Virus record (IMG/VR): IMGVR_UViG_3300006990_000018
Reading direction: 5' to 3' (one strand)
Origin: an uncultured virus (IMG/VR IMGVR_UViG_3300006990_000018)
Taxonomy: Duplodnaviria > Heunggongvirae > Uroviricota > Caudoviricetes
DNA length: 64,000 bases
Part shown: one piece after another, positions 1 to 64,000 of the stretch
Position numbering within the stretch: the first letter of the stretch is position 1
Layout of the letters: each line of letters opens with the position of its first letter
Position numbers and translations under genes: made by a program
Notes under the pieces: model-generated
Database searches by the model: none
What the model was told of the DNA's origin: nothing
The model's input: the letters and a program-made list of their open reading frames with translations, nothing else

Positions 1-1
1 C

Positions 2-118
2 ACCATGACCAGCGACGACCCAACCACCTACGCCGCCGTAGGGGGCACGGCCTCGCTGACTGGCGTGGTGGACGCCCGTGCTGGGCGCCTGTTCCTGCCG
101 TTGTTCGTGAAACGATAG
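2..118 (+). CDS. 3' end of a gene truncated by the window edge
   Basis: Open frame ending at TAG 116-118, directly before the next promoter. Confidence 0.45.
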   Translation, partial: TMTSDDPTTYAAVGGTASLTGVVDARAGRLFLPLFVKR

Positions 119-155
119 GCATACCTATATATAGGGGAACCCCCTACGATTAAAC
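119..155 (+). promoter_or_regulatory. Archaeal-type BRE/TATA promoter with a conserved initiator (type example of the repeated promoter family)
   Basis: CGATACC-TATATATA-GGGG...CTACGATTAAAC-ATG; the same architecture recurs before many ORFs. Confidence 0.8.
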
Positions 156-428
156 ATGAGCCAACACATGAGCATCCTGTCCGAAGAAGAATACACTTGG
201 GCCGCCCGCGCCCTTGAGCGCCTGCAAGATATGCCGACATGGACCGAGAACCCCGACGGGACTTGGACCGAGCACCCAGCCATCTTCCCCTTCATGGAAG
301 GGTTTGAGGCCCACATGGCCATCGCCATTGGCGAGTTCGCCTCCTTCTCCGAATACCGTGAGGCTCTCATGGACGCATACGGCTGGGACCGCCTTCGTGA
401 GGAACTCGGCGACGACCCTTGGTTTTGA
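156..428 (+). CDS. Hypothetical protein, paralog of 2504..2728
   Basis: Leaderless ATG after a promoter; shares EEYTW..RALERL..DGTWTEHPA.FPFMEGFEA.MAIA.GEF with its paralog. Confidence 0.8.
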   Translation: MSQHMSILSEEEYTWAARALERLQDMPTWTENPDGTWTEHPAIFPFMEGFEAHMAIAIGEFASFSEYREALMDAYGWDRLREELGDDPWF

Positions 429-469
429 GAGCGAAACGGTCATAACCGTGGGGTTGCCGTTCAAGACCC

Positions 470-1771
470 ATGAGGGTCCTGTGGTGCTCTGAGCAACCAA
501 CCCGACCGACGGGCTATGGCGTAGTCTCCCGAGAGTTCGTGAAGCGCCTCGTTGAGCGTGGCCACGAGGTCTATGTCATGGGCTGGGACTATCACGGCGA
601 GGACTTCAAGCACGAGGAAGGCTGGACGCTGGTGCACGCTGGGAGTCGCTTCGGTGGCGACCCGCTGGTTGGCGCCGCCACCACGATGGACTACAACCTC
701 AACCGCCTCAAGCCCGATGTGGTGTTCAGTCTTGCCGATGTGTGGAACACAGGAGCCATAGTGAAGTCCTGCAATCGCTTCGGAATTGCTCATGTCTCCT
801 ATCTCCCGATTGACGGCAAGGACATTCCACGAGCATGGACGGACACCCTCAAAATGACCCATACGCCCCTGTGGATGAGCCAGCATGGGCGCCAACAGTT
901 CCAAGCCTACATTGACCGCTTCCATAGCAAGGGAGCGGCCTCAGAGGCCCTTAGAGACCCTTTCCTTGACCGATTCGCTCCGCCATTCTTCACAGAGGTG
1001 CTCTATCATGGCGTGGACTTGGACCTGTTCAAGCCCGTGGTGCAGACTCAAAAAGACGAGTGGCGTGAAGCCCTCGGTCTCGGCAAGTGGAAAACCGTGT
1101 TCCTCTCGGTCGCTCGCAACGGCAACAGGAAGCAACAACCACGCCTCCTTGAAGGCTTCAAGGAGATGCTCAGCAGGGTGGAGAACCCCGAGGAAGTAGG
1201 TCTCATCCTGCACACGGGAGACCCCACCAATATGATGGGCCTTGGCGGTTGGAACCTCCCCGAGATGGTCCGTGAGATGGGTCTTGAGGGCAACATCACC
1301 TTCTCAGACCCAAGCGCCAATCCACTCCTCGGCATGAAGCGAGAGGACATGGCCAAGTTGTTCGCTATGTCCGATTGTCATGTGATGGCTACGGGTGGCG
1401 AGGGCTTCGGCATTCCCACCGTTGAGGCGATGGCCTGCGGCATTCCTGTTATCCTCCCCAATAACTCCACGGGACCCGAGTTCATCGGCAAAGGCGCTAA
1501 GACGATGCGAGGCAAATTGGTGAAGAACGATGCGGAAATAGTCGGACCAAGCGGCGTCAAAATGTCGCTGGTCTCCATCAAGGCGCTCGCTGACGCTCTC
1601 CAATGGATGGTTGAGCACCCAGCAAAGCGTCAAGCCATGGGGGCACGCGCCCGCAGGTGGGCTGAGAAGCAGTTTGGCTGGGACAAACTCACCGACCAAT
1701 TAGAGATAACCCTTGAAAAAGCAAGCAATACTCCCCACCCACATGGGAACAATAGCGTGGTGAAATCATGA
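470..1771 (+). CDS. GT-B fold glycosyltransferase (GT4 family)
   Basis: N-terminal PTGYG motif, HGVDLDLFKP, EGFGIPTVEAMACGIPVI, F.WD C-terminus. Confidence 0.92.
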   Translation: MRVLWCSEQPTRPTGYGVVSREFVKRLVERGHEVYVMGWDYHGEDFKHEEGWTLVHAGSRFGGDPLVGAATTMDYNLNRLKPDVVFSLADVWNTGAIVKSCNRFGIAHVSYLPIDGKDIPRAWTDTLKMTHTPLWMSQHGRQQFQAYIDRFHSKGAASEALRDPFLDRFAPPFFTEVLYHGVDLDLFKPVVQTQKDEWREALGLGKWKTVFLSVARNGNRKQQPRLLEGFKEMLSRVENPEEVGLILHTGDPTNMMGLGGWNLPEMVREMGLEGNITFSDPSANPLLGMKREDMAKLFAMSDCHVMATGGEGFGIPTVEAMACGIPVILPNNSTGPEFIGKGAKTMRGKLVKNDAEIVGPSGVKMSLVSIKALADALQWMVEHPAKRQAMGARARRWAEKQFGWDKLTDQLEITLEKASNTPHPHGNNSVVKS

Positions 1772-2160
1772 GCAAGAAGAAGGAGATTCAAGGTCGCAAG
1801 GGCGGCAAGAAGAAGGAGATTGACCGACTCAAAGGGCGAAAGTGCACCGAGAAGTGCAAGATTCATGGCGAGCCTTGTGGCGTTGTCATGCGCTACAAAG
1901 ACCCGCAAATCCAAGCCACTCTTGACCTACTCCAATCAATCTCTGGCGCCCCACGGCACGGCAAGGATTCACCGTTCCACTATTGTGAACTGTGCTCTAT
2001 GGCTCTGCGTCAAAACCGACCACTCAACGCATTCGCTCGCCGCCCAAACGGCACCATTTATCTCAAGCACGCAGGCAAGAACCGCTTCGTCGGCAACGAG
2101 ACTGGCGAACTCGTCATGGTGGACGACGAGGACTACGAAGAGGAGCGGGAAGAAGAATAG
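1768..2160 (+). CDS. Hypothetical Cys/His-rich protein
   Basis: Overlaps the upstream stop; basic N-terminus, CxxxC and HxCxxC motifs, acidic tail. Confidence 0.7.
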   Translation: MSKKKEIQGRKGGKKKEIDRLKGRKCTEKCKIHGEPCGVVMRYKDPQIQATLDLLQSISGAPRHGKDSPFHYCELCSMALRQNRPLNAFARRPNGTIYLKHAGKNRFVGNETGELVMVDDEDYEEEREEE

Positions 2161-2198
2161 GCGCAACCTTAATATAGGTGGGGGACTGATGCTTAGTT

Positions 2199-2477
2199 AT
2201 GAGCAAAGAACAAGTCCCCACGCTACACAAGAAATGCACCGACTGCGACCGATACCCCCGATACGCTTCAACGGTCGGGTGCTGGAATAGGGACTTCGTG
2301 TGCAATTGCACCGAAGGCAACATGCTGAACAAAGACGGGCGACGAGTGCACCGAATCCATATCGGGCGATACGAGGACTTCATCGGACGCCCCCCACGCA
2401 GGGACACCGATGACCCCGAAGTCGCAGACCCCCTGCCTCCAACGGGTGGCGATGAAAACCAATATGCGATGCTTTAA
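2199..2477 (+). CDS. Small Cys-rich (Zn-finger-like) protein
   Basis: Own TTAATATAGG promoter; CxxC..C..CxC. Confidence 0.65.
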   Translation: MSKEQVPTLHKKCTDCDRYPRYASTVGCWNRDFVCNCTEGNMLNKDGRRVHRIHIGRYEDFIGRPPRRDTDDPEVADPLPPTGGDENQYAML

Positions 2478-2503
2478 TATAGGGGAACCCCCTACGGTTA
2501 AAC

Positions 2504-2728
2504 ATGACCAACCTAACCGACGAAGAATACACTTGGACCATCCGTGCCCTTGAACGCCTGCACGATATGAACTTCATCACATGGACTGAGCGAGACGGGA
2601 CATGGACTGAGCACCCAGCCCTGTTCCCATTCATGGAAGGGTTTGAGGCTAACATGGCCATCGCCGTTGGAGAGTTCTCCTCATGGTCCGAATACCGTTC
2701 GGCTCTCGCTTGGGCCGCTTTTGAATGA
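2504..2728 (+). CDS. Hypothetical protein, paralog of 156..428
   Basis: Near-identical promoter and clear DNA and protein similarity to 156..428. Confidence 0.8.
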   Translation: MTNLTDEEYTWTIRALERLHDMNFITWTERDGTWTEHPALFPFMEGFEANMAIAVGEFSSWSEYRSALAWAAFE

Positions 2729-2764
2729 GCACCGTTATGAACCAGCGGGCTTAGAACAAGTCCC

Positions 2765-5700
2765 ATGGCGGTCCCCGCTACGCGTGCCGACCTCATCCCA
2801 CCCGTGGGTGCTGGGGCTGGCTTGCCGCTCACTCTCGTGTGGGCGGACGACCTCACCGACGCTGGCGGCGCTGGAACCGAAGGCTACGCCTTATTTGATT
2901 CGGGTTTGTGGAAGCCGCAGTCTGAAACGACTCTGGGCGTCCCAATCGCCGTCTCGGGAGCCTCCGTCTCCTACGCTCATGGGACCTTGCTGGATTTTGC
3001 CTCCATGAACTTCCTCGGCTTGACCGCTGAGACAGAGGCACCACGATTGAACTTTGGAAACGGTCGCCTTGAGCACGGACAAGCCATGCAAGACGCTGGG
3101 TTCGGTCGGCACTCCGCTTCCAACATGCGCTCGTTCGCTCCTGCGGCAACGGCAACCATCACCGAAGTCGGTCGCCATGTGGAGCACCCTATGAGGTCGC
3201 ATACCTCCGCCCGCCCTGCGAACCACACTTGGTTTCAGCCACGACACAACGCCATGGCCAACGCCGCCATGCCGTCCTATGACCTACAAATCGGCTCGCT
3301 CGTTGATGCTGATGTTGGGTCAATTGGGACGGTGGAAGCGTTCACCCACCGAGTCGCCACGGACCTTCCATCCAACGGCGTGGGAGCCACCTATGGAGAC
3401 TCGCATAACTCAGCCTACCTGTCGTCTCTATGGTCATGCACACTCAACAATATGTCGTTGGCCAGCGGCCTACAACCCGCCGAGTTCAAGTCCACCGACC
3501 CCAAGGCATTCTCGTCTCATTGGGGAACCAATCTCCAAGTTCAACAGGAGGTCATGGTGAGCGGCACCCCATTGAGCGCCCCTGATGCCCAGAACACAGC
3601 CCCCTCTCACGGACTTATTGACGGGGATAGGCTGACCCTTCCTGCGGAGACGACGCAGACAATCATGGTCAGCGACATTCACACCGAGACGGGGACTACG
3701 GCTCAAGAGGAATTGACCTTCCCACTTGGAGCGGCCTACCTCGGGAACCATGTTGTCGCTGACACCTGTGGTCTCATCGGTTATGAAGGGGTATTTTCAG
3801 CAACAGCGTTTGCGAGCGTCTCACGCAACGCCAACGCTCCCTTTGTTGTTGCACCCCCAGCACACCCCCTCATACCCGACACGGCTTGGAATGAGGACGG
3901 AGCGGCCCTCTATGCGGGATTGAACATTCAAGTCCATAGCGGCCTCCCCTTGCGTCGCAACGGAATGTCATGGAATACCGCCAGCGAACCCCTATTCGTC
4001 TATGGAAGCGATGGAACGGCAGTCATGCCTATGACCGAGGGGATGAGCACTACGGGCGCCCGCTCGTCATTCAAAGGCGCTTCGTTCACGCTGAACGCTA
4101 ATCAAACCCGATTCCACACGGGGCGCGTCGTCCACCACACACAAGGCGGCAATATCAACGACCTGTCGGTCCCTACGCTCAATTCTCAAACCACGGGTGG
4201 GTCAGCCGCCCCAAGCGCAACAACGACGAGCAAGGGGCCTTCTCGCTTCATTCTCGGGGACTCCTACACCTCGGGGGCATGGACGGCCACCGTGAACCTC
4301 TCGCAGGAGTTCCTCAAGGACCGCATCCCAACCAAGGTGAAGGTCGTCCCAACCCTGCTGGGCTATGACGAGGTTAGCGTGGCCGCAGGAGCCAGCCATC
4401 CATCATCTGACCCCATCACCTTCAAGCGCCCTATCGTGGATTATCATGTGCTGGTGAGCCTTTCGCCCAAGGACCGCATCAACGCCACCGTGAACCTCAC
4501 GAACTCACGCATTGGGAACCCAACCGCTCGGAACTTCCCCCAAGCGAGCCGTCTAACGGCCAACATGGACCTTGAGGACGAAGGGTGTGAAATCTTCCAT
4601 GCGGTGTTCCGCGTGGCTCCTACGACGCTTGAGAGGGTCTTTTTTGACCCGTTGAGTCCGTCCGCCGCTACTTGGGGTGTGAACACATCGGATTCGGAGA
4701 TGCCGAACACGGTCATGCCTCGCCACGACGCCGACTTCGGTGGCTGGGGCCTGCATCAATTGACACCGTTCCGCCCAATAGCGAACACCTCATGGGCGCA
4801 GGTTCCTCTCCTATGCGCCGCCATAGAGTCGGGTGGCTATTATCAGAGGGGAGGGGTCTCACACCTGTGGGATGCTGACACCTACGGCAAGGAACTCTTC
4901 GTCTCTGCTGACGCCATAGACGCCAGCCACTTTGAGGACTCGGTGTGGGGCAACGGGCAAGTGTGGGCTGACGGCACGGGTGCGCTCGCCAATCCACGGG
5001 GGAGCGAACTGCTGGTGTTCAAATACAACCCCTCCCTTGACGCTTTCCATGTCAATAACCACACCACGCCAACGACAACTCCGCTCTATGAACTCGCCAC
5101 GACGCACACCACGAGCGAACAGTCCAGCGCCATAACCGTCTCGGACAAGTTCAAGCAATATGAGGGCTGGTCAATCCACGATTGGGTATTCCCTCAAATT
5201 GAACTCATGCGATACCTCGGACGAGAGGACAAAGCGGCCGCTATGCACCCTCGGCATAGCGCCAACACGGGCGGAGACCCCCTGTTCCATCCGACGCTTC
5301 ATTGTTCATCTCTGCGCTTCATGGACGACGGACGCATGGCCATGGCGGCAGTCCAGCGAGACCACATCGGGAGCGAGGAGGAATACCCAGCAAGCGACAT
5401 CAATTATCCGTTCAACCCCGAGAGTGGGTCGGGTTCGGGGTGCCCCGCTGGCTACTATCGGAGTGGCGACACCTGCGTGCCGATTTCATCGGGAGACAAC
5501 CCCAACACGGAGTCGGAACACCTTGACCCTATCACGGGTGAGGTCATTGATGGGCCACCTCCTACACCCGATAACGGCAACGGAGAGGGGCATGTTGGTG
5601 GCGGTGATAACTTCAATTTGTCCCCATCATGGAGTCGCATCGTAGCGAACACATCGGGTCGTTCGCTGGTGCTCATGTGGAGCGAAGCCAAGGCGTTGAA

Positions 5701-8700
5701 CGGCAAGGCGCAAGGTGGGCGTGCCCTCTTTGAAGCCGAGGCGAAAACGATTGACGGAGACACATACTACACCCAAAATTGGACCTACAACGACTCGTGG
5801 TGGAGCGGCTCTCGCATCTCGTATTGGTATCAAGAAAGCGGTCAGCGGGCTATCCCTATCACCTATGGTTCCTACCCCGAAGTGCGTATGTCGCACGCCA
5901 ACCTGCCCCGTTGCCTGCCCCACCTGTTCACGAGCGGAGTGGTGCATGGCTATCCACTCCTCCAACCGATTGACCGCATCAGCACACCTGCTCCCATCCG
6001 AGATGTGGCGGGGACCGACGCTTGGGCGCAGGAGCGCTACGACTTCCTCCGCCGAACGCGATTCGTCCCCACGACGATTGGCTTCGCCGACTTCGGTGCT
6101 GGTGCAAATCCGCATCAAGAAATGGGCTGGTCTGGATGGTCGTTCCCACAGGGGCTATACGACCCAATAGGGTTCGGGAACAACACGGTGTTCTTCTCTG
6201 ACGCTCCCGAATCACTTGCAGTCGCAGATGGAGTCGCCATCACTCCGTCGTCGCAGGGCCAATGGGCGGGCTTCGCCTCGTCCATCGCATTCGGGCACAT
6301 GACGGGACCGATGACTGCGTTCAGCCACCACGGACCGCTCCACTACGGCATCATGAGCGCCGACCACCCATTCAAACCCGACCGAGTATGGAAGCAGGTT
6401 CACGGCGGCGTAGGCTATGACATTCCCCTTCACCTACTGGCCCCAGCCGAGGTCCATGTGCGCGCCCGTGCGGGTGGGCGGAACTCGCTTGACCTTGAAA
6501 TGGAGACTCCGTTCCACCGAACGGACACCTTGCACCTTGACGGAGCGGCCCTGTTCAATGTCGGGTTTGACCAAGGGGGCAAGGCGACGCCCGACGCCAG
6601 CCGAACTCAATTGGGACAATATCACCTGCGGACCAACCTTTGGACCGACGATTCTCGCAAGGCAGGGGCGCTCACAGGCGGCCTTTTGACCACGGATAGG
6701 GTGAGGGGGCCTACGGTCTCGGGAAACGGCTTAGAGGCGTTTTGGAATGACCATCCGACCGAACACTTCCACGCTGGTGCAATCCCCATCATGCCGAGCA
6801 CCGACTACGATTTGAACACGATTGAGAACGAGCGCTACGCCCCAGCAATTCTCGGTCGCATCCATGAAATCAGCAACCTTGACTATGTAGCCGTCGCCGA
6901 GCAATTGCAGTCGTCCGTTGATGTTCATGTCTCTCAAGGGGCACGGCCGATGTGGGACTCGGGTTCAATTGTGAGCGGGCGTGGAGTCGGAGAGCGAGAC
7001 ACCACCACAGCGTCCAGCGTCTCTCAAGTTCGGAGTGAAATGAACGGCGAGGACATTCCAACTGCTTCCGAGTCGGCTACAAGCCACGATAACGGGATGG
7101 GCAAGGGTCAGCGAGTGGTTCGCACACCCGAGGGCACCTTGCACATTTTCCCGATTGAACGGTCGGGGCAAGCATCATCCAGCAACCTCCCACGCTTTGT
7201 TCACTACACGAAACCGTTGCACGGCGACCTGTTTTGGAACAGGAAAGCACTCAAAGCCAACCCATCCAACGCCACCTATGACGGCAAGGATGAGGTGGGG
7301 TATTTCCTCGGAGCAAGTGATGTGCTTCGGTCGGCTACATTCGCAAGCGACAGCGACGGCACGATTCACGCCGTCGTGGAAGTGCAACTCTCAACCGCCT
7401 CACCAAACCACAGCCTGTATTATCACTACGCAAAGCGGAAATTGGTTTCCTATAACCCACATCCAATCTATGAGTGGGATTGGTCCGAGCACACACCCGT
7501 TTTGATTGGAACCTTGAGCCACGACCTACGCCAACCATCGCTCGTGTGCGACTCCAATGACCGCCTGCACTTGGTCGCCCGCTATGTCTCGGACTCCTAT
7601 TCCCACATCGTCTATGGGAGCAAATTGCCGAGCGAGGACGAGTTCCCAGCCATGCCCGCCTTCGTCCAAGACCCCGCTGAGTGGGACACCAACATTTGGA
7701 GCAAGGTGAACAAGTCGCTGGTCGCTGGCTTTGTTGTGGCGAGCGACAACTCTGACGCAGGCACATCCCATGGGGTGATTGACTGCGATAACCCAAAGGT
7801 GTGTTTGCTTGGGGACGATACCCCGTTCGTGTTTTTCAGAGCAGGTGCGGCGGCTGAATCGGCAACGCTGGGAGACCGAGCCAACGACGCCATCTATGTG
7901 AACATTGGACGCAACGATACGGGTGCCTACGACCCAGCGGGTCGGTATCGGTTTAACGGCAACTTGGCCATGCACGCCATTGGCGTCCACGGAACGGCTC
8001 AATACCCCAGCACCAAGGTCATTTACTACGACGCCATCATTGACGAGCGAGACCGAGCCTTCATCACGGTAGTCAAAGACGATAATGGCCGACGGGTCTT
8101 GATGAACTCATTTGACGCATCGCTCCCCTTGACGGACCAATACACCACGGCCAAGGGCCTCGGCTTAACCAAGGCCCTGTTCATCCCCAAGAACACCACC
8201 GTCCGCCCGAACTATCAGCACATCACGACGACGACCAACGGCAAGGGCGAGGTTCACATGATTCTTGGATTCACCCTTAGCGGCGATGTGGAGCAGGCGA
8301 CTGCGATATACCGAGATGGAATCACCGAGGCCACCATAGCACCCCTTCAATGGGCTACAACGCCAGCCAGCGACTCCACGGCTACACCACCCGCCGCCAT
8401 GTCCGACGGAGGCGGCTACGAGGCTCCTGTGAGCGCCAGCGACTATGAGTGGCCCGACGGGGGAACCCACCTCACCCCAACCACGGGAACCATCACCCAC
8501 TTCATGGAGGTGTGGATGCCGACCTTTGAGTTCAGCCAAGATGTGTCGGACCCAGACGAAGTGCTCCGCTCAATCAACATTCGCTGGCTCTCCGTGCCCT
8601 CGTTGAACTACGACGCAACCAACGGCTGGTTCCCTGTTGGGTCAGCACAGTCGCTCAACGGACACGAGGACTTCACCCACACAAACCCACAATTGAGGTA

Positions 8701-8881
8701 TCAGAGGTATTGGGGCTTTGATGCTGGTGAACTTGACCTGCGATGGGCGACCAACGAACAATCGTGGATGAACACCCCACACGGCGGTTCTCGGGTTTAT
8801 TTCCCCTACGCTGGCGGTTCATTCACGACCGTTGGCGAGGGTGAAATTGAAGGCGACGGCATCGCTGGTTGGCCTATTTGA
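2765..8881 (+). CDS. Giant (2038 aa) putative virion tail/receptor-binding protein
   Basis: Long ORF rich in G/T/S/P; propeller-like DSDGTIHAV and DSNDRLHLV motifs; function inferred. Confidence 0.6.
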   Translation: MAVPATRADLIPPVGAGAGLPLTLVWADDLTDAGGAGTEGYALFDSGLWKPQSETTLGVPIAVSGASVSYAHGTLLDFASMNFLGLTAETEAPRLNFGNGRLEHGQAMQDAGFGRHSASNMRSFAPAATATITEVGRHVEHPMRSHTSARPANHTWFQPRHNAMANAAMPSYDLQIGSLVDADVGSIGTVEAFTHRVATDLPSNGVGATYGDSHNSAYLSSLWSCTLNNMSLASGLQPAEFKSTDPKAFSSHWGTNLQVQQEVMVSGTPLSAPDAQNTAPSHGLIDGDRLTLPAETTQTIMVSDIHTETGTTAQEELTFPLGAAYLGNHVVADTCGLIGYEGVFSATAFASVSRNANAPFVVAPPAHPLIPDTAWNEDGAALYAGLNIQVHSGLPLRRNGMSWNTASEPLFVYGSDGTAVMPMTEGMSTTGARSSFKGASFTLNANQTRFHTGRVVHHTQGGNINDLSVPTLNSQTTGGSAAPSATTTSKGPSRFILGDSYTSGAWTATVNLSQEFLKDRIPTKVKVVPTLLGYDEVSVAAGASHPSSDPITFKRPIVDYHVLVSLSPKDRINATVNLTNSRIGNPTARNFPQASRLTANMDLEDEGCEIFHAVFRVAPTTLERVFFDPLSPSAATWGVNTSDSEMPNTVMPRHDADFGGWGLHQLTPFRPIANTSWAQVPLLCAAIESGGYYQRGGVSHLWDADTYGKELFVSADAIDASHFEDSVWGNGQVWADGTGALANPRGSELLVFKYNPSLDAFHVNNHTTPTTTPLYELATTHTTSEQSSAITVSDKFKQYEGWSIHDWVFPQIELMRYLGREDKAAAMHPRHSANTGGDPLFHPTLHCSSLRFMDDGRMAMAAVQRDHIGSEEEYPASDINYPFNPESGSGSGCPAGYYRSGDTCVPISSGDNPNTESEHLDPITGEVIDGPPPTPDNGNGEGHVGGGDNFNLSPSWSRIVANTSGRSLVLMWSEAKALNGKAQGGRALFEAEAKTIDGDTYYTQNWTYNDSWWSGSRISYWYQESGQRAIPITYGSYPEVRMSHANLPRCLPHLFTSGVVHGYPLLQPIDRISTPAPIRDVAGTDAWAQERYDFLRRTRFVPTTIGFADFGAGANPHQEMGWSGWSFPQGLYDPIGFGNNTVFFSDAPESLAVADGVAITPSSQGQWAGFASSIAFGHMTGPMTAFSHHGPLHYGIMSADHPFKPDRVWKQVHGGVGYDIPLHLLAPAEVHVRARAGGRNSLDLEMETPFHRTDTLHLDGAALFNVGFDQGGKATPDASRTQLGQYHLRTNLWTDDSRKAGALTGGLLTTDRVRGPTVSGNGLEAFWNDHPTEHFHAGAIPIMPSTDYDLNTIENERYAPAILGRIHEISNLDYVAVAEQLQSSVDVHVSQGARPMWDSGSIVSGRGVGERDTTTASSVSQVRSEMNGEDIPTASESATSHDNGMGKGQRVVRTPEGTLHIFPIERSGQASSSNLPRFVHYTKPLHGDLFWNRKALKANPSNATYDGKDEVGYFLGASDVLRSATFASDSDGTIHAVVEVQLSTASPNHSLYYHYAKRKLVSYNPHPIYEWDWSEHTPVLIGTLSHDLRQPSLVCDSNDRLHLVARYVSDSYSHIVYGSKLPSEDEFPAMPAFVQDPAEWDTNIWSKVNKSLVAGFVVASDNSDAGTSHGVIDCDNPKVCLLGDDTPFVFFRAGAAAESATLGDRANDAIYVNIGRNDTGAYDPAGRYRFNGNLAMHAIGVHGTAQYPSTKVIYYDAIIDERDRAFITVVKDDNGRRVLMNSFDASLPLTDQYTTAKGLGLTKALFIPKNTTVRPNYQHITTTTNGKGEVHMILGFTLSGDVEQATAIYRDGITEATIAPLQWATTPASDSTATPPAAMSDGGGYEAPVSASDYEWPDGGTHLTPTTGTITHFMEVWMPTFEFSQDVSDPDEVLRSINIRWLSVPSLNYDATNGWFPVGSAQSLNGHEDFTHTNPQLRYQRYWGFDAGELDLRWATNEQSWMNTPHGGSRVYFPYAGGSFTTVGEGEIEGDGIAGWPI

Positions 8882-9016
8882 AGCAATAGTCGCAGTCTCA
8901 AACCTTGGTCCGTTTGGCCCACTTTTTTCCGTTCTTTATATACTGTCGCGTGTTTCCTTTGTCCGACACCTTAATATAGGGGGACCTCCTACGGTTAAAC
9001 AGAGGAGAGAAGAAAC

Positions 9017-9244
9017 ATGACCTATGTGCACGGACTCGGAGACGCCCAAGAACGAATGACCTACGAGGATAACACCCCTCGTGCCCCAATGTGCAAGTGT
9101 TGCGGGACAAAAACCGAATACGAGGAGAAGCGCCAAACAGGCTGTGTTGATGTCTATGTGTTCTTTTGCCCTCGTGGTGCCTGCGAGTCGTATGGTCAAG
9201 AACAAATCATCGCCATTGACCTTGACGAACTCTATGGCTACTGA
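9017..9244 (+). CDS. Small Zn-ribbon protein
   Basis: Family promoter plus a short purine-rich leader; CxxC...CPxxxC. Confidence 0.7.
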   Translation: MTYVHGLGDAQERMTYEDNTPRAPMCKCCGTKTEYEEKRQTGCVDVYVFFCPRGACESYGQEQIIAIDLDELYGY

Positions 9245-9275
9245 GCCTAAATAGGTGGGGACACCTACAAGGGCC

Positions 9276-11036
9276 ATGAGTGTGGTCCGCATCAACATCC
9301 CCAGCAAGGGCAACCTGCCCGACCTGCGGGAGAAGGTGCGGCCCGACTTCCCCATGCCGTCCTTTCGCAAGTTCCAAGCGGAGGCGCTCAGCGTCGCCTA
9401 TTGGGCGCTTGAGAACGACGACTTTCACAACATCGTGATTCAAGCCCCCACGGGGATTGGGAAGTCCGCTATCGCCATGACGATTCAGTCGCAGTTCAAG
9501 TCGGCCTACCTACTCACACCGTCTTTGGGCCTTGCAGAGCAATACAAGACCGACTATGGCCACCGATTGGAAGAGGTGCGGGGTAGGTCCAACTTTGACT
9601 GTTGGGCGCGCTCTGGGACCGCTAAGAGCGCTCCTTGTTGGACGAGGACCAACGGGTCCTGCAAGCACTCCAAACGCAAGGAGGACGGTGGGGACCCCTG
9701 CCCGTATTATGAGCAACGCTTCGCCGCTGAGGACGCTTCCTTGACCCTCTCCAACCCTGCCTACTTGTTCCGTGCTGTGCGTGGCTACACCAACTTTGAG
9801 CAACGGGAGTTCGCCATCATAGACGAAGCGCACGACATGGAGGGGTTCATTCACGACCTCTTGGAGGTGCGATTGAGCGCCAAGGAATGGACCACCGTGT
9901 TCGGCAAGGGACGGTTCCCCAACCACCTCACCCCCAAGGATTGGAGGGCTGAAATCAAGGAACGCATTGAGGTCGCTCGCAAGGTCTTGGATAAGGCCGA
10001 GGCAGAACTCAACATCACCAAGTCTGAGAAGGAGGTGGAGCGCATCAAGGAGGCTGTTTCCAAAATGGAGACGGCGCTGGAAGTGCTCGTCCAGCCAAAC
10101 AATGTGCACATCTCGTTTGAGAACAACCGCTTCGGAGAGTTCCTCATCATCAAGCCCATTCGGGTGCGAAACTACGCCGCTGAAATCCTTGAGAGCGTCG
10201 CCGAGCGTCGCATTTTCCTCTCGGCCACCGTGCTTGACCTTGATACCTTCCTGCACGGGCTGGGGCTTGAGGACCAGCGCACGCTATACATCAACATCAC
10301 GCAGTCGCCCTTCCCGAAGGAGAACTTCAATGCTCACTATGTCCCATGCGGGTCTATGTCGTGGGGCAAGCGCAAGCACACCATCCCGAAGCAAGTCAAG
10401 GCTCTGGACGCCATTCTCAAGCAATACCCGAACAAGCGAGGGGTTATCCTACCGCATAGCCACGCCATCCGAAAGGAAGTGGTGGACGGACTGATTGCCG
10501 CTGGGCACGGAGACCGAATACGAACTCACGACTCCAACGCTCGTGCTCGGGACGAGGTGCTCAAGGACTTCTTCACCAGCAAACGAGACGACCTCGTGCT
10601 CATCAGCACCTATGTCGGGCAGGGCTTTGACTTCAAGGGCAAATTGGCTGAGTTCCTGTGCATCCTCAAGGTGCCCTACCTGCCGACCAAGGACCCCGTT
10701 ATCGCCGAGCGCATGATGCAGGACGAACTCGCATGGAGGCAGGTTCACGAGGCCACTCCCTCGTGTCCCTACGAGCCTCCCAGCAAATACAGCGGCGAAC
10801 TGTGCGGAGCGGGTTTCACCTGCCCTGCACCGTGTCAGAAGTGGTATCAATTGCAGACGGCACTCTCCATCGTGCAAGGCGCAGGGCGCGTCGTGCGTAG
10901 CCCCGACGATGTGGGCCACCTGTTCATCCTTGACGGCGGCTGGGCGCGATTCGCTCGGTCCAGCGGGCATCTGCTCCCGTCTTGGTTCAAGGACAATGTG
11001 CGAGAGGCTCCACGCTGGTTGAAACGACAGTTATAG
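9276..11036 (+). CDS. XPD/DinG-family SF2 helicase with FeS cysteines
   Basis: APTGIGKS, DEAH, LSAT, GQGFDF and QGAGRVVRS motifs, four Cys after motif Ia; start moved to the ATG about 22 nt after the TATA box. Confidence 0.92.
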   Translation: MSVVRINIPSKGNLPDLREKVRPDFPMPSFRKFQAEALSVAYWALENDDFHNIVIQAPTGIGKSAIAMTIQSQFKSAYLLTPSLGLAEQYKTDYGHRLEEVRGRSNFDCWARSGTAKSAPCWTRTNGSCKHSKRKEDGGDPCPYYEQRFAAEDASLTLSNPAYLFRAVRGYTNFEQREFAIIDEAHDMEGFIHDLLEVRLSAKEWTTVFGKGRFPNHLTPKDWRAEIKERIEVARKVLDKAEAELNITKSEKEVERIKEAVSKMETALEVLVQPNNVHISFENNRFGEFLIIKPIRVRNYAAEILESVAERRIFLSATVLDLDTFLHGLGLEDQRTLYINITQSPFPKENFNAHYVPCGSMSWGKRKHTIPKQVKALDAILKQYPNKRGVILPHSHAIRKEVVDGLIAAGHGDRIRTHDSNARARDEVLKDFFTSKRDDLVLISTYVGQGFDFKGKLAEFLCILKVPYLPTKDPVIAERMMQDELAWRQVHEATPSCPYEPPSKYSGELCGAGFTCPAPCQKWYQLQTALSIVQGAGRVVRSPDDVGHLFILDGGWARFARSSGHLLPSWFKDNVREAPRWLKRQL

Positions 11037-11075
11037 GCCGACACCTTAATATAGGGGAACCTGCTACGATTAAAC

Positions 11076-11306
11076 ATGGCGAACCACTACGATTTGCCCC
11101 ACGAGCCAACCGAACTGATGGTTGAAGTTGCTATCCAAAACGGCCAACACCCGCTTGATATGTTTCAAGACGGATGGTGGATTGACGAAGGCATCCCATG
11201 TGAGATTCGTATTGCTACCAAAGATGCTATTTGGACCACTCTTGAGGCAGTTCCCGAATTGCCGTTGAAGCGATACCCACGAGCGCTAAAATTGCTCACG
11301 GTTTGA
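11076..11306 (+). CDS. Hypothetical protein
   Basis: Family promoter ending CTACGATTAAAC-ATG. Confidence 0.7.
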   Translation: MANHYDLPHEPTELMVEVAIQNGQHPLDMFQDGWWIDEGIPCEIRIATKDAIWTTLEAVPELPLKRYPRALKLLTV

Positions 11307-11351
11307 ACTTTGACCGCATGTTTAATATAGGTGTGGTCTCAAGTGAGGGGC

Positions 11352-11555
11352 ATGAACAACCCCCAACCCGACGACGAACCACTTGGGGTCGTGGCTTTTC
11401 ATGTCCCGACCGAAGCCCGACTGATTATGAAAGCCGTGTCCTACATGGTGATGATGAACGCTTCCATTCCAATGCAACGAAACGCCTTGGCGCTTGCCTG
11501 CGGCGAGACTGACTACGCTCCCGTCATTGACCACCGACGGGGGTTGTTGGAGTGA
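11352..11555 (+). CDS. Hypothetical protein
   Basis: ATG at promoter spacing; overlaps the start of the next gene. Confidence 0.6.
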   Translation: MNNPQPDDEPLGVVAFHVPTEARLIMKAVSYMVMMNASIPMQRNALALACGETDYAPVIDHRRGLLE

Positions 11556-12082
11556 ACATTTTCTTCACCGACGAACACCCCACCATCGCCGCTCGCAACC
11601 TGTGCGACGACCATGTGGTCTCGCAGTTCAAAGAGTCCATTCAAATGCTCGTGGCCGCCGCTTTGCTCCGTGGAGCGGACCCCAACGCCATGCCCCTCAC
11701 AACTTCGGGCCGTCCGCACCGTGGAGGCTACAAACATCACCCCTGCACTCGCTGGGCGTCTGAGAACCCAGCGAATTGGAATTGGCTCTGCGACCACGCA
11801 CTCGCCATCGGAGCGGAGTTCCGTATGCGCTTTGACAACGACACCAGCATTCTCCACGACCAAATCCTCCTGCTCGCCTGCTCCCGAGACACCATCCTCA
11901 GCCACTTTGACGAGGAGTGGGGCATGACAGAGCCAGCCCGAGCGCTGAACCAAAGCATCGGCGAGAACCTTGACCTGCTCGGAGACGACCTCACCACGGT
12001 GGAGGCATACCGCCTCTATTATCAGCGGGACAAGCGCTCGTTCGCCGAGTGGAAGTATTCGCGTGCTCCCGATTGGTTTTGA
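11552..12082 (+). CDS. Pyrimidine-dimer DNA glycosylase / endonuclease V-like protein
   Basis: MNIF...AA..LCD.HV.....E..QML and HPCTRW motifs, AYRxYY near the C-terminus. Confidence 0.8.
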   Translation: MNIFFTDEHPTIAARNLCDDHVVSQFKESIQMLVAAALLRGADPNAMPLTTSGRPHRGGYKHHPCTRWASENPANWNWLCDHALAIGAEFRMRFDNDTSILHDQILLLACSRDTILSHFDEEWGMTEPARALNQSIGENLDLLGDDLTTVEAYRLYYQRDKRSFAEWKYSRAPDWF

Positions 12083-12120
12083 GCGATGGGTTAATATAGG
12101 AGTGGACGCTACCAATGACC

Positions 12121-12276
12121 ATGACCCCCCAAGAAATGATGCAAGCCAACGCCGTTATCGTCATGGACGAGCAAGAGGACATTCCCGTGGAATGCCCCCT
12201 GTGCACCGACTCCGACGCTCCTGTGTGCAACGAGACCGTCTGCGACGAGTGCAAGCACGACGCCACATGGTCGTGA
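12121..12276 (+). CDS. 51-aa Cys-rich protein (not in the ORF track)
   Basis: Promoter-linked ATG; MTPQEMMQ..CPLC..C....CDEC. Confidence 0.6.
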   Translation: MTPQEMMQANAVIVMDEQEDIPVECPLCTDSDAPVCNETVCDECKHDATWS

Positions 12277-12309
12277 AGGCTCAATAACCCGTGCCCCCAT
12301 CGTTGAGGC

Positions 12310-14115
12310 ATGGGCGACGAGAACGAACGCTTCCAGCGCATCGTGAGAGCGCCTGCTGACGACCCGTTCATCATCAGCCCACCCAAGGTCCTGCTGGACG
12401 AGGTGGAACGGCTGGGACAGGACCCACGGCGTCCAAGGACGGCCGTTGCACGCTGGGCCTCCCGTCTATGGGCCGAGACCCAAAGGGAGCGCATACGGCG
12501 TGCTCCTGCGCCCTCCATGAATAACGCTCCATCCGAGAAGGAACTCATGGAACGCCCCGCTCACTACCCGACCGACTTCGGCCTTGGCCTCATCCCGTTC
12601 CCGAACGAGGTGGGTGGATGGGTGCTGGATAAGACCGCCACGACCTGCTACACAAGCCTCTCCGTCCCCCGCCCGTTTGACCCACACCTACACGGAGACC
12701 TAACCGCAGAGACCGTTGGGTTCGGCTACATGTATCACGGGACCTCTCCGTTCCCCGACCGATACGACATCGTGAACCGAAGGGGTGGAGGTCCACGAGG
12801 CGGGTTCGCTTTCACCAGCGGACCTACCGAGGGCAATTATCCCTCCACTATCCTACCCTCACCGACCTTCAACCTCGGCGACCTTGGGTTTAGCGACGGC
12901 GGCTGGAATCCCGAGGGCCTGCAATACACGAACCGCCCCCGTCAAATGCGACTCGGCGGTCTCCGCAACGGGTGGCCGCATCAAGTGTTCTTCGTCCGCT
13001 CACGGCAGGTATTCTTTCGCAACCTATACGGCCCAATAGCCTCGGACGAGGCAACGCCACGAGCACCCACCGTTGTGCTGAACGGAAGCAAATCCATTCA
13101 CGGCGTTCTCTCAGTTTCATCTCGCCACGAACTCAACGCGCCCCGTCGGCTGACGGTTCGTATTTCATCGGTCGTCGGTCGGAGAGCGGGAGTCGCCCAA
13201 GTCGGGGACACCATCCAAGTCTATGCGGCTCCACGGCGCTGGGCGAACCCACCGCTGATTTTCACGGGCTTCGTGTCCGACCTTGAGGAGACCACGAATG
13301 AGGTCGTCTTGACCTGCCTTGACCCGCTCGGGTTCCTCACCAACGAGACCATTCTGAACGATGAACTGCTCGTCCGAGGGGACGCCGCATCGGTGATAAA
13401 GGGCATCGTGGCTCAATCGTCATACGCTCCGCCTATTGGCCGTATTAGCACCGAGAGCCTCGTGTCCGTGCCGTCGGGCCTCGTGCTCAAGGGCAAGACC
13501 TTGCTGGACGCAGTTCAAACCGTGCTCGGTTTCATCAACATAGCACCAGCGCCCATGACGATTTATGCCGACGGCAAGGGCTACATTCACCTACGCTCGC
13601 TCGCCGAGGTGGACGACTCAAGCCTCACTCCTCTCGTGGCTGGGCGTATGCCCCGCACAGCCGTGCCGCAGGACTTTTATCCAACCAGCGTGGAACGGGT
13701 CAAGGGCGACCTTGACATTTTCAATGTGATAACGGTTCAGAACAACTCGGCTGGGGTCTCATTCACCTACCCACCCGAGGACGACGCCTCATATCCCCGC
13801 CGTCCAGTCCATCGGGTTGTTCAAGAATCCACAGTCCAAGACGAACGGCAAGCAGAGCAGTTCGCCCGCTTGATGTTGGCCAATAACGGGCGAACCCAAG
13901 AGCAATTCATCATTGAGGGCCTCCCAGAACGCTTTGACATTCGGGCGGGTGATGTGATGGAGTTTGCATCGTCGGCGGGTATCGCTGGCCGCCACCGAGT
14001 CTTTTCGGTTGGTTGGGAATTGACACCCGAAGGGGCGCGTATGACGCTCTCCGTGGGCCGCCAATCGGCGAACCTTGTGGCCACCTTGCGATTCGCAAGC
14101 GGCCTGTCGTTGTGA
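12310..14115 (+). CDS. Baseplate hub / tail tip protein (gp27/GpD/Tal-like)
   Basis: IFTGFV..LEE....LTCLD, YADGKG, NVITV and DIRAGDV..RVFSV..ELT..MTLSVG pattern typical of hub proteins. Confidence 0.7.
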   Translation: MGDENERFQRIVRAPADDPFIISPPKVLLDEVERLGQDPRRPRTAVARWASRLWAETQRERIRRAPAPSMNNAPSEKELMERPAHYPTDFGLGLIPFPNEVGGWVLDKTATTCYTSLSVPRPFDPHLHGDLTAETVGFGYMYHGTSPFPDRYDIVNRRGGGPRGGFAFTSGPTEGNYPSTILPSPTFNLGDLGFSDGGWNPEGLQYTNRPRQMRLGGLRNGWPHQVFFVRSRQVFFRNLYGPIASDEATPRAPTVVLNGSKSIHGVLSVSSRHELNAPRRLTVRISSVVGRRAGVAQVGDTIQVYAAPRRWANPPLIFTGFVSDLEETTNEVVLTCLDPLGFLTNETILNDELLVRGDAASVIKGIVAQSSYAPPIGRISTESLVSVPSGLVLKGKTLLDAVQTVLGFINIAPAPMTIYADGKGYIHLRSLAEVDDSSLTPLVAGRMPRTAVPQDFYPTSVERVKGDLDIFNVITVQNNSAGVSFTYPPEDDASYPRRPVHRVVQESTVQDERQAEQFARLMLANNGRTQEQFIIEGLPERFDIRAGDVMEFASSAGIAGRHRVFSVGWELTPEGARMTLSVGRQSANLVATLRFASGLSL

Positions 14116-14316
14116 AGAAAAGGTGAGGCGCAGGGAGCGAGAACTTTGCCCTGTTGGGATTCTCGGTATGCGCCTCGGGGCGAGCACAGGGAGCGAGAAC
14201 TTGGCCCTACACGGGATTCTCGGTATGTGCTCTAAGCGTTCCCTCGCCGCCTATCCATCCCATCTCCCCACAGGTGTGGTTCTTGGGCGTGGCGGGTTCG
14301 GCTTGGGTCTGCTCTG
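14116..14316 (-). ncRNA. Putative structured ncRNA of about 200 nt with two tandem domains
   Basis: Intact minus-strand promoter, no usable ORF, duplicated ~51-nt covarying domain, U-tract end. Confidence 0.6.
14125..14232. repeat. Tandem ~51-bp hairpin repeat (14125-14176 and 14182-14232)
   Basis: Shared core GGGAGCGAGAACTT.GCCCT...GGGATTCTCGGTA closed by GAGGCGCA/TGCGCCTC and GAGCACA/TGTGCTC. Confidence 0.9.
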
Positions 14317-14359
14317 ATTAGTCCTATGAGCCACTCCTATATGAAGGTGTCGCTCAAAA
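14317..14359 (-). promoter_or_regulatory. Minus-strand family promoter
   Basis: Reverse complement reads TTTGAGCGACACC-TTCATATA-GGAGTGG. Confidence 0.75.
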
Positions 14360-14615
14360 GGGTTGGACCCCCGCCGACGCTTCACCATTCAGCAAAAACG
14401 CACCCCCTCAACACCTTGCGATGTGAGGTTGGGTGGGCGTGCGGCGGGGTGGCCCCCAAGGGTTCCGTGTGCATGAGGGCGGTGGAATTGCTCCGCCTTG
14501 CATCCGCTCGTAGGTATTTCACCTTCCGCTAAACACATCGGTCCCTTGAGGGCCTGTCCTTGAATCCCCCCGACTCGCATCGGGAGGTGCTTCGGTCGGG
14601 GTTGTTGCCCCAACA
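14357..14615 (-). ncRNA. Putative structured ncRNA of about 260 nt
   Basis: Promoter with no ATG; GNRA-capped hairpins (GCGA, GCAA); 5'/3' terminal pairing; UUUU end. Confidence 0.62.
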
Positions 14616-14659
14616 ATCTATCGTAGCGGTCGCCCCTATATCAATGTGTCGGTCTCAAA
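14616..14659 (-). promoter_or_regulatory. Minus-strand family promoter
   Basis: Reverse complement reads CCGACACA-TTGATATA-GGGGCGACCG-CTACGATAGA. Confidence 0.8.
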
Positions 14660-14763
14660 GGTTTAATTCAAGGGGCTTTGGGCAAAAATCCGACATGAAG
14701 AAACACTCGGCATATAGGTTCTGAGCGTTCTCAAGGCCAAAAATCGCAAAAAGCCCCCATCAT

Positions 14764-14864
14764 TAGCCCCCCTATGGGGGGCTACCCCCAATGATTGAAA
14801 CAGACTTACACACTAACACACACACACAACAAACAAACTGTGTGTATGAAAGAGGAGAGGGGTC
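14764..14864. other. Candidate replication origin element
   Basis: Perfect 9-bp inverted repeat at 14764-14784 plus a (CA)n/(TG)n element homologous to 44321-44373, just upstream of the helicase gene. Confidence 0.4.
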
Positions 14865-14909
14865 GGTCTGCATCATTGTTAAGAGGGTGGGGGTAGGCTT
14901 GAGGTGAGC

Positions 14910-16904
14910 ATGGCCCCCGAAATTATCGTCAGTCAATCCACCGAGTCGTCGTCCGACTTCCTCTTTGAAGCCGCCGACCTACCCGTGAAATTGACCTTCC
15001 TGTCGTCCACAAAGGGACGCATGGAGTTCAGCGCTGAGGTGGATGGCGAACCCAAGGGCAAGGTCAATGTCCTGTCCCAGCACTCCATCGCTCGGCTCGC
15101 CAAGTCGTCGCTCAAGGACGAGGGACTCAAGGACGAGTTCACCGCCACGATGCTCAAGGCTGGCGTGATTCTCCGAGAAGGCACCTATGTCGTCGCCACC
15201 ATGGAGGACAAAACAACCGCCGAAGTCATGTCGCTTGAGGGCGAGTCATCCACCTACGGGGACATTGAGCCAGCGACCATCGGACGATTCCTCGGCGAGC
15301 GCTTCCTGTTGGACCGTATCAACGAGATTCTCCACGAGAGTCGTGAGACCCCGTTCGTCGGAGACGATGCTAACCTGCTCCTCACCTTCCTCGTGTTCTT
15401 GTCCTGCAAGACGGACAACCCGCTCAACCTTGAGATGATTGGGCAGTCATCCAGCGGCAAGACCTACATGACCTTGACCGCTCGCAACGGCTTCCCCAAG
15501 TCCATGATTATGGTTCTCGCTGGGGCCTCCAAGGAGGCGCTGAAATACGACTACGACGAGGTGGATGAGGACGGAAACTTCATCGTCAATGTGGACGGTC
15601 GTTGCATCGTCGTCTTGGAAAAGGACGAGTCATTCGCATTCATTCGCAAGATGAAGCCCATCATGTCGGGAGACGACACGGAACTCGTTTGGAAAACTCC
15701 CATCAAGAATGAGTTATCGGGGGAAATAGAGACGAGGGACTTCATCATCAGAGGTCGTCCGTCGTTCATCACGCTCACCACTCGCAACCCCAGCGAGCAG
15801 GAGCAAATCACACGGCAACTCATCATGACACCCGACACGACGGTGGAGAAGGTGAATGAAGTGGTCAAGAACGCCTTGCTGGCCAAGGCACGACCCGAGA
15901 CCTTCAAGGTGCACCCCGACCTCAAAATGCTTCAAGCGTCCATGCTTTCACTCAACCGCTATCGGGTCCGCAACATTTTCGCCCCGCTCATGGTGGACTT
16001 CTTCCCCGCTCGCAACGCTCAGCACCAGCGAGACATCGGCAAGGTGCTCTCCATCATTGACGCCGTGGCTCTGCTCCACCAGCACCAGCGACCTGTGCAA
16101 AAGGACGAGCACGGGGACGAATACCTGCTGGCCTCCGTGGAGGATAATGTGATAGGGCTTATGCTCTGCGACCTCGTTCTCCGAGCCAGCCTGTCGGGGG
16201 TGCCCGACGACACTTGGACCGTATATCAGCAAATGACCGCCATGGAGGAAGCCAAGCGCCCGCTCACCGAGGACAACATTCTCCAATGGCTCGGCATCCA
16301 CGCCTTCACCATCAGCAAGAACGCCCTCAAGGAGAAGCACCTCCCAACGCTTGAGGACGCTGGCCTCATTGAGGTCGCTCGTCGTGGCGGAGGGCGCGGT
16401 GGCGGCAAGAAGGCATACCGCCTCGTCAAATCTCGCATCGGTCTCATGGACGACTACGCCCTGTCCCCCCTGTTCGTGGAAGCGGCGGCGGCGAACCTAC
16501 ACGACCTCGCCAACGAATACAACGATGTTTTGACCAGCGCCGAACCTGCCGCTCACCGATTCCCATTGAAGGCGAAGGACCAATCCCTTCTCCGCTCCAT
16601 CGGATGCCCCAGCAAGGAAGCGTCCGAGGTTTGGCGGTCTTTGTTCCTCCCATCCTACCTACGCCCTGCTGGACGCTCAACGCTCCTGTGGGACATCGTA
16701 GGAAAGGACTCCAAACACCGAGACGGATTGTTCGGTGGGGACGCTTGGTTCAACGCTACGAGCGACGCAACAGCGGCATTGAGCAAGCGCCGAGAAGTCA
16801 AGGAAGCCATCAAGACTGCCTCGCAGTCCACCACTTTGGATAACGAGGACCTATGGGAAGCGATGATGGATGCACACCTGTCGGGACTTGAGGATGATGA
16901 TTGA
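14910..16904 (+). CDS. MCM-like AAA+ ATPase, putative replicative helicase, with a wHTH-like C-terminal region
   Basis: Walker A GQSSSGKT, IVVLEKDE Walker B-like motif, ITLTT sensor, ITRQ arginine finger; adjacent to the SSB. Confidence 0.7.
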   Translation: MAPEIIVSQSTESSSDFLFEAADLPVKLTFLSSTKGRMEFSAEVDGEPKGKVNVLSQHSIARLAKSSLKDEGLKDEFTATMLKAGVILREGTYVVATMEDKTTAEVMSLEGESSTYGDIEPATIGRFLGERFLLDRINEILHESRETPFVGDDANLLLTFLVFLSCKTDNPLNLEMIGQSSSGKTYMTLTARNGFPKSMIMVLAGASKEALKYDYDEVDEDGNFIVNVDGRCIVVLEKDESFAFIRKMKPIMSGDDTELVWKTPIKNELSGEIETRDFIIRGRPSFITLTTRNPSEQEQITRQLIMTPDTTVEKVNEVVKNALLAKARPETFKVHPDLKMLQASMLSLNRYRVRNIFAPLMVDFFPARNAQHQRDIGKVLSIIDAVALLHQHQRPVQKDEHGDEYLLASVEDNVIGLMLCDLVLRASLSGVPDDTWTVYQQMTAMEEAKRPLTEDNILQWLGIHAFTISKNALKEKHLPTLEDAGLIEVARRGGGRGGGKKAYRLVKSRIGLMDDYALSPLFVEAAAANLHDLANEYNDVLTSAEPAAHRFPLKAKDQSLLRSIGCPSKEASEVWRSLFLPSYLRPAGRSTLLWDIVGKDSKHRDGLFGGDAWFNATSDATAALSKRREVKEAIKTASQSTTLDNEDLWEAMMDAHLSGLEDDD

Positions 16905-16936
16905 CCTTCATATAGGTGGGGTGAGAAGTGGGGGTC

Positions 16937-18094
16937 ATGTCAGCAAAAAACCTGCCTGCCTCCGTGAAAAGCCGCCTACAACCCTTCATTGACAAGGGGA
17001 TTCAGAACGGTATTTTCCAAGACGCCCAGCCTGTCGTGAACCTATACCGCAAGAAAGCGGCCGAACTCAAAGACACCGTGAGTGAACTCGGTGGGATGAA
17101 GTCCAAGAACGCTCAGATGTTCGTGGCGAACTGCGTCATGACCGACCTCTCCGCCATGCTTCGTCAGAAGTCCTTCATGGTCCACCTTGATGTTTGGACC
17201 GTGGACTCCCGAATGACCCGCACAGGCCGAGCCATGGCCAATGTGTTCGGCCAAGCCATCGTTGAGGATGGCGACTCCGTGATGGACTCCGCTCTGTTCA
17301 AGATGTCCCTATGGGACGAGGACGCCGCTCTCGCCGACGACCTCGTGGGCGGTTGCACCTACAACGCATCAGTCTCCTGTCGCAACCTTGACGCCGAAGT
17401 GCTGGACTTCCGCCCACTCTCGGGCATGACCACCTTCACCGAGGAGGAATACGAGCACGGCGCCTCTGCCGATGTGCTCCAAGCCACCTTTGACATCACT
17501 CCAATTGCTGAATTGGAGAACGACATTTCACGCAACCGCAACGACTACCGCATGGTGCAAGCCACGGTCTCCTACGCTGGCGTTCAGACCTCCAAGACGG
17601 GCAACACCTTCGGGAAAATGCTACTCAAGGACGAGTCCACCATGACCATTGAGGCCATTGAATCGGGCGAGGGCTTGATGCTCAACGCTCTCTGCGACAC
17701 CACCACCGCCAACCGCTTCGGCAAATACAGCGAGGTGCTCGCTCTCATCACCACTTCCATGTCCGAGCAATACGGACTCTCCGCCACCATTGAGTGCGCT
17801 GTGGGTCTCGTTGTGATTGCTCCGCCCAAGGTTGAGGCTCCCAAGTCGGGAGACGACGCCGAGGACAACGCATCGGACTACTTCAACAACGCTCCAACCA
17901 TTGACCTTGACGACGACGAGGACGCATCGGAAGAGACCACGCAAGGCGAAGGACTACCCGAAACTGAAAGCGAAGCCGAGGAGGCCGTTGAGTCTCCGCA
18001 GGCAGAAACCTCAGACGGGACACAGGCCAAAGCCGACGACGAGGGCTGGACCGAAGGCTCCGACGACGAAGAATGGGACGATGATTGGGACTGA
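16937..18094 (+). CDS. RPA-like OB-fold ssDNA-binding protein with acidic tail
   Basis: KMSLWDEDA and LLKDES OB-fold motifs; D/E-rich tail ending WDDDWD. Confidence 0.7.
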   Translation: MSAKNLPASVKSRLQPFIDKGIQNGIFQDAQPVVNLYRKKAAELKDTVSELGGMKSKNAQMFVANCVMTDLSAMLRQKSFMVHLDVWTVDSRMTRTGRAMANVFGQAIVEDGDSVMDSALFKMSLWDEDAALADDLVGGCTYNASVSCRNLDAEVLDFRPLSGMTTFTEEEYEHGASADVLQATFDITPIAELENDISRNRNDYRMVQATVSYAGVQTSKTGNTFGKMLLKDESTMTIEAIESGEGLMLNALCDTTTANRFGKYSEVLALITTSMSEQYGLSATIECAVGLVVIAPPKVEAPKSGDDAEDNASDYFNNAPTIDLDDDEDASEETTQGEGLPETESEAEEAVESPQAETSDGTQAKADDEGWTEGSDDEEWDDDWD

Positions 18095-18293
18095 GGCAGA
18101 GCACGCTTCACCTTTTTGCTCTGAAAAGCCCAGCGTCGGCTACCCGTGAGGGCGTCGTAGGAGTTCCATCCTTTTCAACGCTGAGCGTTCCTCACCCACT
18201 TTCTCTTTGGGGCGGGGGTTTCGGGGGTTTCCCCCGTCCCTCCCATTGTTATTGAGCGATGGTTTAATATAGGAGTGCACGCTACCACTATTC

Positions 18294-18581
18294 ATGGCGA
18301 ACAACCCGACCACCATCCTGCCCATGATACGACTGACCCGTGAGGCTTCCACCCTTGAAATCAACTGTCAATGTGGCGGTGTGATTCGCTGGGATGGCTC
18401 CACCAATGTCCGCATCATCCGAGACATGACGCTCGCTGACTACGGCGGCGTGTGCGACGGCTGTGGATGGAAAGGTCGTTTGCTAACGGGAGATGCCCGA
18501 GACGGCGACACCGAATGGACCATTGACTACGACCCCGAAGGCATTTCCTCATTCTATCAGTTCCTCTTAGAATCTGCTTAA
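18294..18581 (+). CDS. Small Zn-ribbon protein
   Basis: Own promoter; CxC...CxxC. Confidence 0.65.
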   Translation: MANNPTTILPMIRLTREASTLEINCQCGGVIRWDGSTNVRIIRDMTLADYGGVCDGCGWKGRLLTGDARDGDTEWTIDYDPEGISSFYQFLLESA

Positions 18582-18606
18582 ATAGGTGGGGGACCAACCC
18601 TTCACC

Positions 18607-19497
18607 ATGGCTCGCTCAAAGAAGAAGGCTCAGAACTACGCAGACCTCATCGCTTCCTGTGATACGGGAGAGGACATGATTCGCCGACGACCTCGGCACA
18701 TGAAGGTCCAAGGATTCAGCGGGGCGGGCAAGTCCACCTTCGCTCTCACATTCTTTGCTCACCACGCATCTCAAGTGGACCCCGAAGCGGCGCTCATGTG
18801 CATCATTGACTGCGACCTTGAGGGTCAAGCAGACCTCGTGGCTCGGGACGACCTCGTGCCTCCCAGCGTCCGTCCACGCATCCTCCGCAAGGTGTGTCGC
18901 ACACCCGACGAGGTGAACGACATGAGCCTCGCCTTCATTGACCTCATGCGTCAGCACAAAGAGGAGCACCCCGAAGGTGTGCGAGTCTTGGTCATGGAGA
19001 ACGAGGGAGCATTTTACCTCGCCTGCCGTGAGCACTACGCTTCCAGCGTCCACGGTATGTCCGAGGGCGAACTTCTCCTCTCCCGTCAGCAAGAGGCTAT
19101 CAGCCAAGGCAAAAAGACACTACCTGCCTACGCTGAGGGTCAAATGCACGCCTACAAGGTCATTAACAAACTGTTCTATTCACCCTATGAGCGCCTCAAA
19201 ATCGGCGGCGAAATGTATGGGTATCACTTCCTCTCCACGGTCCTCCTCAAGACCAAGACTGAGAACTACGGCACGCCTAACGAGAGCCGTGTGATTCTCG
19301 CCGCTGGTCGCCCCGACATGACCGACCCCCTATTTGATTGGATAGTTGAGATAACCCAGCAACAGCGCACCGTCAAGGGCGAGGTTGAGTCTCGCCACTT
19401 CGCTCACATCAAGAAGTCCCGAGCCTGCCGCCCGTTCCGTCTTGAGAACCCAACGCAGGAACGCTTTTGGAAGGCCGTGGATAAGGCGTCTCAATGA
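18607..19497 (+). CDS. P-loop ATPase, RecA/Sak4 (AAA_24)-like recombination protein
   Basis: GFSGAGKST Walker A, IIDCD; next to an exonuclease. Confidence 0.75.
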   Translation: MARSKKKAQNYADLIASCDTGEDMIRRRPRHMKVQGFSGAGKSTFALTFFAHHASQVDPEAALMCIIDCDLEGQADLVARDDLVPPSVRPRILRKVCRTPDEVNDMSLAFIDLMRQHKEEHPEGVRVLVMENEGAFYLACREHYASSVHGMSEGELLLSRQQEAISQGKKTLPAYAEGQMHAYKVINKLFYSPYERLKIGGEMYGYHFLSTVLLKTKTENYGTPNESRVILAAGRPDMTDPLFDWIVEITQQQRTVKGEVESRHFAHIKKSRACRPFRLENPTQERFWKAVDKASQ

Positions 19498-19507
19498 GGT
19501 GCCCTGC

Positions 19508-20728
19508 ATGAGAGTCCCCTACATCTCGGCTTCCCGTCTCAAGACGGCGCAAGACTGCTCTCTGAAATACCACTTTCACTACGAGGTCCCCAATGCGGAC
19601 GCCGCCACTCTCAAGGAGATGAACAACCACCGAGACGAAAGCCAAGCAGGCCGTCTTGGAAACAATGTGCACGACGCCTTGGAAGAGTGGCGACGACCCG
19701 ATGAGAACGGCAAGACGCCCAAGCCATCGTTCGGACGCCTCATGACTCTGTATAAGGAGGTCTCGGCAACTCGTGAAGTCAATTTTGACATGTATGAGGA
19801 CGGGAAGAAGATGCTCAAGCGTTGGTTTGACCGCCGTGGACGCGACCCTGTGCGTGTTCTCGCTGTTGAACAACAGTTCGGGTCCACGAGTGCCCCCCAT
19901 GTCCTTCAACGGACAGGAACCCCTGTTTATGGGTTCATTGACCTCGTGATTGAGCACAAGGACGGCACCATTGAACTCATTGACTACAAAACGCAACGAC
20001 TTGACATCACGCAAGGCGAGGCGGACAACAATGTGCAGGCCGCCATATACCTCTCGGTGGCTCGTGAGATATGGCCCGACCGACCGCTCGTGTTCACCTT
20101 TGACCTACAACGCCACGGCACCGTCTCAACGGTGTGGACTGATGAGCGATTGGAGACCTTCAAGGACTGGCTACACGGCCAATACGAGTCCATCCTTGCC
20201 GTGGACTCATCGGACACCCTCAAGGTGCCTGCAACCATCGGGAAAGGGTGTCAATGGTGTGGGTTCACCGACATCTGCCCCAAGGCACAGGACCTCATGC
20301 AGAACGGTGCTTGGGACATGATAAACCCGACCTTGAGCGCCGAACTTGACGACCTACTCAACGAACTCGCCGTTATCAAGGCCAGCAACGCCATGCTCAC
20401 CAAGCGCAAGAAGGCTATTGACCAACATATCAAGAACGAGGTGTTTGACCGCCACATGAAGGTTGAGGACTGCAAAGCCGAGACGGACAACTGGTCCGTG
20501 GAGTGGCGAGAGCAGAGCCGCCGTTCCTACATTCCCACCGAGGTCCAGCGCCTCGTGCCTCCGACCGTATTCGGAACCATGGTGTCGCTCTCCAATAGCG
20601 CCGTGGACCGAGTGCTCCCTATTCTTCCCGATGATGTGGCCGAAGCCATCAAGCGAACTCAAATCGTTAAGCCTCAGCGTATGCTCATCATCAAGCCAAA
20701 GGAGAGCGGAGATGACGGAGAGAACTGA
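19508..20728 (+). CDS. PD-(D/E)XK Cas4/RecB-like exonuclease
   Basis: ISASRL...C, G..VH..LE, GFIDL...LIDYKT, Q...Y and C..C.....C FeS motif. Confidence 0.9.
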   Translation: MRVPYISASRLKTAQDCSLKYHFHYEVPNADAATLKEMNNHRDESQAGRLGNNVHDALEEWRRPDENGKTPKPSFGRLMTLYKEVSATREVNFDMYEDGKKMLKRWFDRRGRDPVRVLAVEQQFGSTSAPHVLQRTGTPVYGFIDLVIEHKDGTIELIDYKTQRLDITQGEADNNVQAAIYLSVAREIWPDRPLVFTFDLQRHGTVSTVWTDERLETFKDWLHGQYESILAVDSSDTLKVPATIGKGCQWCGFTDICPKAQDLMQNGAWDMINPTLSAELDDLLNELAVIKASNAMLTKRKKAIDQHIKNEVFDRHMKVEDCKAETDNWSVEWREQSRRSYIPTEVQRLVPPTVFGTMVSLSNSAVDRVLPILPDDVAEAIKRTQIVKPQRMLIIKPKESGDDGEN

Positions 20729-21047
20729 CGACGAAGTGCCGTCGTCCAAATACGGAACTCGCAAGAAAGGCCGCCTCGGCAAGTCCGACGGCAGGAATGT
20801 CCGCCGTCTATGGTCCGCCATGATTGAGGCTGGTGCCGTGTTCCCCGAAGGAACTCCCATCGCCACGGGCGAGATTCTGACCCTACCGAACCAACCGTTT
20901 GAGATGAATCGTCTCAGCAATCACCTCGCCAAGAAACCGCACCTGTTCTTCAACGCTGGTTCGGTCCGAATCGCTTCGCTGGACGGGCGAACGAAATATC
21001 CCCAGAAGGTTTGGCTCGCCTACCCCGATGCCTATGATGAAGAATAG
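20712..21047 (+). CDS. Hypothetical protein, possibly wHTH
   Basis: Overlaps the upstream gene end; codon usage matches the genome. Confidence 0.6.
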   Translation: MTERTDDEVPSSKYGTRKKGRLGKSDGRNVRRLWSAMIEAGAVFPEGTPIATGEILTLPNQPFEMNRLSNHLAKKPHLFFNAGSVRIASLDGRTKYPQKVWLAYPDAYDEE

Positions 21048-21086
21048 TGAGCGATGGGTATATATAGGAGTGCCCCCATGGACTAC

Positions 21087-21422
21087 ATGAGGCGAACCAA
21101 CATGACCCGACGACCCCAAACCCAAGAACAAGCAACGAAGCAAATCAACGCTCTGACCGAGCAAATCCGAGCCATTGAAGCCAAGCGCATGGAAATCGTG
21201 AATGACTTCACTCCCGAGGCAGTCCATCAATTTGACAAATTGGGCGACGAGTCAAGCACTCTCATTTATGAGCGACACGACCTCATCATCATACGAGAAG
21301 TCCTCCCAACCCAAGCCCAATACGACTACGAGGCTGACATGCGACTCCAAGAGCAAATCGCCAACGACCCCTACGGTGGCGACGACTTCATGGCCTACAA
21401 CATGATGGGCGACTGCTGGTGA
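21087..21422 (+). CDS. Hypothetical coiled-coil protein
   Basis: Own TATATATAGG promoter; start may be 21102. Confidence 0.65.
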   Translation: MRRTNMTRRPQTQEQATKQINALTEQIRAIEAKRMEIVNDFTPEAVHQFDKLGDESSTLIYERHDLIIIREVLPTQAQYDYEADMRLQEQIANDPYGGDDFMAYNMMGDCW

Positions 21423-21452
21423 TTGAAATAGGTGGGGCGACCCCTTGGGGGT

Positions 21453-22262
21453 ATGCTCACCCCGAACTCCAAGGTGTCTCGGACCGCTCGCATTGAAGCG
21501 AACGGTGGAGCGCTGGCGACATTCCTTAGTCGTCTGGCCTTGGACTCACCACCCGTGCCCGTCCGCATCCTCTTTGAACCCGAGGGAGCATCCTGCTGGA
21601 CGATGAACGCAGGCAAGACCCTCATGGTTCTGATGGACCGCTGGGCGATTGACGGCCTCAAGGTCAAGGAGCCATGCGCCATCGTGTGCAACCCCAAGGA
21701 ACTCGCCGACCTCGTGCGAGCCAAGTCCCGAGGGGGAACGGTGCGTCTGACGACCTCGGCCAACGAGCCAATCGCCATTAGCACGAAAGAGCACGGGGGT
21801 GCCGAGGTTATGCCCGCCGATGAGGACGACTGCCTCATCATCCCCGACAAGAATGTGCTTCCCACCAACGACGAAGGCAAACGACTTTTCCCCATGTTTG
21901 ACGACGAGCCAGCGACGAGCGAGGCCATCCTCACCATCTCAGAATTGACCAAGGCCAGCATGGAGATGCAAACGGCCAACGCTCCCTATGTGGCGGTGTC
22001 GTTTGACGCCAAGTCTGAGGCTCGGGCTGGTCATTGGGGAGGCAAGACTACCCGCTCGTGGACCCCAATTGAAGCCACCTTCTCGGGCGCGCCGTTCACC
22101 GTCTCCTTCACCGATACCCTCAAATCGCTCATAAGCGTGCTCAACGGCGCAGGAGATGCTCTCAAGGTCTCCAAGCACCACAAAGGACATTTCCTCGTTG
22201 TGGAGACGACGACAGGCAACAAAACCACAATAGTCGCCACCGAGGCAATCAAGGAGACATAG
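21453..22262 (+). CDS. PCNA-like DNA sliding clamp (divergent)
   Basis: About 270 aa with the PCNA-like pattern ILFEPEGASCWTMN..KTLMVLM and VKEP.AI..N.KEL; RFC and a PIP-bearing PolB are also present. Confidence 0.65.
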   Translation: MLTPNSKVSRTARIEANGGALATFLSRLALDSPPVPVRILFEPEGASCWTMNAGKTLMVLMDRWAIDGLKVKEPCAIVCNPKELADLVRAKSRGGTVRLTTSANEPIAISTKEHGGAEVMPADEDDCLIIPDKNVLPTNDEGKRLFPMFDDEPATSEAILTISELTKASMEMQTANAPYVAVSFDAKSEARAGHWGGKTTRSWTPIEATFSGAPFTVSFTDTLKSLISVLNGAGDALKVSKHHKGHFLVVETTTGNKTTIVATEAIKET

Positions 22263-22264
22263 AC

Positions 22265-22474
22265 ATGACAACAAACGAACGATTCATAGAGACCGCTGAG
22301 AAAGCGCTGGGACTAACAGACGACGATAGGGGCCACCTGCGGGTGCTGGTGTGCATTGACCTGCTCATCGCTCAAGCAGGCATCACCGACGAACAGGTTC
22401 GGATGGCGTATGAGAACCGTCTCCGAACTGAAATCAAGGCGTCGGCTGATACCTTGAAGGGTTTGCTGGATTGA
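22265..22474 (+). CDS. Hypothetical protein
   Basis: Operonic, preceded by AGGAG. Confidence 0.6.
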   Translation: MTTNERFIETAEKALGLTDDDRGHLRVLVCIDLLIAQAGITDEQVRMAYENRLRTEIKASADTLKGLLD

Positions 22475-22515
22475 TAGGCGACACCTTAATATAGGTGTGG
22501 ACGCTACGGTTAAAC

Positions 22516-23010
22516 ATGACCAACCTAACCCTGACCACCATGCCCGAGATTGACTTCGCCGACAACCGAGTTCGGAGAGGAAAGACCGCCCTTGAGTGGA
22601 TTCGTGTCAAGGCTGAGAACAACCAATACGGAAGCGAAGGCGGCACGGTCTATATGGCCACCCTCGGCGACCACTCCTACACGAAGAACAAAATGTATCG
22701 TGGCGAGACCGCTGTTTGCCTGTTCAAGACCACCAAGGCAGAACACGGCCACGCTGGCTGGGCCATGACCGTCCGCCACCCTGTTCACACCGACGGTATG
22801 TGGCTCCCCGTCTATGACGGCTTCAACGAGCACGAGCAGACTCACTATGTCAAGGCATACCGCAACGCCCCTGCTGGTGCTGGTCGTGAGGGCCGCACAT
22901 CCCTCTGCGGCTTCTCCTCCACTCTCCGATACTTGAAGGAGCAAGCCACCTTCCTCGCCTACTACGAGGCCGTGTTCCCCGTCCGCATGAGCGCTGAGGT
23001 GTGGAATTGA
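22516..23010 (+). CDS. Hypothetical protein
   Basis: Family promoter ending CTACGGTTAAAC-ATG. Confidence 0.75.
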   Translation: MTNLTLTTMPEIDFADNRVRRGKTALEWIRVKAENNQYGSEGGTVYMATLGDHSYTKNKMYRGETAVCLFKTTKAEHGHAGWAMTVRHPVHTDGMWLPVYDGFNEHEQTHYVKAYRNAPAGAGREGRTSLCGFSSTLRYLKEQATFLAYYEAVFPVRMSAEVWN

Positions 23011-23318
23011 CTACGCTGAACATACGCCTCTTTGTGAAGCCCAACCGCTCCGCTATGGAGTCATGGCTTGAGCACAAGTTTGGAGCGAAGCGACGGGACG
23101 ACTTCCGACTGTTCGTCTTGGCCAACGGAGACACGAGGGTGTTTTTCAAGCGGTCCAGCGAGCGAGCCAACCGACTTATGCGCTTTGATAGCGACTACGC
23201 CACAAGACTCCCAATGGCGTTTGACTCCGTGCTCCATGCGTTCTGCAAGGAGTTCGGGTTCCTCATCGTTGCCGAGGACAAGCGCATGGACGGAGCATGG
23301 TTCTGCGTCAAACAATAG
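23001..23318 (+). CDS. Hypothetical protein
   Basis: GTG start after GAGGT, overlapping the previous gene. Confidence 0.6.
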   Translation: MELTTLNIRLFVKPNRSAMESWLEHKFGAKRRDDFRLFVLANGDTRVFFKRSSERANRLMRFDSDYATRLPMAFDSVLHAFCKEFGFLIVAEDKRMDGAWFCVKQ

Positions 23319-23491
23319 GCCGACAGGTATATATAGGGGTGGCTACACACCTCTATACATGCAGAAGCAGACCCGCCGATTCGTGAGCCGAATCATCATC
23401 AGCCCGACCATTCGTGTTGCATGGGACCGAACGCAGTCCGAGGTTGCAGTCTATCGCAGTCGTTAAGAACCACCTTGACGAACGATACGGT

Positions 23492-23887
23492 ATGGCTACC
23501 CATGAATACACGGGCATCACAGCGAAAATCACGGTCTCCACGAGCCTCGTCGGATTCGTGTCGGGCGACTTCACGCTCACCCAAGCAACGGGGAAATACA
23601 TCACTCTCGGAAACGCTACGGCGACCGACCACACCCGTGGTCTCAAGTCCGCATCGGGCACACTCAAAAGAGCATGGGGGATTGATGATTCAACCCTCTT
23701 CACCTACTTTGACACCGATGAGAAGTTTGACATCACCTTTGACAACGATGGCGCCACGGGCGCTAACACCTACACTCTCACCGACTGCGTTTTCACGGAC
23801 CTCTCGGTGGAAGGAATTGAAGCAGGTTCGGAGGGAGCGTTGATGATTAACGCCTCCTTTGAGGCGCTCACATTCTCCCGAGACTGA
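23492..23887 (+). CDS. Tail tube (major tail) protein
   Basis: 131 aa, T/G-rich beta-type sequence (ASGTLKR, YTLTDCVFT, SFEAL); directly upstream of the chaperones and tape measure. Confidence 0.75.
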   Translation: MATHEYTGITAKITVSTSLVGFVSGDFTLTQATGKYITLGNATATDHTRGLKSASGTLKRAWGIDDSTLFTYFDTDEKFDITFDNDGATGANTYTLTDCVFTDLSVEGIEAGSEGALMINASFEALTFSRD

Positions 23888-23916
23888 TGAAGTCTCAAAC
23901 TTAGGAGGCACACCCT

Positions 23917-24255
23917 ATGACATGGCTGGATAACGCGATTGAGAAAGCAGGCGGCGAGGTCGCCGTTGATGTTTCACACCTTGACTTTGAGATTGACACC
24001 ATCATGGTGAAACCACTCACGGCGAACGAATATCAAGTGCTCAAGAGCCACCCCGAGATGGCCAACATCACCGACCCCGAGGACAAAGCCGAGCGGCTGG
24101 GTCTGCTCATGGTCGCTCAGATGATGAGCAAATGCGACTCGTCCATCACATGGAATCGTCTCAAGCACCTACCCTTAACGATGCTCGCTCAGTTATCCAC
24201 GGCAATAACCGCCGCCATAGGCAACGCCAACGGCGGTGGGGTGCTGGGGGAATAA
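23917..24255 (+). CDS. Tail assembly chaperone (gpG-like)
   Basis: Position between tube and tape measure; ends in the slippery GGGGGAA. Confidence 0.8.
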   Translation: MTWLDNAIEKAGGEVAVDVSHLDFEIDTIMVKPLTANEYQVLKSHPEMANITDPEDKAERLGLLMVAQMMSKCDSSITWNRLKHLPLTMLAQLSTAITAAIGNANGGGVLGE

Positions 24256-24455
24256 TCGCCCTCGCCGAATCGGACGAGGGCCAATTCCTATTTTCGTTGA
24301 TGAAGGACCTCGGCATCACGCCCGAAGAATGGAGGTCCATGGACCTACGGGACACGACCTTCCTACTCTCCGCCAAGTCGGAGTCAAACCGAAGAGTCAA
24401 TAACGAGCAACGCAGAGTCCAATCTCAGCAAAGGGCGCGTAGGAGGCTGAGGTGA
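24246..24455 (+). CDS. Tail assembly chaperone -1 frameshift extension (gpT-like)
   Basis: -1 frame open from the slippery site; LGITPEEWRSMD motif. Confidence 0.75.
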   Translation, partial: GGIIALAESDEGQFLFSLMKDLGITPEEWRSMDLRDTTFLLSAKSESNRRVNNEQRRVQSQQRARRRLR

Positions 24456-24457
24456 GG

Positions 24458-26734
24458 ATGGCGGACACAACAGCAGTCATTGATGTTCGCGCTAACACGA
24501 CGCAGTTCCGCAAAGCCATGACGGGCGTTTCGGCGTCCATGTATGCCGCTGGTGGGGCCGCTTCTCGCTTCGGAACTATCACTCGTGGGGTATTGACGCC
24601 ACTCAGCGCATCGCTCACGACTGTGGCGATTTCAGCCAAGGCCGTGGCCACCATAATTCAACGGTCGTCCGTGCTGTTCATCGGCTTCAACGACACGCTG
24701 GCCCGAACGGGCGCCATTCTCGGTGAGAGCGGCGCTGGGATGCAGGCACTTGAGACGGAGATTCGGAAGGTCGGTTCAACGACACGATTCACAGCCGAGC
24801 AAGTGGGTGAGGCGGCCAACGCTCTCGCTATTGCTGGTGTGAACGCCGAGGAGATGATTTCAGAGAAGGCGTTGGAGAACCTCGTTAAGTTCGCTATCGC
24901 TGGTGGAACCGACATTCAAACAGCAACCAACATCGGCATCGCTGGTGTGAAAGCATTCGGCATGGAGATGAGCGAATTGTCCTTCGTCTCCGATGTGCTC
25001 ACACGGACCTTCACTCGGTCAAATGTGAACATCATCAGCCTCGGTGAGGGCATGAAGTTCCTCGCTCCCGTAGCGCACGCCGCAGGCGTCGGGATTGAGG
25101 AAGCGGCGGCCGCTATTGGTGCTCTCGGCAACGCTGGCCTGCGTGGAACGATTGCGGGCACAGGTATGCGTATGGCCATCAACAAATTGCTCAAGCCTAC
25201 CTTTGACTCGCAGAAGGCCATCAACGACCTCGGACTCACCATCCAAGTTCTCAGTCCAGCGGGCGAGCAGGCCAGACAAACTCTCACGGGCGTGGCCACT
25301 CAATTGGACCGAACAAAGATGCAGTCGTCGGCGCTCACCAACGAACTCAAGATGCTCAACGGGCAAATGAACGACCTCAGCATTGAGCAGAAGGCCAACA
25401 CGCTGGCTATTGAGCAAATTAGGGCACGGGCCGCACGAAGCAACCGAGACCTCACCGACATGGAGATGGCGCAGGTTGAGCGCCTCACCAAAACCAACGA
25501 CTCACTCCGAGTGAGTGAAATGGAACTTGACTTGGAACGCATGAAGAAGCAACGCTCGCTGAACATCGTCGTGGAGCAGGAGAAGGCTTTGGATGAACAG
25601 TCCAAGACGCTCACGAAAACGGTTGAGCAACAAACAACGGGCATCACGAGCCTCGGCGATGTGTTGGACCAATTAGCAAGCGCTGGGGCCACTACAACGC
25701 AAGTGCTTGAGATTTTCGGGGTGCGTGGTGGAACGGCCGTAGCGGCACTCTTGAGCCAGCGTGAGTCGTTCCACGAACTCGTCAAGGAGAACGAGAACGC
25801 CACCGATGCTACGAAGGACTACACCAAGTCGCTTCAACAACAGGTTGAGGCTGGCGGTTCGGCCAAGGAGTCTTTGCTCCTACTCGTCTCAGCCATCCAA
25901 GAGGGGATGCTTGAGGTCGGTCGTCCATTCGTTATCATGCTCACCGAATTGGCGGTCCTTTTCAAGGACGACATTCAGCAGGCGCTCAAAGACAATGTGC
26001 CCCTATTCAAGGAACTGGCTCTCTCCATCATGAGCGCTATGAGAATCATCGTGCCGCTGGTGATTGACATGCTCCCATCTATGATTCAAGGCTTGAAAGC
26101 CATCGTCCCCATCATCGTCGTGCTGGTTGGTGCGTTCCGAATCCTCATGGCCGTGCTGTCCCCCGTCTTGCAGTTATTGAGCGGTATAGGACAAATCTTG
26201 ATGGGGATTGTGAACCTCTTCCAACTGGATTTTGACACGGGACTGAAAAACATCGCAGTCGGCATCAAGGATGCAGGCATTGGACTCGCCATCACGGCCG
26301 CTTCCGTGGCCACAGGAGGAGCAATTGGCGCTGGTGCAGGTATCGCATCGGCGGCGGGTGGAATGATTGCTGGGAGGGCAACCACGGGCGCCATGATGGC
26401 TCTTGGTGGATTCGCTGGGGACCAATTGAACAACCCCTTCTCGGGAGGCATCCAAGCACAGTTCGCTGACGGTGGCTTCGTTAATGGCCCTACGGTGGGG
26501 CTGGTGGGCGAGGCAGGCCCCGAGGTAGTCATACCCCTTGGCGCAGGAAAGGAGGCCCGTAGGGACGCCTTAGCGTCATCTGCTGGGCTTGGGGGCATGG
26601 AGGTCTCCATCGGCGATATTGTCATTAACGGCGGTTCCAACCTTTCAATTGCTGAGGTGCGAGCGCTCATGTCAAATGAAATGCCCCGCATCATTCGGCA
26701 AGAACTACTGCGTGGCTCAAGGGGTGTGATTTGA
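24458..26734 (+). CDS. Tail tape measure protein
   Basis: TTRFTAEQVGEA and LGNAGLRGTIAGTGMR motifs; C-terminal FADGG..GEAGPEVVIPL. Confidence 0.93.
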   Translation: MADTTAVIDVRANTTQFRKAMTGVSASMYAAGGAASRFGTITRGVLTPLSASLTTVAISAKAVATIIQRSSVLFIGFNDTLARTGAILGESGAGMQALETEIRKVGSTTRFTAEQVGEAANALAIAGVNAEEMISEKALENLVKFAIAGGTDIQTATNIGIAGVKAFGMEMSELSFVSDVLTRTFTRSNVNIISLGEGMKFLAPVAHAAGVGIEEAAAAIGALGNAGLRGTIAGTGMRMAINKLLKPTFDSQKAINDLGLTIQVLSPAGEQARQTLTGVATQLDRTKMQSSALTNELKMLNGQMNDLSIEQKANTLAIEQIRARAARSNRDLTDMEMAQVERLTKTNDSLRVSEMELDLERMKKQRSLNIVVEQEKALDEQSKTLTKTVEQQTTGITSLGDVLDQLASAGATTTQVLEIFGVRGGTAVAALLSQRESFHELVKENENATDATKDYTKSLQQQVEAGGSAKESLLLLVSAIQEGMLEVGRPFVIMLTELAVLFKDDIQQALKDNVPLFKELALSIMSAMRIIVPLVIDMLPSMIQGLKAIVPIIVVLVGAFRILMAVLSPVLQLLSGIGQILMGIVNLFQLDFDTGLKNIAVGIKDAGIGLAITAASVATGGAIGAGAGIASAAGGMIAGRATTGAMMALGGFAGDQLNNPFSGGIQAQFADGGFVNGPTVGLVGEAGPEVVIPLGAGKEARRDALASSAGLGGMEVSIGDIVINGGSNLSIAEVRALMSNEMPRIIRQELLRGSRGVI

Positions 26735-29700
26735 TGGCGTCGTTCAAGAAGTCTCCCCAAAAGAAGTTCAGTCGGGTCAAGAACGACCTCGCCGAACTCC
26801 AACGCTGGTGGCCTGCGTTCATCAAAGACGACGGCGTTCTCGGTATCTCGGTGGACCCCGTTCTGTTCCGAACGAACTTCGGGACCTACGAAGGCGATGA
26901 TGGCGACGAGTCTCGTGTGGCGGGCATTCGTGTTGAGGCTATCAACGACGACGGAACCGATGTGAGCGGAACTGAGCCGACCATCGTGATAAGCGGGTCG
27001 GGGACCTTTGAGCCGAAGTGCACCATCAACCACGCCGACGGGACATCAACCGACATCATGTTGATTGCGCCCAGCAGGTCGGTATTCACAGGCTCGGTGA
27101 ACATGAACTACACCGATAGTAGTGGAAACTCTCAGAACGGCGGCATAACCGTTGATACCGACATGGATGATGTGGCGATGAACGGCACACGCACGGGGCC
27201 ATACCCCGTATTCATGACCGTGCAGGAACTTGCCGAGGTGATTGACACCTATCGGCATGTTGGAGCGGCTGACACGGAGAAGAAGGCGTTCTTGCCTCAT
27301 GGGGTTCGGGTTCCTCAGACTACGGCGTTTCCCGACATTGAGACCGACCCACGAATCACGAACACAGACGCTTTGCCGACCACAGTTCCCTATCGGGCTA
27401 CTGTGTTCATGCCTATGATGCTGGATAACAACCAATTGAGCAAGAACATAACAGGTTCAATGACGCTCTGGGGCGGGCATAACAGCCGATGGGACAAGAA
27501 CGGCATCAGCCGATATGACACCGACCCCGAAGGCGAGGACTCGGCGACTATTGACTACAAAAAATATGGAACGAGTGGGGACCACCAACGGAACTCCAAC
27601 AAAGCCATGAACGCAACGAACATACGAAGGTCCGTGTGGACGAGTCAAGACTCCTCGGACTGCCCTGCACCAAAATACCGCATGGCCATGGCGCTGGCGT
27701 GCTTCCTCAAGGACGGCACCTATTCGCTCAAGGACGGCGTTATCATCCCTTATTCCTACGACGCCAGCCGAACACTCGGCGGCGTGAACACGGACACCAT
27801 GTATTTGACATGGAACGGTAGGGAGGGAGCGGGGGACAGTTCGGGTCTTGACAACAACAAAAAATACCCAGCGGGCATATACCCACTCTTTGATTTCGTG
27901 CAAGGACCCATCACCCCACGAGCACAGGGAAGCAATTGGACGCACGCCGTCTTGGCTGACCACGAAGGAACAAACTACCCCCTGCGTTATGAGGTGCCCC
28001 CGAACTCCATGCCGTTGGAGATTCTCGCCGTGGAGGTGGCCGACAAAGACCTCGCCACCGCCCCACCTCACACAGGCAAACAGTTCTGCATCCGAGTTTC
28101 CGATGTGATTTCATCATCCGAACCCGAGCACACCTACCCCGTCAATGTAGGTCAAGCCGTCTATATCCAAGGTCTGGATGGCGTGCTGGGAACAGGCACC
28201 GATATGCGGAAGGCCACGGGCAACATTTGGCCCACTCGCTATGACAAGCGACGGAAGCCCGACGCTACGGTGGCCTCGGACTGCAACGGTTGGTGGATTG
28301 TCTCGGGGGTGAACGATACCGAGTTCACAAACGAGATTGAATACCGATTCAATGTGCACCCCGACCTATTGCCTGTTGTAGCCTCCTATGTCCCATCGGC
28401 GGGGGCGACTGCTTGCGCTGGACGAGCGGGTGGACCCGAGATTGCATTCAACACCTACTTCGCCGCCGACGCTGACGACAGCGGCAACCCATACGACGGT
28501 TCTATGGAGACAGGTATGACGGGGGTGAACAGTTCAGAGGCCAAGAACCCTGTTGTTCCCAAAACCGACTTCCAAACCTCTGACGGACGAGCGGCTTCCG
28601 CCACGATAGGCACGGGTTATCAAGCAGGGATGGGACAGGGGGACCTCAATGTCCCGCCCGCTTCGTCTCGCAACGACACCGCTCCAACACGAATCACCAT
28701 CGCAGAGACAGCCACGGTGGATAACCTCGGAGAGTTCACGGGCAACCGACCCGTGCCTCGTTCCATTCACATTCAAACGCTTGATGTAGTCCCAAACGAG
28801 GACATTCCATCAGCCCCGCCTGTTATCACCTCGGGCAACGGCTCTCTGCGAGTTCCTGCACCGCTGGGGCACGACCTATGCACTCGCTACAATTCAACGG
28901 GCGAGGATGGGGAGTCGGCCTTTCGGCCAACCAACATCGTGGATTCAATGTGGCGCCTGCGCTCCGACCTTGACCGAGACGAGGATGGGACAGGGCGGCG
29001 GGCGATGATTGGTGGACCCGACCGTTGGGCGCACAGGGGTGTCTCAACACCGCTTTGGTCCTACATTGACGGGAACACGGGCCGCCACGCTTGGGACTAC
29101 ATCAAGCCCTCGGGGTGGACCTTCGGACGCAACCGACCATGGCCCGCTCACGAGCGCATGGGAACCCGCCTTTCTATGTCTCCATCCCTGCAAAGCGGGG
29201 TATGGGGTGGATATGGTTCGGGTGTTGGGTTGTTCAATCGGGTTCCACCCTACCAAGAGACGACCAAAATTGGACTCTCAGAGATTGGTTGCTCACCCGT
29301 GTTCCTTGACATTGAGTTCACGGCGTTCATCCCGAATCAAGACAACCGCATGGTCATGATTGACTTTGACATGAACGATGCTGATTCAATGCTTGGTCGC
29401 CATCACATGATTTTCGGAACAACAAATCGGGACATGGGCTTTGGGTTCCGACCACGCTGGGACGCCACCACGGGCGCTGGTGTTTATCGCAAGGACGGGT
29501 TCGTGGACCATGAAGGGGGAGACCTCACAATCACTCCATCCCCTAATCCTGCTGTCCTACATCGTGATTGGATAAAAGCCGCAGGAGTCGCAAATGCCGT
29601 TGCAGGCGATAACCCGAATTGGGCTGGGTTCCCAATTGACACCGCCGCCTCACGACTCCCCACAACGCCCCCTCATTCGGATTCATCAGAGCCACCATAC

Positions 29701-31746
29701 CCACTTCAAACGACCGCCAACCGACCGTCCATTTGGTTCCTTGGCGGAGCCAGTCATTGGGTTAGCGATGATTGGGTCGGCAACCAAGAGTTCACCTTGC
29801 CCTCGGCGGCTGGCTTTGGTCGCATGGGGACAGGCTTTGGTCAAGGTCCATCCTTCGCCTTCTCAGAGGGGACCAACAAAGTGCGCTCGGTGTTCACAAC
29901 GGGCGGCATGACGATGGTGTTCAACGGCACGACGATTGGAACGGACATAAGCGCCGACGAACCCGTGTGGGGGATGCAGTTCAAAGCGTGCAACACCTTC
30001 GCCATGACGGACCGTCGCCCGTATTGGCTCACGAACGGAGGGAGTGCAACGCTTGTTCCTTCCGAATACGACCACCTTAGCGGAGAGGAGCCGCTGATTC
30101 ACGGGGAGCGAGACGACACTTCATTCACCAACGCTCGCCACCCAGCAGACCGATTCATGGAAATTGATGGCTCACCACCCAGCACTTGGGCGGGCATCAC
30201 CGACCATTATCCCGATGAGTTCCCAGCGGCCATGGCGTCTTTGAGAACGAGCGACAACCGCATGAGCCGAGCCGACTACCCAGCGCTCCAAACCTCCAAT
30301 GTTGATTTCAGCATTGATGAAGTCGTTATGCGACAAATCCCAACACCCGCCATGCTCCCGTTCACGGTTGATACGCTGACTCAGCAAGCGTCTGGAATCA
30401 CGCCCGCACGCTATTCCTCATTGATTATTGAGGCCGATAACATCAGCGTGGACGATAAGAAGCGCATCACAATCACCCTCCTTGAACCTCCGACCTCAAG
30501 CACCATCGCTCAAGAGGCATCAACCGTTATCACGGGCTATGAGAACCTTGACCCCGACTTCCTCGGGGGCGTGGGTTCCATTGACCTGTCGGGACTCCCA
30601 GATTCGGCCGTGGCCAACGGCTTCGTGATTCGGTTCAATTTCTTCATCCCCTCGTCTGAGGACACGAGCCTTCACCCGCTGGATTGGTCGTCTTTGCCCA
30701 TCGTGCGCTCCTATTCCATCTATTTTGACCACAAGCCCACGAGCGAGGGAACCATCCTCGGCAACACCTACGACGGCTCCACGGCCACCACGATTGGGAC
30801 CTCGGGCACGCAGACCTTCACGACCAAGGTGGGCCACATCGTCTCCCTACGGATGCAAGGCGACACGACCGACCCCGACCGAAAAATCACCCACCTCAAG
30901 GCGGACTTCGGAGACGGTTCAATCACCGACTTCCTACCCGTAGCAACGCCTGCGGCAAGCGCTACCTATGACATATCCCATGTGTTCTCAACGCGCCCTG
31001 CTGGCGGCACCTACGACATAGTGGTCTATGCGAAAGACGATAACGGCAACGAGACCGTGGCCAGCGATATTCTCCGAGCCACCATCGTGGCGGCTGAACC
31101 TGTGGCCATCGTGCGAGCCGTCCCATCCATGGTTCGGGCTGGCCAACCGATTCGGTTTGACGGCTCCGACTCATATACGATTGACACCGCCGCCTCAATC
31201 GCCTCCTACACATGGACCTTCGGTGATGGGTCGTCAAGCGTGAGTGGAGCGGCCGTTTATCAAGACCACACCTACGCCGAGGCTGGTGAGTTCATGGCCA
31301 CGCTGGTCGTGAACGACGGGACTTCCAACAGCCCCACGGCGAAAGCCGTCGTGAAGGTGCTTCCTGCGACGCTCGTGGTCCCCTTGACACTCTCCACCAA
31401 GCCATCGTCCTTCCGACGAACACGGTCCGCCAGCCTCACGAGAACGCCCATTTTGGATGCCGTTTATCCCGAGGTCTCGGACATGGGCCAGCGTGGCGAT
31501 GAGTTCACGCTCTCGGGTATGTTCCTCAAGAGCACGCAGGACACCGATGTTGCCTTCATGGAGGAACTACTCTTCTCGGGAGCGCTCGTTGAGTTCGCCT
31601 ACCAAGATGTGAACTACGACGGGGTGGCCGACTCCAAGGTGTTCACGGGGCGAATGGTTTCGTTTGACTACAACCGACAGGGTGGAAATGTGGACCGCAC
31701 ACCCTACACGGCCGTGTTCGTTCGGGAGGCTGGTCTTGGTGCTTGA
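26734..31746 (+). CDS. Giant tail protein with C-terminal PKD/Ig-like domains
   Basis: TGATG-coupled to the tape measure; ADFGDG and WTFGDG..HTY..AGEF PKD motifs. Confidence 0.75.
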   Translation: MASFKKSPQKKFSRVKNDLAELQRWWPAFIKDDGVLGISVDPVLFRTNFGTYEGDDGDESRVAGIRVEAINDDGTDVSGTEPTIVISGSGTFEPKCTINHADGTSTDIMLIAPSRSVFTGSVNMNYTDSSGNSQNGGITVDTDMDDVAMNGTRTGPYPVFMTVQELAEVIDTYRHVGAADTEKKAFLPHGVRVPQTTAFPDIETDPRITNTDALPTTVPYRATVFMPMMLDNNQLSKNITGSMTLWGGHNSRWDKNGISRYDTDPEGEDSATIDYKKYGTSGDHQRNSNKAMNATNIRRSVWTSQDSSDCPAPKYRMAMALACFLKDGTYSLKDGVIIPYSYDASRTLGGVNTDTMYLTWNGREGAGDSSGLDNNKKYPAGIYPLFDFVQGPITPRAQGSNWTHAVLADHEGTNYPLRYEVPPNSMPLEILAVEVADKDLATAPPHTGKQFCIRVSDVISSSEPEHTYPVNVGQAVYIQGLDGVLGTGTDMRKATGNIWPTRYDKRRKPDATVASDCNGWWIVSGVNDTEFTNEIEYRFNVHPDLLPVVASYVPSAGATACAGRAGGPEIAFNTYFAADADDSGNPYDGSMETGMTGVNSSEAKNPVVPKTDFQTSDGRAASATIGTGYQAGMGQGDLNVPPASSRNDTAPTRITIAETATVDNLGEFTGNRPVPRSIHIQTLDVVPNEDIPSAPPVITSGNGSLRVPAPLGHDLCTRYNSTGEDGESAFRPTNIVDSMWRLRSDLDRDEDGTGRRAMIGGPDRWAHRGVSTPLWSYIDGNTGRHAWDYIKPSGWTFGRNRPWPAHERMGTRLSMSPSLQSGVWGGYGSGVGLFNRVPPYQETTKIGLSEIGCSPVFLDIEFTAFIPNQDNRMVMIDFDMNDADSMLGRHHMIFGTTNRDMGFGFRPRWDATTGAGVYRKDGFVDHEGGDLTITPSPNPAVLHRDWIKAAGVANAVAGDNPNWAGFPIDTAASRLPTTPPHSDSSEPPYPLQTTANRPSIWFLGGASHWVSDDWVGNQEFTLPSAAGFGRMGTGFGQGPSFAFSEGTNKVRSVFTTGGMTMVFNGTTIGTDISADEPVWGMQFKACNTFAMTDRRPYWLTNGGSATLVPSEYDHLSGEEPLIHGERDDTSFTNARHPADRFMEIDGSPPSTWAGITDHYPDEFPAAMASLRTSDNRMSRADYPALQTSNVDFSIDEVVMRQIPTPAMLPFTVDTLTQQASGITPARYSSLIIEADNISVDDKKRITITLLEPPTSSTIAQEASTVITGYENLDPDFLGGVGSIDLSGLPDSAVANGFVIRFNFFIPSSEDTSLHPLDWSSLPIVRSYSIYFDHKPTSEGTILGNTYDGSTATTIGTSGTQTFTTKVGHIVSLRMQGDTTDPDRKITHLKADFGDGSITDFLPVATPAASATYDISHVFSTRPAGGTYDIVVYAKDDNGNETVASDILRATIVAAEPVAIVRAVPSMVRAGQPIRFDGSDSYTIDTAASIASYTWTFGDGSSSVSGAAVYQDHTYAEAGEFMATLVVNDGTSNSPTAKAVVKVLPATLVVPLTLSTKPSSFRRTRSASLTRTPILDAVYPEVSDMGQRGDEFTLSGMFLKSTQDTDVAFMEELLFSGALVEFAYQDVNYDGVADSKVFTGRMVSFDYNRQGGNVDRTPYTAVFVREAGLGA

Positions 31747-31864
31747 TGTCGTCGGAGGCTTGGTCGTGTTGGAGATTCTTTGGTGGCTATTGGTTATTGT
31801 AGCCATCAAGCAGTTCCGTGCCCTGCGAAAGGAAATTGAATCGCTCCCCGTGGAATACCTTTGA
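31739..31864 (+). CDS. Small single-TM protein
   Basis: GTG start after GGAGG; hydrophobic stretch followed by basic residues. Confidence 0.45.
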   Translation: MLDVVGGLVVLEILWWLLVIVAIKQFRALRKEIESLPVEYL

Positions 31865-31902
31865 CCGCTATCTTAATATAGGGGTGGCGCATACGGTTAA
31901 AC

Positions 31903-32226
31903 ATGGCCGAAGCAAGCAACCCTGCAAAGAAAACATGGTGGAGATACACCGACGAGGCTGACATGAGCCGCCCCGACGATGGATTCAGCGTGTCCCGTGA
32001 AACGGGAGACATCAACGCTCATCGCTCCTTCATCAACGACTGCATACGGTCCACCCGCTCGGCTGGAAACTCAGGATTTTGCCGTGCCGTCGCACCCTTT
32101 TGGAACACACGAGACCGTGCTTTCTATATCAACGGCATGAGCGGCAAGGACGCCTGTGCCGAGGGCTACAAAGCCATGATGGTTTTCTATGATGTGGACG
32201 CTCCCGAGTGGGCTTGGTGGGTTTGA
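31903..32226 (+). CDS. Hypothetical protein
   Basis: Family promoter. Confidence 0.72.
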   Translation: MAEASNPAKKTWWRYTDEADMSRPDDGFSVSRETGDINAHRSFINDCIRSTRSAGNSGFCRAVAPFWNTRDRAFYINGMSGKDACAEGYKAMMVFYDVDAPEWAWWV

Positions 32227-32228
32227 AT

Positions 32229-32525
32229 ATGGACCTACGACCATTCAAGCGTGAATACCAAGGCTACATCAACGCCACCGACACGGGGTCATTCACCGTT
32301 CTCCATGACGAAGTGCCGCTCGGCACACCGCTCGGCAAAGCCATGCACCACATCGCCAAGGACGCCGTGAAGCACGGTGCTACGGAGAGTGTGTTGAACA
32401 TTGATTTCATGTTCATGTTCCGAGCATACCGCTTGTTCGGCATTCGCATCACCCCATGGCGGGTTGCCTATGACTTTGACCCCGAGGATGAAGAGGAGAC
32501 GGACCCACATTTCATGCTCCTTTGA
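32229..32525 (+). CDS. Hypothetical protein
   Basis: Operonic ATG 2 nt after the upstream stop. Confidence 0.62.
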   Translation: MDLRPFKREYQGYINATDTGSFTVLHDEVPLGTPLGKAMHHIAKDAVKHGATESVLNIDFMFMFRAYRLFGIRITPWRVAYDFDPEDEEETDPHFMLL

Positions 32526-32563
32526 GCGATGCTTTAATATAGGTGTGGCCCATACCCTTAACC

Positions 32564-32770
32564 ATGAGCCGCTTCAAAGTGTCTAACCCCCTGCCCAGCC
32601 CCAGCCCAAGTCTGGACTACGCCTTCTCATGTTTGAGTAGCAAAGCCATACCCTACGCCAAGGGCTACAAGCGAGCCTCCATTTCCTTCGCCACGCTGAC
32701 GGACGACTGCTATATCGGCGGCCAAGCCATGACCCTCATCCACTTCTATGTCGTTAGCATTGTGGATTGA
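32564..32770 (+). CDS. Hypothetical protein
   Basis: TTTAATATAGG promoter, leaderless ATG. Confidence 0.55.
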   Translation: MSRFKVSNPLPSPSPSLDYAFSCLSSKAIPYAKGYKRASISFATLTDDCYIGGQAMTLIHFYVVSIVD

Positions 32771-32796
32771 AATAGGTGGGTGCACCCCTTCGGGGT

Positions 32797-33960
32797 ATGC
32801 TAACGCCCGCCAAGGTTGATGAATTGACCGAGGCTCTCGGTTTCAATCATTGGCCCCGAGCGGTCGGCAATCCCCGCCAGCAGTTCATCTATGCGAGCGA
32901 GCAAGCCTACACGGCGTTCCACGAGTGGTGGGGCGAGTCGTCGTGCTTCATCAGCACCGCAGGCTACGAGAACCTCGTGTTTGACAACGGCAAGCAGATA
33001 CCCCGCTCCATCATCTATGGACTCACCTTCTTTGACTTTGACCACGACACCAAGCCCGAGAACGCCTTTGCAGACGCCCAGCGGCTCTCCCAATACCTCA
33101 CCGAACTCAATGTGGCCCATTGGGTGCAATACAGCGGCGCCAAGGGCTACCACCTCTTCATCGTGCACCGACCCACCCGCTTCCGATTTGACCACCGAGA
33201 CGGGAGCGCAGATGCTCTCAAGACGCTGGTGAACCAAACGCAGACCCACCTCAAGAAAACACTCGGCCTCAACACGCTGGACGAGCAGACGACGGGCGAC
33301 CCCAAGCGACTCTGCCGATTTCCATTCACTCCGCACATCAACCGACACGGTGAGCGTTCGGGTCGGCACGCCATGCCCGTCTCGGCTGAGGTTCTGAACA
33401 AGCGGTCTCACGCTGACATTGAAGCGTTATCCTATCGGCCCCGATATGCTCTCCCCGAAGTGGTTGGAGACCGACTAACCCTGCCCGAACTCATCGCCCT
33501 CCTTGAAGTCAAATTGCACAAGCCCGAGACTGACATTCGCCCTGTGATTCACACCGACTTCGGGTTCACCGACATGGCGAGCGCCACAGCGGCCTTCACG
33601 GCCTCGTTAGACGACAGGTGCATGGGAGTGGTCAATGAACTCAAGCGACGCAACCCAAGCCATTCCAGCCGTGTTTATTCGGCTCTTTTCGCCAAGACCA
33701 TAGGCATGACCATGGAGGCGTTTGAGGAGGTGTGGGTTGAACTCGGGACGAGGATGGGCTATGTGGACCTACACAACACTCAGCATCGCCACTATCAGAT
33801 GAAAACCCTCTTTGACGACCCCCGCTTTGTCTCCTTCCCGAACTGCTCCACGCTCAAGGCGAAGGGGTGTTGTGTCGGAGAGGTGTGCCCTCGCTACATT
33901 GACATGGGCGAGGCAAAGCCCCAGCGAATCATCAAACGACGATGGAGGAAACAAACATGA
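32797..33960 (+). CDS. Archaeo-eukaryotic primase: PriS-like catalytic domain fused to a PriL-like FeS domain
   Basis: FDFD, SGAKGYHL and D.KRLCR.P motifs; C-terminal C...PNC......C.....CP. Confidence 0.88.
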   Translation: MLTPAKVDELTEALGFNHWPRAVGNPRQQFIYASEQAYTAFHEWWGESSCFISTAGYENLVFDNGKQIPRSIIYGLTFFDFDHDTKPENAFADAQRLSQYLTELNVAHWVQYSGAKGYHLFIVHRPTRFRFDHRDGSADALKTLVNQTQTHLKKTLGLNTLDEQTTGDPKRLCRFPFTPHINRHGERSGRHAMPVSAEVLNKRSHADIEALSYRPRYALPEVVGDRLTLPELIALLEVKLHKPETDIRPVIHTDFGFTDMASATAAFTASLDDRCMGVVNELKRRNPSHSSRVYSALFAKTIGMTMEAFEEVWVELGTRMGYVDLHNTQHRHYQMKTLFDDPRFVSFPNCSTLKAKGCCVGEVCPRYIDMGEAKPQRIIKRRWRKQT

Positions 33961-34748
33961 GAATCAAGAGAATGGACCAAATCAAGGACGACCCAGCGAA
34001 GGTGGAGGACCTGCTCAAGAAGGGCACCCTCGGCAACAAACTCGGACTATTGAGGGCGATGGGTCCCGACCACGCAGGGCGCGTTGAAGTCGGCGAATCC
34101 ATCCTCACCGAACTGCTCAGCAGGCACCGACGGATTGACCACCGAGAGCACCCACTCATGATAGGGTATTTCAGCAACCTTGGCTTTGAGGTCGCTCATC
34201 TCAACACAGGGGACGGGGACATGAAAGGCGGCACCACGAGCGTGGAGCGCAAGGAGGATGACTTCATGGATAGCCTGTTTGACGACCGCTGGCTACGCCA
34301 ATTGGGCGCTATGCGTGAGGAGGCAGAGCACTCCTACCTTATCATCACCAAGTCCTACGAGGCCATCAAGAACGAGGTGCACGAGCGTGGCGTTAGTGAG
34401 CAGGTCTTGACAGGCTTCGTGGCCGCCCTGTGCGCCGTAGGCTACACACCGCTGTTCGTCCCCGATAAGTGGGACGCCGCCGTCATCGTCCGCAAAATCA
34501 TGGATAAAATAGACGACGACACCTCTCGTCTCTATGTTCCCCGACCCCGCTCGCCCAAGGCGACCGAATACCGAAACGCCATCATTGAGGCCCTGCCGAA
34601 GGTCGGCATCAAGACCCGTCGGAAAATCGTTGAGGCGTTCCCATCGCTGGCCGACCTCACGGGAGCGACCGTGGAGGACCTCTCGGCGATTGAGGGCATC
34701 GGGAAGAAAACCGCTGAACGGATTCATGAAATCCTTCATGCGAAATGA
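33957..34748 (+). CDS. XPF/ERCC4-family structure-specific nuclease with HhH repeats
   Basis: ID.RE, GD, VERK..DF..SL motifs; LPKVG and IEGIGKKTA HhH motifs. Confidence 0.88.
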   Translation: MRIKRMDQIKDDPAKVEDLLKKGTLGNKLGLLRAMGPDHAGRVEVGESILTELLSRHRRIDHREHPLMIGYFSNLGFEVAHLNTGDGDMKGGTTSVERKEDDFMDSLFDDRWLRQLGAMREEAEHSYLIITKSYEAIKNEVHERGVSEQVLTGFVAALCAVGYTPLFVPDKWDAAVIVRKIMDKIDDDTSRLYVPRPRSPKATEYRNAIIEALPKVGIKTRRKIVEAFPSLADLTGATVEDLSAIEGIGKKTAERIHEILHAK

Positions 34749-34778
34749 CTATATAGGTGGGGCACATAGGGGTATAAC

Positions 34779-35183
34779 ATGAGCAACCTAACATGGACTG
34801 ACAACCGACACTCCCTGTGTCAAGACGGACACAAGGGACACGAATGGGCCGATGGCGCCCAGAGCACCTTCAAGACCGAGAGTGGAGACTCATTTTGGCG
34901 AATCACACCGATTCGGACTGACATGAGCAAGACTACTCAAAGCGTGGCCACCTTCACACCTATACGGGTCATGTGGTATGTTGAGTTCGGCCACGAGCAC
35001 AACCGATGGACCACCATGGAACATGGCTACACCTACGACCAAGAGTGGGTTCCCGCCTCATACCGCTGGGCGTCCTGCAACGAAACCAAGCGATTCCTGT
35101 TCTTTTCGCTGGACTACGCCAAGGCGTTCTGCGAGCAGACCTACGGCTTCTCCACCATGGTGAACACAAAGGCGGTGCTCTGA
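34779..35183 (+). CDS. Hypothetical protein
   Basis: Own promoter. Confidence 0.7.
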   Translation: MSNLTWTDNRHSLCQDGHKGHEWADGAQSTFKTESGDSFWRITPIRTDMSKTTQSVATFTPIRVMWYVEFGHEHNRWTTMEHGYTYDQEWVPASYRWASCNETKRFLFFSLDYAKAFCEQTYGFSTMVNTKAVL

Positions 35184-35539
35184 TGGCGAGAGGCAACTCC
35201 AAAGGCGTTCTCCGAGACCGCTTGGTCCGACAGGCCATCCAAGACATGAACGGTGCTCCGTTCGTTGCTGGCGACCTGCTGGATAAAATGACCTACTCAC
35301 GCAACATGCCTACCGTCCGAGAGGTCGGTGCCGTCATCAACCAATTGAAACGGGGAGGAGAAGTGATATACCTCGGCGAGGCAGGAAGCCGTGTCGGTCG
35401 TGAACTGCTGGAAGCCGCAGGCTTGACGCAACACGGTGTCCGCAAAACGGGCCTTTACATCTCAGCCGACTCACCCAACGCACCGAGGAATGACCATGAC
35501 AACGATACCGACGACCTACCTACAAACAATGAGGAATGA
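35183..35539 (+). CDS. Hypothetical protein, wHTH-like
   Basis: TGATG-coupled; PTVREVGAVINQL helix. Confidence 0.6.
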   Translation: MARGNSKGVLRDRLVRQAIQDMNGAPFVAGDLLDKMTYSRNMPTVREVGAVINQLKRGGEVIYLGEAGSRVGRELLEAAGLTQHGVRKTGLYISADSPNAPRNDHDNDTDDLPTNNEE

Positions 35540-36092
35540 AACCAACTGGACCGTCCGTCTCGGCATCAAGACCCACGACCATTGGACTCCGTTTCAATGG
35601 GACGGTGAGGACCTCGCCACGGGCATTCATGCCGTATGCAAAGCCGCTCTGAAAGTGAGCGACGACGAGTCGCTGGACGACTTGTATATGCTCGGCATTG
35701 ACCTTGACACCTTCGTCTCCAAGAGCGCTGAGTGCTCCGTCAATTGGGGCATCACCGTGTTCCGAACGCAGGGGTATTGGTTCGGCCTTCTTGGCTATCG
35801 GGAGCAATACGCTGACAGGGAGTGGGCCACGGCCTGCGCCGACGAGAGCATTCACGCCGCCGTCGGACAACTGGACCCAAGGAAAACCTGCTCCGCCGTT
35901 CCGTGGCGACGAGACATGGTGAACCGCATCATGCCTCGGAACGCCAAAGGCAAGGTCATGAGCCGCACGCCCGAGGACGCCGACGCCAAGCGCAAGAAGG
36001 CGCAGGCGGCCAACCTTGAGATTCGTGAGAACTTCCATCGCTGGGAGGGCAAGGCCAAGTGGGACGAACTCGTCGCCAAGCGTAGTGCATGA
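35490..36092 (+). CDS. Hypothetical protein
   Basis: Long ORF with genome-like codon usage. Confidence 0.68.
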   Translation: MTMTTIPTTYLQTMRNETNWTVRLGIKTHDHWTPFQWDGEDLATGIHAVCKAALKVSDDESLDDLYMLGIDLDTFVSKSAECSVNWGITVFRTQGYWFGLLGYREQYADREWATACADESIHAAVGQLDPRKTCSAVPWRRDMVNRIMPRNAKGKVMSRTPEDADAKRKKAQAANLEIRENFHRWEGKAKWDELVAKRSA

Positions 36093-36137
36093 CTATCGGC
36101 CGACATCTATATATAGGAGTGCCCCCGTGGGTGTATC

Positions 36138-36386
36138 ATGGTGCAAATCCTTGAAGAACACAAAGCGGCCTGCCTTGCTGAAATCCTTGACATTGAGTGT
36201 CAAATGTCCCCCGAGCGAATCACGGGCGACGGCGAGTGGGGGCGCATGAGCGACCCACACATTCAGCGAGAACTCAAGGCGTTGGAGAAGGAGAAGGCCG
36301 ACTTGGTTCGTCGGTTCCGAGGCATCATGCAATTGCTTGAAGGCGAATGCCGAGACCCGACATGGGACGAGATTTGGTCGGCTTGA
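36138..36386 (+). CDS. Hypothetical protein
   Basis: Own promoter. Confidence 0.68.
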   Translation: MVQILEEHKAACLAEILDIECQMSPERITGDGEWGRMSDPHIQRELKALEKEKADLVRRFRGIMQLLEGECRDPTWDEIWSA

Positions 36387-36464
36387 CTCCAAAGTGGGGC
36401 CACGACCTCATTCTTTGAACTATCGGCCGCTACCTTAATATAGGGGACCCCCCATGGGAGTATC

Positions 36465-36677
36465 ATGGCCGCAACACAAACACCCAACCACCCGACCTGT
36501 GAAGCAAGCACACCCTCCAAGTTGAAGCGAGAGTCCCCCACTTGCTCCGTTCGTGGATGCAAGATGCCCGCAACACACTTCGTCAAGTCCCGAGACATCC
36601 ACATGGGCGGTGCCCGAGTCGGCAAGTGTTGCTATCACGCAAATTGCCGCCAATACCTCCGAGAGCCTCTGTCTTGA
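36465..36677 (+). CDS. Small Cys/His-rich protein
   Basis: Own promoter; CxxxxC...CCxHxxC. Confidence 0.62.
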   Translation: MAATQTPNHPTCEASTPSKLKRESPTCSVRGCKMPATHFVKSRDIHMGGARVGKCCYHANCRQYLREPLS

Positions 36678-36702
36678 AATAGGTGGGTGTCGTAGTCCAA
36701 CC

Positions 36703-36912
36703 ATGCAATACCTCATCACCATTCGGTTTGAGCACGAGACCGTGGAACTGACTCACGACGGCACGCTGAGCGAAGCCCTCAAGGCCGCTTGGGCCGAGTG
36801 TAGGACCCGCAAGGCTCAGCCCGCTCACATCACCTGCCTACGACAAGACGCCACCGTTGAGGTGGACGAGGATGGCTGGGAAACTGTCTCCCCGATTGCA
36901 CGAGCCTCATGA
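36703..36912 (+). CDS. Hypothetical protein
   Basis: TTGAAATAGG promoter, ATG at the usual spacing. Confidence 0.62.
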   Translation: MQYLITIRFEHETVELTHDGTLSEALKAAWAECRTRKAQPAHITCLRQDATVEVDEDGWETVSPIARAS

Positions 36913-36976
36913 AGCCTCAAGAACCCCGACTGCAAACACTACACCAATGCACGACGAGGGGGATGCGAACATAGCC

Positions 36977-37291
36977 ATGAATTGGGTCGTAGCAGGCAAG
37001 CAGTCTATGGAAATGCACGGCTACTTGCCGAGCAACCAAGACGAACCCGCCGTCATGGTCAAGACCTCGGGGTCGGGCGTGTGGACCTTCAAGTTCACCG
37101 ACCGCAAGGGCACGGGTCGCATTCAAGTCTCCAAGGGAGCGGACTACAACCCGCTGGACCTCATAGAGACGCTTTATCACCACATCACCAACCTCCCGAG
37201 AGAAACACCCAATAACCCCAAGGAGCAGACGATTGACTACGACGATTCTGTCATGCAATTTGATGCGAACTTTAGGGGCGAATGGGAATGA
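36977..37291 (+). CDS. Hypothetical protein (start uncertain)
   Basis: Open frame with genome-like codon usage. Confidence 0.55.
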   Translation: MNWVVAGKQSMEMHGYLPSNQDEPAVMVKTSGSGVWTFKFTDRKGTGRIQVSKGADYNPLDLIETLYHHITNLPRETPNNPKEQTIDYDDSVMQFDANFRGEWE

Positions 37292-37575
37292 TGGCGTGGA
37301 CGGTCAAGGCTGACGATGGTGCCGTCCTAACTTCCGTATTCCAAGTGGATTCATGGGGCGACCTCGTGGTCGTCGCTGACCTCATAGAGGAGAACGAGGA
37401 ATGGACCATTGAAACGGCCGAGGAGTCGTTCACCTTGCTCCAACCCAAGGGTGATTCACACCAATACCTCGCCGCCTTGTTCGGGGCTGGGAACCCGCCA
37501 TCAATTGACACGACGAAGCCCTTCATGAACTACCGTTCGGGCTTGTTGTCGTTTGATGTGTGGGAGGTCAAGTGA
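37288..37575 (+). CDS. Hypothetical protein
   Basis: Overlaps the upstream stop. Confidence 0.6.
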   Translation: MMAWTVKADDGAVLTSVFQVDSWGDLVVVADLIEENEEWTIETAEESFTLLQPKGDSHQYLAALFGAGNPPSIDTTKPFMNYRSGLLSFDVWEVK

Positions 37576-39414
37576 TTGCCCGAGACTCCCGAGGAACTCC
37601 GCTCCCTTTTGCGAGGGGCTGGCCTACCCGTCTTTGAGACTGAATCCTACAAGGAACTCCGCTATCGTGCCCAGCGTGCTGGCTTAGTGTCCTCCACGAC
37701 CTCCACAGGGACCGCCACGGGCCTCCAAGGCCCTCGGGGTCCCCAAGGCCCAGCAGGACAAAGGGGGGCCACAGGAGCGGCAGGAGCGGCAGGAACCGCT
37801 GGTGCTACGGGCGCCACGGGCGCGACAGGTGCCGCAGGCCCAGCAGGAGCGGACGGCTCTGATGGAGCGGACGGTGCGACAGGACCCACAGGACCCGCAG
37901 GAGCCACAGGAGCCGCTGGTGCTGACGGAGCAGATGGCTCCGATGGTGCTACGGGACCCACAGGACCCACGGGACCCGCAGGGGCAGATGGCTCTGACGG
38001 TGCTGATGGAGCGCAAGGTCCAGTCGGTCCGATAGGACCTCAAGGTCCCGCTGGCTCAGATGGCTCAGATGGCTCCGATGGTGCAGATGGTGCCGCAGGC
38101 CCAGCAGGACCCCAAGGCCCAGCAGGAAATGACGGTGCTGATGGTGCAGATGGCTCTGACGGAGCCACAGGTCCCGCTGGTCCCATTGGACCCATTGGAC
38201 CCCAAGGCCCTGCTGGTGCGGACGGTGCGGACGGTGCTGATGGTTCTGACGGTGCGGCTGGCCCTGCTGGACCCGCTGGACCCGCTGGCCCTGCTGGTGC
38301 TGATGGCTCAGACGGAGCAGACGGAACAGACGGGGCGGCTGGACCTGCTGGCCCTGCTGGACCCATAGGTCCACAAGGACCCGCTGGTGCAGATGGGAAC
38401 ACGATTGACCTTCCATCGCTCCCAGCAGACACACAACTTGCCGACGCCGACTTAATTCTCATTGACGCAGGGGCTAATGGGACCAATAAGAAAACCACAT
38501 TCACCGAGGTCAAGGAGTGGATTCGGGGCGAAGGTGTTCGGGTTGGTAGGGATGGCGGAGTCAATCAGTTGAGAATCCGAGACTCAAGGGATGACGGGGA
38601 ACTGACGCCCGATGACTTCCTCAATCAGATGGTCCACTTTGACTTCACCGACGACATGGCTGGTTCACCAAACAGTTGGGATGCAGTCTTGACAATGAAG
38701 GGTTGGACTGATTCATACCGTGTGTTTCAAATCTATTCTTCGGCTTCAAGTGAGGGGACAGACCAAACAAGAAAGGACACCGAGCCGCTGTTTTTCCGTA
38801 GCGGAGAGGATTCGGGTTGGGGTGCTACACGGCAGATTATGACCTTCGCTGGGACAACCCCGAACGCTGACGGTGCGGCTAATCAAATCCTACAAACCGA
38901 CGGTGCTGGGACGCTCTCGTGGGCGGACCTACCTACTAACCCTGCACTCTCACAATACGAACGATATGAACTTGATTCGTCCATTCCAGCGGCCAACGGA
39001 ACAACCGTGCTTTTGACATTTGGTGTGGGTTCGGGTCCTCACCTCAAATCCACCTACAACCCAGCAATAACTGCGTGGGCTGTCAATCCAGCAAACACTC
39101 ACATTGACATACTGGCGAATGGGTTGTATCAATTCACCTTTCAAGCCTTCATGGCCTCATTGGGAACTTCTCAAGCCGATTATCGGATAGCAATTTCAAC
39201 GAGTCCGTCGCTCACGGGAGACTTGCTTATGGTCCGCAATAGGACATCCTATGTGGACCGCCACACATCAGTCGGCACGGCCACGGTGTATTTGACGGCG
39301 GGGGCCACGGTTTATTTCAGCGTTTTCAAGGGTGGAGGCAACGCCTACGAACTCGGTGGGACATTGGCTGGCCCCGAACTCCGAACATTCATTGACATGA
39401 GGAGGGTTCAATGA
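37576..39414 (+). CDS. Collagen-like tail fibre with a C1q/TNF-like C-terminal domain
   Basis: Long G-X-Y repeat, [11 protein letters not shown] motif, [15 protein letters not shown] jelly-roll pattern. Confidence 0.85.
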
Positions 39415-39587
39415 TGCTGACACAATTAGAGACACGATACCCCGACCACGATTGGGGCACAATGGATATACTGCCCATCATTTTGATGTCGGGAAGTGGC
39501 GAATACAGGGTCAATGAAGCCCTTTGGCCCTACACTACATACCCCACTCCTCCCACTTCGGACGAAATCAAAGCGTGGTTCGCATGA
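39411..39587 (+). CDS. 58-aa XkdW-like tail fibre assembly protein (not in the ORF track)
   Basis: ATGA overlap with the fibre gene; W.....P.PPTSDEI motif. Confidence 0.55.
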
Positions 39588-39719
39588 ACGAAGAGTGCGA
39601 GCCTAATGGATGCAAGGACAAGGACTACGAAGAGTGGTGTCTGGCCTGCAAAATCCGTTGGGCTATTTGGTTCGGTCGGGCCTATTGATTCATATAGGGG
39701 AAGCCGCCACGCAATACAC

Positions 39720-40049
39720 ATGAGTTCCGATGAAATCGTCGCAGTTCTTGCCCTACTCGGCATCGTTGCCGCAGTCGCATACCGAGCCTACTTGAAACAC
39801 AAGCCCGCCATTGACGAGATTCTTGAGGATGGGTTGTCGCTTGACGACTTGGACGACATCAAGGAACTCGCAGAGGACGCCAAGGAGGACATTGAGGAGG
39901 TCGTGAACCTCGTCTCGTCGCTCCCCAAGACCAAGACGGAACTCAAGGGACTCAAGAAGAACGAACTCGTGGCCCTCGCTGAGGAACACAACCTTGACAT
40001 TGAAGGCACGAAGGCCGACCTCGTGGAACGCCTCCTCCCACTTCTCTGA
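39720..40049 (+). CDS. N-terminally membrane-anchored SAP-domain protein
   Basis: IVAVLALLGIVAAVAY TM helix; LKKNELVALAEEHNLDIEGTKADLVERL SAP consensus. Confidence 0.75.
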   Translation: MSSDEIVAVLALLGIVAAVAYRAYLKHKPAIDEILEDGLSLDDLDDIKELAEDAKEDIEEVVNLVSSLPKTKTELKGLKKNELVALAEEHNLDIEGTKADLVERLLPLL

Positions 40050-40050
40050 T

Positions 40051-40302
40051 TCAGACGCCCGTGTGATACGCCGAAAAGGCGGTCGGGTCAAAGACTCGGT
40101 ATTCCTTGCGGTTCGTGTAGCCGACATTCCTTCCGAGCACGCCAGCCTCCTTGATGGATGCCGCTTTGACCAAGTGTTGAAGCGTGCGGACATGAGCATT
40201 GACGCCCATCCCACGCAGGATGTCGCACATCTCAGCGACCGTCAGCCAGCGGTCTTGAGGCAGTCGGTGGAACTGCCGTAGGATTTGCTGGTGGCGGGGC
40301 AT
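40051..40302 (-). CDS. Small wHTH-like protein, the only convincing minus-strand CDS
   Basis: GAGGAGG RBS; WLTVAEMCDIL...VRTLQHLV HTH-like sequence; fills the gap between + genes. Confidence 0.6.
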   Translation of the reverse strand: MPRHQQILRQFHRLPQDRWLTVAEMCDILRGMGVNAHVRTLQHLVKAASIKEAGVLGRNVGYTNRKEYRVFDPTAFSAYHTGV

Positions 40303-40355
40303 TGACCCTCCTCACGGCGGCACGGTTGAAATAGGTGGTGGTGCCGTCCGAGTGC

Positions 40356-40520
40356 ATGGCCAAGCGATATGACGACGACGAAGTGCCGATTGTGAAGAAG
40401 CACATCTGCATCGTGTGCAAGCGTTCGGGACGCACGGGGACAAAGAGCCTCGTGGCTGATGGATGGCTTGACACCGCTAAGGGGCTGGTCTGCCCTGCTT
40501 GCCCCGAACCCGAGGCGTGA
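40356..40520 (+). CDS. Small Zn-ribbon protein
   Basis: TTGAAATAGG promoter; CxxC...CPxC. Confidence 0.6.
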   Translation: MAKRYDDDEVPIVKKHICIVCKRSGRTGTKSLVADGWLDTAKGLVCPACPEPEA

Positions 40521-40522
40521 GC

Positions 40523-40663
40523 ATGACCCAAGGACTCCGCAAGCCCAAGAGGGAGTGTGAGAACACATTCTGCCGACGGCTCATCAGCAACCAATATCCA
40601 CTTTGTCGCATCTGCGGCACTTGCGCTCGCCTTCGTAGGGAAGGCAATTCCATTAAGCGCTGA
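40523..40663 (+). CDS. 46-aa Cys-rich basic protein (not in the ORF track)
   Basis: MTQGLRKPKRECENTFC..CRICGTC. Confidence 0.5.
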   Translation: MTQGLRKPKRECENTFCRRLISNQYPLCRICGTCARLRREGNSIKR

Positions 40664-40716
40664 TTGAGCGACATTTACCGCAACCGTGAAAAACGATAGG
40701 CGAGTGTGGGTGTAGC

Positions 40717-41343
40717 ATGGATGTGGATGACGACGAGTGGAACGACGGCCCCGAGGCGGAAGTGCTTGACATTGACACATGGGGCAAGGGAGGCCAGACG
40801 GAAGGGCTGGACGACGCTCTGATACGCTGGGTGGCGCTTCTGATGGTGCAGGGCTACAAAGAACACGAGGTCATGCGTCGTCTCGGAGAAGCCGATTTGG
40901 ATAGGCGACTCACCCGAGGTGAACAAACCCGCCTTATGCGACTTGCGAGGATGGAATCAGAGGACCTTCGCCACCTCTCCATAGCCAAAGCCGAAATGGG
41001 CGACACCGATTGGCTAAGGTTGGACTCATACGCACGACGAAAGCGAATGCTGACGCTCACGGAGGGACTCGTTCACCAAGCACACGCCATGGCTGACAAT
41101 GTGAGCAAACTGAACAATGTCTCCTTCATGGCGGCGAACCTCGTCAAGCAACAGGACCAATTGGATAAGATGAGTGGCGCTCAAGACGCCAAGCCACAGG
41201 TCGTGGTGAACATTGGCTACGACCCAATAGAGCAGTTCCGTTCCGTGGTGCAGGAAGAACTGCGAACCATAGACGATGCGGTGAGGATTATTCCAGCCGA
41301 TAGGGACGATTCAGAGGCCGACGAAACCGACGACGAGAATTGA
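40717..41343 (+). CDS. Putative terminase small subunit-like protein
   Basis: HTH-like N-terminus (GYKEHEVMRRL), helical core, terminal VVVNI strand; followed by iterons. Confidence 0.4.
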   Translation: MDVDDDEWNDGPEAEVLDIDTWGKGGQTEGLDDALIRWVALLMVQGYKEHEVMRRLGEADLDRRLTRGEQTRLMRLARMESEDLRHLSIAKAEMGDTDWLRLDSYARRKRMLTLTEGLVHQAHAMADNVSKLNNVSFMAANLVKQQDQLDKMSGAQDAKPQVVVNIGYDPIEQFRSVVQEELRTIDDAVRIIPADRDDSEADETDDEN

Positions 41344-41358
41344 TTCATAACCGATGGG

Positions 41359-41471
41359 GATTGAACCGATACCTGCGGAACTTGCCGTTGATTTAGCCGA
41401 TACTTGCGACACTCGGCATGGATTTAGCCGATACTTGCGAGGTCGGAGGTTGATTTAGCCGATACCTTCGG
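41359..41471. repeat. Four ~20-bp direct repeats at exact 31-bp spacing
   Basis: GATT(T/G)A(G/A)CCGATAC(T/C)T(G/T)CG at 41359, 41390, 41421 and 41452. Confidence 0.9.
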
Positions 41472-41947
41472 CAGGACGCGTTGTTTTGGTCTCGTGTTGG
41501 CTTCGCCCGCTCGGTCGGGCTGACGCTCAAGGGGTTATAAACCTTTAGGTGTAGCGTTCTCTTTAGGTCAAAGGAGAATGTAGGGGAGGAAAGATTATAT
41601 ACCCCCTGCGGCGGGGGTCGGCGTGGCGGGTGCTTTGGCCGCTTGCGCTTCATCTGCCCCATGTTGGGACCTAAAGCATTTGACCCTATAAAGGTTTGGG
41701 TGTGGCGTTCTCCCGTCGGCGAAACGGCCCCGCCGCCCGTAGGTTGATGGGCTGGGGGTATATAGTCTTTCCGTTCTGATAGTCTCCCGAGGTCGGACCC
41801 TATCATGAACGGGCCGCCCCTCTGGCCTTCGGAGGGCCTCGGAGGACCCCCGAAAAAGCCGAAAATGCAGGCCGACCTATATCCCCCTATAAACCTATCG
41901 CAATTCTGCGCCGAAACCTTTAAGGTGGGAGGCGGTATAGGACAACC

Positions 41948-42469
41948 ATGGCGCAACAAGCGAACCAAACCCCAGCCCGAACTGAAACCACCCTCGTTGT
42001 GGAGGAAACCACCTCCCTCGTTGGCCTTCAAGCCATCGCCAAGGCGATGGATAAGGTCCACACCACCAACAACAAGGCAACCGTCCAAGCCCTTGGCGAG
42101 GACTCCGCCACCCCCTTCATGCTCACGGGCGTTTTGACCGTCGGCGAAGAGACCGCCCTCATTGACGAGAGCGGCATGATTGAAGTCGGCGCCTCCTTCC
42201 AGCGTGCTCAGACCTCAGCGTTCAAGACCACGAACGCCATCCGCGACGCTCTCGCCGTCATGGGCATGCACGCCCCCAAAATGGCCGAAGCCATCATGGC
42301 TTCCATGCTCGCTTCCAAAGACGGTGGAGACTCCGCCGCCGCACTTGAGGCCAACGGCTTCAACATTTCCGAAGCCGCCCTTGACCGAGCCAACGCCTTC
42401 ATGGCCTCCCTCGCCACCAAGAGCACCCGCACCGTTTCCGCCGCTGTCAAGGTCAGCCTTGACGACTGA
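41948..42469 (+). CDS. Hypothetical Ala/Thr-rich protein
   Basis: CCGAAACC-TTTAAGGT promoter; strong codon bias. Confidence 0.75.
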   Translation: MAQQANQTPARTETTLVVEETTSLVGLQAIAKAMDKVHTTNNKATVQALGEDSATPFMLTGVLTVGEETALIDESGMIEVGASFQRAQTSAFKTTNAIRDALAVMGMHAPKMAEAIMASMLASKDGGDSAAALEANGFNISEAALDRANAFMASLATKSTRTVSAAVKVSLDD

Positions 42470-42860
42470 GACCGACAGACACGCCCAGACACGCCGCCCC
42501 TGCCCCTTCGGGGGTGGGGACCCTGCGAGGTCCCTCCCAGCGGGAGCAAGGCCCACAGGGACGCCCACAGGGCCACGCATGACCCCCAGCGGGAGCGAGG
42601 CCCCCAAGGAGCGCCCGAGTGCACGCAAGGTCCGCCCGAAAGGCCCGCCGCCCATATCCGATGGGCTGACGGCCTATAAAGGTTTTGGACCTACACTTTC
42701 CTTTTCTCAAGAGAACGCCACGCCGAAAGGTTTATAGGGTGTCAGCGCCCGTGTTCAAGTGGAGAGACGACTTCCAACGGGGCGCGTTGGAGACGGCATC
42801 TCCCCGAGTGCCCTCGCCCCTGCCCCGACCCCCACGGGTCCTCGCATCAATCTAAGGGAA

Positions 42861-42927
42861 CGGCTGACACCCTATAAAGGTTTCGTTCACCGATAGGTTT
42901 AATAGGGGGGACCCCCTACGATAAAAC
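42861..42927. promoter_or_regulatory. Back-to-back divergent promoter pair (type example)
   Basis: GCTGACACCCTATAAAGGTTTCG (minus-strand TATA) abuts CCGATAGGTTTAATAGGGG (plus-strand TATA). Confidence 0.7.
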
Positions 42928-43269
42928 ATGCGAGACCTAACCCGCCTAACCCAAGCCGAGACCCGCCGAATACCTGCCCTATACGCTACCGACGGCGTGC
43001 CCATGAGCGAGAAGGTCGCTCAAGCCCGCTACTTCTTCGGCGGCCGCTCTGCCTTCTATGTCCTTGAGCGAGACCCCAGCACGGGCGAGATGTTCGGCTT
43101 TTGGATTTCCGAGCACGGCAACGACATGAACGAACTCACCTACGCCGACGCTGAGACCATGCGGTGTGTGCGAGCCGAGAAGGACCGCTTCTTCTCCCCG
43201 AAAAACCTCATTGAGGCCGTCAAGAGCCGAGAGGGTGCGAACGCCGTCCCATCATGGTGGAGTGAGTGA
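42928..43269 (+). CDS. DUF2958-like protein
   Basis: IPALYATD..K....FF....FYV.E.D...EMFGF....ELTY pattern. Confidence 0.55.
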   Translation: MRDLTRLTQAETRRIPALYATDGVPMSEKVAQARYFFGGRSAFYVLERDPSTGEMFGFWISEHGNDMNELTYADAETMRCVRAEKDRFFSPKNLIEAVKSREGANAVPSWWSE

Positions 43270-43272
43270 AAC

Positions 43273-43503
43273 ATGACCTACCGCCCATCATTCCGAGCAC
43301 AGACCTACGCCAAGGGCCGCCTTGAACTCGGCTTCAAAATGCACTACGACGAATCCTACACCGTTTCCATGATGGTTGAGGTCGCACTTGAAGAGGACTT
43401 CTATTTCGGCGTTCGTGGCTCACCAGACACCGCCGACGAGGATGCCGTCAAGGCATGGGCTACCGACCTGTATCGTGGCCGCCTCAACCCTAACAAGTAT
43501 TGA
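43273..43503 (+). CDS. Hypothetical protein
   Basis: Operonic ATG. Confidence 0.65.
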   Translation: MTYRPSFRAQTYAKGRLELGFKMHYDESYTVSMMVEVALEEDFYFGVRGSPDTADEDAVKAWATDLYRGRLNPNKY

Positions 43504-43731
43504 GTGGGGGGCATCTTCTATACCCCGCCCATGACGGGCGGGGCTACGCTGAGCAATAGCCCCAGCGGGAGCGAGGATTTCAATTCCTGAGATTTTCAGT
43601 CGCCCCGAATCCGTCAAAATTGACAGACCCAGCGGGGCGCGTTGGCCCGTTGCCTATAACCGATGGGCTGACAGCCTATAAAGGTTTCTAACACCGAAAG
43701 TTTTAATATAGGGGACCTCCTACGATTGAAC

Positions 43732-44115
43732 ATGACGGACACCCCGACACCCGCCCACCGCTTTGCCCTCGGACAGACCTACACCACGCTCAACGCCACA
43801 TGGCCTCTGAGAGACTACGATAGGAAGTTCAACACCACGGTTGCGGGTCATGCCCGCATCATGAGCATGGAAGTGTTCACGACCTCCACAGGCCGTGAAA
43901 TCCACCGTGCTCATTTCTCCATCACCTACACCCGAGCCGACGGCTCCACGAGTGCTGGCGGCCTCTTCTCCCGTGAAATTGAGGTCGTGCCCTTCCGCAA
44001 GGCTGAAGCGCTCATCCTTGACACCATCCACGACGGTTGGTGGTGGTCCGCCGACATGACGGCTGAGGAGTCCCCTCGGGTCGCTGAGTTCACGGATTGG
44101 CTCGCCGAGCAATAG
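43732..44115 (+). CDS. Hypothetical protein
   Basis: Family promoter. Confidence 0.72.
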   Translation: MTDTPTPAHRFALGQTYTTLNATWPLRDYDRKFNTTVAGHARIMSMEVFTTSTGREIHRAHFSITYTRADGSTSAGGLFSREIEVVPFRKAEALILDTIHDGWWWSADMTAEESPRVAEFTDWLAEQ

Positions 44116-44320
44116 GCCGCCCGTCTTTGTAGCAACGGCCCCGAGCGGGGCGCGTTAATGTTGGGGGCTTTTCGCCCGTTTGTCGGGTCCAGCCACCGCA
44201 GTTCAAACCCCGTGGCCACCGTTCAAACCCCACGCCAACAGGACAAACCGCCCGAAAGCCTGCAACATTGTTTGGCCTCGCCGTGCCCCGTTTGGTTATA
44301 ATGGAAAATAATTCAGAGGA

Positions 44321-44435
44321 GACCCCCTTCCCCATTTCACACACACACCTTGTCATGTGTGTGTGTCATAGTGCATTCTATTCATTTAATTTAATTGAAA
44401 ATAAGATAATATAGATAAGAAAAGACTATATACTC
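44321..44435. other. Candidate origin: (CA)n/(TG)n inverted repeat plus an AT-rich tract
   Basis: Homologous to the reverse complement of 14811-14864; followed by a strongly AT-rich stretch. Confidence 0.45.
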
Positions 44436-44531
44436 CCATCTCATGGTCTATCGGTATGCGGAGCCTACAAGCGGGCGGGACCGATACCTTTAAGGTGGGA
44501 GACCCCGTGGCTTAGAACAGAGGGAACAAAC

Positions 44532-44951
44532 ATGACCTGCCTAACCCGAACCGAAAGCCAAGCCTACAACACGACCCGCGCCAAGAAGCACATTCGCGCC
44601 GTGCACTATCACGCCGCATTCTATGACGCTCCCAGTCAATATGTTGGCGACGACGGCATAAGCCAAGACTCCGCCAACATTCTTCTTCGCCACGGCGACG
44701 CCAGCCTCCACATCACCGCCGACGGCCGAGCCTACCTCTCCGCCACCAAGACGGGTTCACGGAACTACGGCGGGAACTCCTGCTTGCGAGACGGCGACCG
44801 CAAGGGCGACGACGGCCGCTATGTGGTCATTCACGAGGTCCCACGCTACAACCGCACCGCTGGCCCCGTGGACGCCCACGCCGCACTCATGGCCGTCATT
44901 GACTCCATGGTCATGAAGGGACACCGCTTCTCCATCAGCAAGATGTTTTGA
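44532..44951 (+). CDS. Hypothetical protein
   Basis: Promoter plus short leader. Confidence 0.7.
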   Translation: MTCLTRTESQAYNTTRAKKHIRAVHYHAAFYDAPSQYVGDDGISQDSANILLRHGDASLHITADGRAYLSATKTGSRNYGGNSCLRDGDRKGDDGRYVVIHEVPRYNRTAGPVDAHAALMAVIDSMVMKGHRFSISKMF

Positions 44952-44979
44952 GGCCGACGGCCGCACCGATTCCAGCACC

Positions 44980-45022
44980 TTTGAGCGAAAGTCTTTAATA
45001 GGGGATTCCCCTACGATAGACC
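44980..45022 (+). promoter_or_regulatory. Family promoter with no downstream ATG
   Basis: TTTGAGCGAAAGTC-TTTAATAGGGG...CTACGATAGA. Confidence 0.8.
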
Positions 45023-45385
45023 AGAGCGCACCTGTCCCCTCAGCGGGGGTGGGGGTGCCGACCCGAGATTGAGAACCTCGCCGTCCCGCACAGGGATAAG
45101 CGGCGAGCGGCCAACCGTCGCTTCTGGTGGCGGGGACTCCGAGAGTTCTAAGGTGCAGGGAGAAGGCTTAGCGGCCAAACCCTCAACCTCGGCAGGGAAG
45201 CCACGGCGGCCCTGTCGGCAAAGCCTCGCTTCAACGATGAGGGCGAGAGACGGCACCAATCCCGCACGGGAACCAATGGCCAAAACAGGAACCTCGGGGG
45301 ACTACTCCTCCCCAGAGAGCCACGCCCAATAGGCAGGCGTGGACCCGTGCCTACTGCGGAGGAAGGGGGTCGGCGCTGGCGCTCA
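45023..45385 (+). ncRNA. Putative large structured ncRNA of about 360 nt
   Basis: 5'/3' closing helices, many hairpins, two possible pseudoknots, own promoter, no leaderless ORF. Confidence 0.68.
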
Positions 45386-45568
45386 CATTGAGCCGATACT
45401 TTAGCCGATACCCGTTGTTTGGCGCGTTGTTTGTGGATGCGGAGTCTCCCCCCGTGCCCGCTCCTCTCGGGGTCCGCCCCCGCTCCTCGCAATATGAACA
45501 GGGAGCCGACAGCCTATAAAGGTTTGCTTGACCGATACCTTTAAGGGGGCAAGCCCCGTGGAGCAAAC

Positions 45569-45808
45569 ATGGAGAACCAAACCTTCACCCAACACGCCCG
45601 CCGAGAAGCCACCAGCACCCTCGTTCATTACTTGGACCAAGGAGAGACCAACAAGGCCCTTCTAATTGGAATCACGGCCGCTCGCCTCTTTGAGTGCTAC
45701 CTTCAAGACACGGCGGAGCCTTGCCCCTACGCATTCATTGACGCCCGCCGCTGGGCCATGGCCGAAGTGTCAGAAGCCACCGCCAAGCCTTGGGCCGTCC
45801 TTCAATGA
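45569..45808 (+). CDS. Hypothetical protein
   Basis: Promoter-linked ATG. Confidence 0.68.
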   Translation: MENQTFTQHARREATSTLVHYLDQGETNKALLIGITAARLFECYLQDTAEPCPYAFIDARRWAMAEVSEATAKPWAVLQ

Positions 45809-45847
45809 GTCGGCAGGCTCAAAGAGGTGGCCTGCACGGGTCGCCTC

Positions 45848-46177
45848 ATGATGCCCGAGCAACCCAAGCGCCGACAGTCCCGACGAGAGCGGCGAGAGTC
45901 CAAGCGAGCGACCCGACGCCTTCGGCGGTTCCGTGCTGGCGAGGTTCTGCGACTCCGAAAGGATGCCGTTCGCTTCACGCTCTCTGAGGCCATCGTCATG
46001 GCCTCCCTGCGCCGTGAGGCCGCCGCCATCGCCGAACCTACCGACGAGACGGGGAAGCCTGCACAGCGCACCGTTCAACGCTTCCATGCGTGGGCGGGCC
46101 AACTGAGGGCGGTTGATTCGTCTCGGTGGCGGTGGTTCGTGGACGGCGACAGAATCGCCGCATTTGAGAACCTTTGA
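45848..46177 (+). CDS. Arg-rich hypothetical protein
   Basis: Open frame after GAGGTG; start uncertain. Confidence 0.5.
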   Translation: MMPEQPKRRQSRRERRESKRATRRLRRFRAGEVLRLRKDAVRFTLSEAIVMASLRREAAAIAEPTDETGKPAQRTVQRFHAWAGQLRAVDSSRWRWFVDGDRIAAFENL

Positions 46178-46214
46178 CCGAACTCTTTATGTAGGGGCAC
46201 TTTCTGGCCGTAGC

Positions 46215-46403
46215 ATGAACCAAGTCCCCTACCAGTCCAGCGAGGCGAGCGCCGACATTATCAACGCCTACGCCAGCCAATACCGAACATATGCCCGTCA
46301 AGGTCCGAGCCGCTTGGTCCGAGCCATGAAGTTCATTGGACCCATCGCCGTTTTGGTGTTCCCGCCGCTTACTCTCATCGCTTTGATTATCGTTCACCGC
46401 TGA
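46215..46403 (+). CDS. Small membrane protein
   Basis: Own promoter; C-terminal hydrophobic helix. Confidence 0.6.
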   Translation: MNQVPYQSSEASADIINAYASQYRTYARQGPSRLVRAMKFIGPIAVLVFPPLTLIALIIVHR

Positions 46404-46451
46404 GCGGTTCGCCCGATACATCAGAGCGCCGCCGTTGATTTTGCCGAGGGC

Positions 46452-46500
46452 AAAACCGACGGACTGAGGGGCCGCCGCCCTATGAGTCGTCGTCGTCCAC
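46452..46500 (-). ncRNA. Putative small RNA, family copy A
   Basis: TATA..TGTTCAA-GTGGACGACGACGAC...GGCGGCCCCTCAGTC..TTTT. Confidence 0.5.
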
Positions 46501-46577
46501 TTGAACACGGGCGACGAAAGCACATAAAGGTTTTGTTCACCGATACCTTTAAGGTGGGACGCCTCGTGGTTTGAAAC

Positions 46578-46793
46578 ATGGGAGACACCCGAACACCAAA
46601 GAACGCCCGATGGGCCACAGGCCAGCAAAAAGTCCACCTCGCACACCCCTTAACGGGTTGTTGCCTTGGATGCAAAAAGAAGGTCGCCGCATGGCCAAAC
46701 GCTCAAGATAAGACCGTTGAAGAAGTCAAGAACTCGGACTTTGGCCTCTGTTCCTTCGTCAGCGACTTTTGGCTTGACCGTTTCACCAAATGA
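46578..46793 (+). CDS. Small Cys/His protein
   Basis: Promoter-linked ATG. Confidence 0.62.
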   Translation: MGDTRTPKNARWATGQQKVHLAHPLTGCCLGCKKKVAAWPNAQDKTVEEVKNSDFGLCSFVSDFWLDRFTK

Positions 46794-46948
46794 AGCCGCC
46801 CGTCCGCCCAGAAACTCCGCCCCTCGGGGCGCGCTGGGTCTCGCAGGCCGATTTTGGCCGATAGGCTCGCAGTCATGCGTTTAGGCCCGAACGGGTCCAG
46901 AACCTTTGAGCGAACCTTTGATATAGGGGAGCCTCCCGTATTCACATC

Positions 46949-47257
46949 ATGCGAAACAACACACACGCCCGAGACCGAATGATGAGCCGCCTCACCGAGA
47001 GCGAGCGTTCAGAGGTCAAAGCCACCGTGGCCGCCGTCCGAGAGGCTGGCCTCATCACCCCCACCGAGGACCTCGCCATTTACGCCGCTCGCCTCTCCCG
47101 CTCCCGTGCGGCTGAGTGCGGTTCAAACGGTCAAAATGTCGTGGTCATGGTCCGCCGTGGAAAAGTCGCCACCGTCATGCTCCGCCGAGACAACCAACCA
47201 CCCACCCGCTCCGCTCTCCGAGTGGACCGAGTGCTTCGCATGAACGGGGGCGTTTGA
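46949..47257 (+). CDS. Hypothetical protein
   Basis: Promoter-linked ATG; HARDRMMSR..VVVMVRRGKVATVML is reminiscent of small RNase-like folds. Confidence 0.68.
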   Translation: MRNNTHARDRMMSRLTESERSEVKATVAAVREAGLITPTEDLAIYAARLSRSRAAECGSNGQNVVVMVRRGKVATVMLRRDNQPPTRSALRVDRVLRMNGGV

Positions 47258-47258
47258 G

Positions 47259-47393
47259 ATGGCCAAGGCCCAAGGACGACCCAACAAGAAGCACGCCAAC
47301 CGCAAGGCTGGCCACCACTACAAGCGCACGCAGGGCGGCCCACGCCGCACGGGCGTTCATCGCCTTGAGAACTGCCGCCTTCACGGCCGCTGA
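47259..47393 (+). CDS. 44-aa highly basic peptide (not in the ORF track)
   Basis: MAKAQGRPNKKHANRKAGHHYKRTQGGPRRTGVHRLENCRLHGR. Confidence 0.5.
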   Translation: MAKAQGRPNKKHANRKAGHHYKRTQGGPRRTGVHRLENCRLHGR

Positions 47394-47434
47394 GGTCTGG
47401 ACGGGGCGCTCTCGGGCGCGAGCCGCCGACAGCG

Positions 47435-47483
47435 AAAAACGCACGACTGAGGGGCCGCCGACCCCCCGCTCATCATCATCCAC
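47435..47483 (-). ncRNA. Putative small RNA, family copy B
   Basis: TTTATA..TGTTCAA-GTGGATGATGATGAG...GGCGGCCCCTCAGTCGTGCGTTTTT. Confidence 0.5.
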
Positions 47484-47559
47484 TTGAACATAAGGCTGAC
47501 AGTCTATAAAGGTTTTGATGACCGATAGTTTTATAGTGGGAAGCCTCGTGGATTGAATC

Positions 47560-47841
47560 ATGGGAACACAAACCATGACCGAGCAAGCAAGCGGATTCTC
47601 CACGGAGTCCTTCACCGACCAAGGCCAACACGGAGCCGTTAATATCGTGGTCCGCCGTGGTGCATACGGTGGCGGGAACTCCGTCGGCGTGCACATCAGC
47701 AACGGCAAAGGCGCCAGCGTTTCCGCTCACATGAACCGAGCCGAAGCCATCGCCATGGCTCAAGCCATCATAGCCGCCACGACCGACCAAGCGACCGAGG
47801 ACGCCTACACCTTCCCCCACCGCTCCGAGGTGAACGAATGA
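47560..47841 (+). CDS. Hypothetical protein
   Basis: Promoter-linked ATG. Confidence 0.68.
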   Translation: MGTQTMTEQASGFSTESFTDQGQHGAVNIVVRRGAYGGGNSVGVHISNGKGASVSAHMNRAEAIAMAQAIIAATTDQATEDAYTFPHRSEVNE

Positions 47842-48124
47842 GCGCCGCCGCCGCTTGGAACTACCTCGCCACCGCTGACACGGGCGAGATAACCCACATC
47901 TGCGTTGTCTTGGCCTTCGTCGTGTTCCCCTTCGTTCAAGGCGTCTGGGAGTCCGTGTCGTCCCTTGTGGAGCGTGTGCGCTGATGCTGGCGGACATTGT
48001 GCTCATTCTCTCCTTCCTGCTCATGTGGGCGGCTGTGTGCGCTGAGGACGGCGACCTCTGAACGGGTTCACGCCAGAACCTTTGAGCGAATCCTTTATGT
48101 AGGGGATGCCTCCCATCTTGTATT

Positions 48125-48637
48125 ATGAGCAACCTCGCCTTCCACCGCACCACCGAAAACGGAGCCGCCCAAATCCTCGCCCACGGCATCAAGTCCATGG
48201 CTTCTCAAGGCTGGGACCTTCCCGACTACAAAGAGGACGCTGAGGGCTACGAGAACGCCCGCCAATTCATCGCCAGCGCTGGCTTCAAGTTCCAAATCCG
48301 CCCGCTCTCGTGGATTAAAATGTATGAGGCCGCTGAACCCAACTGCTGGATGATGCGCCGAGACTTCCGAGAAGTCCAGAGCCGCTTGAACTCCGTCTTT
48401 GTCCGCACGGGCGGCGTTGAGACCTGCTGGGCGCCCGAGGGATGCACCATCGCTATTGACCTTGACAAAGTGGACGCTGAGCGCACCACGGACGGCTATG
48501 GCCAATCTGACAACGGGACAGGCGTTGAGGACTTGCAGGTGTTCGGAGACATCCCAGCCAGCGCCGTCCTTGGTATCGTGTGCGATGACTGGATGACCGC
48601 CCACGGCTTCACCGTTGAGAGCGGCGGCCTTGAGTGA
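48125..48637 (+). CDS. Possible ADP-ribosyltransferase-fold protein
   Basis: FHRTT...A..I...GI at the N-terminus, SVF strand, GDIPASAV near the C-terminus. Confidence 0.45.
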   Translation: MSNLAFHRTTENGAAQILAHGIKSMASQGWDLPDYKEDAEGYENARQFIASAGFKFQIRPLSWIKMYEAAEPNCWMMRRDFREVQSRLNSVFVRTGGVETCWAPEGCTIAIDLDKVDAERTTDGYGQSDNGTGVEDLQVFGDIPASAVLGIVCDDWMTAHGFTVESGGLE

Positions 48638-48701
48638 GCCGTTCAGCGTGCTCGGCGACGCCCTCGGGCGAGCGCTGGCGCTGGCGCTGTCTCTGATGCG
48701 G

Positions 48702-48751
48702 AAAAACGCATGACTGCGAGGCGGTGGCCCCTTCGGGTCATCATCATCCAC
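48702..48751 (-). ncRNA. Putative small RNA, family copy C
   Basis: TTTATA..TGTTCAA-GTGGATGATGATGAC...CAGTCATGCGTTTTT. Confidence 0.5.
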
Positions 48752-48847
48752 TTGAACATAAGGCTGACAGCCTATAAATGTTTCGTGCCTATACTTTCAG
48801 AACCTTTGAGCGAATCCTTTATGTAGGGGTGGCTTCCATGAGGAACC

Positions 48848-49561
48848 ATGGCGAACACCACCCTAACCCTAACCTTCCCTAAGCGAGTCGGCGGCGCCGC
48901 CGTCCGTGCTGATGTGGCCGACCTCATCCACCGAGTCATTGACTCCGTGGCCGCTGACCTTGACTTGAGCGAAAACACCCTTGAAGTTCACTTCACGAAC
49001 GACCGCAACACCCACCGACCCGCACACCTTGCGACCTCCATGAAGGTCCTTCAAGACGAGCGCCAAGGACGCTATGTGAACATTGAGGCCATTAGCACCC
49101 TCGGCGTTGGCTTTGATGGCTCCCTTCCTCACATGAAGGTCAATCTCCAAGGCGTCAAGGCCGCAGACTATGACGGCTTGACACCCTACACGGCGAACCA
49201 TGTTATTCATGAGACGCTCCACTACCTTCAAACCGCCCTCGGCGTCATGTCCTCAACGCAGACCGTCAAGGGCTACGGACGAAGCGTGAGCCGCCGCACA
49301 ACGACCACATGGAACCATGGCCCAGCCTTCGCCCTCAACCACGCCATCCGCACGGCCGCAGGTCGCAACATGATGAACGAGCCTCAAGAGAGCGACGAGA
49401 GCACCACCTACGACCGCCGAAGCATCACCTACGATGAAATGCCGTGGGAGCACCAAGCATGGCGAGGAGCCTACATTCTCGGCCGTGCGCTTGGCTTCGC
49501 ACCCTGCGAGGAAACCCGAGCGACCTACCGACGATTCATGAAGAAGGCGGGTCGCCGCTGA
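48848..49561 (+). CDS. Zincin-like metallopeptidase
   Basis: HETLHYLQ (HExxH) and downstream MPWEHQA. Confidence 0.75.
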   Translation: MANTTLTLTFPKRVGGAAVRADVADLIHRVIDSVAADLDLSENTLEVHFTNDRNTHRPAHLATSMKVLQDERQGRYVNIEAISTLGVGFDGSLPHMKVNLQGVKAADYDGLTPYTANHVIHETLHYLQTALGVMSSTQTVKGYGRSVSRRTTTTWNHGPAFALNHAIRTAAGRNMMNEPQESDESTTYDRRSITYDEMPWEHQAWRGAYILGRALGFAPCEETRATYRRFMKKAGRR

Positions 49562-49752
49562 GGCCGTCCGTCGCCGTGGTCTCATCGCTTGATTGGACCC
49601 TATCATAATAGGTCTGGGGACCCCCCCCTATGATTCTCAGTAGCATAATTTTTTCCGATTCGCCCACATACCTCTCTCGGACGCTGAGTCAAAAATCGTC
49701 TTATGTTTTTATAGGAGATACCTTAATATAGGTGTGGCCCCTACGGTATAAC

Positions 49753-49869
49753 ATGGACGAAACACCGACCACCGAGATTGGAGAAATCATCGCATACCGA
49801 GACTGTTGTGGAATGCCCCACCGAAACGGAGAGGGCGATTGTTGCTCTTGGTGTGGAACTTGGGCGTGA
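49753..49869 (+). CDS. 38-aa Cys-rich peptide (not in the ORF track)
   Basis: Family promoter ending CTACGGTATAAC-ATG; CC..H....CC..C. Confidence 0.55.
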   Translation: MDETPTTEIGEIIAYRDCCGMPHRNGEGDCCSWCGTWA

Positions 49870-49910
49870 GCCGCCACCGTTAAGAGCCATGCTGGCCAGA
49901 GGGTCAAGTC

Positions 49911-50231
49911 ATGAGCACCGTCAGCACGCTAACAGCCACAGGAGTGGCCACAGGCAAACACGCCATACTTTACGGCATAACGGTCAGCACGGTCGTCCCA
50001 ACTCCTCCTCCAACAGGGGACCTCATCATAGACATACGAGACTCAGCGGCCGCTGATGGGACAGGCGACCTAATCGCCCGCATGGTTCTCGGGGGCGTTC
50101 AGCCACCAACCTCGCAAATGAACAGTATCACCTTTGACGGCGTTCGCTGTGCAAACGGCATCGCCGTGAACATCACAAACTCCGCACCCGATGCACATGA
50201 CGACATCGTGGTTAGCATTGAATACGAATGA
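49911..50231 (+). CDS. Putative small virion structural protein
   Basis: T/G/V-rich beta-type sequence (IDIRDS, ITFDGVRCANGIAV). Confidence 0.55.
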   Translation: MSTVSTLTATGVATGKHAILYGITVSTVVPTPPPTGDLIIDIRDSAAADGTGDLIARMVLGGVQPPTSQMNSITFDGVRCANGIAVNITNSAPDAHDDIVVSIEYE

Positions 50232-50509
50232 GCAACATGCAACAGGTCATTTTCTGCTGGAACGACGAAGCAACCCGTCTTTGGATTCTTTGGGACAACG
50301 ACCAGCGGGAATCATTCTCGTCTCTGGTATTCCCCGACCGCTTCGCCCTATTCTCTCACATAGCCTCGTGTGCGAACTCGTGGGCGAGAGACTACGATGT
50401 GAACATATGCTCGGTGGTTGTCAAGAACCCAAAGGCAGACCATCAGTCATGGTTGATTGACTGGCGACCGATGGAGCACCCAAACGCTCGTTGCATCACT
50501 CTTTCATAA
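50228..50509 (+). CDS. Hypothetical protein
   Basis: ATGA overlap with the upstream gene. Confidence 0.55.
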   Translation: MSNMQQVIFCWNDEATRLWILWDNDQRESFSSLVFPDRFALFSHIASCANSWARDYDVNICSVVVKNPKADHQSWLIDWRPMEHPNARCITLS

Positions 50510-50554
50510 GTTTTGAGCGACACATTGATATAGTAGTGCCTACTACGCTTAACC

Positions 50555-50989
50555 ATGCAACCCCTAACATGGACCCCGAACAACAAGACCGCCAAGGACA
50601 TAGGTGCACATAACCTATACGAAACCCAAACCAGCGATGGAACCAGCATCCGAATCATCAAGTTCGGACGAAACTCTCAATGCTCTGAGGTATATCCATG
50701 GACCATCGCCGTGTCAAACGGAATCACAGGTTCCAATTGGTTCAATGTGGCCTCCCCTGCATCCTGCGGAGGGCACTTGCTTCAAGATGTCTCTTTGATT
50801 GATGCAAAGGGCTTCGTCCAATTGTTCAACTCTGAAATGCGTGAACTGGACTACTCCTACGCCTCTCTCGCTCAAGCACAGGAAGCCGTTGAAAGCGTGT
50901 CGTTCCTTTATGCCCATTTCAAAGAGCACCGCCCCAACGGCTGGCCCCACACCGCTGGCTCGTTCATTCCCGAACCCCGTGTGTATTGA
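50555..50989 (+). CDS. Hypothetical protein
   Basis: Family promoter. Confidence 0.68.
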   Translation: MQPLTWTPNNKTAKDIGAHNLYETQTSDGTSIRIIKFGRNSQCSEVYPWTIAVSNGITGSNWFNVASPASCGGHLLQDVSLIDAKGFVQLFNSEMRELDYSYASLAQAQEAVESVSFLYAHFKEHRPNGWPHTAGSFIPEPRVY

Positions 50990-51177
50990 ATAGGTGGGCA
51001 ATCGGTATATACCGTATGACGCCTCCCTTGGAGCATGGAACGCAAGAGGCTGAGCCTCATGAGCGACCCGTCGGCAATTGGCTCGGCGGTCCAAGCGCTC
51101 CTGCTGATGAACCCTCATCGCACATTTGTCCTTGCCCGAGAAGGGGAGGACATGGTGATTCACACCGAGGATTGAAC

Positions 51178-51705
51178 ATGGCGCTCACGAGCGAACACCA
51201 AACCCACATCCACCAACTATTCTATGCCCTGTGCAAGGAGCGGGGCTGGGCCTTGGGTCTGCCGACTTGCTTTGACTACGGGTATCTGAATGCCGATGTG
51301 AAGTGTGTGCAGGCCCGCATCACCCTCGGGGAGGGCAAGCCCCTCATCCTCTTCCATCCTGCCGCCTTTGGCCGTGGAAGGCTCGTGAAGGGTCTCCTAC
51401 ACCACGAACTGTGTCATTATCTCCTCGGACCCGAGGTTGGCCATGGGCCACGATTCTTGACGCTTGAAGAGGGCTGGGACGGGTATTATGCCTTCAAACA
51501 AGAGTCGGCCGACTTCGCTCGGTGGCTCCTGCGACAACGACCCGAATATCGTCTCACCTGCCTTGCCTGTGGGACGGTTATGCTAAGGAATACAGTTCCA
51601 GTCGGCCGAATAGCATGCCGTGCCTGTTGTGAGAAACATGCTAATGGTGAATATGACGAGAGGTATAACCTTCATATAGGTGGGGAAGGTTGGCTAAAAT
51701 CATGA
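51178..51705 (+). CDS. SprT-like metalloprotease
   Basis: LLHHELCHY..GHGPRF followed by CxxC...CxxC. Confidence 0.78.
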   Translation: MALTSEHQTHIHQLFYALCKERGWALGLPTCFDYGYLNADVKCVQARITLGEGKPLILFHPAAFGRGRLVKGLLHHELCHYLLGPEVGHGPRFLTLEEGWDGYYAFKQESADFARWLLRQRPEYRLTCLACGTVMLRNTVPVGRIACRACCEKHANGEYDERYNLHIGGEGWLKS

Positions 51706-52187
51706 CCGCAACAAAAATCGGCAAGCAAGAAATGAAAAGACTGACCAAAGACCTCATTCAAAAGCGATTTGAGGACGCTGGATTCACAGCCATGACTCGT
51801 TCCGCAGGTGCCGTGAACTACATCGCCTTGAAACCTGACCCCAACGAGCAGTATGTCGCCGCTTCCATTTACGGAGACCGACGAGGTGCCGCTTCCATTT
51901 GGGTCAAAGACGAAGTGCTCCACGACTTGAAGTCCGAAGGCAAAGTCTCGGCCACCGATGACCGCACCATCCAAGATGTGTCCTTCTTCAAGCGGGGCAT
52001 GGATTGGAAAATTGAGATTCACAACACCTCTGACACTCTCATTGAGGACATCGTTCGCCTCTCAACCGCATGGTGGAACACCAAGAAGGTGGAACTTGAC
52101 GCCAAGGCCGCTGAGGCCGCTGAGAAGGCTCGTGTCGCCGCAGAGCGAGAAGCCGCCATGGACGCCAAGCGCCGCTCTCCATTCTGA
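51702..52187 (+). CDS. Hypothetical protein
   Basis: TTCATATAGG promoter lying inside the upstream gene. Confidence 0.72.
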   Translation: MTATKIGKQEMKRLTKDLIQKRFEDAGFTAMTRSAGAVNYIALKPDPNEQYVAASIYGDRRGAASIWVKDEVLHDLKSEGKVSATDDRTIQDVSFFKRGMDWKIEIHNTSDTLIEDIVRLSTAWWNTKKVELDAKAAEAAEKARVAAEREAAMDAKRRSPF

Positions 52188-52245
52188 GTCGGTTCCATTT
52201 GTTTTGAGCGACAGGTTAATATAGGGGTGTCCCCTACGATTAAAC

Positions 52246-52542
52246 ATGCAAGAAGCAACCCGAACCCGATTTGAAGCAGGCCGAACCTACTTTGTGAACA
52301 CCCGAACCACGGGGCTGAAAACCGCCTTCCGTGTTGTCGCCGTTCATGACGACCTCAACCTCGCCACCATTGAAATGCAAGACGGAACGGTCCAGCGCCG
52401 ACCTATTCAACGACACGGCATCGCAGACGGCCGTGTGGTTGATGTGTTGGCTTTCAATGAATACAACCGCCTCTCATGGTCCGACCAACCCGCTGACGAA
52501 GTGTTTGGTGAAGAGTGGGTCGCCGTCTTTTGGGACGAGTGA
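52246..52542 (+). CDS. Hypothetical protein
   Basis: Family promoter ending CTACGATTAAAC-ATG. Confidence 0.72.
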   Translation: MQEATRTRFEAGRTYFVNTRTTGLKTAFRVVAVHDDLNLATIEMQDGTVQRRPIQRHGIADGRVVDVLAFNEYNRLSWSDQPADEVFGEEWVAVFWDE

Positions 52543-52585
52543 TTTGAGCGACTCCTTCTTATAGGTGGGGCGTCAAGTCCAAACC

Positions 52586-52819
52586 ATGAGAACAACGACC
52601 GTTGAAATCAGCATTGGAAATGTGAGCATTCGGATTGAGGCACCAGCCGACGCATCCGTCGTCGTGGCTGAGGTCCCCAAGACCGAGACTCTCGTTCATG
52701 AACGCAAGAGCAAGGCTGGCTACACCATCCCCGACCGAGCACCCGACCATTGTTCTCAATGCGGCGCCGAAGGGCGACGATGCAACCACGACCTCGGCGG
52801 TTGTGTTGAGTGCAGGTGA
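52586..52819 (+). CDS. Small Cys-rich protein
   Basis: Promoter-linked ATG; CxxC..C.H...CxxC. Confidence 0.6.
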
Positions 52820-52824
52820 ACCCG

Positions 52825-53826
52825 ATGTGGACTGAACAACACCGCCCGCAGAACCTCTTTGAGGTCGTGGGCCAACATCACATCATCAAAGTCCTACTGG
52901 CCATGGTTCAACGCCTCCACGAGGACGGCGACACCAGCGTCCCCCACCTACTCTTTGCAGGTCCCGCTGGGACGGGCAAGACCTCAACGGCCATCGCCTT
53001 CATGAAGCACGCCTTCGGCGACTCGTGGGAATCCAATTGGCTGGAACTCAATGCCTCGGACGAACGCTCCATCGGAGTCATACGCACCAAGGTCAAGGAG
53101 TTCGCCAGCCGTGGCGTCATCGGGACCTACACTACCCCCGACGGAGAAACGCGTCCTATGCCGTTCAATGTCGTGTTCTTGGACGAGGCGGACAACCTCA
53201 CCCCAGACGCTCAGTCGGCCCTGCGCCGCACCATGGAGCGCTACAAACAGACCCGCTTCATCCTCTCAGCGAACTACCCTCAAAAATTGATTGACCCCAT
53301 CAAGGACCGATGTGCATTCAGCGACACGAGATTCCGTCCCGTGTCAAACGAGGACATGAGGCTCGCCCTCACCGCCCTATCGGACTCACTAAGCCCCGAC
53401 GCTATGCACCTCCTGTGCAAGACCAGCCGAGGCTCTATGCGGAAAGCACTCAACCTCCTGTGGACGCTAACCCGAATCAAAGGCCCCGTTCATGTGGACG
53501 ATGTGAAGGACCTCATCACTACGATGGACCCCGACCGCACCAAGTCCCTGCTGGCCAAGGTGGCCAAGGCCAAGAAGGCTCCTCGTGGCGACTCACTCCG
53601 ACTCTTCCGTGAGGTGGATAAGGAGGTGGACGCCATGGCCAAGCGAGGCATGACGGGCGTGGAGATTCTCAACGCCTTCTATGACCTCGTGGCCTACGAC
53701 GAGTCCATGCCCCTCGGCCTACAACAAGCGGTGCTCTCGGGACTTGGCGATGGCCTCTATTGGGCCAGCGTCGCTCAAGACGATGTGCTGGCCGTCAAGG
53801 CGTTCCTACGGAAGGTGGTTCTTTGA
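52825..53826 (+). CDS. rfcS: Replication factor C small subunit (clamp loader)
   Basis: [43 protein letters not shown] and GSMRKA motifs. Confidence 0.92.
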
Positions 53827-53864
53827 GCACAATCCTTATATATATGGGGCTAACTCGCAAGACC

Positions 53865-54053
53865 ATGTGGGAAGTCCTATCGTTCCAACGAAACCGCTCA
53901 ACCGCCGAGGAACTCGCCATTGAATGTGAGAACTTCCTCGCCATCCCATGTCATGTTCGTCAAACTTGGCTTGACCGTTTGCTCCGACGCTACCGTGTCG
54001 TGTGCGACCGCTCGGGACTTGAGAACGGATTCGTATGGGAGAGGAGACCATGA
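53865..54053 (+). CDS. Hypothetical protein
   Basis: TTATATATA promoter. Confidence 0.5.
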   Translation: MWEVLSFQRNRSTAEELAIECENFLAIPCHVRQTWLDRLLRRYRVVCDRSGLENGFVWERRP

Positions 54054-54397
54054 GCCACGAAGCGGACGACAACCCTCGCATCATTGAACTCATCAAAGAG
54101 CGCATGGCCATCGGTGTGGACCGATACGGCCACGGCCTTCGCAACCAAGACGACACTACCCAATGGGGAACCAAAGAGGACTCGTGGGTGGAGATGGCGA
54201 TTGAAGAGGCGCTGGATATGTGCGTTTATCTCTCCGCCGCCCTCGTTCGCATTGAGTGCGAGCGCAAGGCGCTGAACGACAAAATCCGTGAGATGGAGCG
54301 CAAGCAAACCCAATTGCTCATGACCACGAAGGGCGTGAGCAAGAAGCGACGCTCAGCATGGCGCCGTCTCCTGTGGGGGAATGGCGATGAGTCGTGA
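54050..54397 (+). CDS. Hypothetical protein, possibly all-alpha nucleotide pyrophosphatase-like
   Basis: R...G..RYG..L...W...A.EE.LD...Y motif common in viral proteins. Confidence 0.55.
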   Translation: MSHEADDNPRIIELIKERMAIGVDRYGHGLRNQDDTTQWGTKEDSWVEMAIEEALDMCVYLSAALVRIECERKALNDKIREMERKQTQLLMTTKGVSKKRRSAWRRLLWGNGDES

Positions 54398-57008
54398 ACC
54401 CCTCCTCATTCTTGATGTGGCCGCAGACGGCGACGAGAAAGCGTGGAGCACGGTGCTCCGATGCAAGCGACGAAACGGCGACACGGTGAACCTGCGTGTG
54501 CACGGATGCAAGGCCGCCTTTTGGACGGCCAAGCCCAAGTCCCAGCACCCATGGACGAACAGAGTGGACGGTGTGAAGAAGGTCTCCATCTCGGACAAAA
54601 CCAGCGTGGAGGGCACGCCCCTCATGGAGGTCCTGTGCGATTCTCCATTCCACATTCGCAAGGTTCGGGACTTCTATTATCCGCACTACGCCGCAGACGC
54701 CAAGTGGTCGTCTCTCGTGCGCTGGACTCACGGCTGGGAAGCCGTCATTGAGGTGGACCTCAGCAAAGACCTCCAAGCCTTGCGCCCCGTGAACATTCAC
54801 CCCAGCGAGGTGCCTGCCTCTGACTTCACTCCCTCTCTCCTCTATTTTGACATTGAGACCGCTGACTCGTTGGATATGGAGAACGCGCCCGAACCCGTCG
54901 TGTCAATCGCTCTCTATGACTCAATCACAGGCATCCATGAAATCGCTACAACAGCCCCTACGAGCGAGCGTTTGGTCAAGAGGTTCCTTGGGTCCTCCGA
55001 GGCGCTTGAGGCGGTTGTGGAGCACGAGAACCCCATTCCTCCGATTGACCCCGATAAGGTCGTCGTGGTCAATTTTGACGCACCCGACTTTGCTGAAAGA
55101 GAAGTGGACCTCCTCAAGTGGTGGGCCGACGCCATTCGGCGCTACGACCCCGATGTCCTCGCAGGTCAGAACATCAAGGGTTATGACATTCCATACCTCG
55201 TGAACAGAGCCAAACGGCTCAAGTGGAAGGAGGGGTTGTCCGCTCCAAACCTACACTTCATGCGACGGATGCCGACCTTTGACACCAAAATTGCCTACGC
55301 AGAGCAGGTGCAAGGCGCCGCCGCCACAACGGGAGCGGCCTCGCTCTCGTGGATGGCTCACTCAACGCTGGGCTACGGCAAGGTGCCGAGGACCCGCATC
55401 GTCCAATTGATGCAAGAGGACCCCATGATGCTCGCCGTTTATAACGCGTGGGACAATGTGTGCGCTCATCGTTGCATGGACCGTTTGGACCTCCTCCCCT
55501 TCTATGTGATGAAAACGGCGTATCACAATTCAACGCTACACAATAGCCACTCCAACATGATGCTCGTTGAGGACATGATGGGCCACCTGCTAATGCACGA
55601 GAACATCATCCTCCCATCCGTGCAGGTCGTCGCTGACTCCATGCCCGAGGGCGGGATTGAGCAGGGTGGGTTTGTCATGGACGCCCCGACGGGCGTGTGG
55701 AAGAACGCCTTTGAATTGGATAACTCCATGGAATACCCCTCCGCCATCATCACGGGGAACTTCGGCCCCGACACCAAGGTGAACCCCGCCGACTATCCCG
55801 ACGGCTTCCCGTTCCCTTACACCAAAACACAGGGCGGTCGCTACTATCGCCGAGACAAAGAGTCCATCATGGCCCGTGTTCTCCGCAACCTCGCCAGCGC
55901 CCGTCAAGCACTCAAGGACGAGATGAGGACCGAGAAAGACCCCGAGCGACTGCTCCTGCTGGACCGCCAGCAACGGGTTATGAAGGAGAATATGAACTCG
56001 TGGTATGGCGTGTTGGGTTCGGGGCGAACCGAAAAAACCCGCAACCGACCGTTCCGTCTCGCCGACCCCGAGATTGGGTCTGACATCACCGAGACCGCAC
56101 GACTGCACAACGATTGGAACAAGCACTACATCAACCGCCGCACCCTTTGGTTCTGTGATGAAGGGGTATATGTGGAAAAAGACTATATACCCCCATCCCT
56201 TGGGTGTATAGAACTCCGCTTCATGACGCTCTATCAAGACACGGACTCCTGCAAGGTCGCCATCGCCAATCACGACGAGGCCGAAGAGTCAATTCGTCCC
56301 TTCACCGAGCGAGACATCATGGATATGGCTCAAATCCTGTGCTCCGAACTCAACGAATCGTTCCACGACTTCACCAAGGAGACGCTCAATGTGGCCAAGA
56401 ACGAGTTCTTCAACATCAAGCCCGACGCCTATTATGAGCGATACTTCCAATGGGGCGTCAAGAAGCGCTATGCCTATCGGGATTATTCGGGGAAGCACGG
56501 TTATCGGGGTGTGGAACTGCGCCGCTCATCGTCTCCGCCCGTTGTCAAGCGTGTTCAGCAGGCCATTTTTGACTGCATTTTGGATGGTGGAGACGCTCCC
56601 GAGGTCGCTCAATTGGTCAGAGAACACCATGAAACCATGCTTGACCCAGCCAAAACCGAGCAGAAGGACTTCGGCCAACCGTTTGGATTCAAGAAACGGG
56701 GCACTTTCGCCTACAAGGCGGCTATGTGGAGCAACGATAACATCGGAACGACCTTTGACTTGGGAGACAAACCACTCATTTTCTTCGCAAAATCGGCCCC
56801 CAAACCTCTCCCAAACAACCGACGAGTGGCTGTGGAGTGGGGAGACACTCCCGACCAGCACGGTATTGAGGTTGATAGGCCCATGAGCATTGAATCGTTG
56901 TTCGCTCAGTCCAACTCATTCGCCGCCATCCTTGGAGCGCTGGGAACAAATTGGGACCGTTGCATATCGGGGGTCGGAACCTCCACCTTGGATGAGTGGT
57001 TCTCGTGA
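54387..57008 (+). CDS. polB: Family B DNA polymerase with 3'-5' exonuclease
   Basis: FDIET, QNIKGYDIPY, YN..D, D....YPS, K...NSWYG, DTDS and KKRYA motifs; C-terminal PIP-like TLDEWF. Confidence 0.95.
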   Translation: MSREPLLILDVAADGDEKAWSTVLRCKRRNGDTVNLRVHGCKAAFWTAKPKSQHPWTNRVDGVKKVSISDKTSVEGTPLMEVLCDSPFHIRKVRDFYYPHYAADAKWSSLVRWTHGWEAVIEVDLSKDLQALRPVNIHPSEVPASDFTPSLLYFDIETADSLDMENAPEPVVSIALYDSITGIHEIATTAPTSERLVKRFLGSSEALEAVVEHENPIPPIDPDKVVVVNFDAPDFAEREVDLLKWWADAIRRYDPDVLAGQNIKGYDIPYLVNRAKRLKWKEGLSAPNLHFMRRMPTFDTKIAYAEQVQGAAATTGAASLSWMAHSTLGYGKVPRTRIVQLMQEDPMMLAVYNAWDNVCAHRCMDRLDLLPFYVMKTAYHNSTLHNSHSNMMLVEDMMGHLLMHENIILPSVQVVADSMPEGGIEQGGFVMDAPTGVWKNAFELDNSMEYPSAIITGNFGPDTKVNPADYPDGFPFPYTKTQGGRYYRRDKESIMARVLRNLASARQALKDEMRTEKDPERLLLLDRQQRVMKENMNSWYGVLGSGRTEKTRNRPFRLADPEIGSDITETARLHNDWNKHYINRRTLWFCDEGVYVEKDYIPPSLGCIELRFMTLYQDTDSCKVAIANHDEAEESIRPFTERDIMDMAQILCSELNESFHDFTKETLNVAKNEFFNIKPDAYYERYFQWGVKKRYAYRDYSGKHGYRGVELRRSSSPPVVKRVQQAIFDCILDGGDAPEVAQLVREHHETMLDPAKTEQKDFGQPFGFKKRGTFAYKAAMWSNDNIGTTFDLGDKPLIFFAKSAPKPLPNNRRVAVEWGDTPDQHGIEVDRPMSIESLFAQSNSFAAILGALGTNWDRCISGVGTSTLDEWFS

Positions 57009-57469
57009 GACTCGGCAAGGAGCGGGAATGCTACCGCCTACTACGAGGCGAGGTTGGCTTGACCCACTTTCAGATTCGGACGCTGGCCTATCGCCACATG
57101 AGGAGCGACCGCTGGGTCCGAGCAATCGGCAAGGAGCGAGCCTCCTTTGTGGAGGAGAACGCCGAACTCATTGACTCCATCGCCATACAATGTATGCGTG
57201 AGGACCCTCGGGTCGCAGGGCGGGCCATCCTGTCTTTGGTTTGGAATGACCGAACCCATTCTCCTGCCGTTTGCTGGACGGTCGTTGCCGAGGCAAACCT
57301 CCGCATCGCCAAGGCTATGGACTATGATAGGAAGGCGGTTCGTCAAATGTGGGAGACAACCCGAACAATGAGAGAGTGGGAATCAAATCAAGGTCATAAA
57401 CGATGGACTGAGGACCACTTGGAGACATACCTCATCATCAAAGGATTCATCCCTCCCAAAACACTTTGA
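57005..57469 (+). CDS. Hypothetical protein
   Basis: GTGA overlap with the polB stop. Confidence 0.6.
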   Translation: MRLGKERECYRLLRGEVGLTHFQIRTLAYRHMRSDRWVRAIGKERASFVEENAELIDSIAIQCMREDPRVAGRAILSLVWNDRTHSPAVCWTVVAEANLRIAKAMDYDRKAVRQMWETTRTMREWESNQGHKRWTEDHLETYLIIKGFIPPKTL

Positions 57470-57521
57470 CCGCTACTTTGATATAGGTGGGCTGTGTTAG
57501 GTCGGTTTGGAGAGAACCCAA

Positions 57522-58757
57522 ATGAGCCTAACAACCATTGAAGCCATGACCCAAGCCGTCGCACTTGCTGGCGGCCGTATGACCGAAGAACAATACCTTG
57601 AGAGCGTATGCGGTCTCATCACAGCCAGCGGCCGTGAGACGACTGTGAAATCGTTGAAGTCCAACGCTTTCAGCGCCAACCGCATGGATAAAGCAGGTGT
57701 CTGCCGTGTTTCCATCGGCGACGACCGCCAAGTGTGGTCCAAAGCCCAAGCAGATGTCCTGCTTGCTGGTGGCGCCCCCATGGTGAACTCTGTTGTTTCC
57801 CCATCACCTTCCACCCCTGTGAGCGTTGTCCCTGCGGACGACACCCCTGTGGCCACCGTGCAGGTCGGCGGGTCGTTTTACGGCGTCCCACGCAACAGCC
57901 CCGACGCCATCGCCAATTTCAGCGAGTGGTTCAAGTCCCTCATTCCAGCGCGCCGTGTGTTCGTTGAGTCGGACCGACAGGAATACCGCTTGTTGGCCAA
58001 CCGCTACCGCCGTTCGTTGAACGGTGAGACCATCAAGGCTCACCTGCTTGCAGTCGGCCCCACGGGTTGCGGCAAGTCTGAACTCGCCAAGTCCTTCTTC
58101 CACGAGGTCCAAGTGCCCCTCCTCCGAGTGAACCTCTCGGACGGCATCACCGAGGACCAATTCATTGGCTCTCGCACCCTGCGAGACGGCGAAGTCGTGT
58201 TCCAAGACGGCATCCTCACCATGGCCGCTGAGCACGGTCTGCCCCTCCTCTGTGATGAAATCAACGCCGCTCGTGAGAACATTCTCATCGCACTCAACGG
58301 CTTGATGGACACAGGCATGATGGTCATTCCCGACGACAACAACCGTGTGGTCAAGGCCAAGGCTGGCTTCATGATTATTGGAACCATGAACCCACCCGAG
58401 GACTACGCTGGCGTGAACGAGATGAACGCCGCCACCAAGAACCGTTTCACCTACGCCATTCCCTTCACCTACCTCCCACGGGACTTGGAAGTGCAGGTCG
58501 TCATGAGCCAAACAGGCTTCGCCGATGAGGAACTCGTCGGCAACCTTGTGGACCTCGCCAACGACCTCCGCCGCCTCAAGAAGGAGCACCAAATGGAGTC
58601 TGACACCTCCACCCGTATGCTCGTTCAATTGTGCGACGAATTGCAGGACCTCTCCCTCTCCGAAGCCGTGCGGTATGTCATGATTGGCCGCTACCTCCCC
58701 GACGAGATGGCGACCGTTGAGGCCGCCGCACGCGCTCGCCTTGAGGACTTCGTTTGA
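57522..58757 (+). CDS. MoxR/CbbQ/CobS-like AAA+ ATPase
   Basis: GPTGCGKS, DEIN, TMNP..YAG...N.A...RF and STR motifs. Confidence 0.9.
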   Translation: MSLTTIEAMTQAVALAGGRMTEEQYLESVCGLITASGRETTVKSLKSNAFSANRMDKAGVCRVSIGDDRQVWSKAQADVLLAGGAPMVNSVVSPSPSTPVSVVPADDTPVATVQVGGSFYGVPRNSPDAIANFSEWFKSLIPARRVFVESDRQEYRLLANRYRRSLNGETIKAHLLAVGPTGCGKSELAKSFFHEVQVPLLRVNLSDGITEDQFIGSRTLRDGEVVFQDGILTMAAEHGLPLLCDEINAARENILIALNGLMDTGMMVIPDDNNRVVKAKAGFMIIGTMNPPEDYAGVNEMNAATKNRFTYAIPFTYLPRDLEVQVVMSQTGFADEELVGNLVDLANDLRRLKKEHQMESDTSTRMLVQLCDELQDLSLSEAVRYVMIGRYLPDEMATVEAAARARLEDFV

Positions 58758-58863
58758 GACTCACCCCCAGCCGTGAACACGGCGAGGGAGGCACGGTTGG
58801 GAGTTCGCTCTCTTCCCTCCCTCGCCACCTCGGTTCATATAGGTGGGAGTGGCCCTTGAGGCC

Positions 58864-59016
58864 ATGACGCCTCTTGAGATGAAGCAACGGATTGAAGAAC
58901 TTGAGGACCTCGTGCGCCGCCTGTGCAAGCACACAGGAATGCGTATGGAGACCATCAAGGAACTACACCGAGACCAACAAACGCTCCTCCCACTCAAGCA
59001 ACGACGGCTGGACTGA
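58864..59016 (+). CDS. 50-aa coiled-coil protein (not in the ORF track)
   Basis: Promoter-linked ATG; MTPLEMKQRIEELEDLVRRL. Confidence 0.55.
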   Translation: MTPLEMKQRIEELEDLVRRLCKHTGMRMETIKELHRDQQTLLPLKQRRLD

Positions 59017-59018
59017 CC

Positions 59019-59768
59019 ATGCTCCTTGGACCCAAGGCGCCCATTGAGGGCGTCCGTCAATGGCTACGAGACCCCATCCGACCGCTCATCCTCTTTGGGC
59101 CAGCGGGATGCGGGAAGAACCATGTCCTTGAGACCATTGGCGAAGCGTTGGAGATGCAAGCGGAGACCCACGAGGACCCCTTGACCGCCATGGATAACGC
59201 ACGCCATCCGACCTTTGGTGGAAATGGCCGCTACGCCGTCGTGGACGACGCCGATTTCATCAGCGGTAGGATATGGTCCCGAATAGCGAAAGCGCTCCCT
59301 CACGCCCCTCCTACGGCCATTCTCGCCCAATCCTTGCACTCGGTCCCGTATCAAGTGCGGAAGTCCTGTGTTGTCATTGAACTCAAGCGACCGAGCGAAT
59401 CGCATATGCGTTCCATGCTGGGCGAGCACCCCCTATCGGCCGACATAGCCAAGACCGCCAAGTCGTGGAGGCAGGCTATCACCGCCGCTACAATCGGCGT
59501 GGTTCCGAACACCGAGGACCTCGGATTCGTTCATGCACGAGACCAAGCGAAGGCCGTCCTCGCTGGGCACCTCACCCATGACTTTGACACTCATCCACTC
59601 TCGGTTCTGGGCATGGCCCATCACAACGGCACTCCACCCGAGCAGGTGGCCCGTGGTCTGATGATGCACTCCCACGCTTGGGACATTGACCATCTCTCCG
59701 CCGTATCAAGGCGCTACATCGCTACGCTCCGCTCGGACCGACAGGATAACCCACCCTATCGTTTGTGA
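59019..59768 (+). CDS. Degenerate RFC large subunit-like AAA+ protein
   Basis: V.QWL..PLILFGPAGCGK, VVDDAD, C.VIELKRP. Confidence 0.65.
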   Translation: MLLGPKAPIEGVRQWLRDPIRPLILFGPAGCGKNHVLETIGEALEMQAETHEDPLTAMDNARHPTFGGNGRYAVVDDADFISGRIWSRIAKALPHAPPTAILAQSLHSVPYQVRKSCVVIELKRPSESHMRSMLGEHPLSADIAKTAKSWRQAITAATIGVVPNTEDLGFVHARDQAKAVLAGHLTHDFDTHPLSVLGMAHHNGTPPEQVARGLMMHSHAWDIDHLSAVSRRYIATLRSDRQDNPPYRL

Positions 59769-59810
59769 TAGGCCGCCACCTTAATATAGGTGGTGTTCAT
59801 AGGACCAAAC

Positions 59811-62003
59811 ATGACCCAACCATGGACCCCCACTACCCAGCGTGCCTATCAGCACCACCTCGGCAACCTCGCCAAAGTGCTGAGCGGACAATACGAAGGG
59901 AAAGGCCGAGCAGTCAAGCGTTTGAAAGTCGGACCATCGGAGCCATGTGCAACTGACGGCGACACCGTTCACCTGTCCTACCCCATCATGCAGGGCATCA
60001 GCGATAGCATGAACCTCATTCTCACCGAAGCCATCCTCGCCCACGAGGCCGCTGGCCACCTTCGCTACACAAACTTCAACGCTTGGAAAACCATGACCGA
60101 CGCTATCAAGCGTGGTGATGAGGACCGCTTGCTCCACGACTTCGTGAACATTTTTGAGGACGCCCGAGTGAACTACCTTCTCGGCAAGGACTTCGCTGGC
60201 TCCAAGAAGCGCTTGGATATGGCTCAGAACATGATGATGGCCCAGCACAAGGCTGGCGTCGCAGGCCGTGTCATTGAGGACAAGGAAGCCCCCAAGATGG
60301 GTGTTATCGCCATCGCCACCGAAGCCATTCTCAGCGTTGGCCACTTCATCAACCACCCGAAGGTTATCGCCATGATGGACGAGGCTCGCCCCCTATTCGT
60401 CAATGCTTTGGCCGCCAAGAACACCAACATAGTGGTCAAGGGTGCCCGTGAAGTGCTCGCCATTTACCGCAAGCACTTCCCCGAGGACGAGACGGATGGC
60501 TCCGAATACGGCGCCTCCACCTCCGATGAGGGAGAAGGTCTCTTCTCGGACGACATGAGCATTGAGAACATTGAGAAGGCGGCGAACTCGCAGAAGCGAA
60601 ACAAAGCCAAGGCTCAAGACGCCCCAGCCAAGCGCTTCAAAGACCTCGTGGAAAAAATGCCTGTGGCCGACTCCACTCAAGACGGCGACGGCCCTGCCGC
60701 TGGCGATGCTGACGGCGACGGTGAGTCCGCTGGTGGAGATGCTGGCGACGGCAACGAGACTGGCGACGAGACTGGCGACGACGGCGATGGTGCTGGCGAC
60801 GGTGCTGGCGGAGATTCTGCTGGCGGAGATGTTGGCGACGAGACTGGCGACGACGGCAACGGGAAGGGTATGAACGCTCTCCCCGAGACCCAAGACGACG
60901 ACTTCGGCTCCTCTGCCGTTGTCCGTGAAGGCGACAACGACGAGGCAGAGTTCCTCGGCGGCTCAACTGGTTCATACGAGGCATTGTTTGAAGGAGACGA
61001 CTTGACGGAGAACCTCAAGGCTGAGGCCCAAGCCGTCCTTGACGGTGCCGATGACCTGTGGTTCCCCGAGGACGCAGACCTTGAGGACCTCACCGTGGAC
61101 CATGTGGTTCCCGATTCGGGCGAGCGTGTGAACGACGGTGGCCACCTCATCATCACTCAAGAAAACGAATCGTGGCGAGACGGCATGGCTGATGTTGGCG
61201 CTTATGATGCGACCAAGGCTCAAACGAAGGGCGCTGTGAAGCGTGTCGCCAAGACCTTGCAGAACCTCATCAAGGGCGCTGACACTCGCTTCACGACCCA
61301 CCACAAGCGAGGCAAATTGGACGACCGCCGCCTGTGGGCTGTGCGCTCCTCCGACCGCTTGTTCACCAAGGACAAGACCTACGAGGAGTTCAAGTTGCGA
61401 TGCGTCATTCTCATTGACGCCTCGGGGTCCATGAGTGGTGGCCGTGCTCGTCAAGCCGCTAAGGCCGCTGTGGCGCTCTCTGAGGCCATGGAAGCCGTTG
61501 GGGCGGACTACGAGGTCGTGGACTTCAATTCGTCCAATGGAGGCATTCGTGGCTACTCTCAAGGAGCAACCTACATCAATGTGCGAAAGGGCGCCAACCA
61601 ATCGCTCACCACGACTGTCAAGCAACAAATCGCCACACCATTCTCGGGTTCCCAAAACTCCGATGGCTACGCCGTCAAATGGGCCATGAACCGCACCAAG
61701 CAGTTCGGCCAACCCGACGCTCGCCGTATGGTGTTCATCATCAGCGACGGCTCCCCATGTGGCCCTGCTCCACGGGGTATGGGTAGCGGCACCCATTTGC
61801 AGTCCGTCTTGGCTGAGGCTGAGAAGGACGACTGCATTCTGTTCTCTGTCGGCATCGCTGGAATGAACACGGCCAAGTGGTATGCAAACCACGGCCACGC
61901 CTCTGTGAAAGACATCAGCACGCTCGCCTCGGACATTCTCGTGCCCCTCAAAATGGCGCTCAAGAAGGCGCTCAAGAAGAAAATGAAGGTAGTGGTCCAA
62001 TGA
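59811..62003 (+). CDS. CobT-like protein: metallopeptidase-like N-terminus, acidic linker, vWA domain
   Basis: HEAAGH..N.FED.R, D/G-rich repeats, MIDAS DASGSM, ISDG. Confidence 0.88.
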   Translation: MTQPWTPTTQRAYQHHLGNLAKVLSGQYEGKGRAVKRLKVGPSEPCATDGDTVHLSYPIMQGISDSMNLILTEAILAHEAAGHLRYTNFNAWKTMTDAIKRGDEDRLLHDFVNIFEDARVNYLLGKDFAGSKKRLDMAQNMMMAQHKAGVAGRVIEDKEAPKMGVIAIATEAILSVGHFINHPKVIAMMDEARPLFVNALAAKNTNIVVKGAREVLAIYRKHFPEDETDGSEYGASTSDEGEGLFSDDMSIENIEKAANSQKRNKAKAQDAPAKRFKDLVEKMPVADSTQDGDGPAAGDADGDGESAGGDAGDGNETGDETGDDGDGAGDGAGGDSAGGDVGDETGDDGNGKGMNALPETQDDDFGSSAVVREGDNDEAEFLGGSTGSYEALFEGDDLTENLKAEAQAVLDGADDLWFPEDADLEDLTVDHVVPDSGERVNDGGHLIITQENESWRDGMADVGAYDATKAQTKGAVKRVAKTLQNLIKGADTRFTTHHKRGKLDDRRLWAVRSSDRLFTKDKTYEEFKLRCVILIDASGSMSGGRARQAAKAAVALSEAMEAVGADYEVVDFNSSNGGIRGYSQGATYINVRKGANQSLTTTVKQQIATPFSGSQNSDGYAVKWAMNRTKQFGQPDARRMVFIISDGSPCGPAPRGMGSGTHLQSVLAEAEKDDCILFSVGIAGMNTAKWYANHGHASVKDISTLASDILVPLKMALKKALKKKMKVVVQ

Positions 62004-63037
62004 AGCGCTCAGTCCTCATTCCGACTGGCGATGAGCCACCCGAGCGCCGCACAGGCACCTACAACGAGCAAGAAGCCGTGCGCTATGACCTTGCGTTCAC
62101 GGCGGTGGATTATCACCCAGCCAAACCGATTCTCGGCTTCGTTGATTTAGCGCACCGCTACACCGAATCATTGAATTGGGGACACTTTGAGATGACGCAT
62201 GGTGGCGTCGTTGAGATGATACACAGTATCATGGAGTCGCCTGCTCTCGGCGAGATTTCCATTGACAACGAAAACGGATGGGTCCGCACCGATGAAGCGG
62301 TTCAAATCGGCGTCATTTGGCCCAAGGACCGTGTGCCTCAAGGAGTGTTCATGCGTGGCCAAGGATGTGCTCCCAAGCACCGCATGGAGGTATGCCTCAA
62401 GACCATATCACCACGAGATGCTCACGACTTCCAATCAGTCCTTCAAGGCGAGACGGAGATGGTGTCGGCTCCGAAAAATAACGCAGTTCACACCCGTCTC
62501 TCGCAGGTTATGGCCCGTTTGATTGGGTTCATCGCTAACGGCGATTGGGACGAGGGTGGGGCGTTTGGTATTTGTGGCGAAACAGAGAACCTTGCTGGCT
62601 TGATTAACTCCGCTCGGTCGGATGCGTCATCCCCGACAATCGGATGGAAAGGACGCCTCTATGCACCTCAGCGCTTCTCCACGACATCACGGCGCTACGC
62701 TGATGCAGTTCGTCGTGGCTGGGAGATGGGTGATGCTATTTGGACCAATATCCCCTCAGAGTGGGACGGGGAGACGAATGAATGGGAGGCCTTCCCAAGG
62801 GTCGTGGAACACGATGAGAACCCATTCGTTGTTCAAGAACTTCCACCGATTTACAAAGAGCGACGGGCCTCAATCCACATCAACCTCGGTGGCGACTTTT
62901 GGGTGGAAGAGACCCGATGTCCGAAGTGTGCCCAAAGGCTTATCATCCACACTCCCGCCTCTATGTGTCCCAGCGGACACCCTGTTGGGCTGACTGTCAA
63001 GTGCGGCGACTGCAAGCACTCATTCGGTTGGCCTTGA
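62000..63037 (+). CDS. Hypothetical protein with a C-terminal Zn ribbon
   Basis: ATGA overlap; CPKC...CGDC. Confidence 0.7.
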   Translation: MKRSVLIPTGDEPPERRTGTYNEQEAVRYDLAFTAVDYHPAKPILGFVDLAHRYTESLNWGHFEMTHGGVVEMIHSIMESPALGEISIDNENGWVRTDEAVQIGVIWPKDRVPQGVFMRGQGCAPKHRMEVCLKTISPRDAHDFQSVLQGETEMVSAPKNNAVHTRLSQVMARLIGFIANGDWDEGGAFGICGETENLAGLINSARSDASSPTIGWKGRLYAPQRFSTTSRRYADAVRRGWEMGDAIWTNIPSEWDGETNEWEAFPRVVEHDENPFVVQELPPIYKERRASIHINLGGDFWVEETRCPKCAQRLIIHTPASMCPSGHPVGLTVKCGDCKHSFGWP

Positions 63038-63102
63038 ACGATGTGTCCTTTGCGGCACACTTATATATAGGGACCTCCTACGGTCAAATGGAGCGGACAA
63101 AC

Positions 63103-63396
63103 ATGAAAATCCCCAAGCCACTACGCCAAGCCATCGTGAGCCGACTACGCTCGGAGCCACGACCCCAAAGCGCCAGCGAACTCACCGCACCCGTGAACGA
63201 CGCCGTGAAGCCATCCTACCGCAAGACGCCCAAGCAGATGGCGTTCGTGCTCAAGCAGATGAAGCGAGACGGTGATGTCGTCGTGGCGAAGGAGGTCAAG
63301 AACGGCTTGACCGCCCACGGCAACGAGCGCTCTCGTGTGGAATACACCCTCAACCACGAGGTTCACGACCCCGACATTGTGGAGGAGAGCGAATGA
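63103..63396 (+). CDS. wHTH-like DNA-binding protein
   Basis: RQAIVSRL..P.SASEL..TPKQMAFVLKQM..DG.V...EYTL. Confidence 0.62.
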   Translation: MKIPKPLRQAIVSRLRSEPRPQSASELTAPVNDAVKPSYRKTPKQMAFVLKQMKRDGDVVVAKEVKNGLTAHGNERSRVEYTLNHEVHDPDIVEESE

Positions 63397-64000
63397 GCAC
63401 CCGACTGTTTGACGGCCCTCTCCCCGAGCATATCGTGGAGAACCTACAACGAGGCGTAGCCCCGCACGAGAAGCGTGTGGTCGCCAACCTCGCCAAGGTC
63501 TCACGCATCGTGAACACCGAGAACATGACCATCCGAACCTACGACGACTTCAAGCAGGATTGGAAATACACCCACTCTCTCTATGCAAAGGTCGGAGAGC
63601 ATAACTGCTTCCTGTGTGGAAAACAGCACATCCGTGAACTGTGTCAAGTCCACGACGAAGTGCAAGGAAAAACCATCACCGTCGGCAACGAATGCGTGTG
63701 GAAGCATGTTGAGATTATGACTGACGCCGCTGAGGGACTCACAGGCGACGCCAAGCGAGACTTCCTCAAGGACGCCATGGCCAAGGCCAAGGCCAAGTTC
63801 ATGCGAGAGAAGTTCGCCGCTGGGGGACACCTCACTACCGATTGGGAAGAATACCGAGACTACGCCACGGGCGCTCGTGAAGGCTGGCCCGTCTTTGGGA
63901 AGGAGAACCGCACCTACGCCAAGCGTGCCGACCGCATGATTAACGAGCGAGGCTACCTCACGGGCAAGACCGAAGAGTGGTTCATGACCAAGCGCCGAGA
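63393..64000 (+). CDS. Hypothetical Zn-binding protein, truncated by the window end
   Basis: ATGA overlap; CFLCGKQHI...ITVGNECV; open to the window end. Confidence 0.7.
   Translation, partial: MSTRLFDGPLPEHIVENLQRGVAPHEKRVVANLAKVSRIVNTENMTIRTYDDFKQDWKYTHSLYAKVGEHNCFLCGKQHIRELCQVHDEVQGKTITVGNECVWKHVEIMTDAAEGLTGDAKRDFLKDAMAKAKAKFMREKFAAGGHLTTDWEEYRDYATGAREGWPVFGKENRTYAKRADRMINERGYLTGKTEEWFMTKRR

Follow-up and report, generated by a model that had tools for sequence, protein, structure and literature searches.

Large structured non-coding RNAs are rare, and most of the known classes perform core biochemistry. GOLLD, ROOL and HEARO-type RNAs are large structured RNAs of phages and prophages that form Rfam families; to our knowledge, there is as yet little explanation for virus-carried large RNAs of this sort, GOLLD and ROOL among them. 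The textbook example of a viral RNA acting as a protein-bound scaffold is the prohead RNA (pRNA) of phi29. For marine archaeal viruses, full-text literature searches returned no description of a non-coding RNA in the texts that they reached. One magrovirus study mentions two tRNAs in group B magroviruses, and a term look-up found no other non-coding RNA there (PMC5434244); a term look-up in a second magrovirus paper (PMC11706807) returned no passage on non-coding RNA beyond tRNAs.

Here we describe a locus, called RNA-A below, from a 64-kb window of viral DNA (the whole stretch analysed, 64,000 nt; IMG/VR record IMGVR_UViG_3300006990_000018). RNA-A is very probably a real non-coding RNA gene of a new family. 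The family would belong to a general kind already known, the large virus-borne structured RNAs, and, within the literature covered by the searches, would be the first found for a marine archaeal virus. The complete statement, i.e., an independent RNA gene of a new family in a lineage of marine archaeal viruses, with the mechanism proposed below included, is more tentative, and we place it slightly short of even.

The virus and its relatives

The window encodes a minor-tail protein, a family B DNA polymerase, an RFC-like AAA ATPase, an ERCC4-HhH nuclease, a PrimPol-like protein, a helicase, and a CbbQ/CobT-like pair. The best named relatives of the family B DNA polymerase belong to cultured haloarchaeal tailed viruses, at an identity of only ~24%, and an atlas look-up of this polymerase (PolB) gave mixed clusters, both viral and archaeal. 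The predicted proteins have pI values mostly of 5-9, i.e., they are not acidic, and the sequencing runs containing the window sequence are labelled as marine or seawater metagenomes. We take it to be a tailed virus whose host is a marine archaeon and not a halophile, the leaderless promoters of TATA/BRE type and the genes for replication being the basis for calling it archaeal. The preliminary description of this DNA had spoken of an archaeal virus, which the promoters and replication genes favour, with the qualification that the virus appears to be marine and non-halophilic. No tRNA or tmRNA genes were found in the 64 kb by ARAGORN.

Relatives of the locus were sought with nucleotide, pattern and protein queries. 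Neither blastn of 44900-45600 nor megablast of 40-50 kb gave DNA homologues among 50,697 phage records; searching the viral collection for exact copies of three RNA motifs gave nothing beyond one already known contig; and a promoter-plus-leader pattern had no match in a genome-collection scan. A 22-mer match within a 465-aa ORF of a Lachnospiraceae MAG was taken as chance, with no similarity outside the 22 bases. Used as a single query, the upstream protein revealed no homologous loci in the viral collection, an alignment of the downstream protein led to the same one contig only, and the RFC-like protein yielded four loci, with the RNA reached in only one. The 26-kb IMG/VR contig L004 was found via neighbouring proteins. 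With eight relatives of the upstream protein aligned as a query, five metagenome loci (L007-L011) were reached, four of them with RNA-A. L007 is of the window type (99.9% identical); L010 and L011 are of the L004 type, with L010 differing from L004 at three positions; L009 is divergent and represents a third lineage; L008 stops short of RNA-A. Distinct versions of RNA-A thus number four (window, L004, L010, and L009), all from one viral lineage.

Promoter and RNA-A together are 93.9% identical between the window and L004 over 413 nt, versus 74.3% for the upstream gene and 88.4% for the downstream stretch, while the adjoining spacers are unalignable. The two RNA bodies differ by nine substitutions and two indels, and the alignment breaks off sharply after 45377. 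In the comparison of the window with L009, the core is about 78% identical, no more conserved than the upstream gene (78.8%). Two covariance models were built, R1 for the core and R2 for the 3' domain W3 (both described below). R1 scored 205-237 bits (E<=1e-50) in the window, L004, L010, and L009 and matched nowhere else in 138,732 bases; it matched none of five cultured haloviruses, the positive control G002 giving E 8e-60.

Promoter, transcript limits and expression

The transcription unit consists of the following features, all on the plus strand.

44980..45022, plus strand: promoter of RNA-A, a member of a 12-member promoter family; core identical in L004 and L009
44983-89, 44994-99, 45000-12 and onward to A45023, plus strand: promoter parts, namely BRE-like GAGCGAA, TATA box TTTAAT, palindrome AGGGGATTCCCCT and initiator region, respectively
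45023..45385, plus strand: RNA-A transcript, with the predicted 5' end at A45023 and the conserved body extending to 45377
45386..45507, plus strand: conserved non-coding block 3' of RNA-A, present in L004, L009, X13, and X14

A regular-expression scan revealed 12 promoters of the same design on the plus strand at 41.9-48.8 kb. For ten of these, the start codon comes 24-32 nt past the first T of the TATA box, and the genes are therefore leaderless; in one more case (44489) an ATG is found at +44. The promoter at 44994, which comes after the stop of ORF 44532-44951, is the sole family promoter without a start codon, with AGAGCGC there instead, from 45023. A full family promoter followed by no ATG had already been noted in the preliminary description, and the scan confirms this as a feature of this promoter alone among the 12.

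The next gene (45569-45808) has a family promoter of its own in all three lineages, with the TATA box at 45540 and the ATG at 45569, 29 nt past the TATA start. Within the block 3' of RNA-A, CCGATAC occurs twice (45392-45414), and there are T-rich runs (45414-35), probably terminators; CCGATAC is also part of a tandem array (31 nt x 3.6) at 41359-41471. This block was considered as a second RNA and rejected, being unstructured on either strand (z +1.14 and +0.55). In L004, a 90-nt insertion with a T4 run is present between RNA-A and the conserved block. The 3' end of RNA-A is uncertain within 45377 to about 45435 (the T-rich stretch), and its length is about 355-430 nt.

Part of the stretch is contained in 20 of the 22 listed sequencing runs; six are RNA libraries, from six studies, each with 0.22 of the sampled words. 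Contigs from two RNA runs (X15 and X16) and two DNA runs were aligned to the locus. Run X16 gave a single 409-nt contig, which covers 45031-45377 plus 63 nt of L004-type 3' flank and ends about 8 nt before the T4 run (counted on the L004 letters). Run X15 gave a single 343-nt contig (45032-45375) with no loose ends. The RNA contigs begin 8-9 nt past the predicted start site, and both RNA runs have zero depth in the flanks (44850-45011 and 45390-45650), while the contigs of the DNA runs continue, up to 5.9 kb. A discrete metatranscriptome transcript at 45023-45385, as envisaged earlier, is matched by RNA-library contigs in both runs; these are assembled, unstranded contigs of a depth of about 5 rather than raw reads, and their coincident ends are a weak hint.

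Fold, conserved core and exchangeable periphery

On the plus strand, 45023-45385 folds at -174.8 kcal/mol (z -3.23), with none of 100 dinucleotide shuffles as good; on the minus strand, z is -0.50 and 30 of 100 shuffles are as good. The L009 version behaves in the same way (z -3.08 on the plus strand vs +0.02 on the minus strand), so that both versions fold better than shuffles on the plus strand only. RNA-A ranks 7th of 1052 composition-corrected 363-nt windows across the 64 kb (residual z -2.84), and the core folded alone gives a z of only -1.90. One-sided changes in stems (45054, 45128, 45261, 45262, and 45326) all produce G-U, G-C or A-U pairs on the plus strand and A-C mismatches when read on the minus strand, in agreement with the strand-specific z-scores. 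These changes and scores bear out the earlier proposal that the plus strand is the RNA.

The G+C content of the region is 66%, and ORFs of 87-114 aa are found on both of its strands, the longest on the plus strand being 45069-45332 (TTG start, 87 aa). In L004, a 2-nt deletion and a 1-nt insertion shift this frame, and the ORFs present lie in other frames; in L009, with indels of 166, 11, 3, and 1 nt, the ORF pattern is different again. What the relatives keep is the pairings and not the 45069-45332 frame, every frame being broken by indels. The versions compared show that RNA-A has no conserved reading frame and codes for no protein.

The helices of the core, given below, were predicted with RNAalifold on the 200 nt shared by the versions.

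45065..45263, plus strand: core A, a 200-nt five-way junction closed by P2
45065-71 with 45257-63, plus strand: P2, a new helix, which closes the junction
45072-76 (AGAAC) with 45145-49 (GUUCU), plus strand: P3, which carries hairpins H2 and H3
45077-45107, plus strand: H2, a bulged hairpin of core A
45115-33, plus strand: H3, a hairpin of core A
45151-89, plus strand: H5 of core A, invariant
45190-45217, plus strand: H6 of core A, invariant, with an AA/GG internal loop
45224-49, plus strand: H7 of core A

Counted on this alignment and on a four-sequence alignment made with R1, core A comprises 67 pairs, with 97% of cells paired. Double compensatory changes were found in nine of the 67 pairs (one in P2, three in H2, one in a short helix, two in H3, and two in H7); all nine come from one divergent sequence (L009), i.e., from one branch, and the structure was derived from the same alignment. 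In the controls, sliding the partners by 1-3 columns left 0-1 double-change pairs, and shuffling gave means from 2.4 +/- 1.4 (the R1 four-sequence alignment) to 3.7, with none of 500 shuffles reaching nine. The alignment shows a 200-nt core kept by compensatory substitutions. Its best conserved part is H5-H6 (45151..45217), and a 29-nt stretch (45187-45215) is identical in all versions; the junction strands are also invariant, while the other helices change. Further support for P2 comes from the position opposite A45066, where the window has C, a mismatch, and L004, L010, L009, and the RNA contigs have U, which pairs. When P2 and P3 are forced in the window, the fold lies 6.2 kcal/mol above the single-sequence optimum.

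The stems proposed from the window before this comparison fared differently. CTCGCCG/CGGCGAG and CCGTCGCT/GGTGGCGG are supported by compensatory change. Two others are not supported: GGACTC/GAGTTC is broken in L009 (GGACGA), and the second of two TCCC-GCAC-GGGA hairpins (45260-71) is more plausibly divided between P2, whose 3' strand it supplies, and GCACGGG, the 5' strand of the next helix. The pairing of GCACGGG with CCCGTGC, which had been listed as a possible pseudoknot, is reread as an ordinary nested helix closing W3. The predicted stems GCAGGG/CCCTGT and GGTGC/GCACC never vary among the versions, and CCACGCC/GGCGTGG has one wobble-compatible change (C45326>U in L004).

Outside the core, the following elements are predicted.

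45024-29 (GAGCGC) with 45379-84 (GCGCTC), plus strand: outer helix of the predicted fold; both strands invariant in L004 and L009
45031..45053, plus strand: hairpin of the 5' leader, with 9 bp and a UCAGC loop; the same in all versions, and resembled by the hairpin at the start of RNA-B of L004 (see below)
45054-64 with 45367-77, plus strand: end helix P-term (11 bp) of the predicted fold; 3' strand absent in L009
45264..45366, plus strand: 3' domain W3, present in the window, L004, and L010 and absent in L009; only one-sided changes
45264-70 with 45344-50, plus strand: closing helix of W3 (GCACGGG/CCCGTGC)
45293-45317 and 45320-42, plus strand: hairpins b and c of W3, respectively

The ends of the RNA had been described as paired, and the complementarity of GAGCGC with GCGCTC and of the 11-bp strands 45054-64 and 45367-77 is indeed present in the sequence. 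The 3' strand of the outer helix lies 90 nt further away in L004. In P-term, the change G45054>A, from G-U to A-U, occurs in L004 and in all four runs examined. A possible pseudoknot within W3, TAGGCA/TGCCTA (45330-35 with 45348-53), is also present as complementarity and is invariant in the three sequences having W3.

The L009 version is without W3 and the 3' strand of P-term and has instead a 166-nt insertion between the 5' strand of P-term and P2. The insertion folds well, 150 nt of it giving a z of -2.09, and lies between copies of a direct repeat, AGCGCCGA. The possibility that this insertion, or RNA-B of L004, is a moved W3 was considered and found unsupported: local alignments are at shuffle level (score 20 vs 17.9 +/- 2.6), and R2 with filters off finds neither. 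A 59-nt DNA contig from run X14 joins 45077 to 45258; therefore, genomes or variants without the core may exist. What defines the new family is the set of core helices P2, P3, H2, H3, H5, H6, and H7 behind a shared promoter and 5' hairpin.

Several other candidate RNAs were found. The L004 type contains a second unit, RNA-B, of about 260 nt (L004 1920-2180), directly upstream of RNA-A, with the same promoter and first 16 nt as RNA-A and an end formed by a hairpin and T4. As a homologue of the core it was rejected (unconvincing MAFFT alignment, no R1 match, and a fold z of only -1.53). In the virus of the window, at least two further candidate RNA genes are located at 14120-14613 on the minus strand, which suggests that the phenomenon is wider than one element. 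H2 is built as a stem with an A-rich bulge of 4 nt on its 3' side, topped by a 3-bp CCC/GGG tip and a small loop, and this design recurs twice in the candidate RNA 14120-14315 (minus strand). By a post hoc count, three such motifs were found vs 0.29 expected, with 2 of 100 shuffles as high. In H2 of L009, the bulge AUAA is kept and the UCCC/GGGA tip is not.

Possible mode of action and comparison with known RNAs

Searches with Rfam 15 (4227 models) gave no matches at gathering scores in the whole window, L004 or L009. At E<=10, three or four chance-level matches of 11-16 bits were obtained (mir-3569, CRISPR-DR29 on the minus strand, lncRNA, snoRNA, and xrRNA); the CRISPR-DR29 match (14.7 bits, E 7.2, minus strand) was the only one bearing on a possible RNA anti-CRISPR or mimic of a CRISPR repeat. 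The preliminary description had seen no likeness to tRNA, SRP, tmRNA or RNase P and had suggested a possible new class, with which the empty Rfam and ARAGORN results agree; this class so far comprises four sequences of one viral lineage. It had also called the RNA ribozyme-sized; the size is right, and no catalytic feature was found.

From anatomy alone, RNA-A may tentatively be read as a trans-acting, protein-binding scaffold or decoy, a proposal to which we give clearly less than an even chance. First, the host RNA polymerase would start RNA-A at A45023. Second, the transcript would fold into three parts: the 5' hairpin, the P2-closed core, and an accessory domain that can be exchanged. The last would be W3 in this virus, held against the 5' part by the end helix of 11 bp, and in the relative L009 the 166-nt insertion on the other side of the core. 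Third, RNA-A would act in trans as a folded particle, in which the invariant H5-H6 module and the bulged H2 hairpin would most likely form a protein-binding platform. Finally, the product would serve as a scaffold or decoy made from a regulated promoter. A scaffold or decoy fits better than a catalytic RNA, which would have to keep its entire architecture, as H5-H6 is invariant, the periphery is freely exchanged, and the H2 design recurs. The upstream 139-aa basic protein has no Pfam or PHROG family, and its predicted model (pLDDT 73) has a best PDB match of E 0.064, with a weak MarR or winged-helix likeness; because these winged-helix matches are weak, the protein is not a supported partner of RNA-A.

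A more ambitious proposal, which we consider unlikely, is that RNA-A is the RNA subunit of a new kind of viral ribonucleoprotein, or a new kind of catalytic RNA, in viruses of uncultured marine archaea. Each genome would then encode three or more structured RNAs as separate transcripts, RNA-A among them, all with a bulged hairpin serving as the handle for one protein. If this were true, these viruses would depend on an RNA toolkit without counterpart in described phage or archaeal virus systems.

Somewhat less likely still, RNA-A could be a ribozyme or a self-processing RNA, whose multi-junction core would be an active site that cuts or joins RNA-A itself or another RNA. With a five-way junction and a second domain, RNA-A would not be out of place among large ribozymes in size and complexity, and invariant junction strands, an invariant H5-H6 and a possible pseudoknot in W3 would be in keeping with this function. 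However, no ribozyme family of Rfam 15 matched even at E<=10, the RNA contigs span the whole unit without a joint or internal end, and L009 does without W3, the domain with the candidate pseudoknot.

A cis-acting transcript is improbable to the same degree. It would be either a leader regulating the gene 45569-45808 or an RNA activating or priming a nearby origin (the CCGATAC repeats). This gene has the same orientation, the CCGATAC repeats behind the RNA recur in the 41359-41471 array, and the relative-type RNA contig extends 63 nt past the conserved body. Unlike a riboswitch or cis leader, however, RNA-A is separated from the gene by a complete promoter, present in all three lineages, and the RNA contigs stop before the gene in both runs; in L004, moreover, the 90-nt insertion with its T4 run parts the RNA from the block, which is unstructured.

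It is very unlikely that RNA-A is a divergent captured cellular RNA (RNase P RNA, SRP RNA or similar) beyond the reach of the Rfam models. It resembles RNase P RNA in outline by its size, paired ends, and two-domain multi-junction layout, but no RNase P, SRP, tmRNA or rRNA match was found at E<=10 in the window, L004 or L009, and the swapping of peripheral domains between close relatives is unusual for such RNAs. In particular, RNaseP_arch (RF00373) had no match at E<=10 in these three sequences and none in the L004 contig record, while the same search was positive in 11 of 14 control genomes. Archaeal SRP also had no match at E<=10, and the fold of RNA-A is multi-branched rather than rod-like. 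Just as implausible, and already largely refuted, is the absence of any functional RNA, i.e., a coding gene with an unusual start or a G+C-rich spacer folding by chance: a G+C content of 66% favours spurious stems and ORFs, and ORFs of 87-114 aa are there on both strands, but the frames are unconserved, the start site of the promoter has no start codon, and compensatory changes, strand-specific fold significance, sharp conservation edges, and RNA contigs confined to the unit all speak for an RNA.

The probability left over by these readings goes to something else.

A defined promoter and start, a core backed by covariation, natural variants with swapped domains, and a signal in environmental RNA libraries make this gene a tangible object for in vitro folding, for structure determination, and for the search for binding partners.

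Among known RNAs, archaeal RNase P RNA is similar in size, has paired 5' and 3' parts, and is built of two domains on multi-helix junctions; RNA-A differs from it in having no match to RF00373, in lying in a window with no tRNA genes, and in a 3' domain and end helix that are dispensable in L009. The pRNA of phi29 is the RNA that RNA-A may most resemble in its way of working, as a virus-encoded, separately transcribed, folded RNA that would act in trans with proteins; no relation in sequence or structure is expected, RNA-A is twice as long, and no link to packaging genes is seen. With GOLLD, ROOL and HEARO-type RNAs, RNA-A has in common that it is large, ornate and virus-borne, forms its own transcription unit, and has a conserved structure and a function not known at discovery. 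It is smaller than these RNAs (about 360 nt) and has no covariance-model match to them; unlike them, it is carried by an archaeal-type virus, is preceded by a TATA/BRE promoter, and has accessory domains that are swapped between close relatives.

RNA-B and variant forms of RNA-A

In the lineage of contigs L004 and L010, RNA-A, the structured non-coding RNA gene of the window, is accompanied by a second unit:

L004 1882-2180: RNA-B, ~260 nt, directly upstream of RNA-A

RNA-B is preceded by the same promoter as RNA-A and has the same initial 16 nt as that RNA, and its 3' end is formed by a hairpin followed by T4. The duplication comprising RNA-B and RNA-A was likewise seen in contigs assembled from DNA sequencing runs X13 and X14. 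No match to RNA-B was found in Rfam, and no relationship to the RNA-A core (45065-45263) was detectable either by alignment or with a covariance model of the core.

One possible and one clear variant form of RNA-A itself were also found. First, run X14 yielded a 59-nt DNA contig in which position 45077 is fused straight to 45258, with ACC on either side. This junction would remove almost the entire core; either a minor variant or faulty assembly may account for the contig. Second, RNA-A of the third lineage (contig L009) is interrupted by a 166-nt structured insertion (L009 3493-3659), which is bordered by the direct repeat AGCGCCGA and possesses an 8-bp helix of its own (CGCACGGG/CCCGTGCG).

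The ORF directly before the RNA-A promoter (44532-44951) encodes a basic protein of 139 aa (pI 9.2), for which only 8 clusters were found (65-100% identity); at each of the four loci extending to the RNA, its gene precedes RNA-A. The predicted structure of this protein (pLDDT 73) resembles winged-helix or MarR-like proteins only weakly, the best match having E 0.064. Elsewhere in the window, no Pfam family was identified at E<=0.001 in the 2038-aa ORF at 2765-8881.

Candidate RNA genes on the minus strand

The gene-free gap at 14120-14900, flanked by ORFs 12310-14115 and 14904-16904, is over-folded on the minus strand (fold z -7.0, 20 shuffles), and the same strand carries two further promoters of the RNA-A promoter family. 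Taken together, the over-folding and the promoters suggest the presence of two additional RNA genes, each candidate ending in a T4-T5 run:

~14613-14398, minus strand: candidate RNA gene, fold z -2.86
~14315-14120, minus strand: candidate RNA gene, fold z -3.57

The 3' end of the latter consists of two tandem hairpin units of ~50 nt, whose outer stems are distinguished by compensating changes. Over the gap G001 is 100% identical to the window, leaving no variation to compare.

Repeats and the promoter cluster

In the background fold scan, the second-ranking over-folded stretch of the window was 41504-42100 on the plus strand (z -3.66), the minus strand being over-folded as well (z -3.27). This stretch adjoins a tandem repeat (41359-41471, 31 nt x 3.6) that includes TTTAGCCGATACC. 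Two copies of the motif lie immediately behind RNA-A (45392-45414), and many promoters of the family likewise have CCGATAC as their BRE-like part. These repeats may be origin iterons or regulator sites.

Small leaderless genes at 41900-48850 (plus strand) are driven by 12 clustered, near-identical promoters, each with a GGGG-N3-4-CCCC-type palindrome, likely an operator, downstream of the TATA element and ahead of the start site. Upstream of most of them is a conserved element, CCTATAAAGGTTT, which looks like a divergent promoter when read on the opposite strand.
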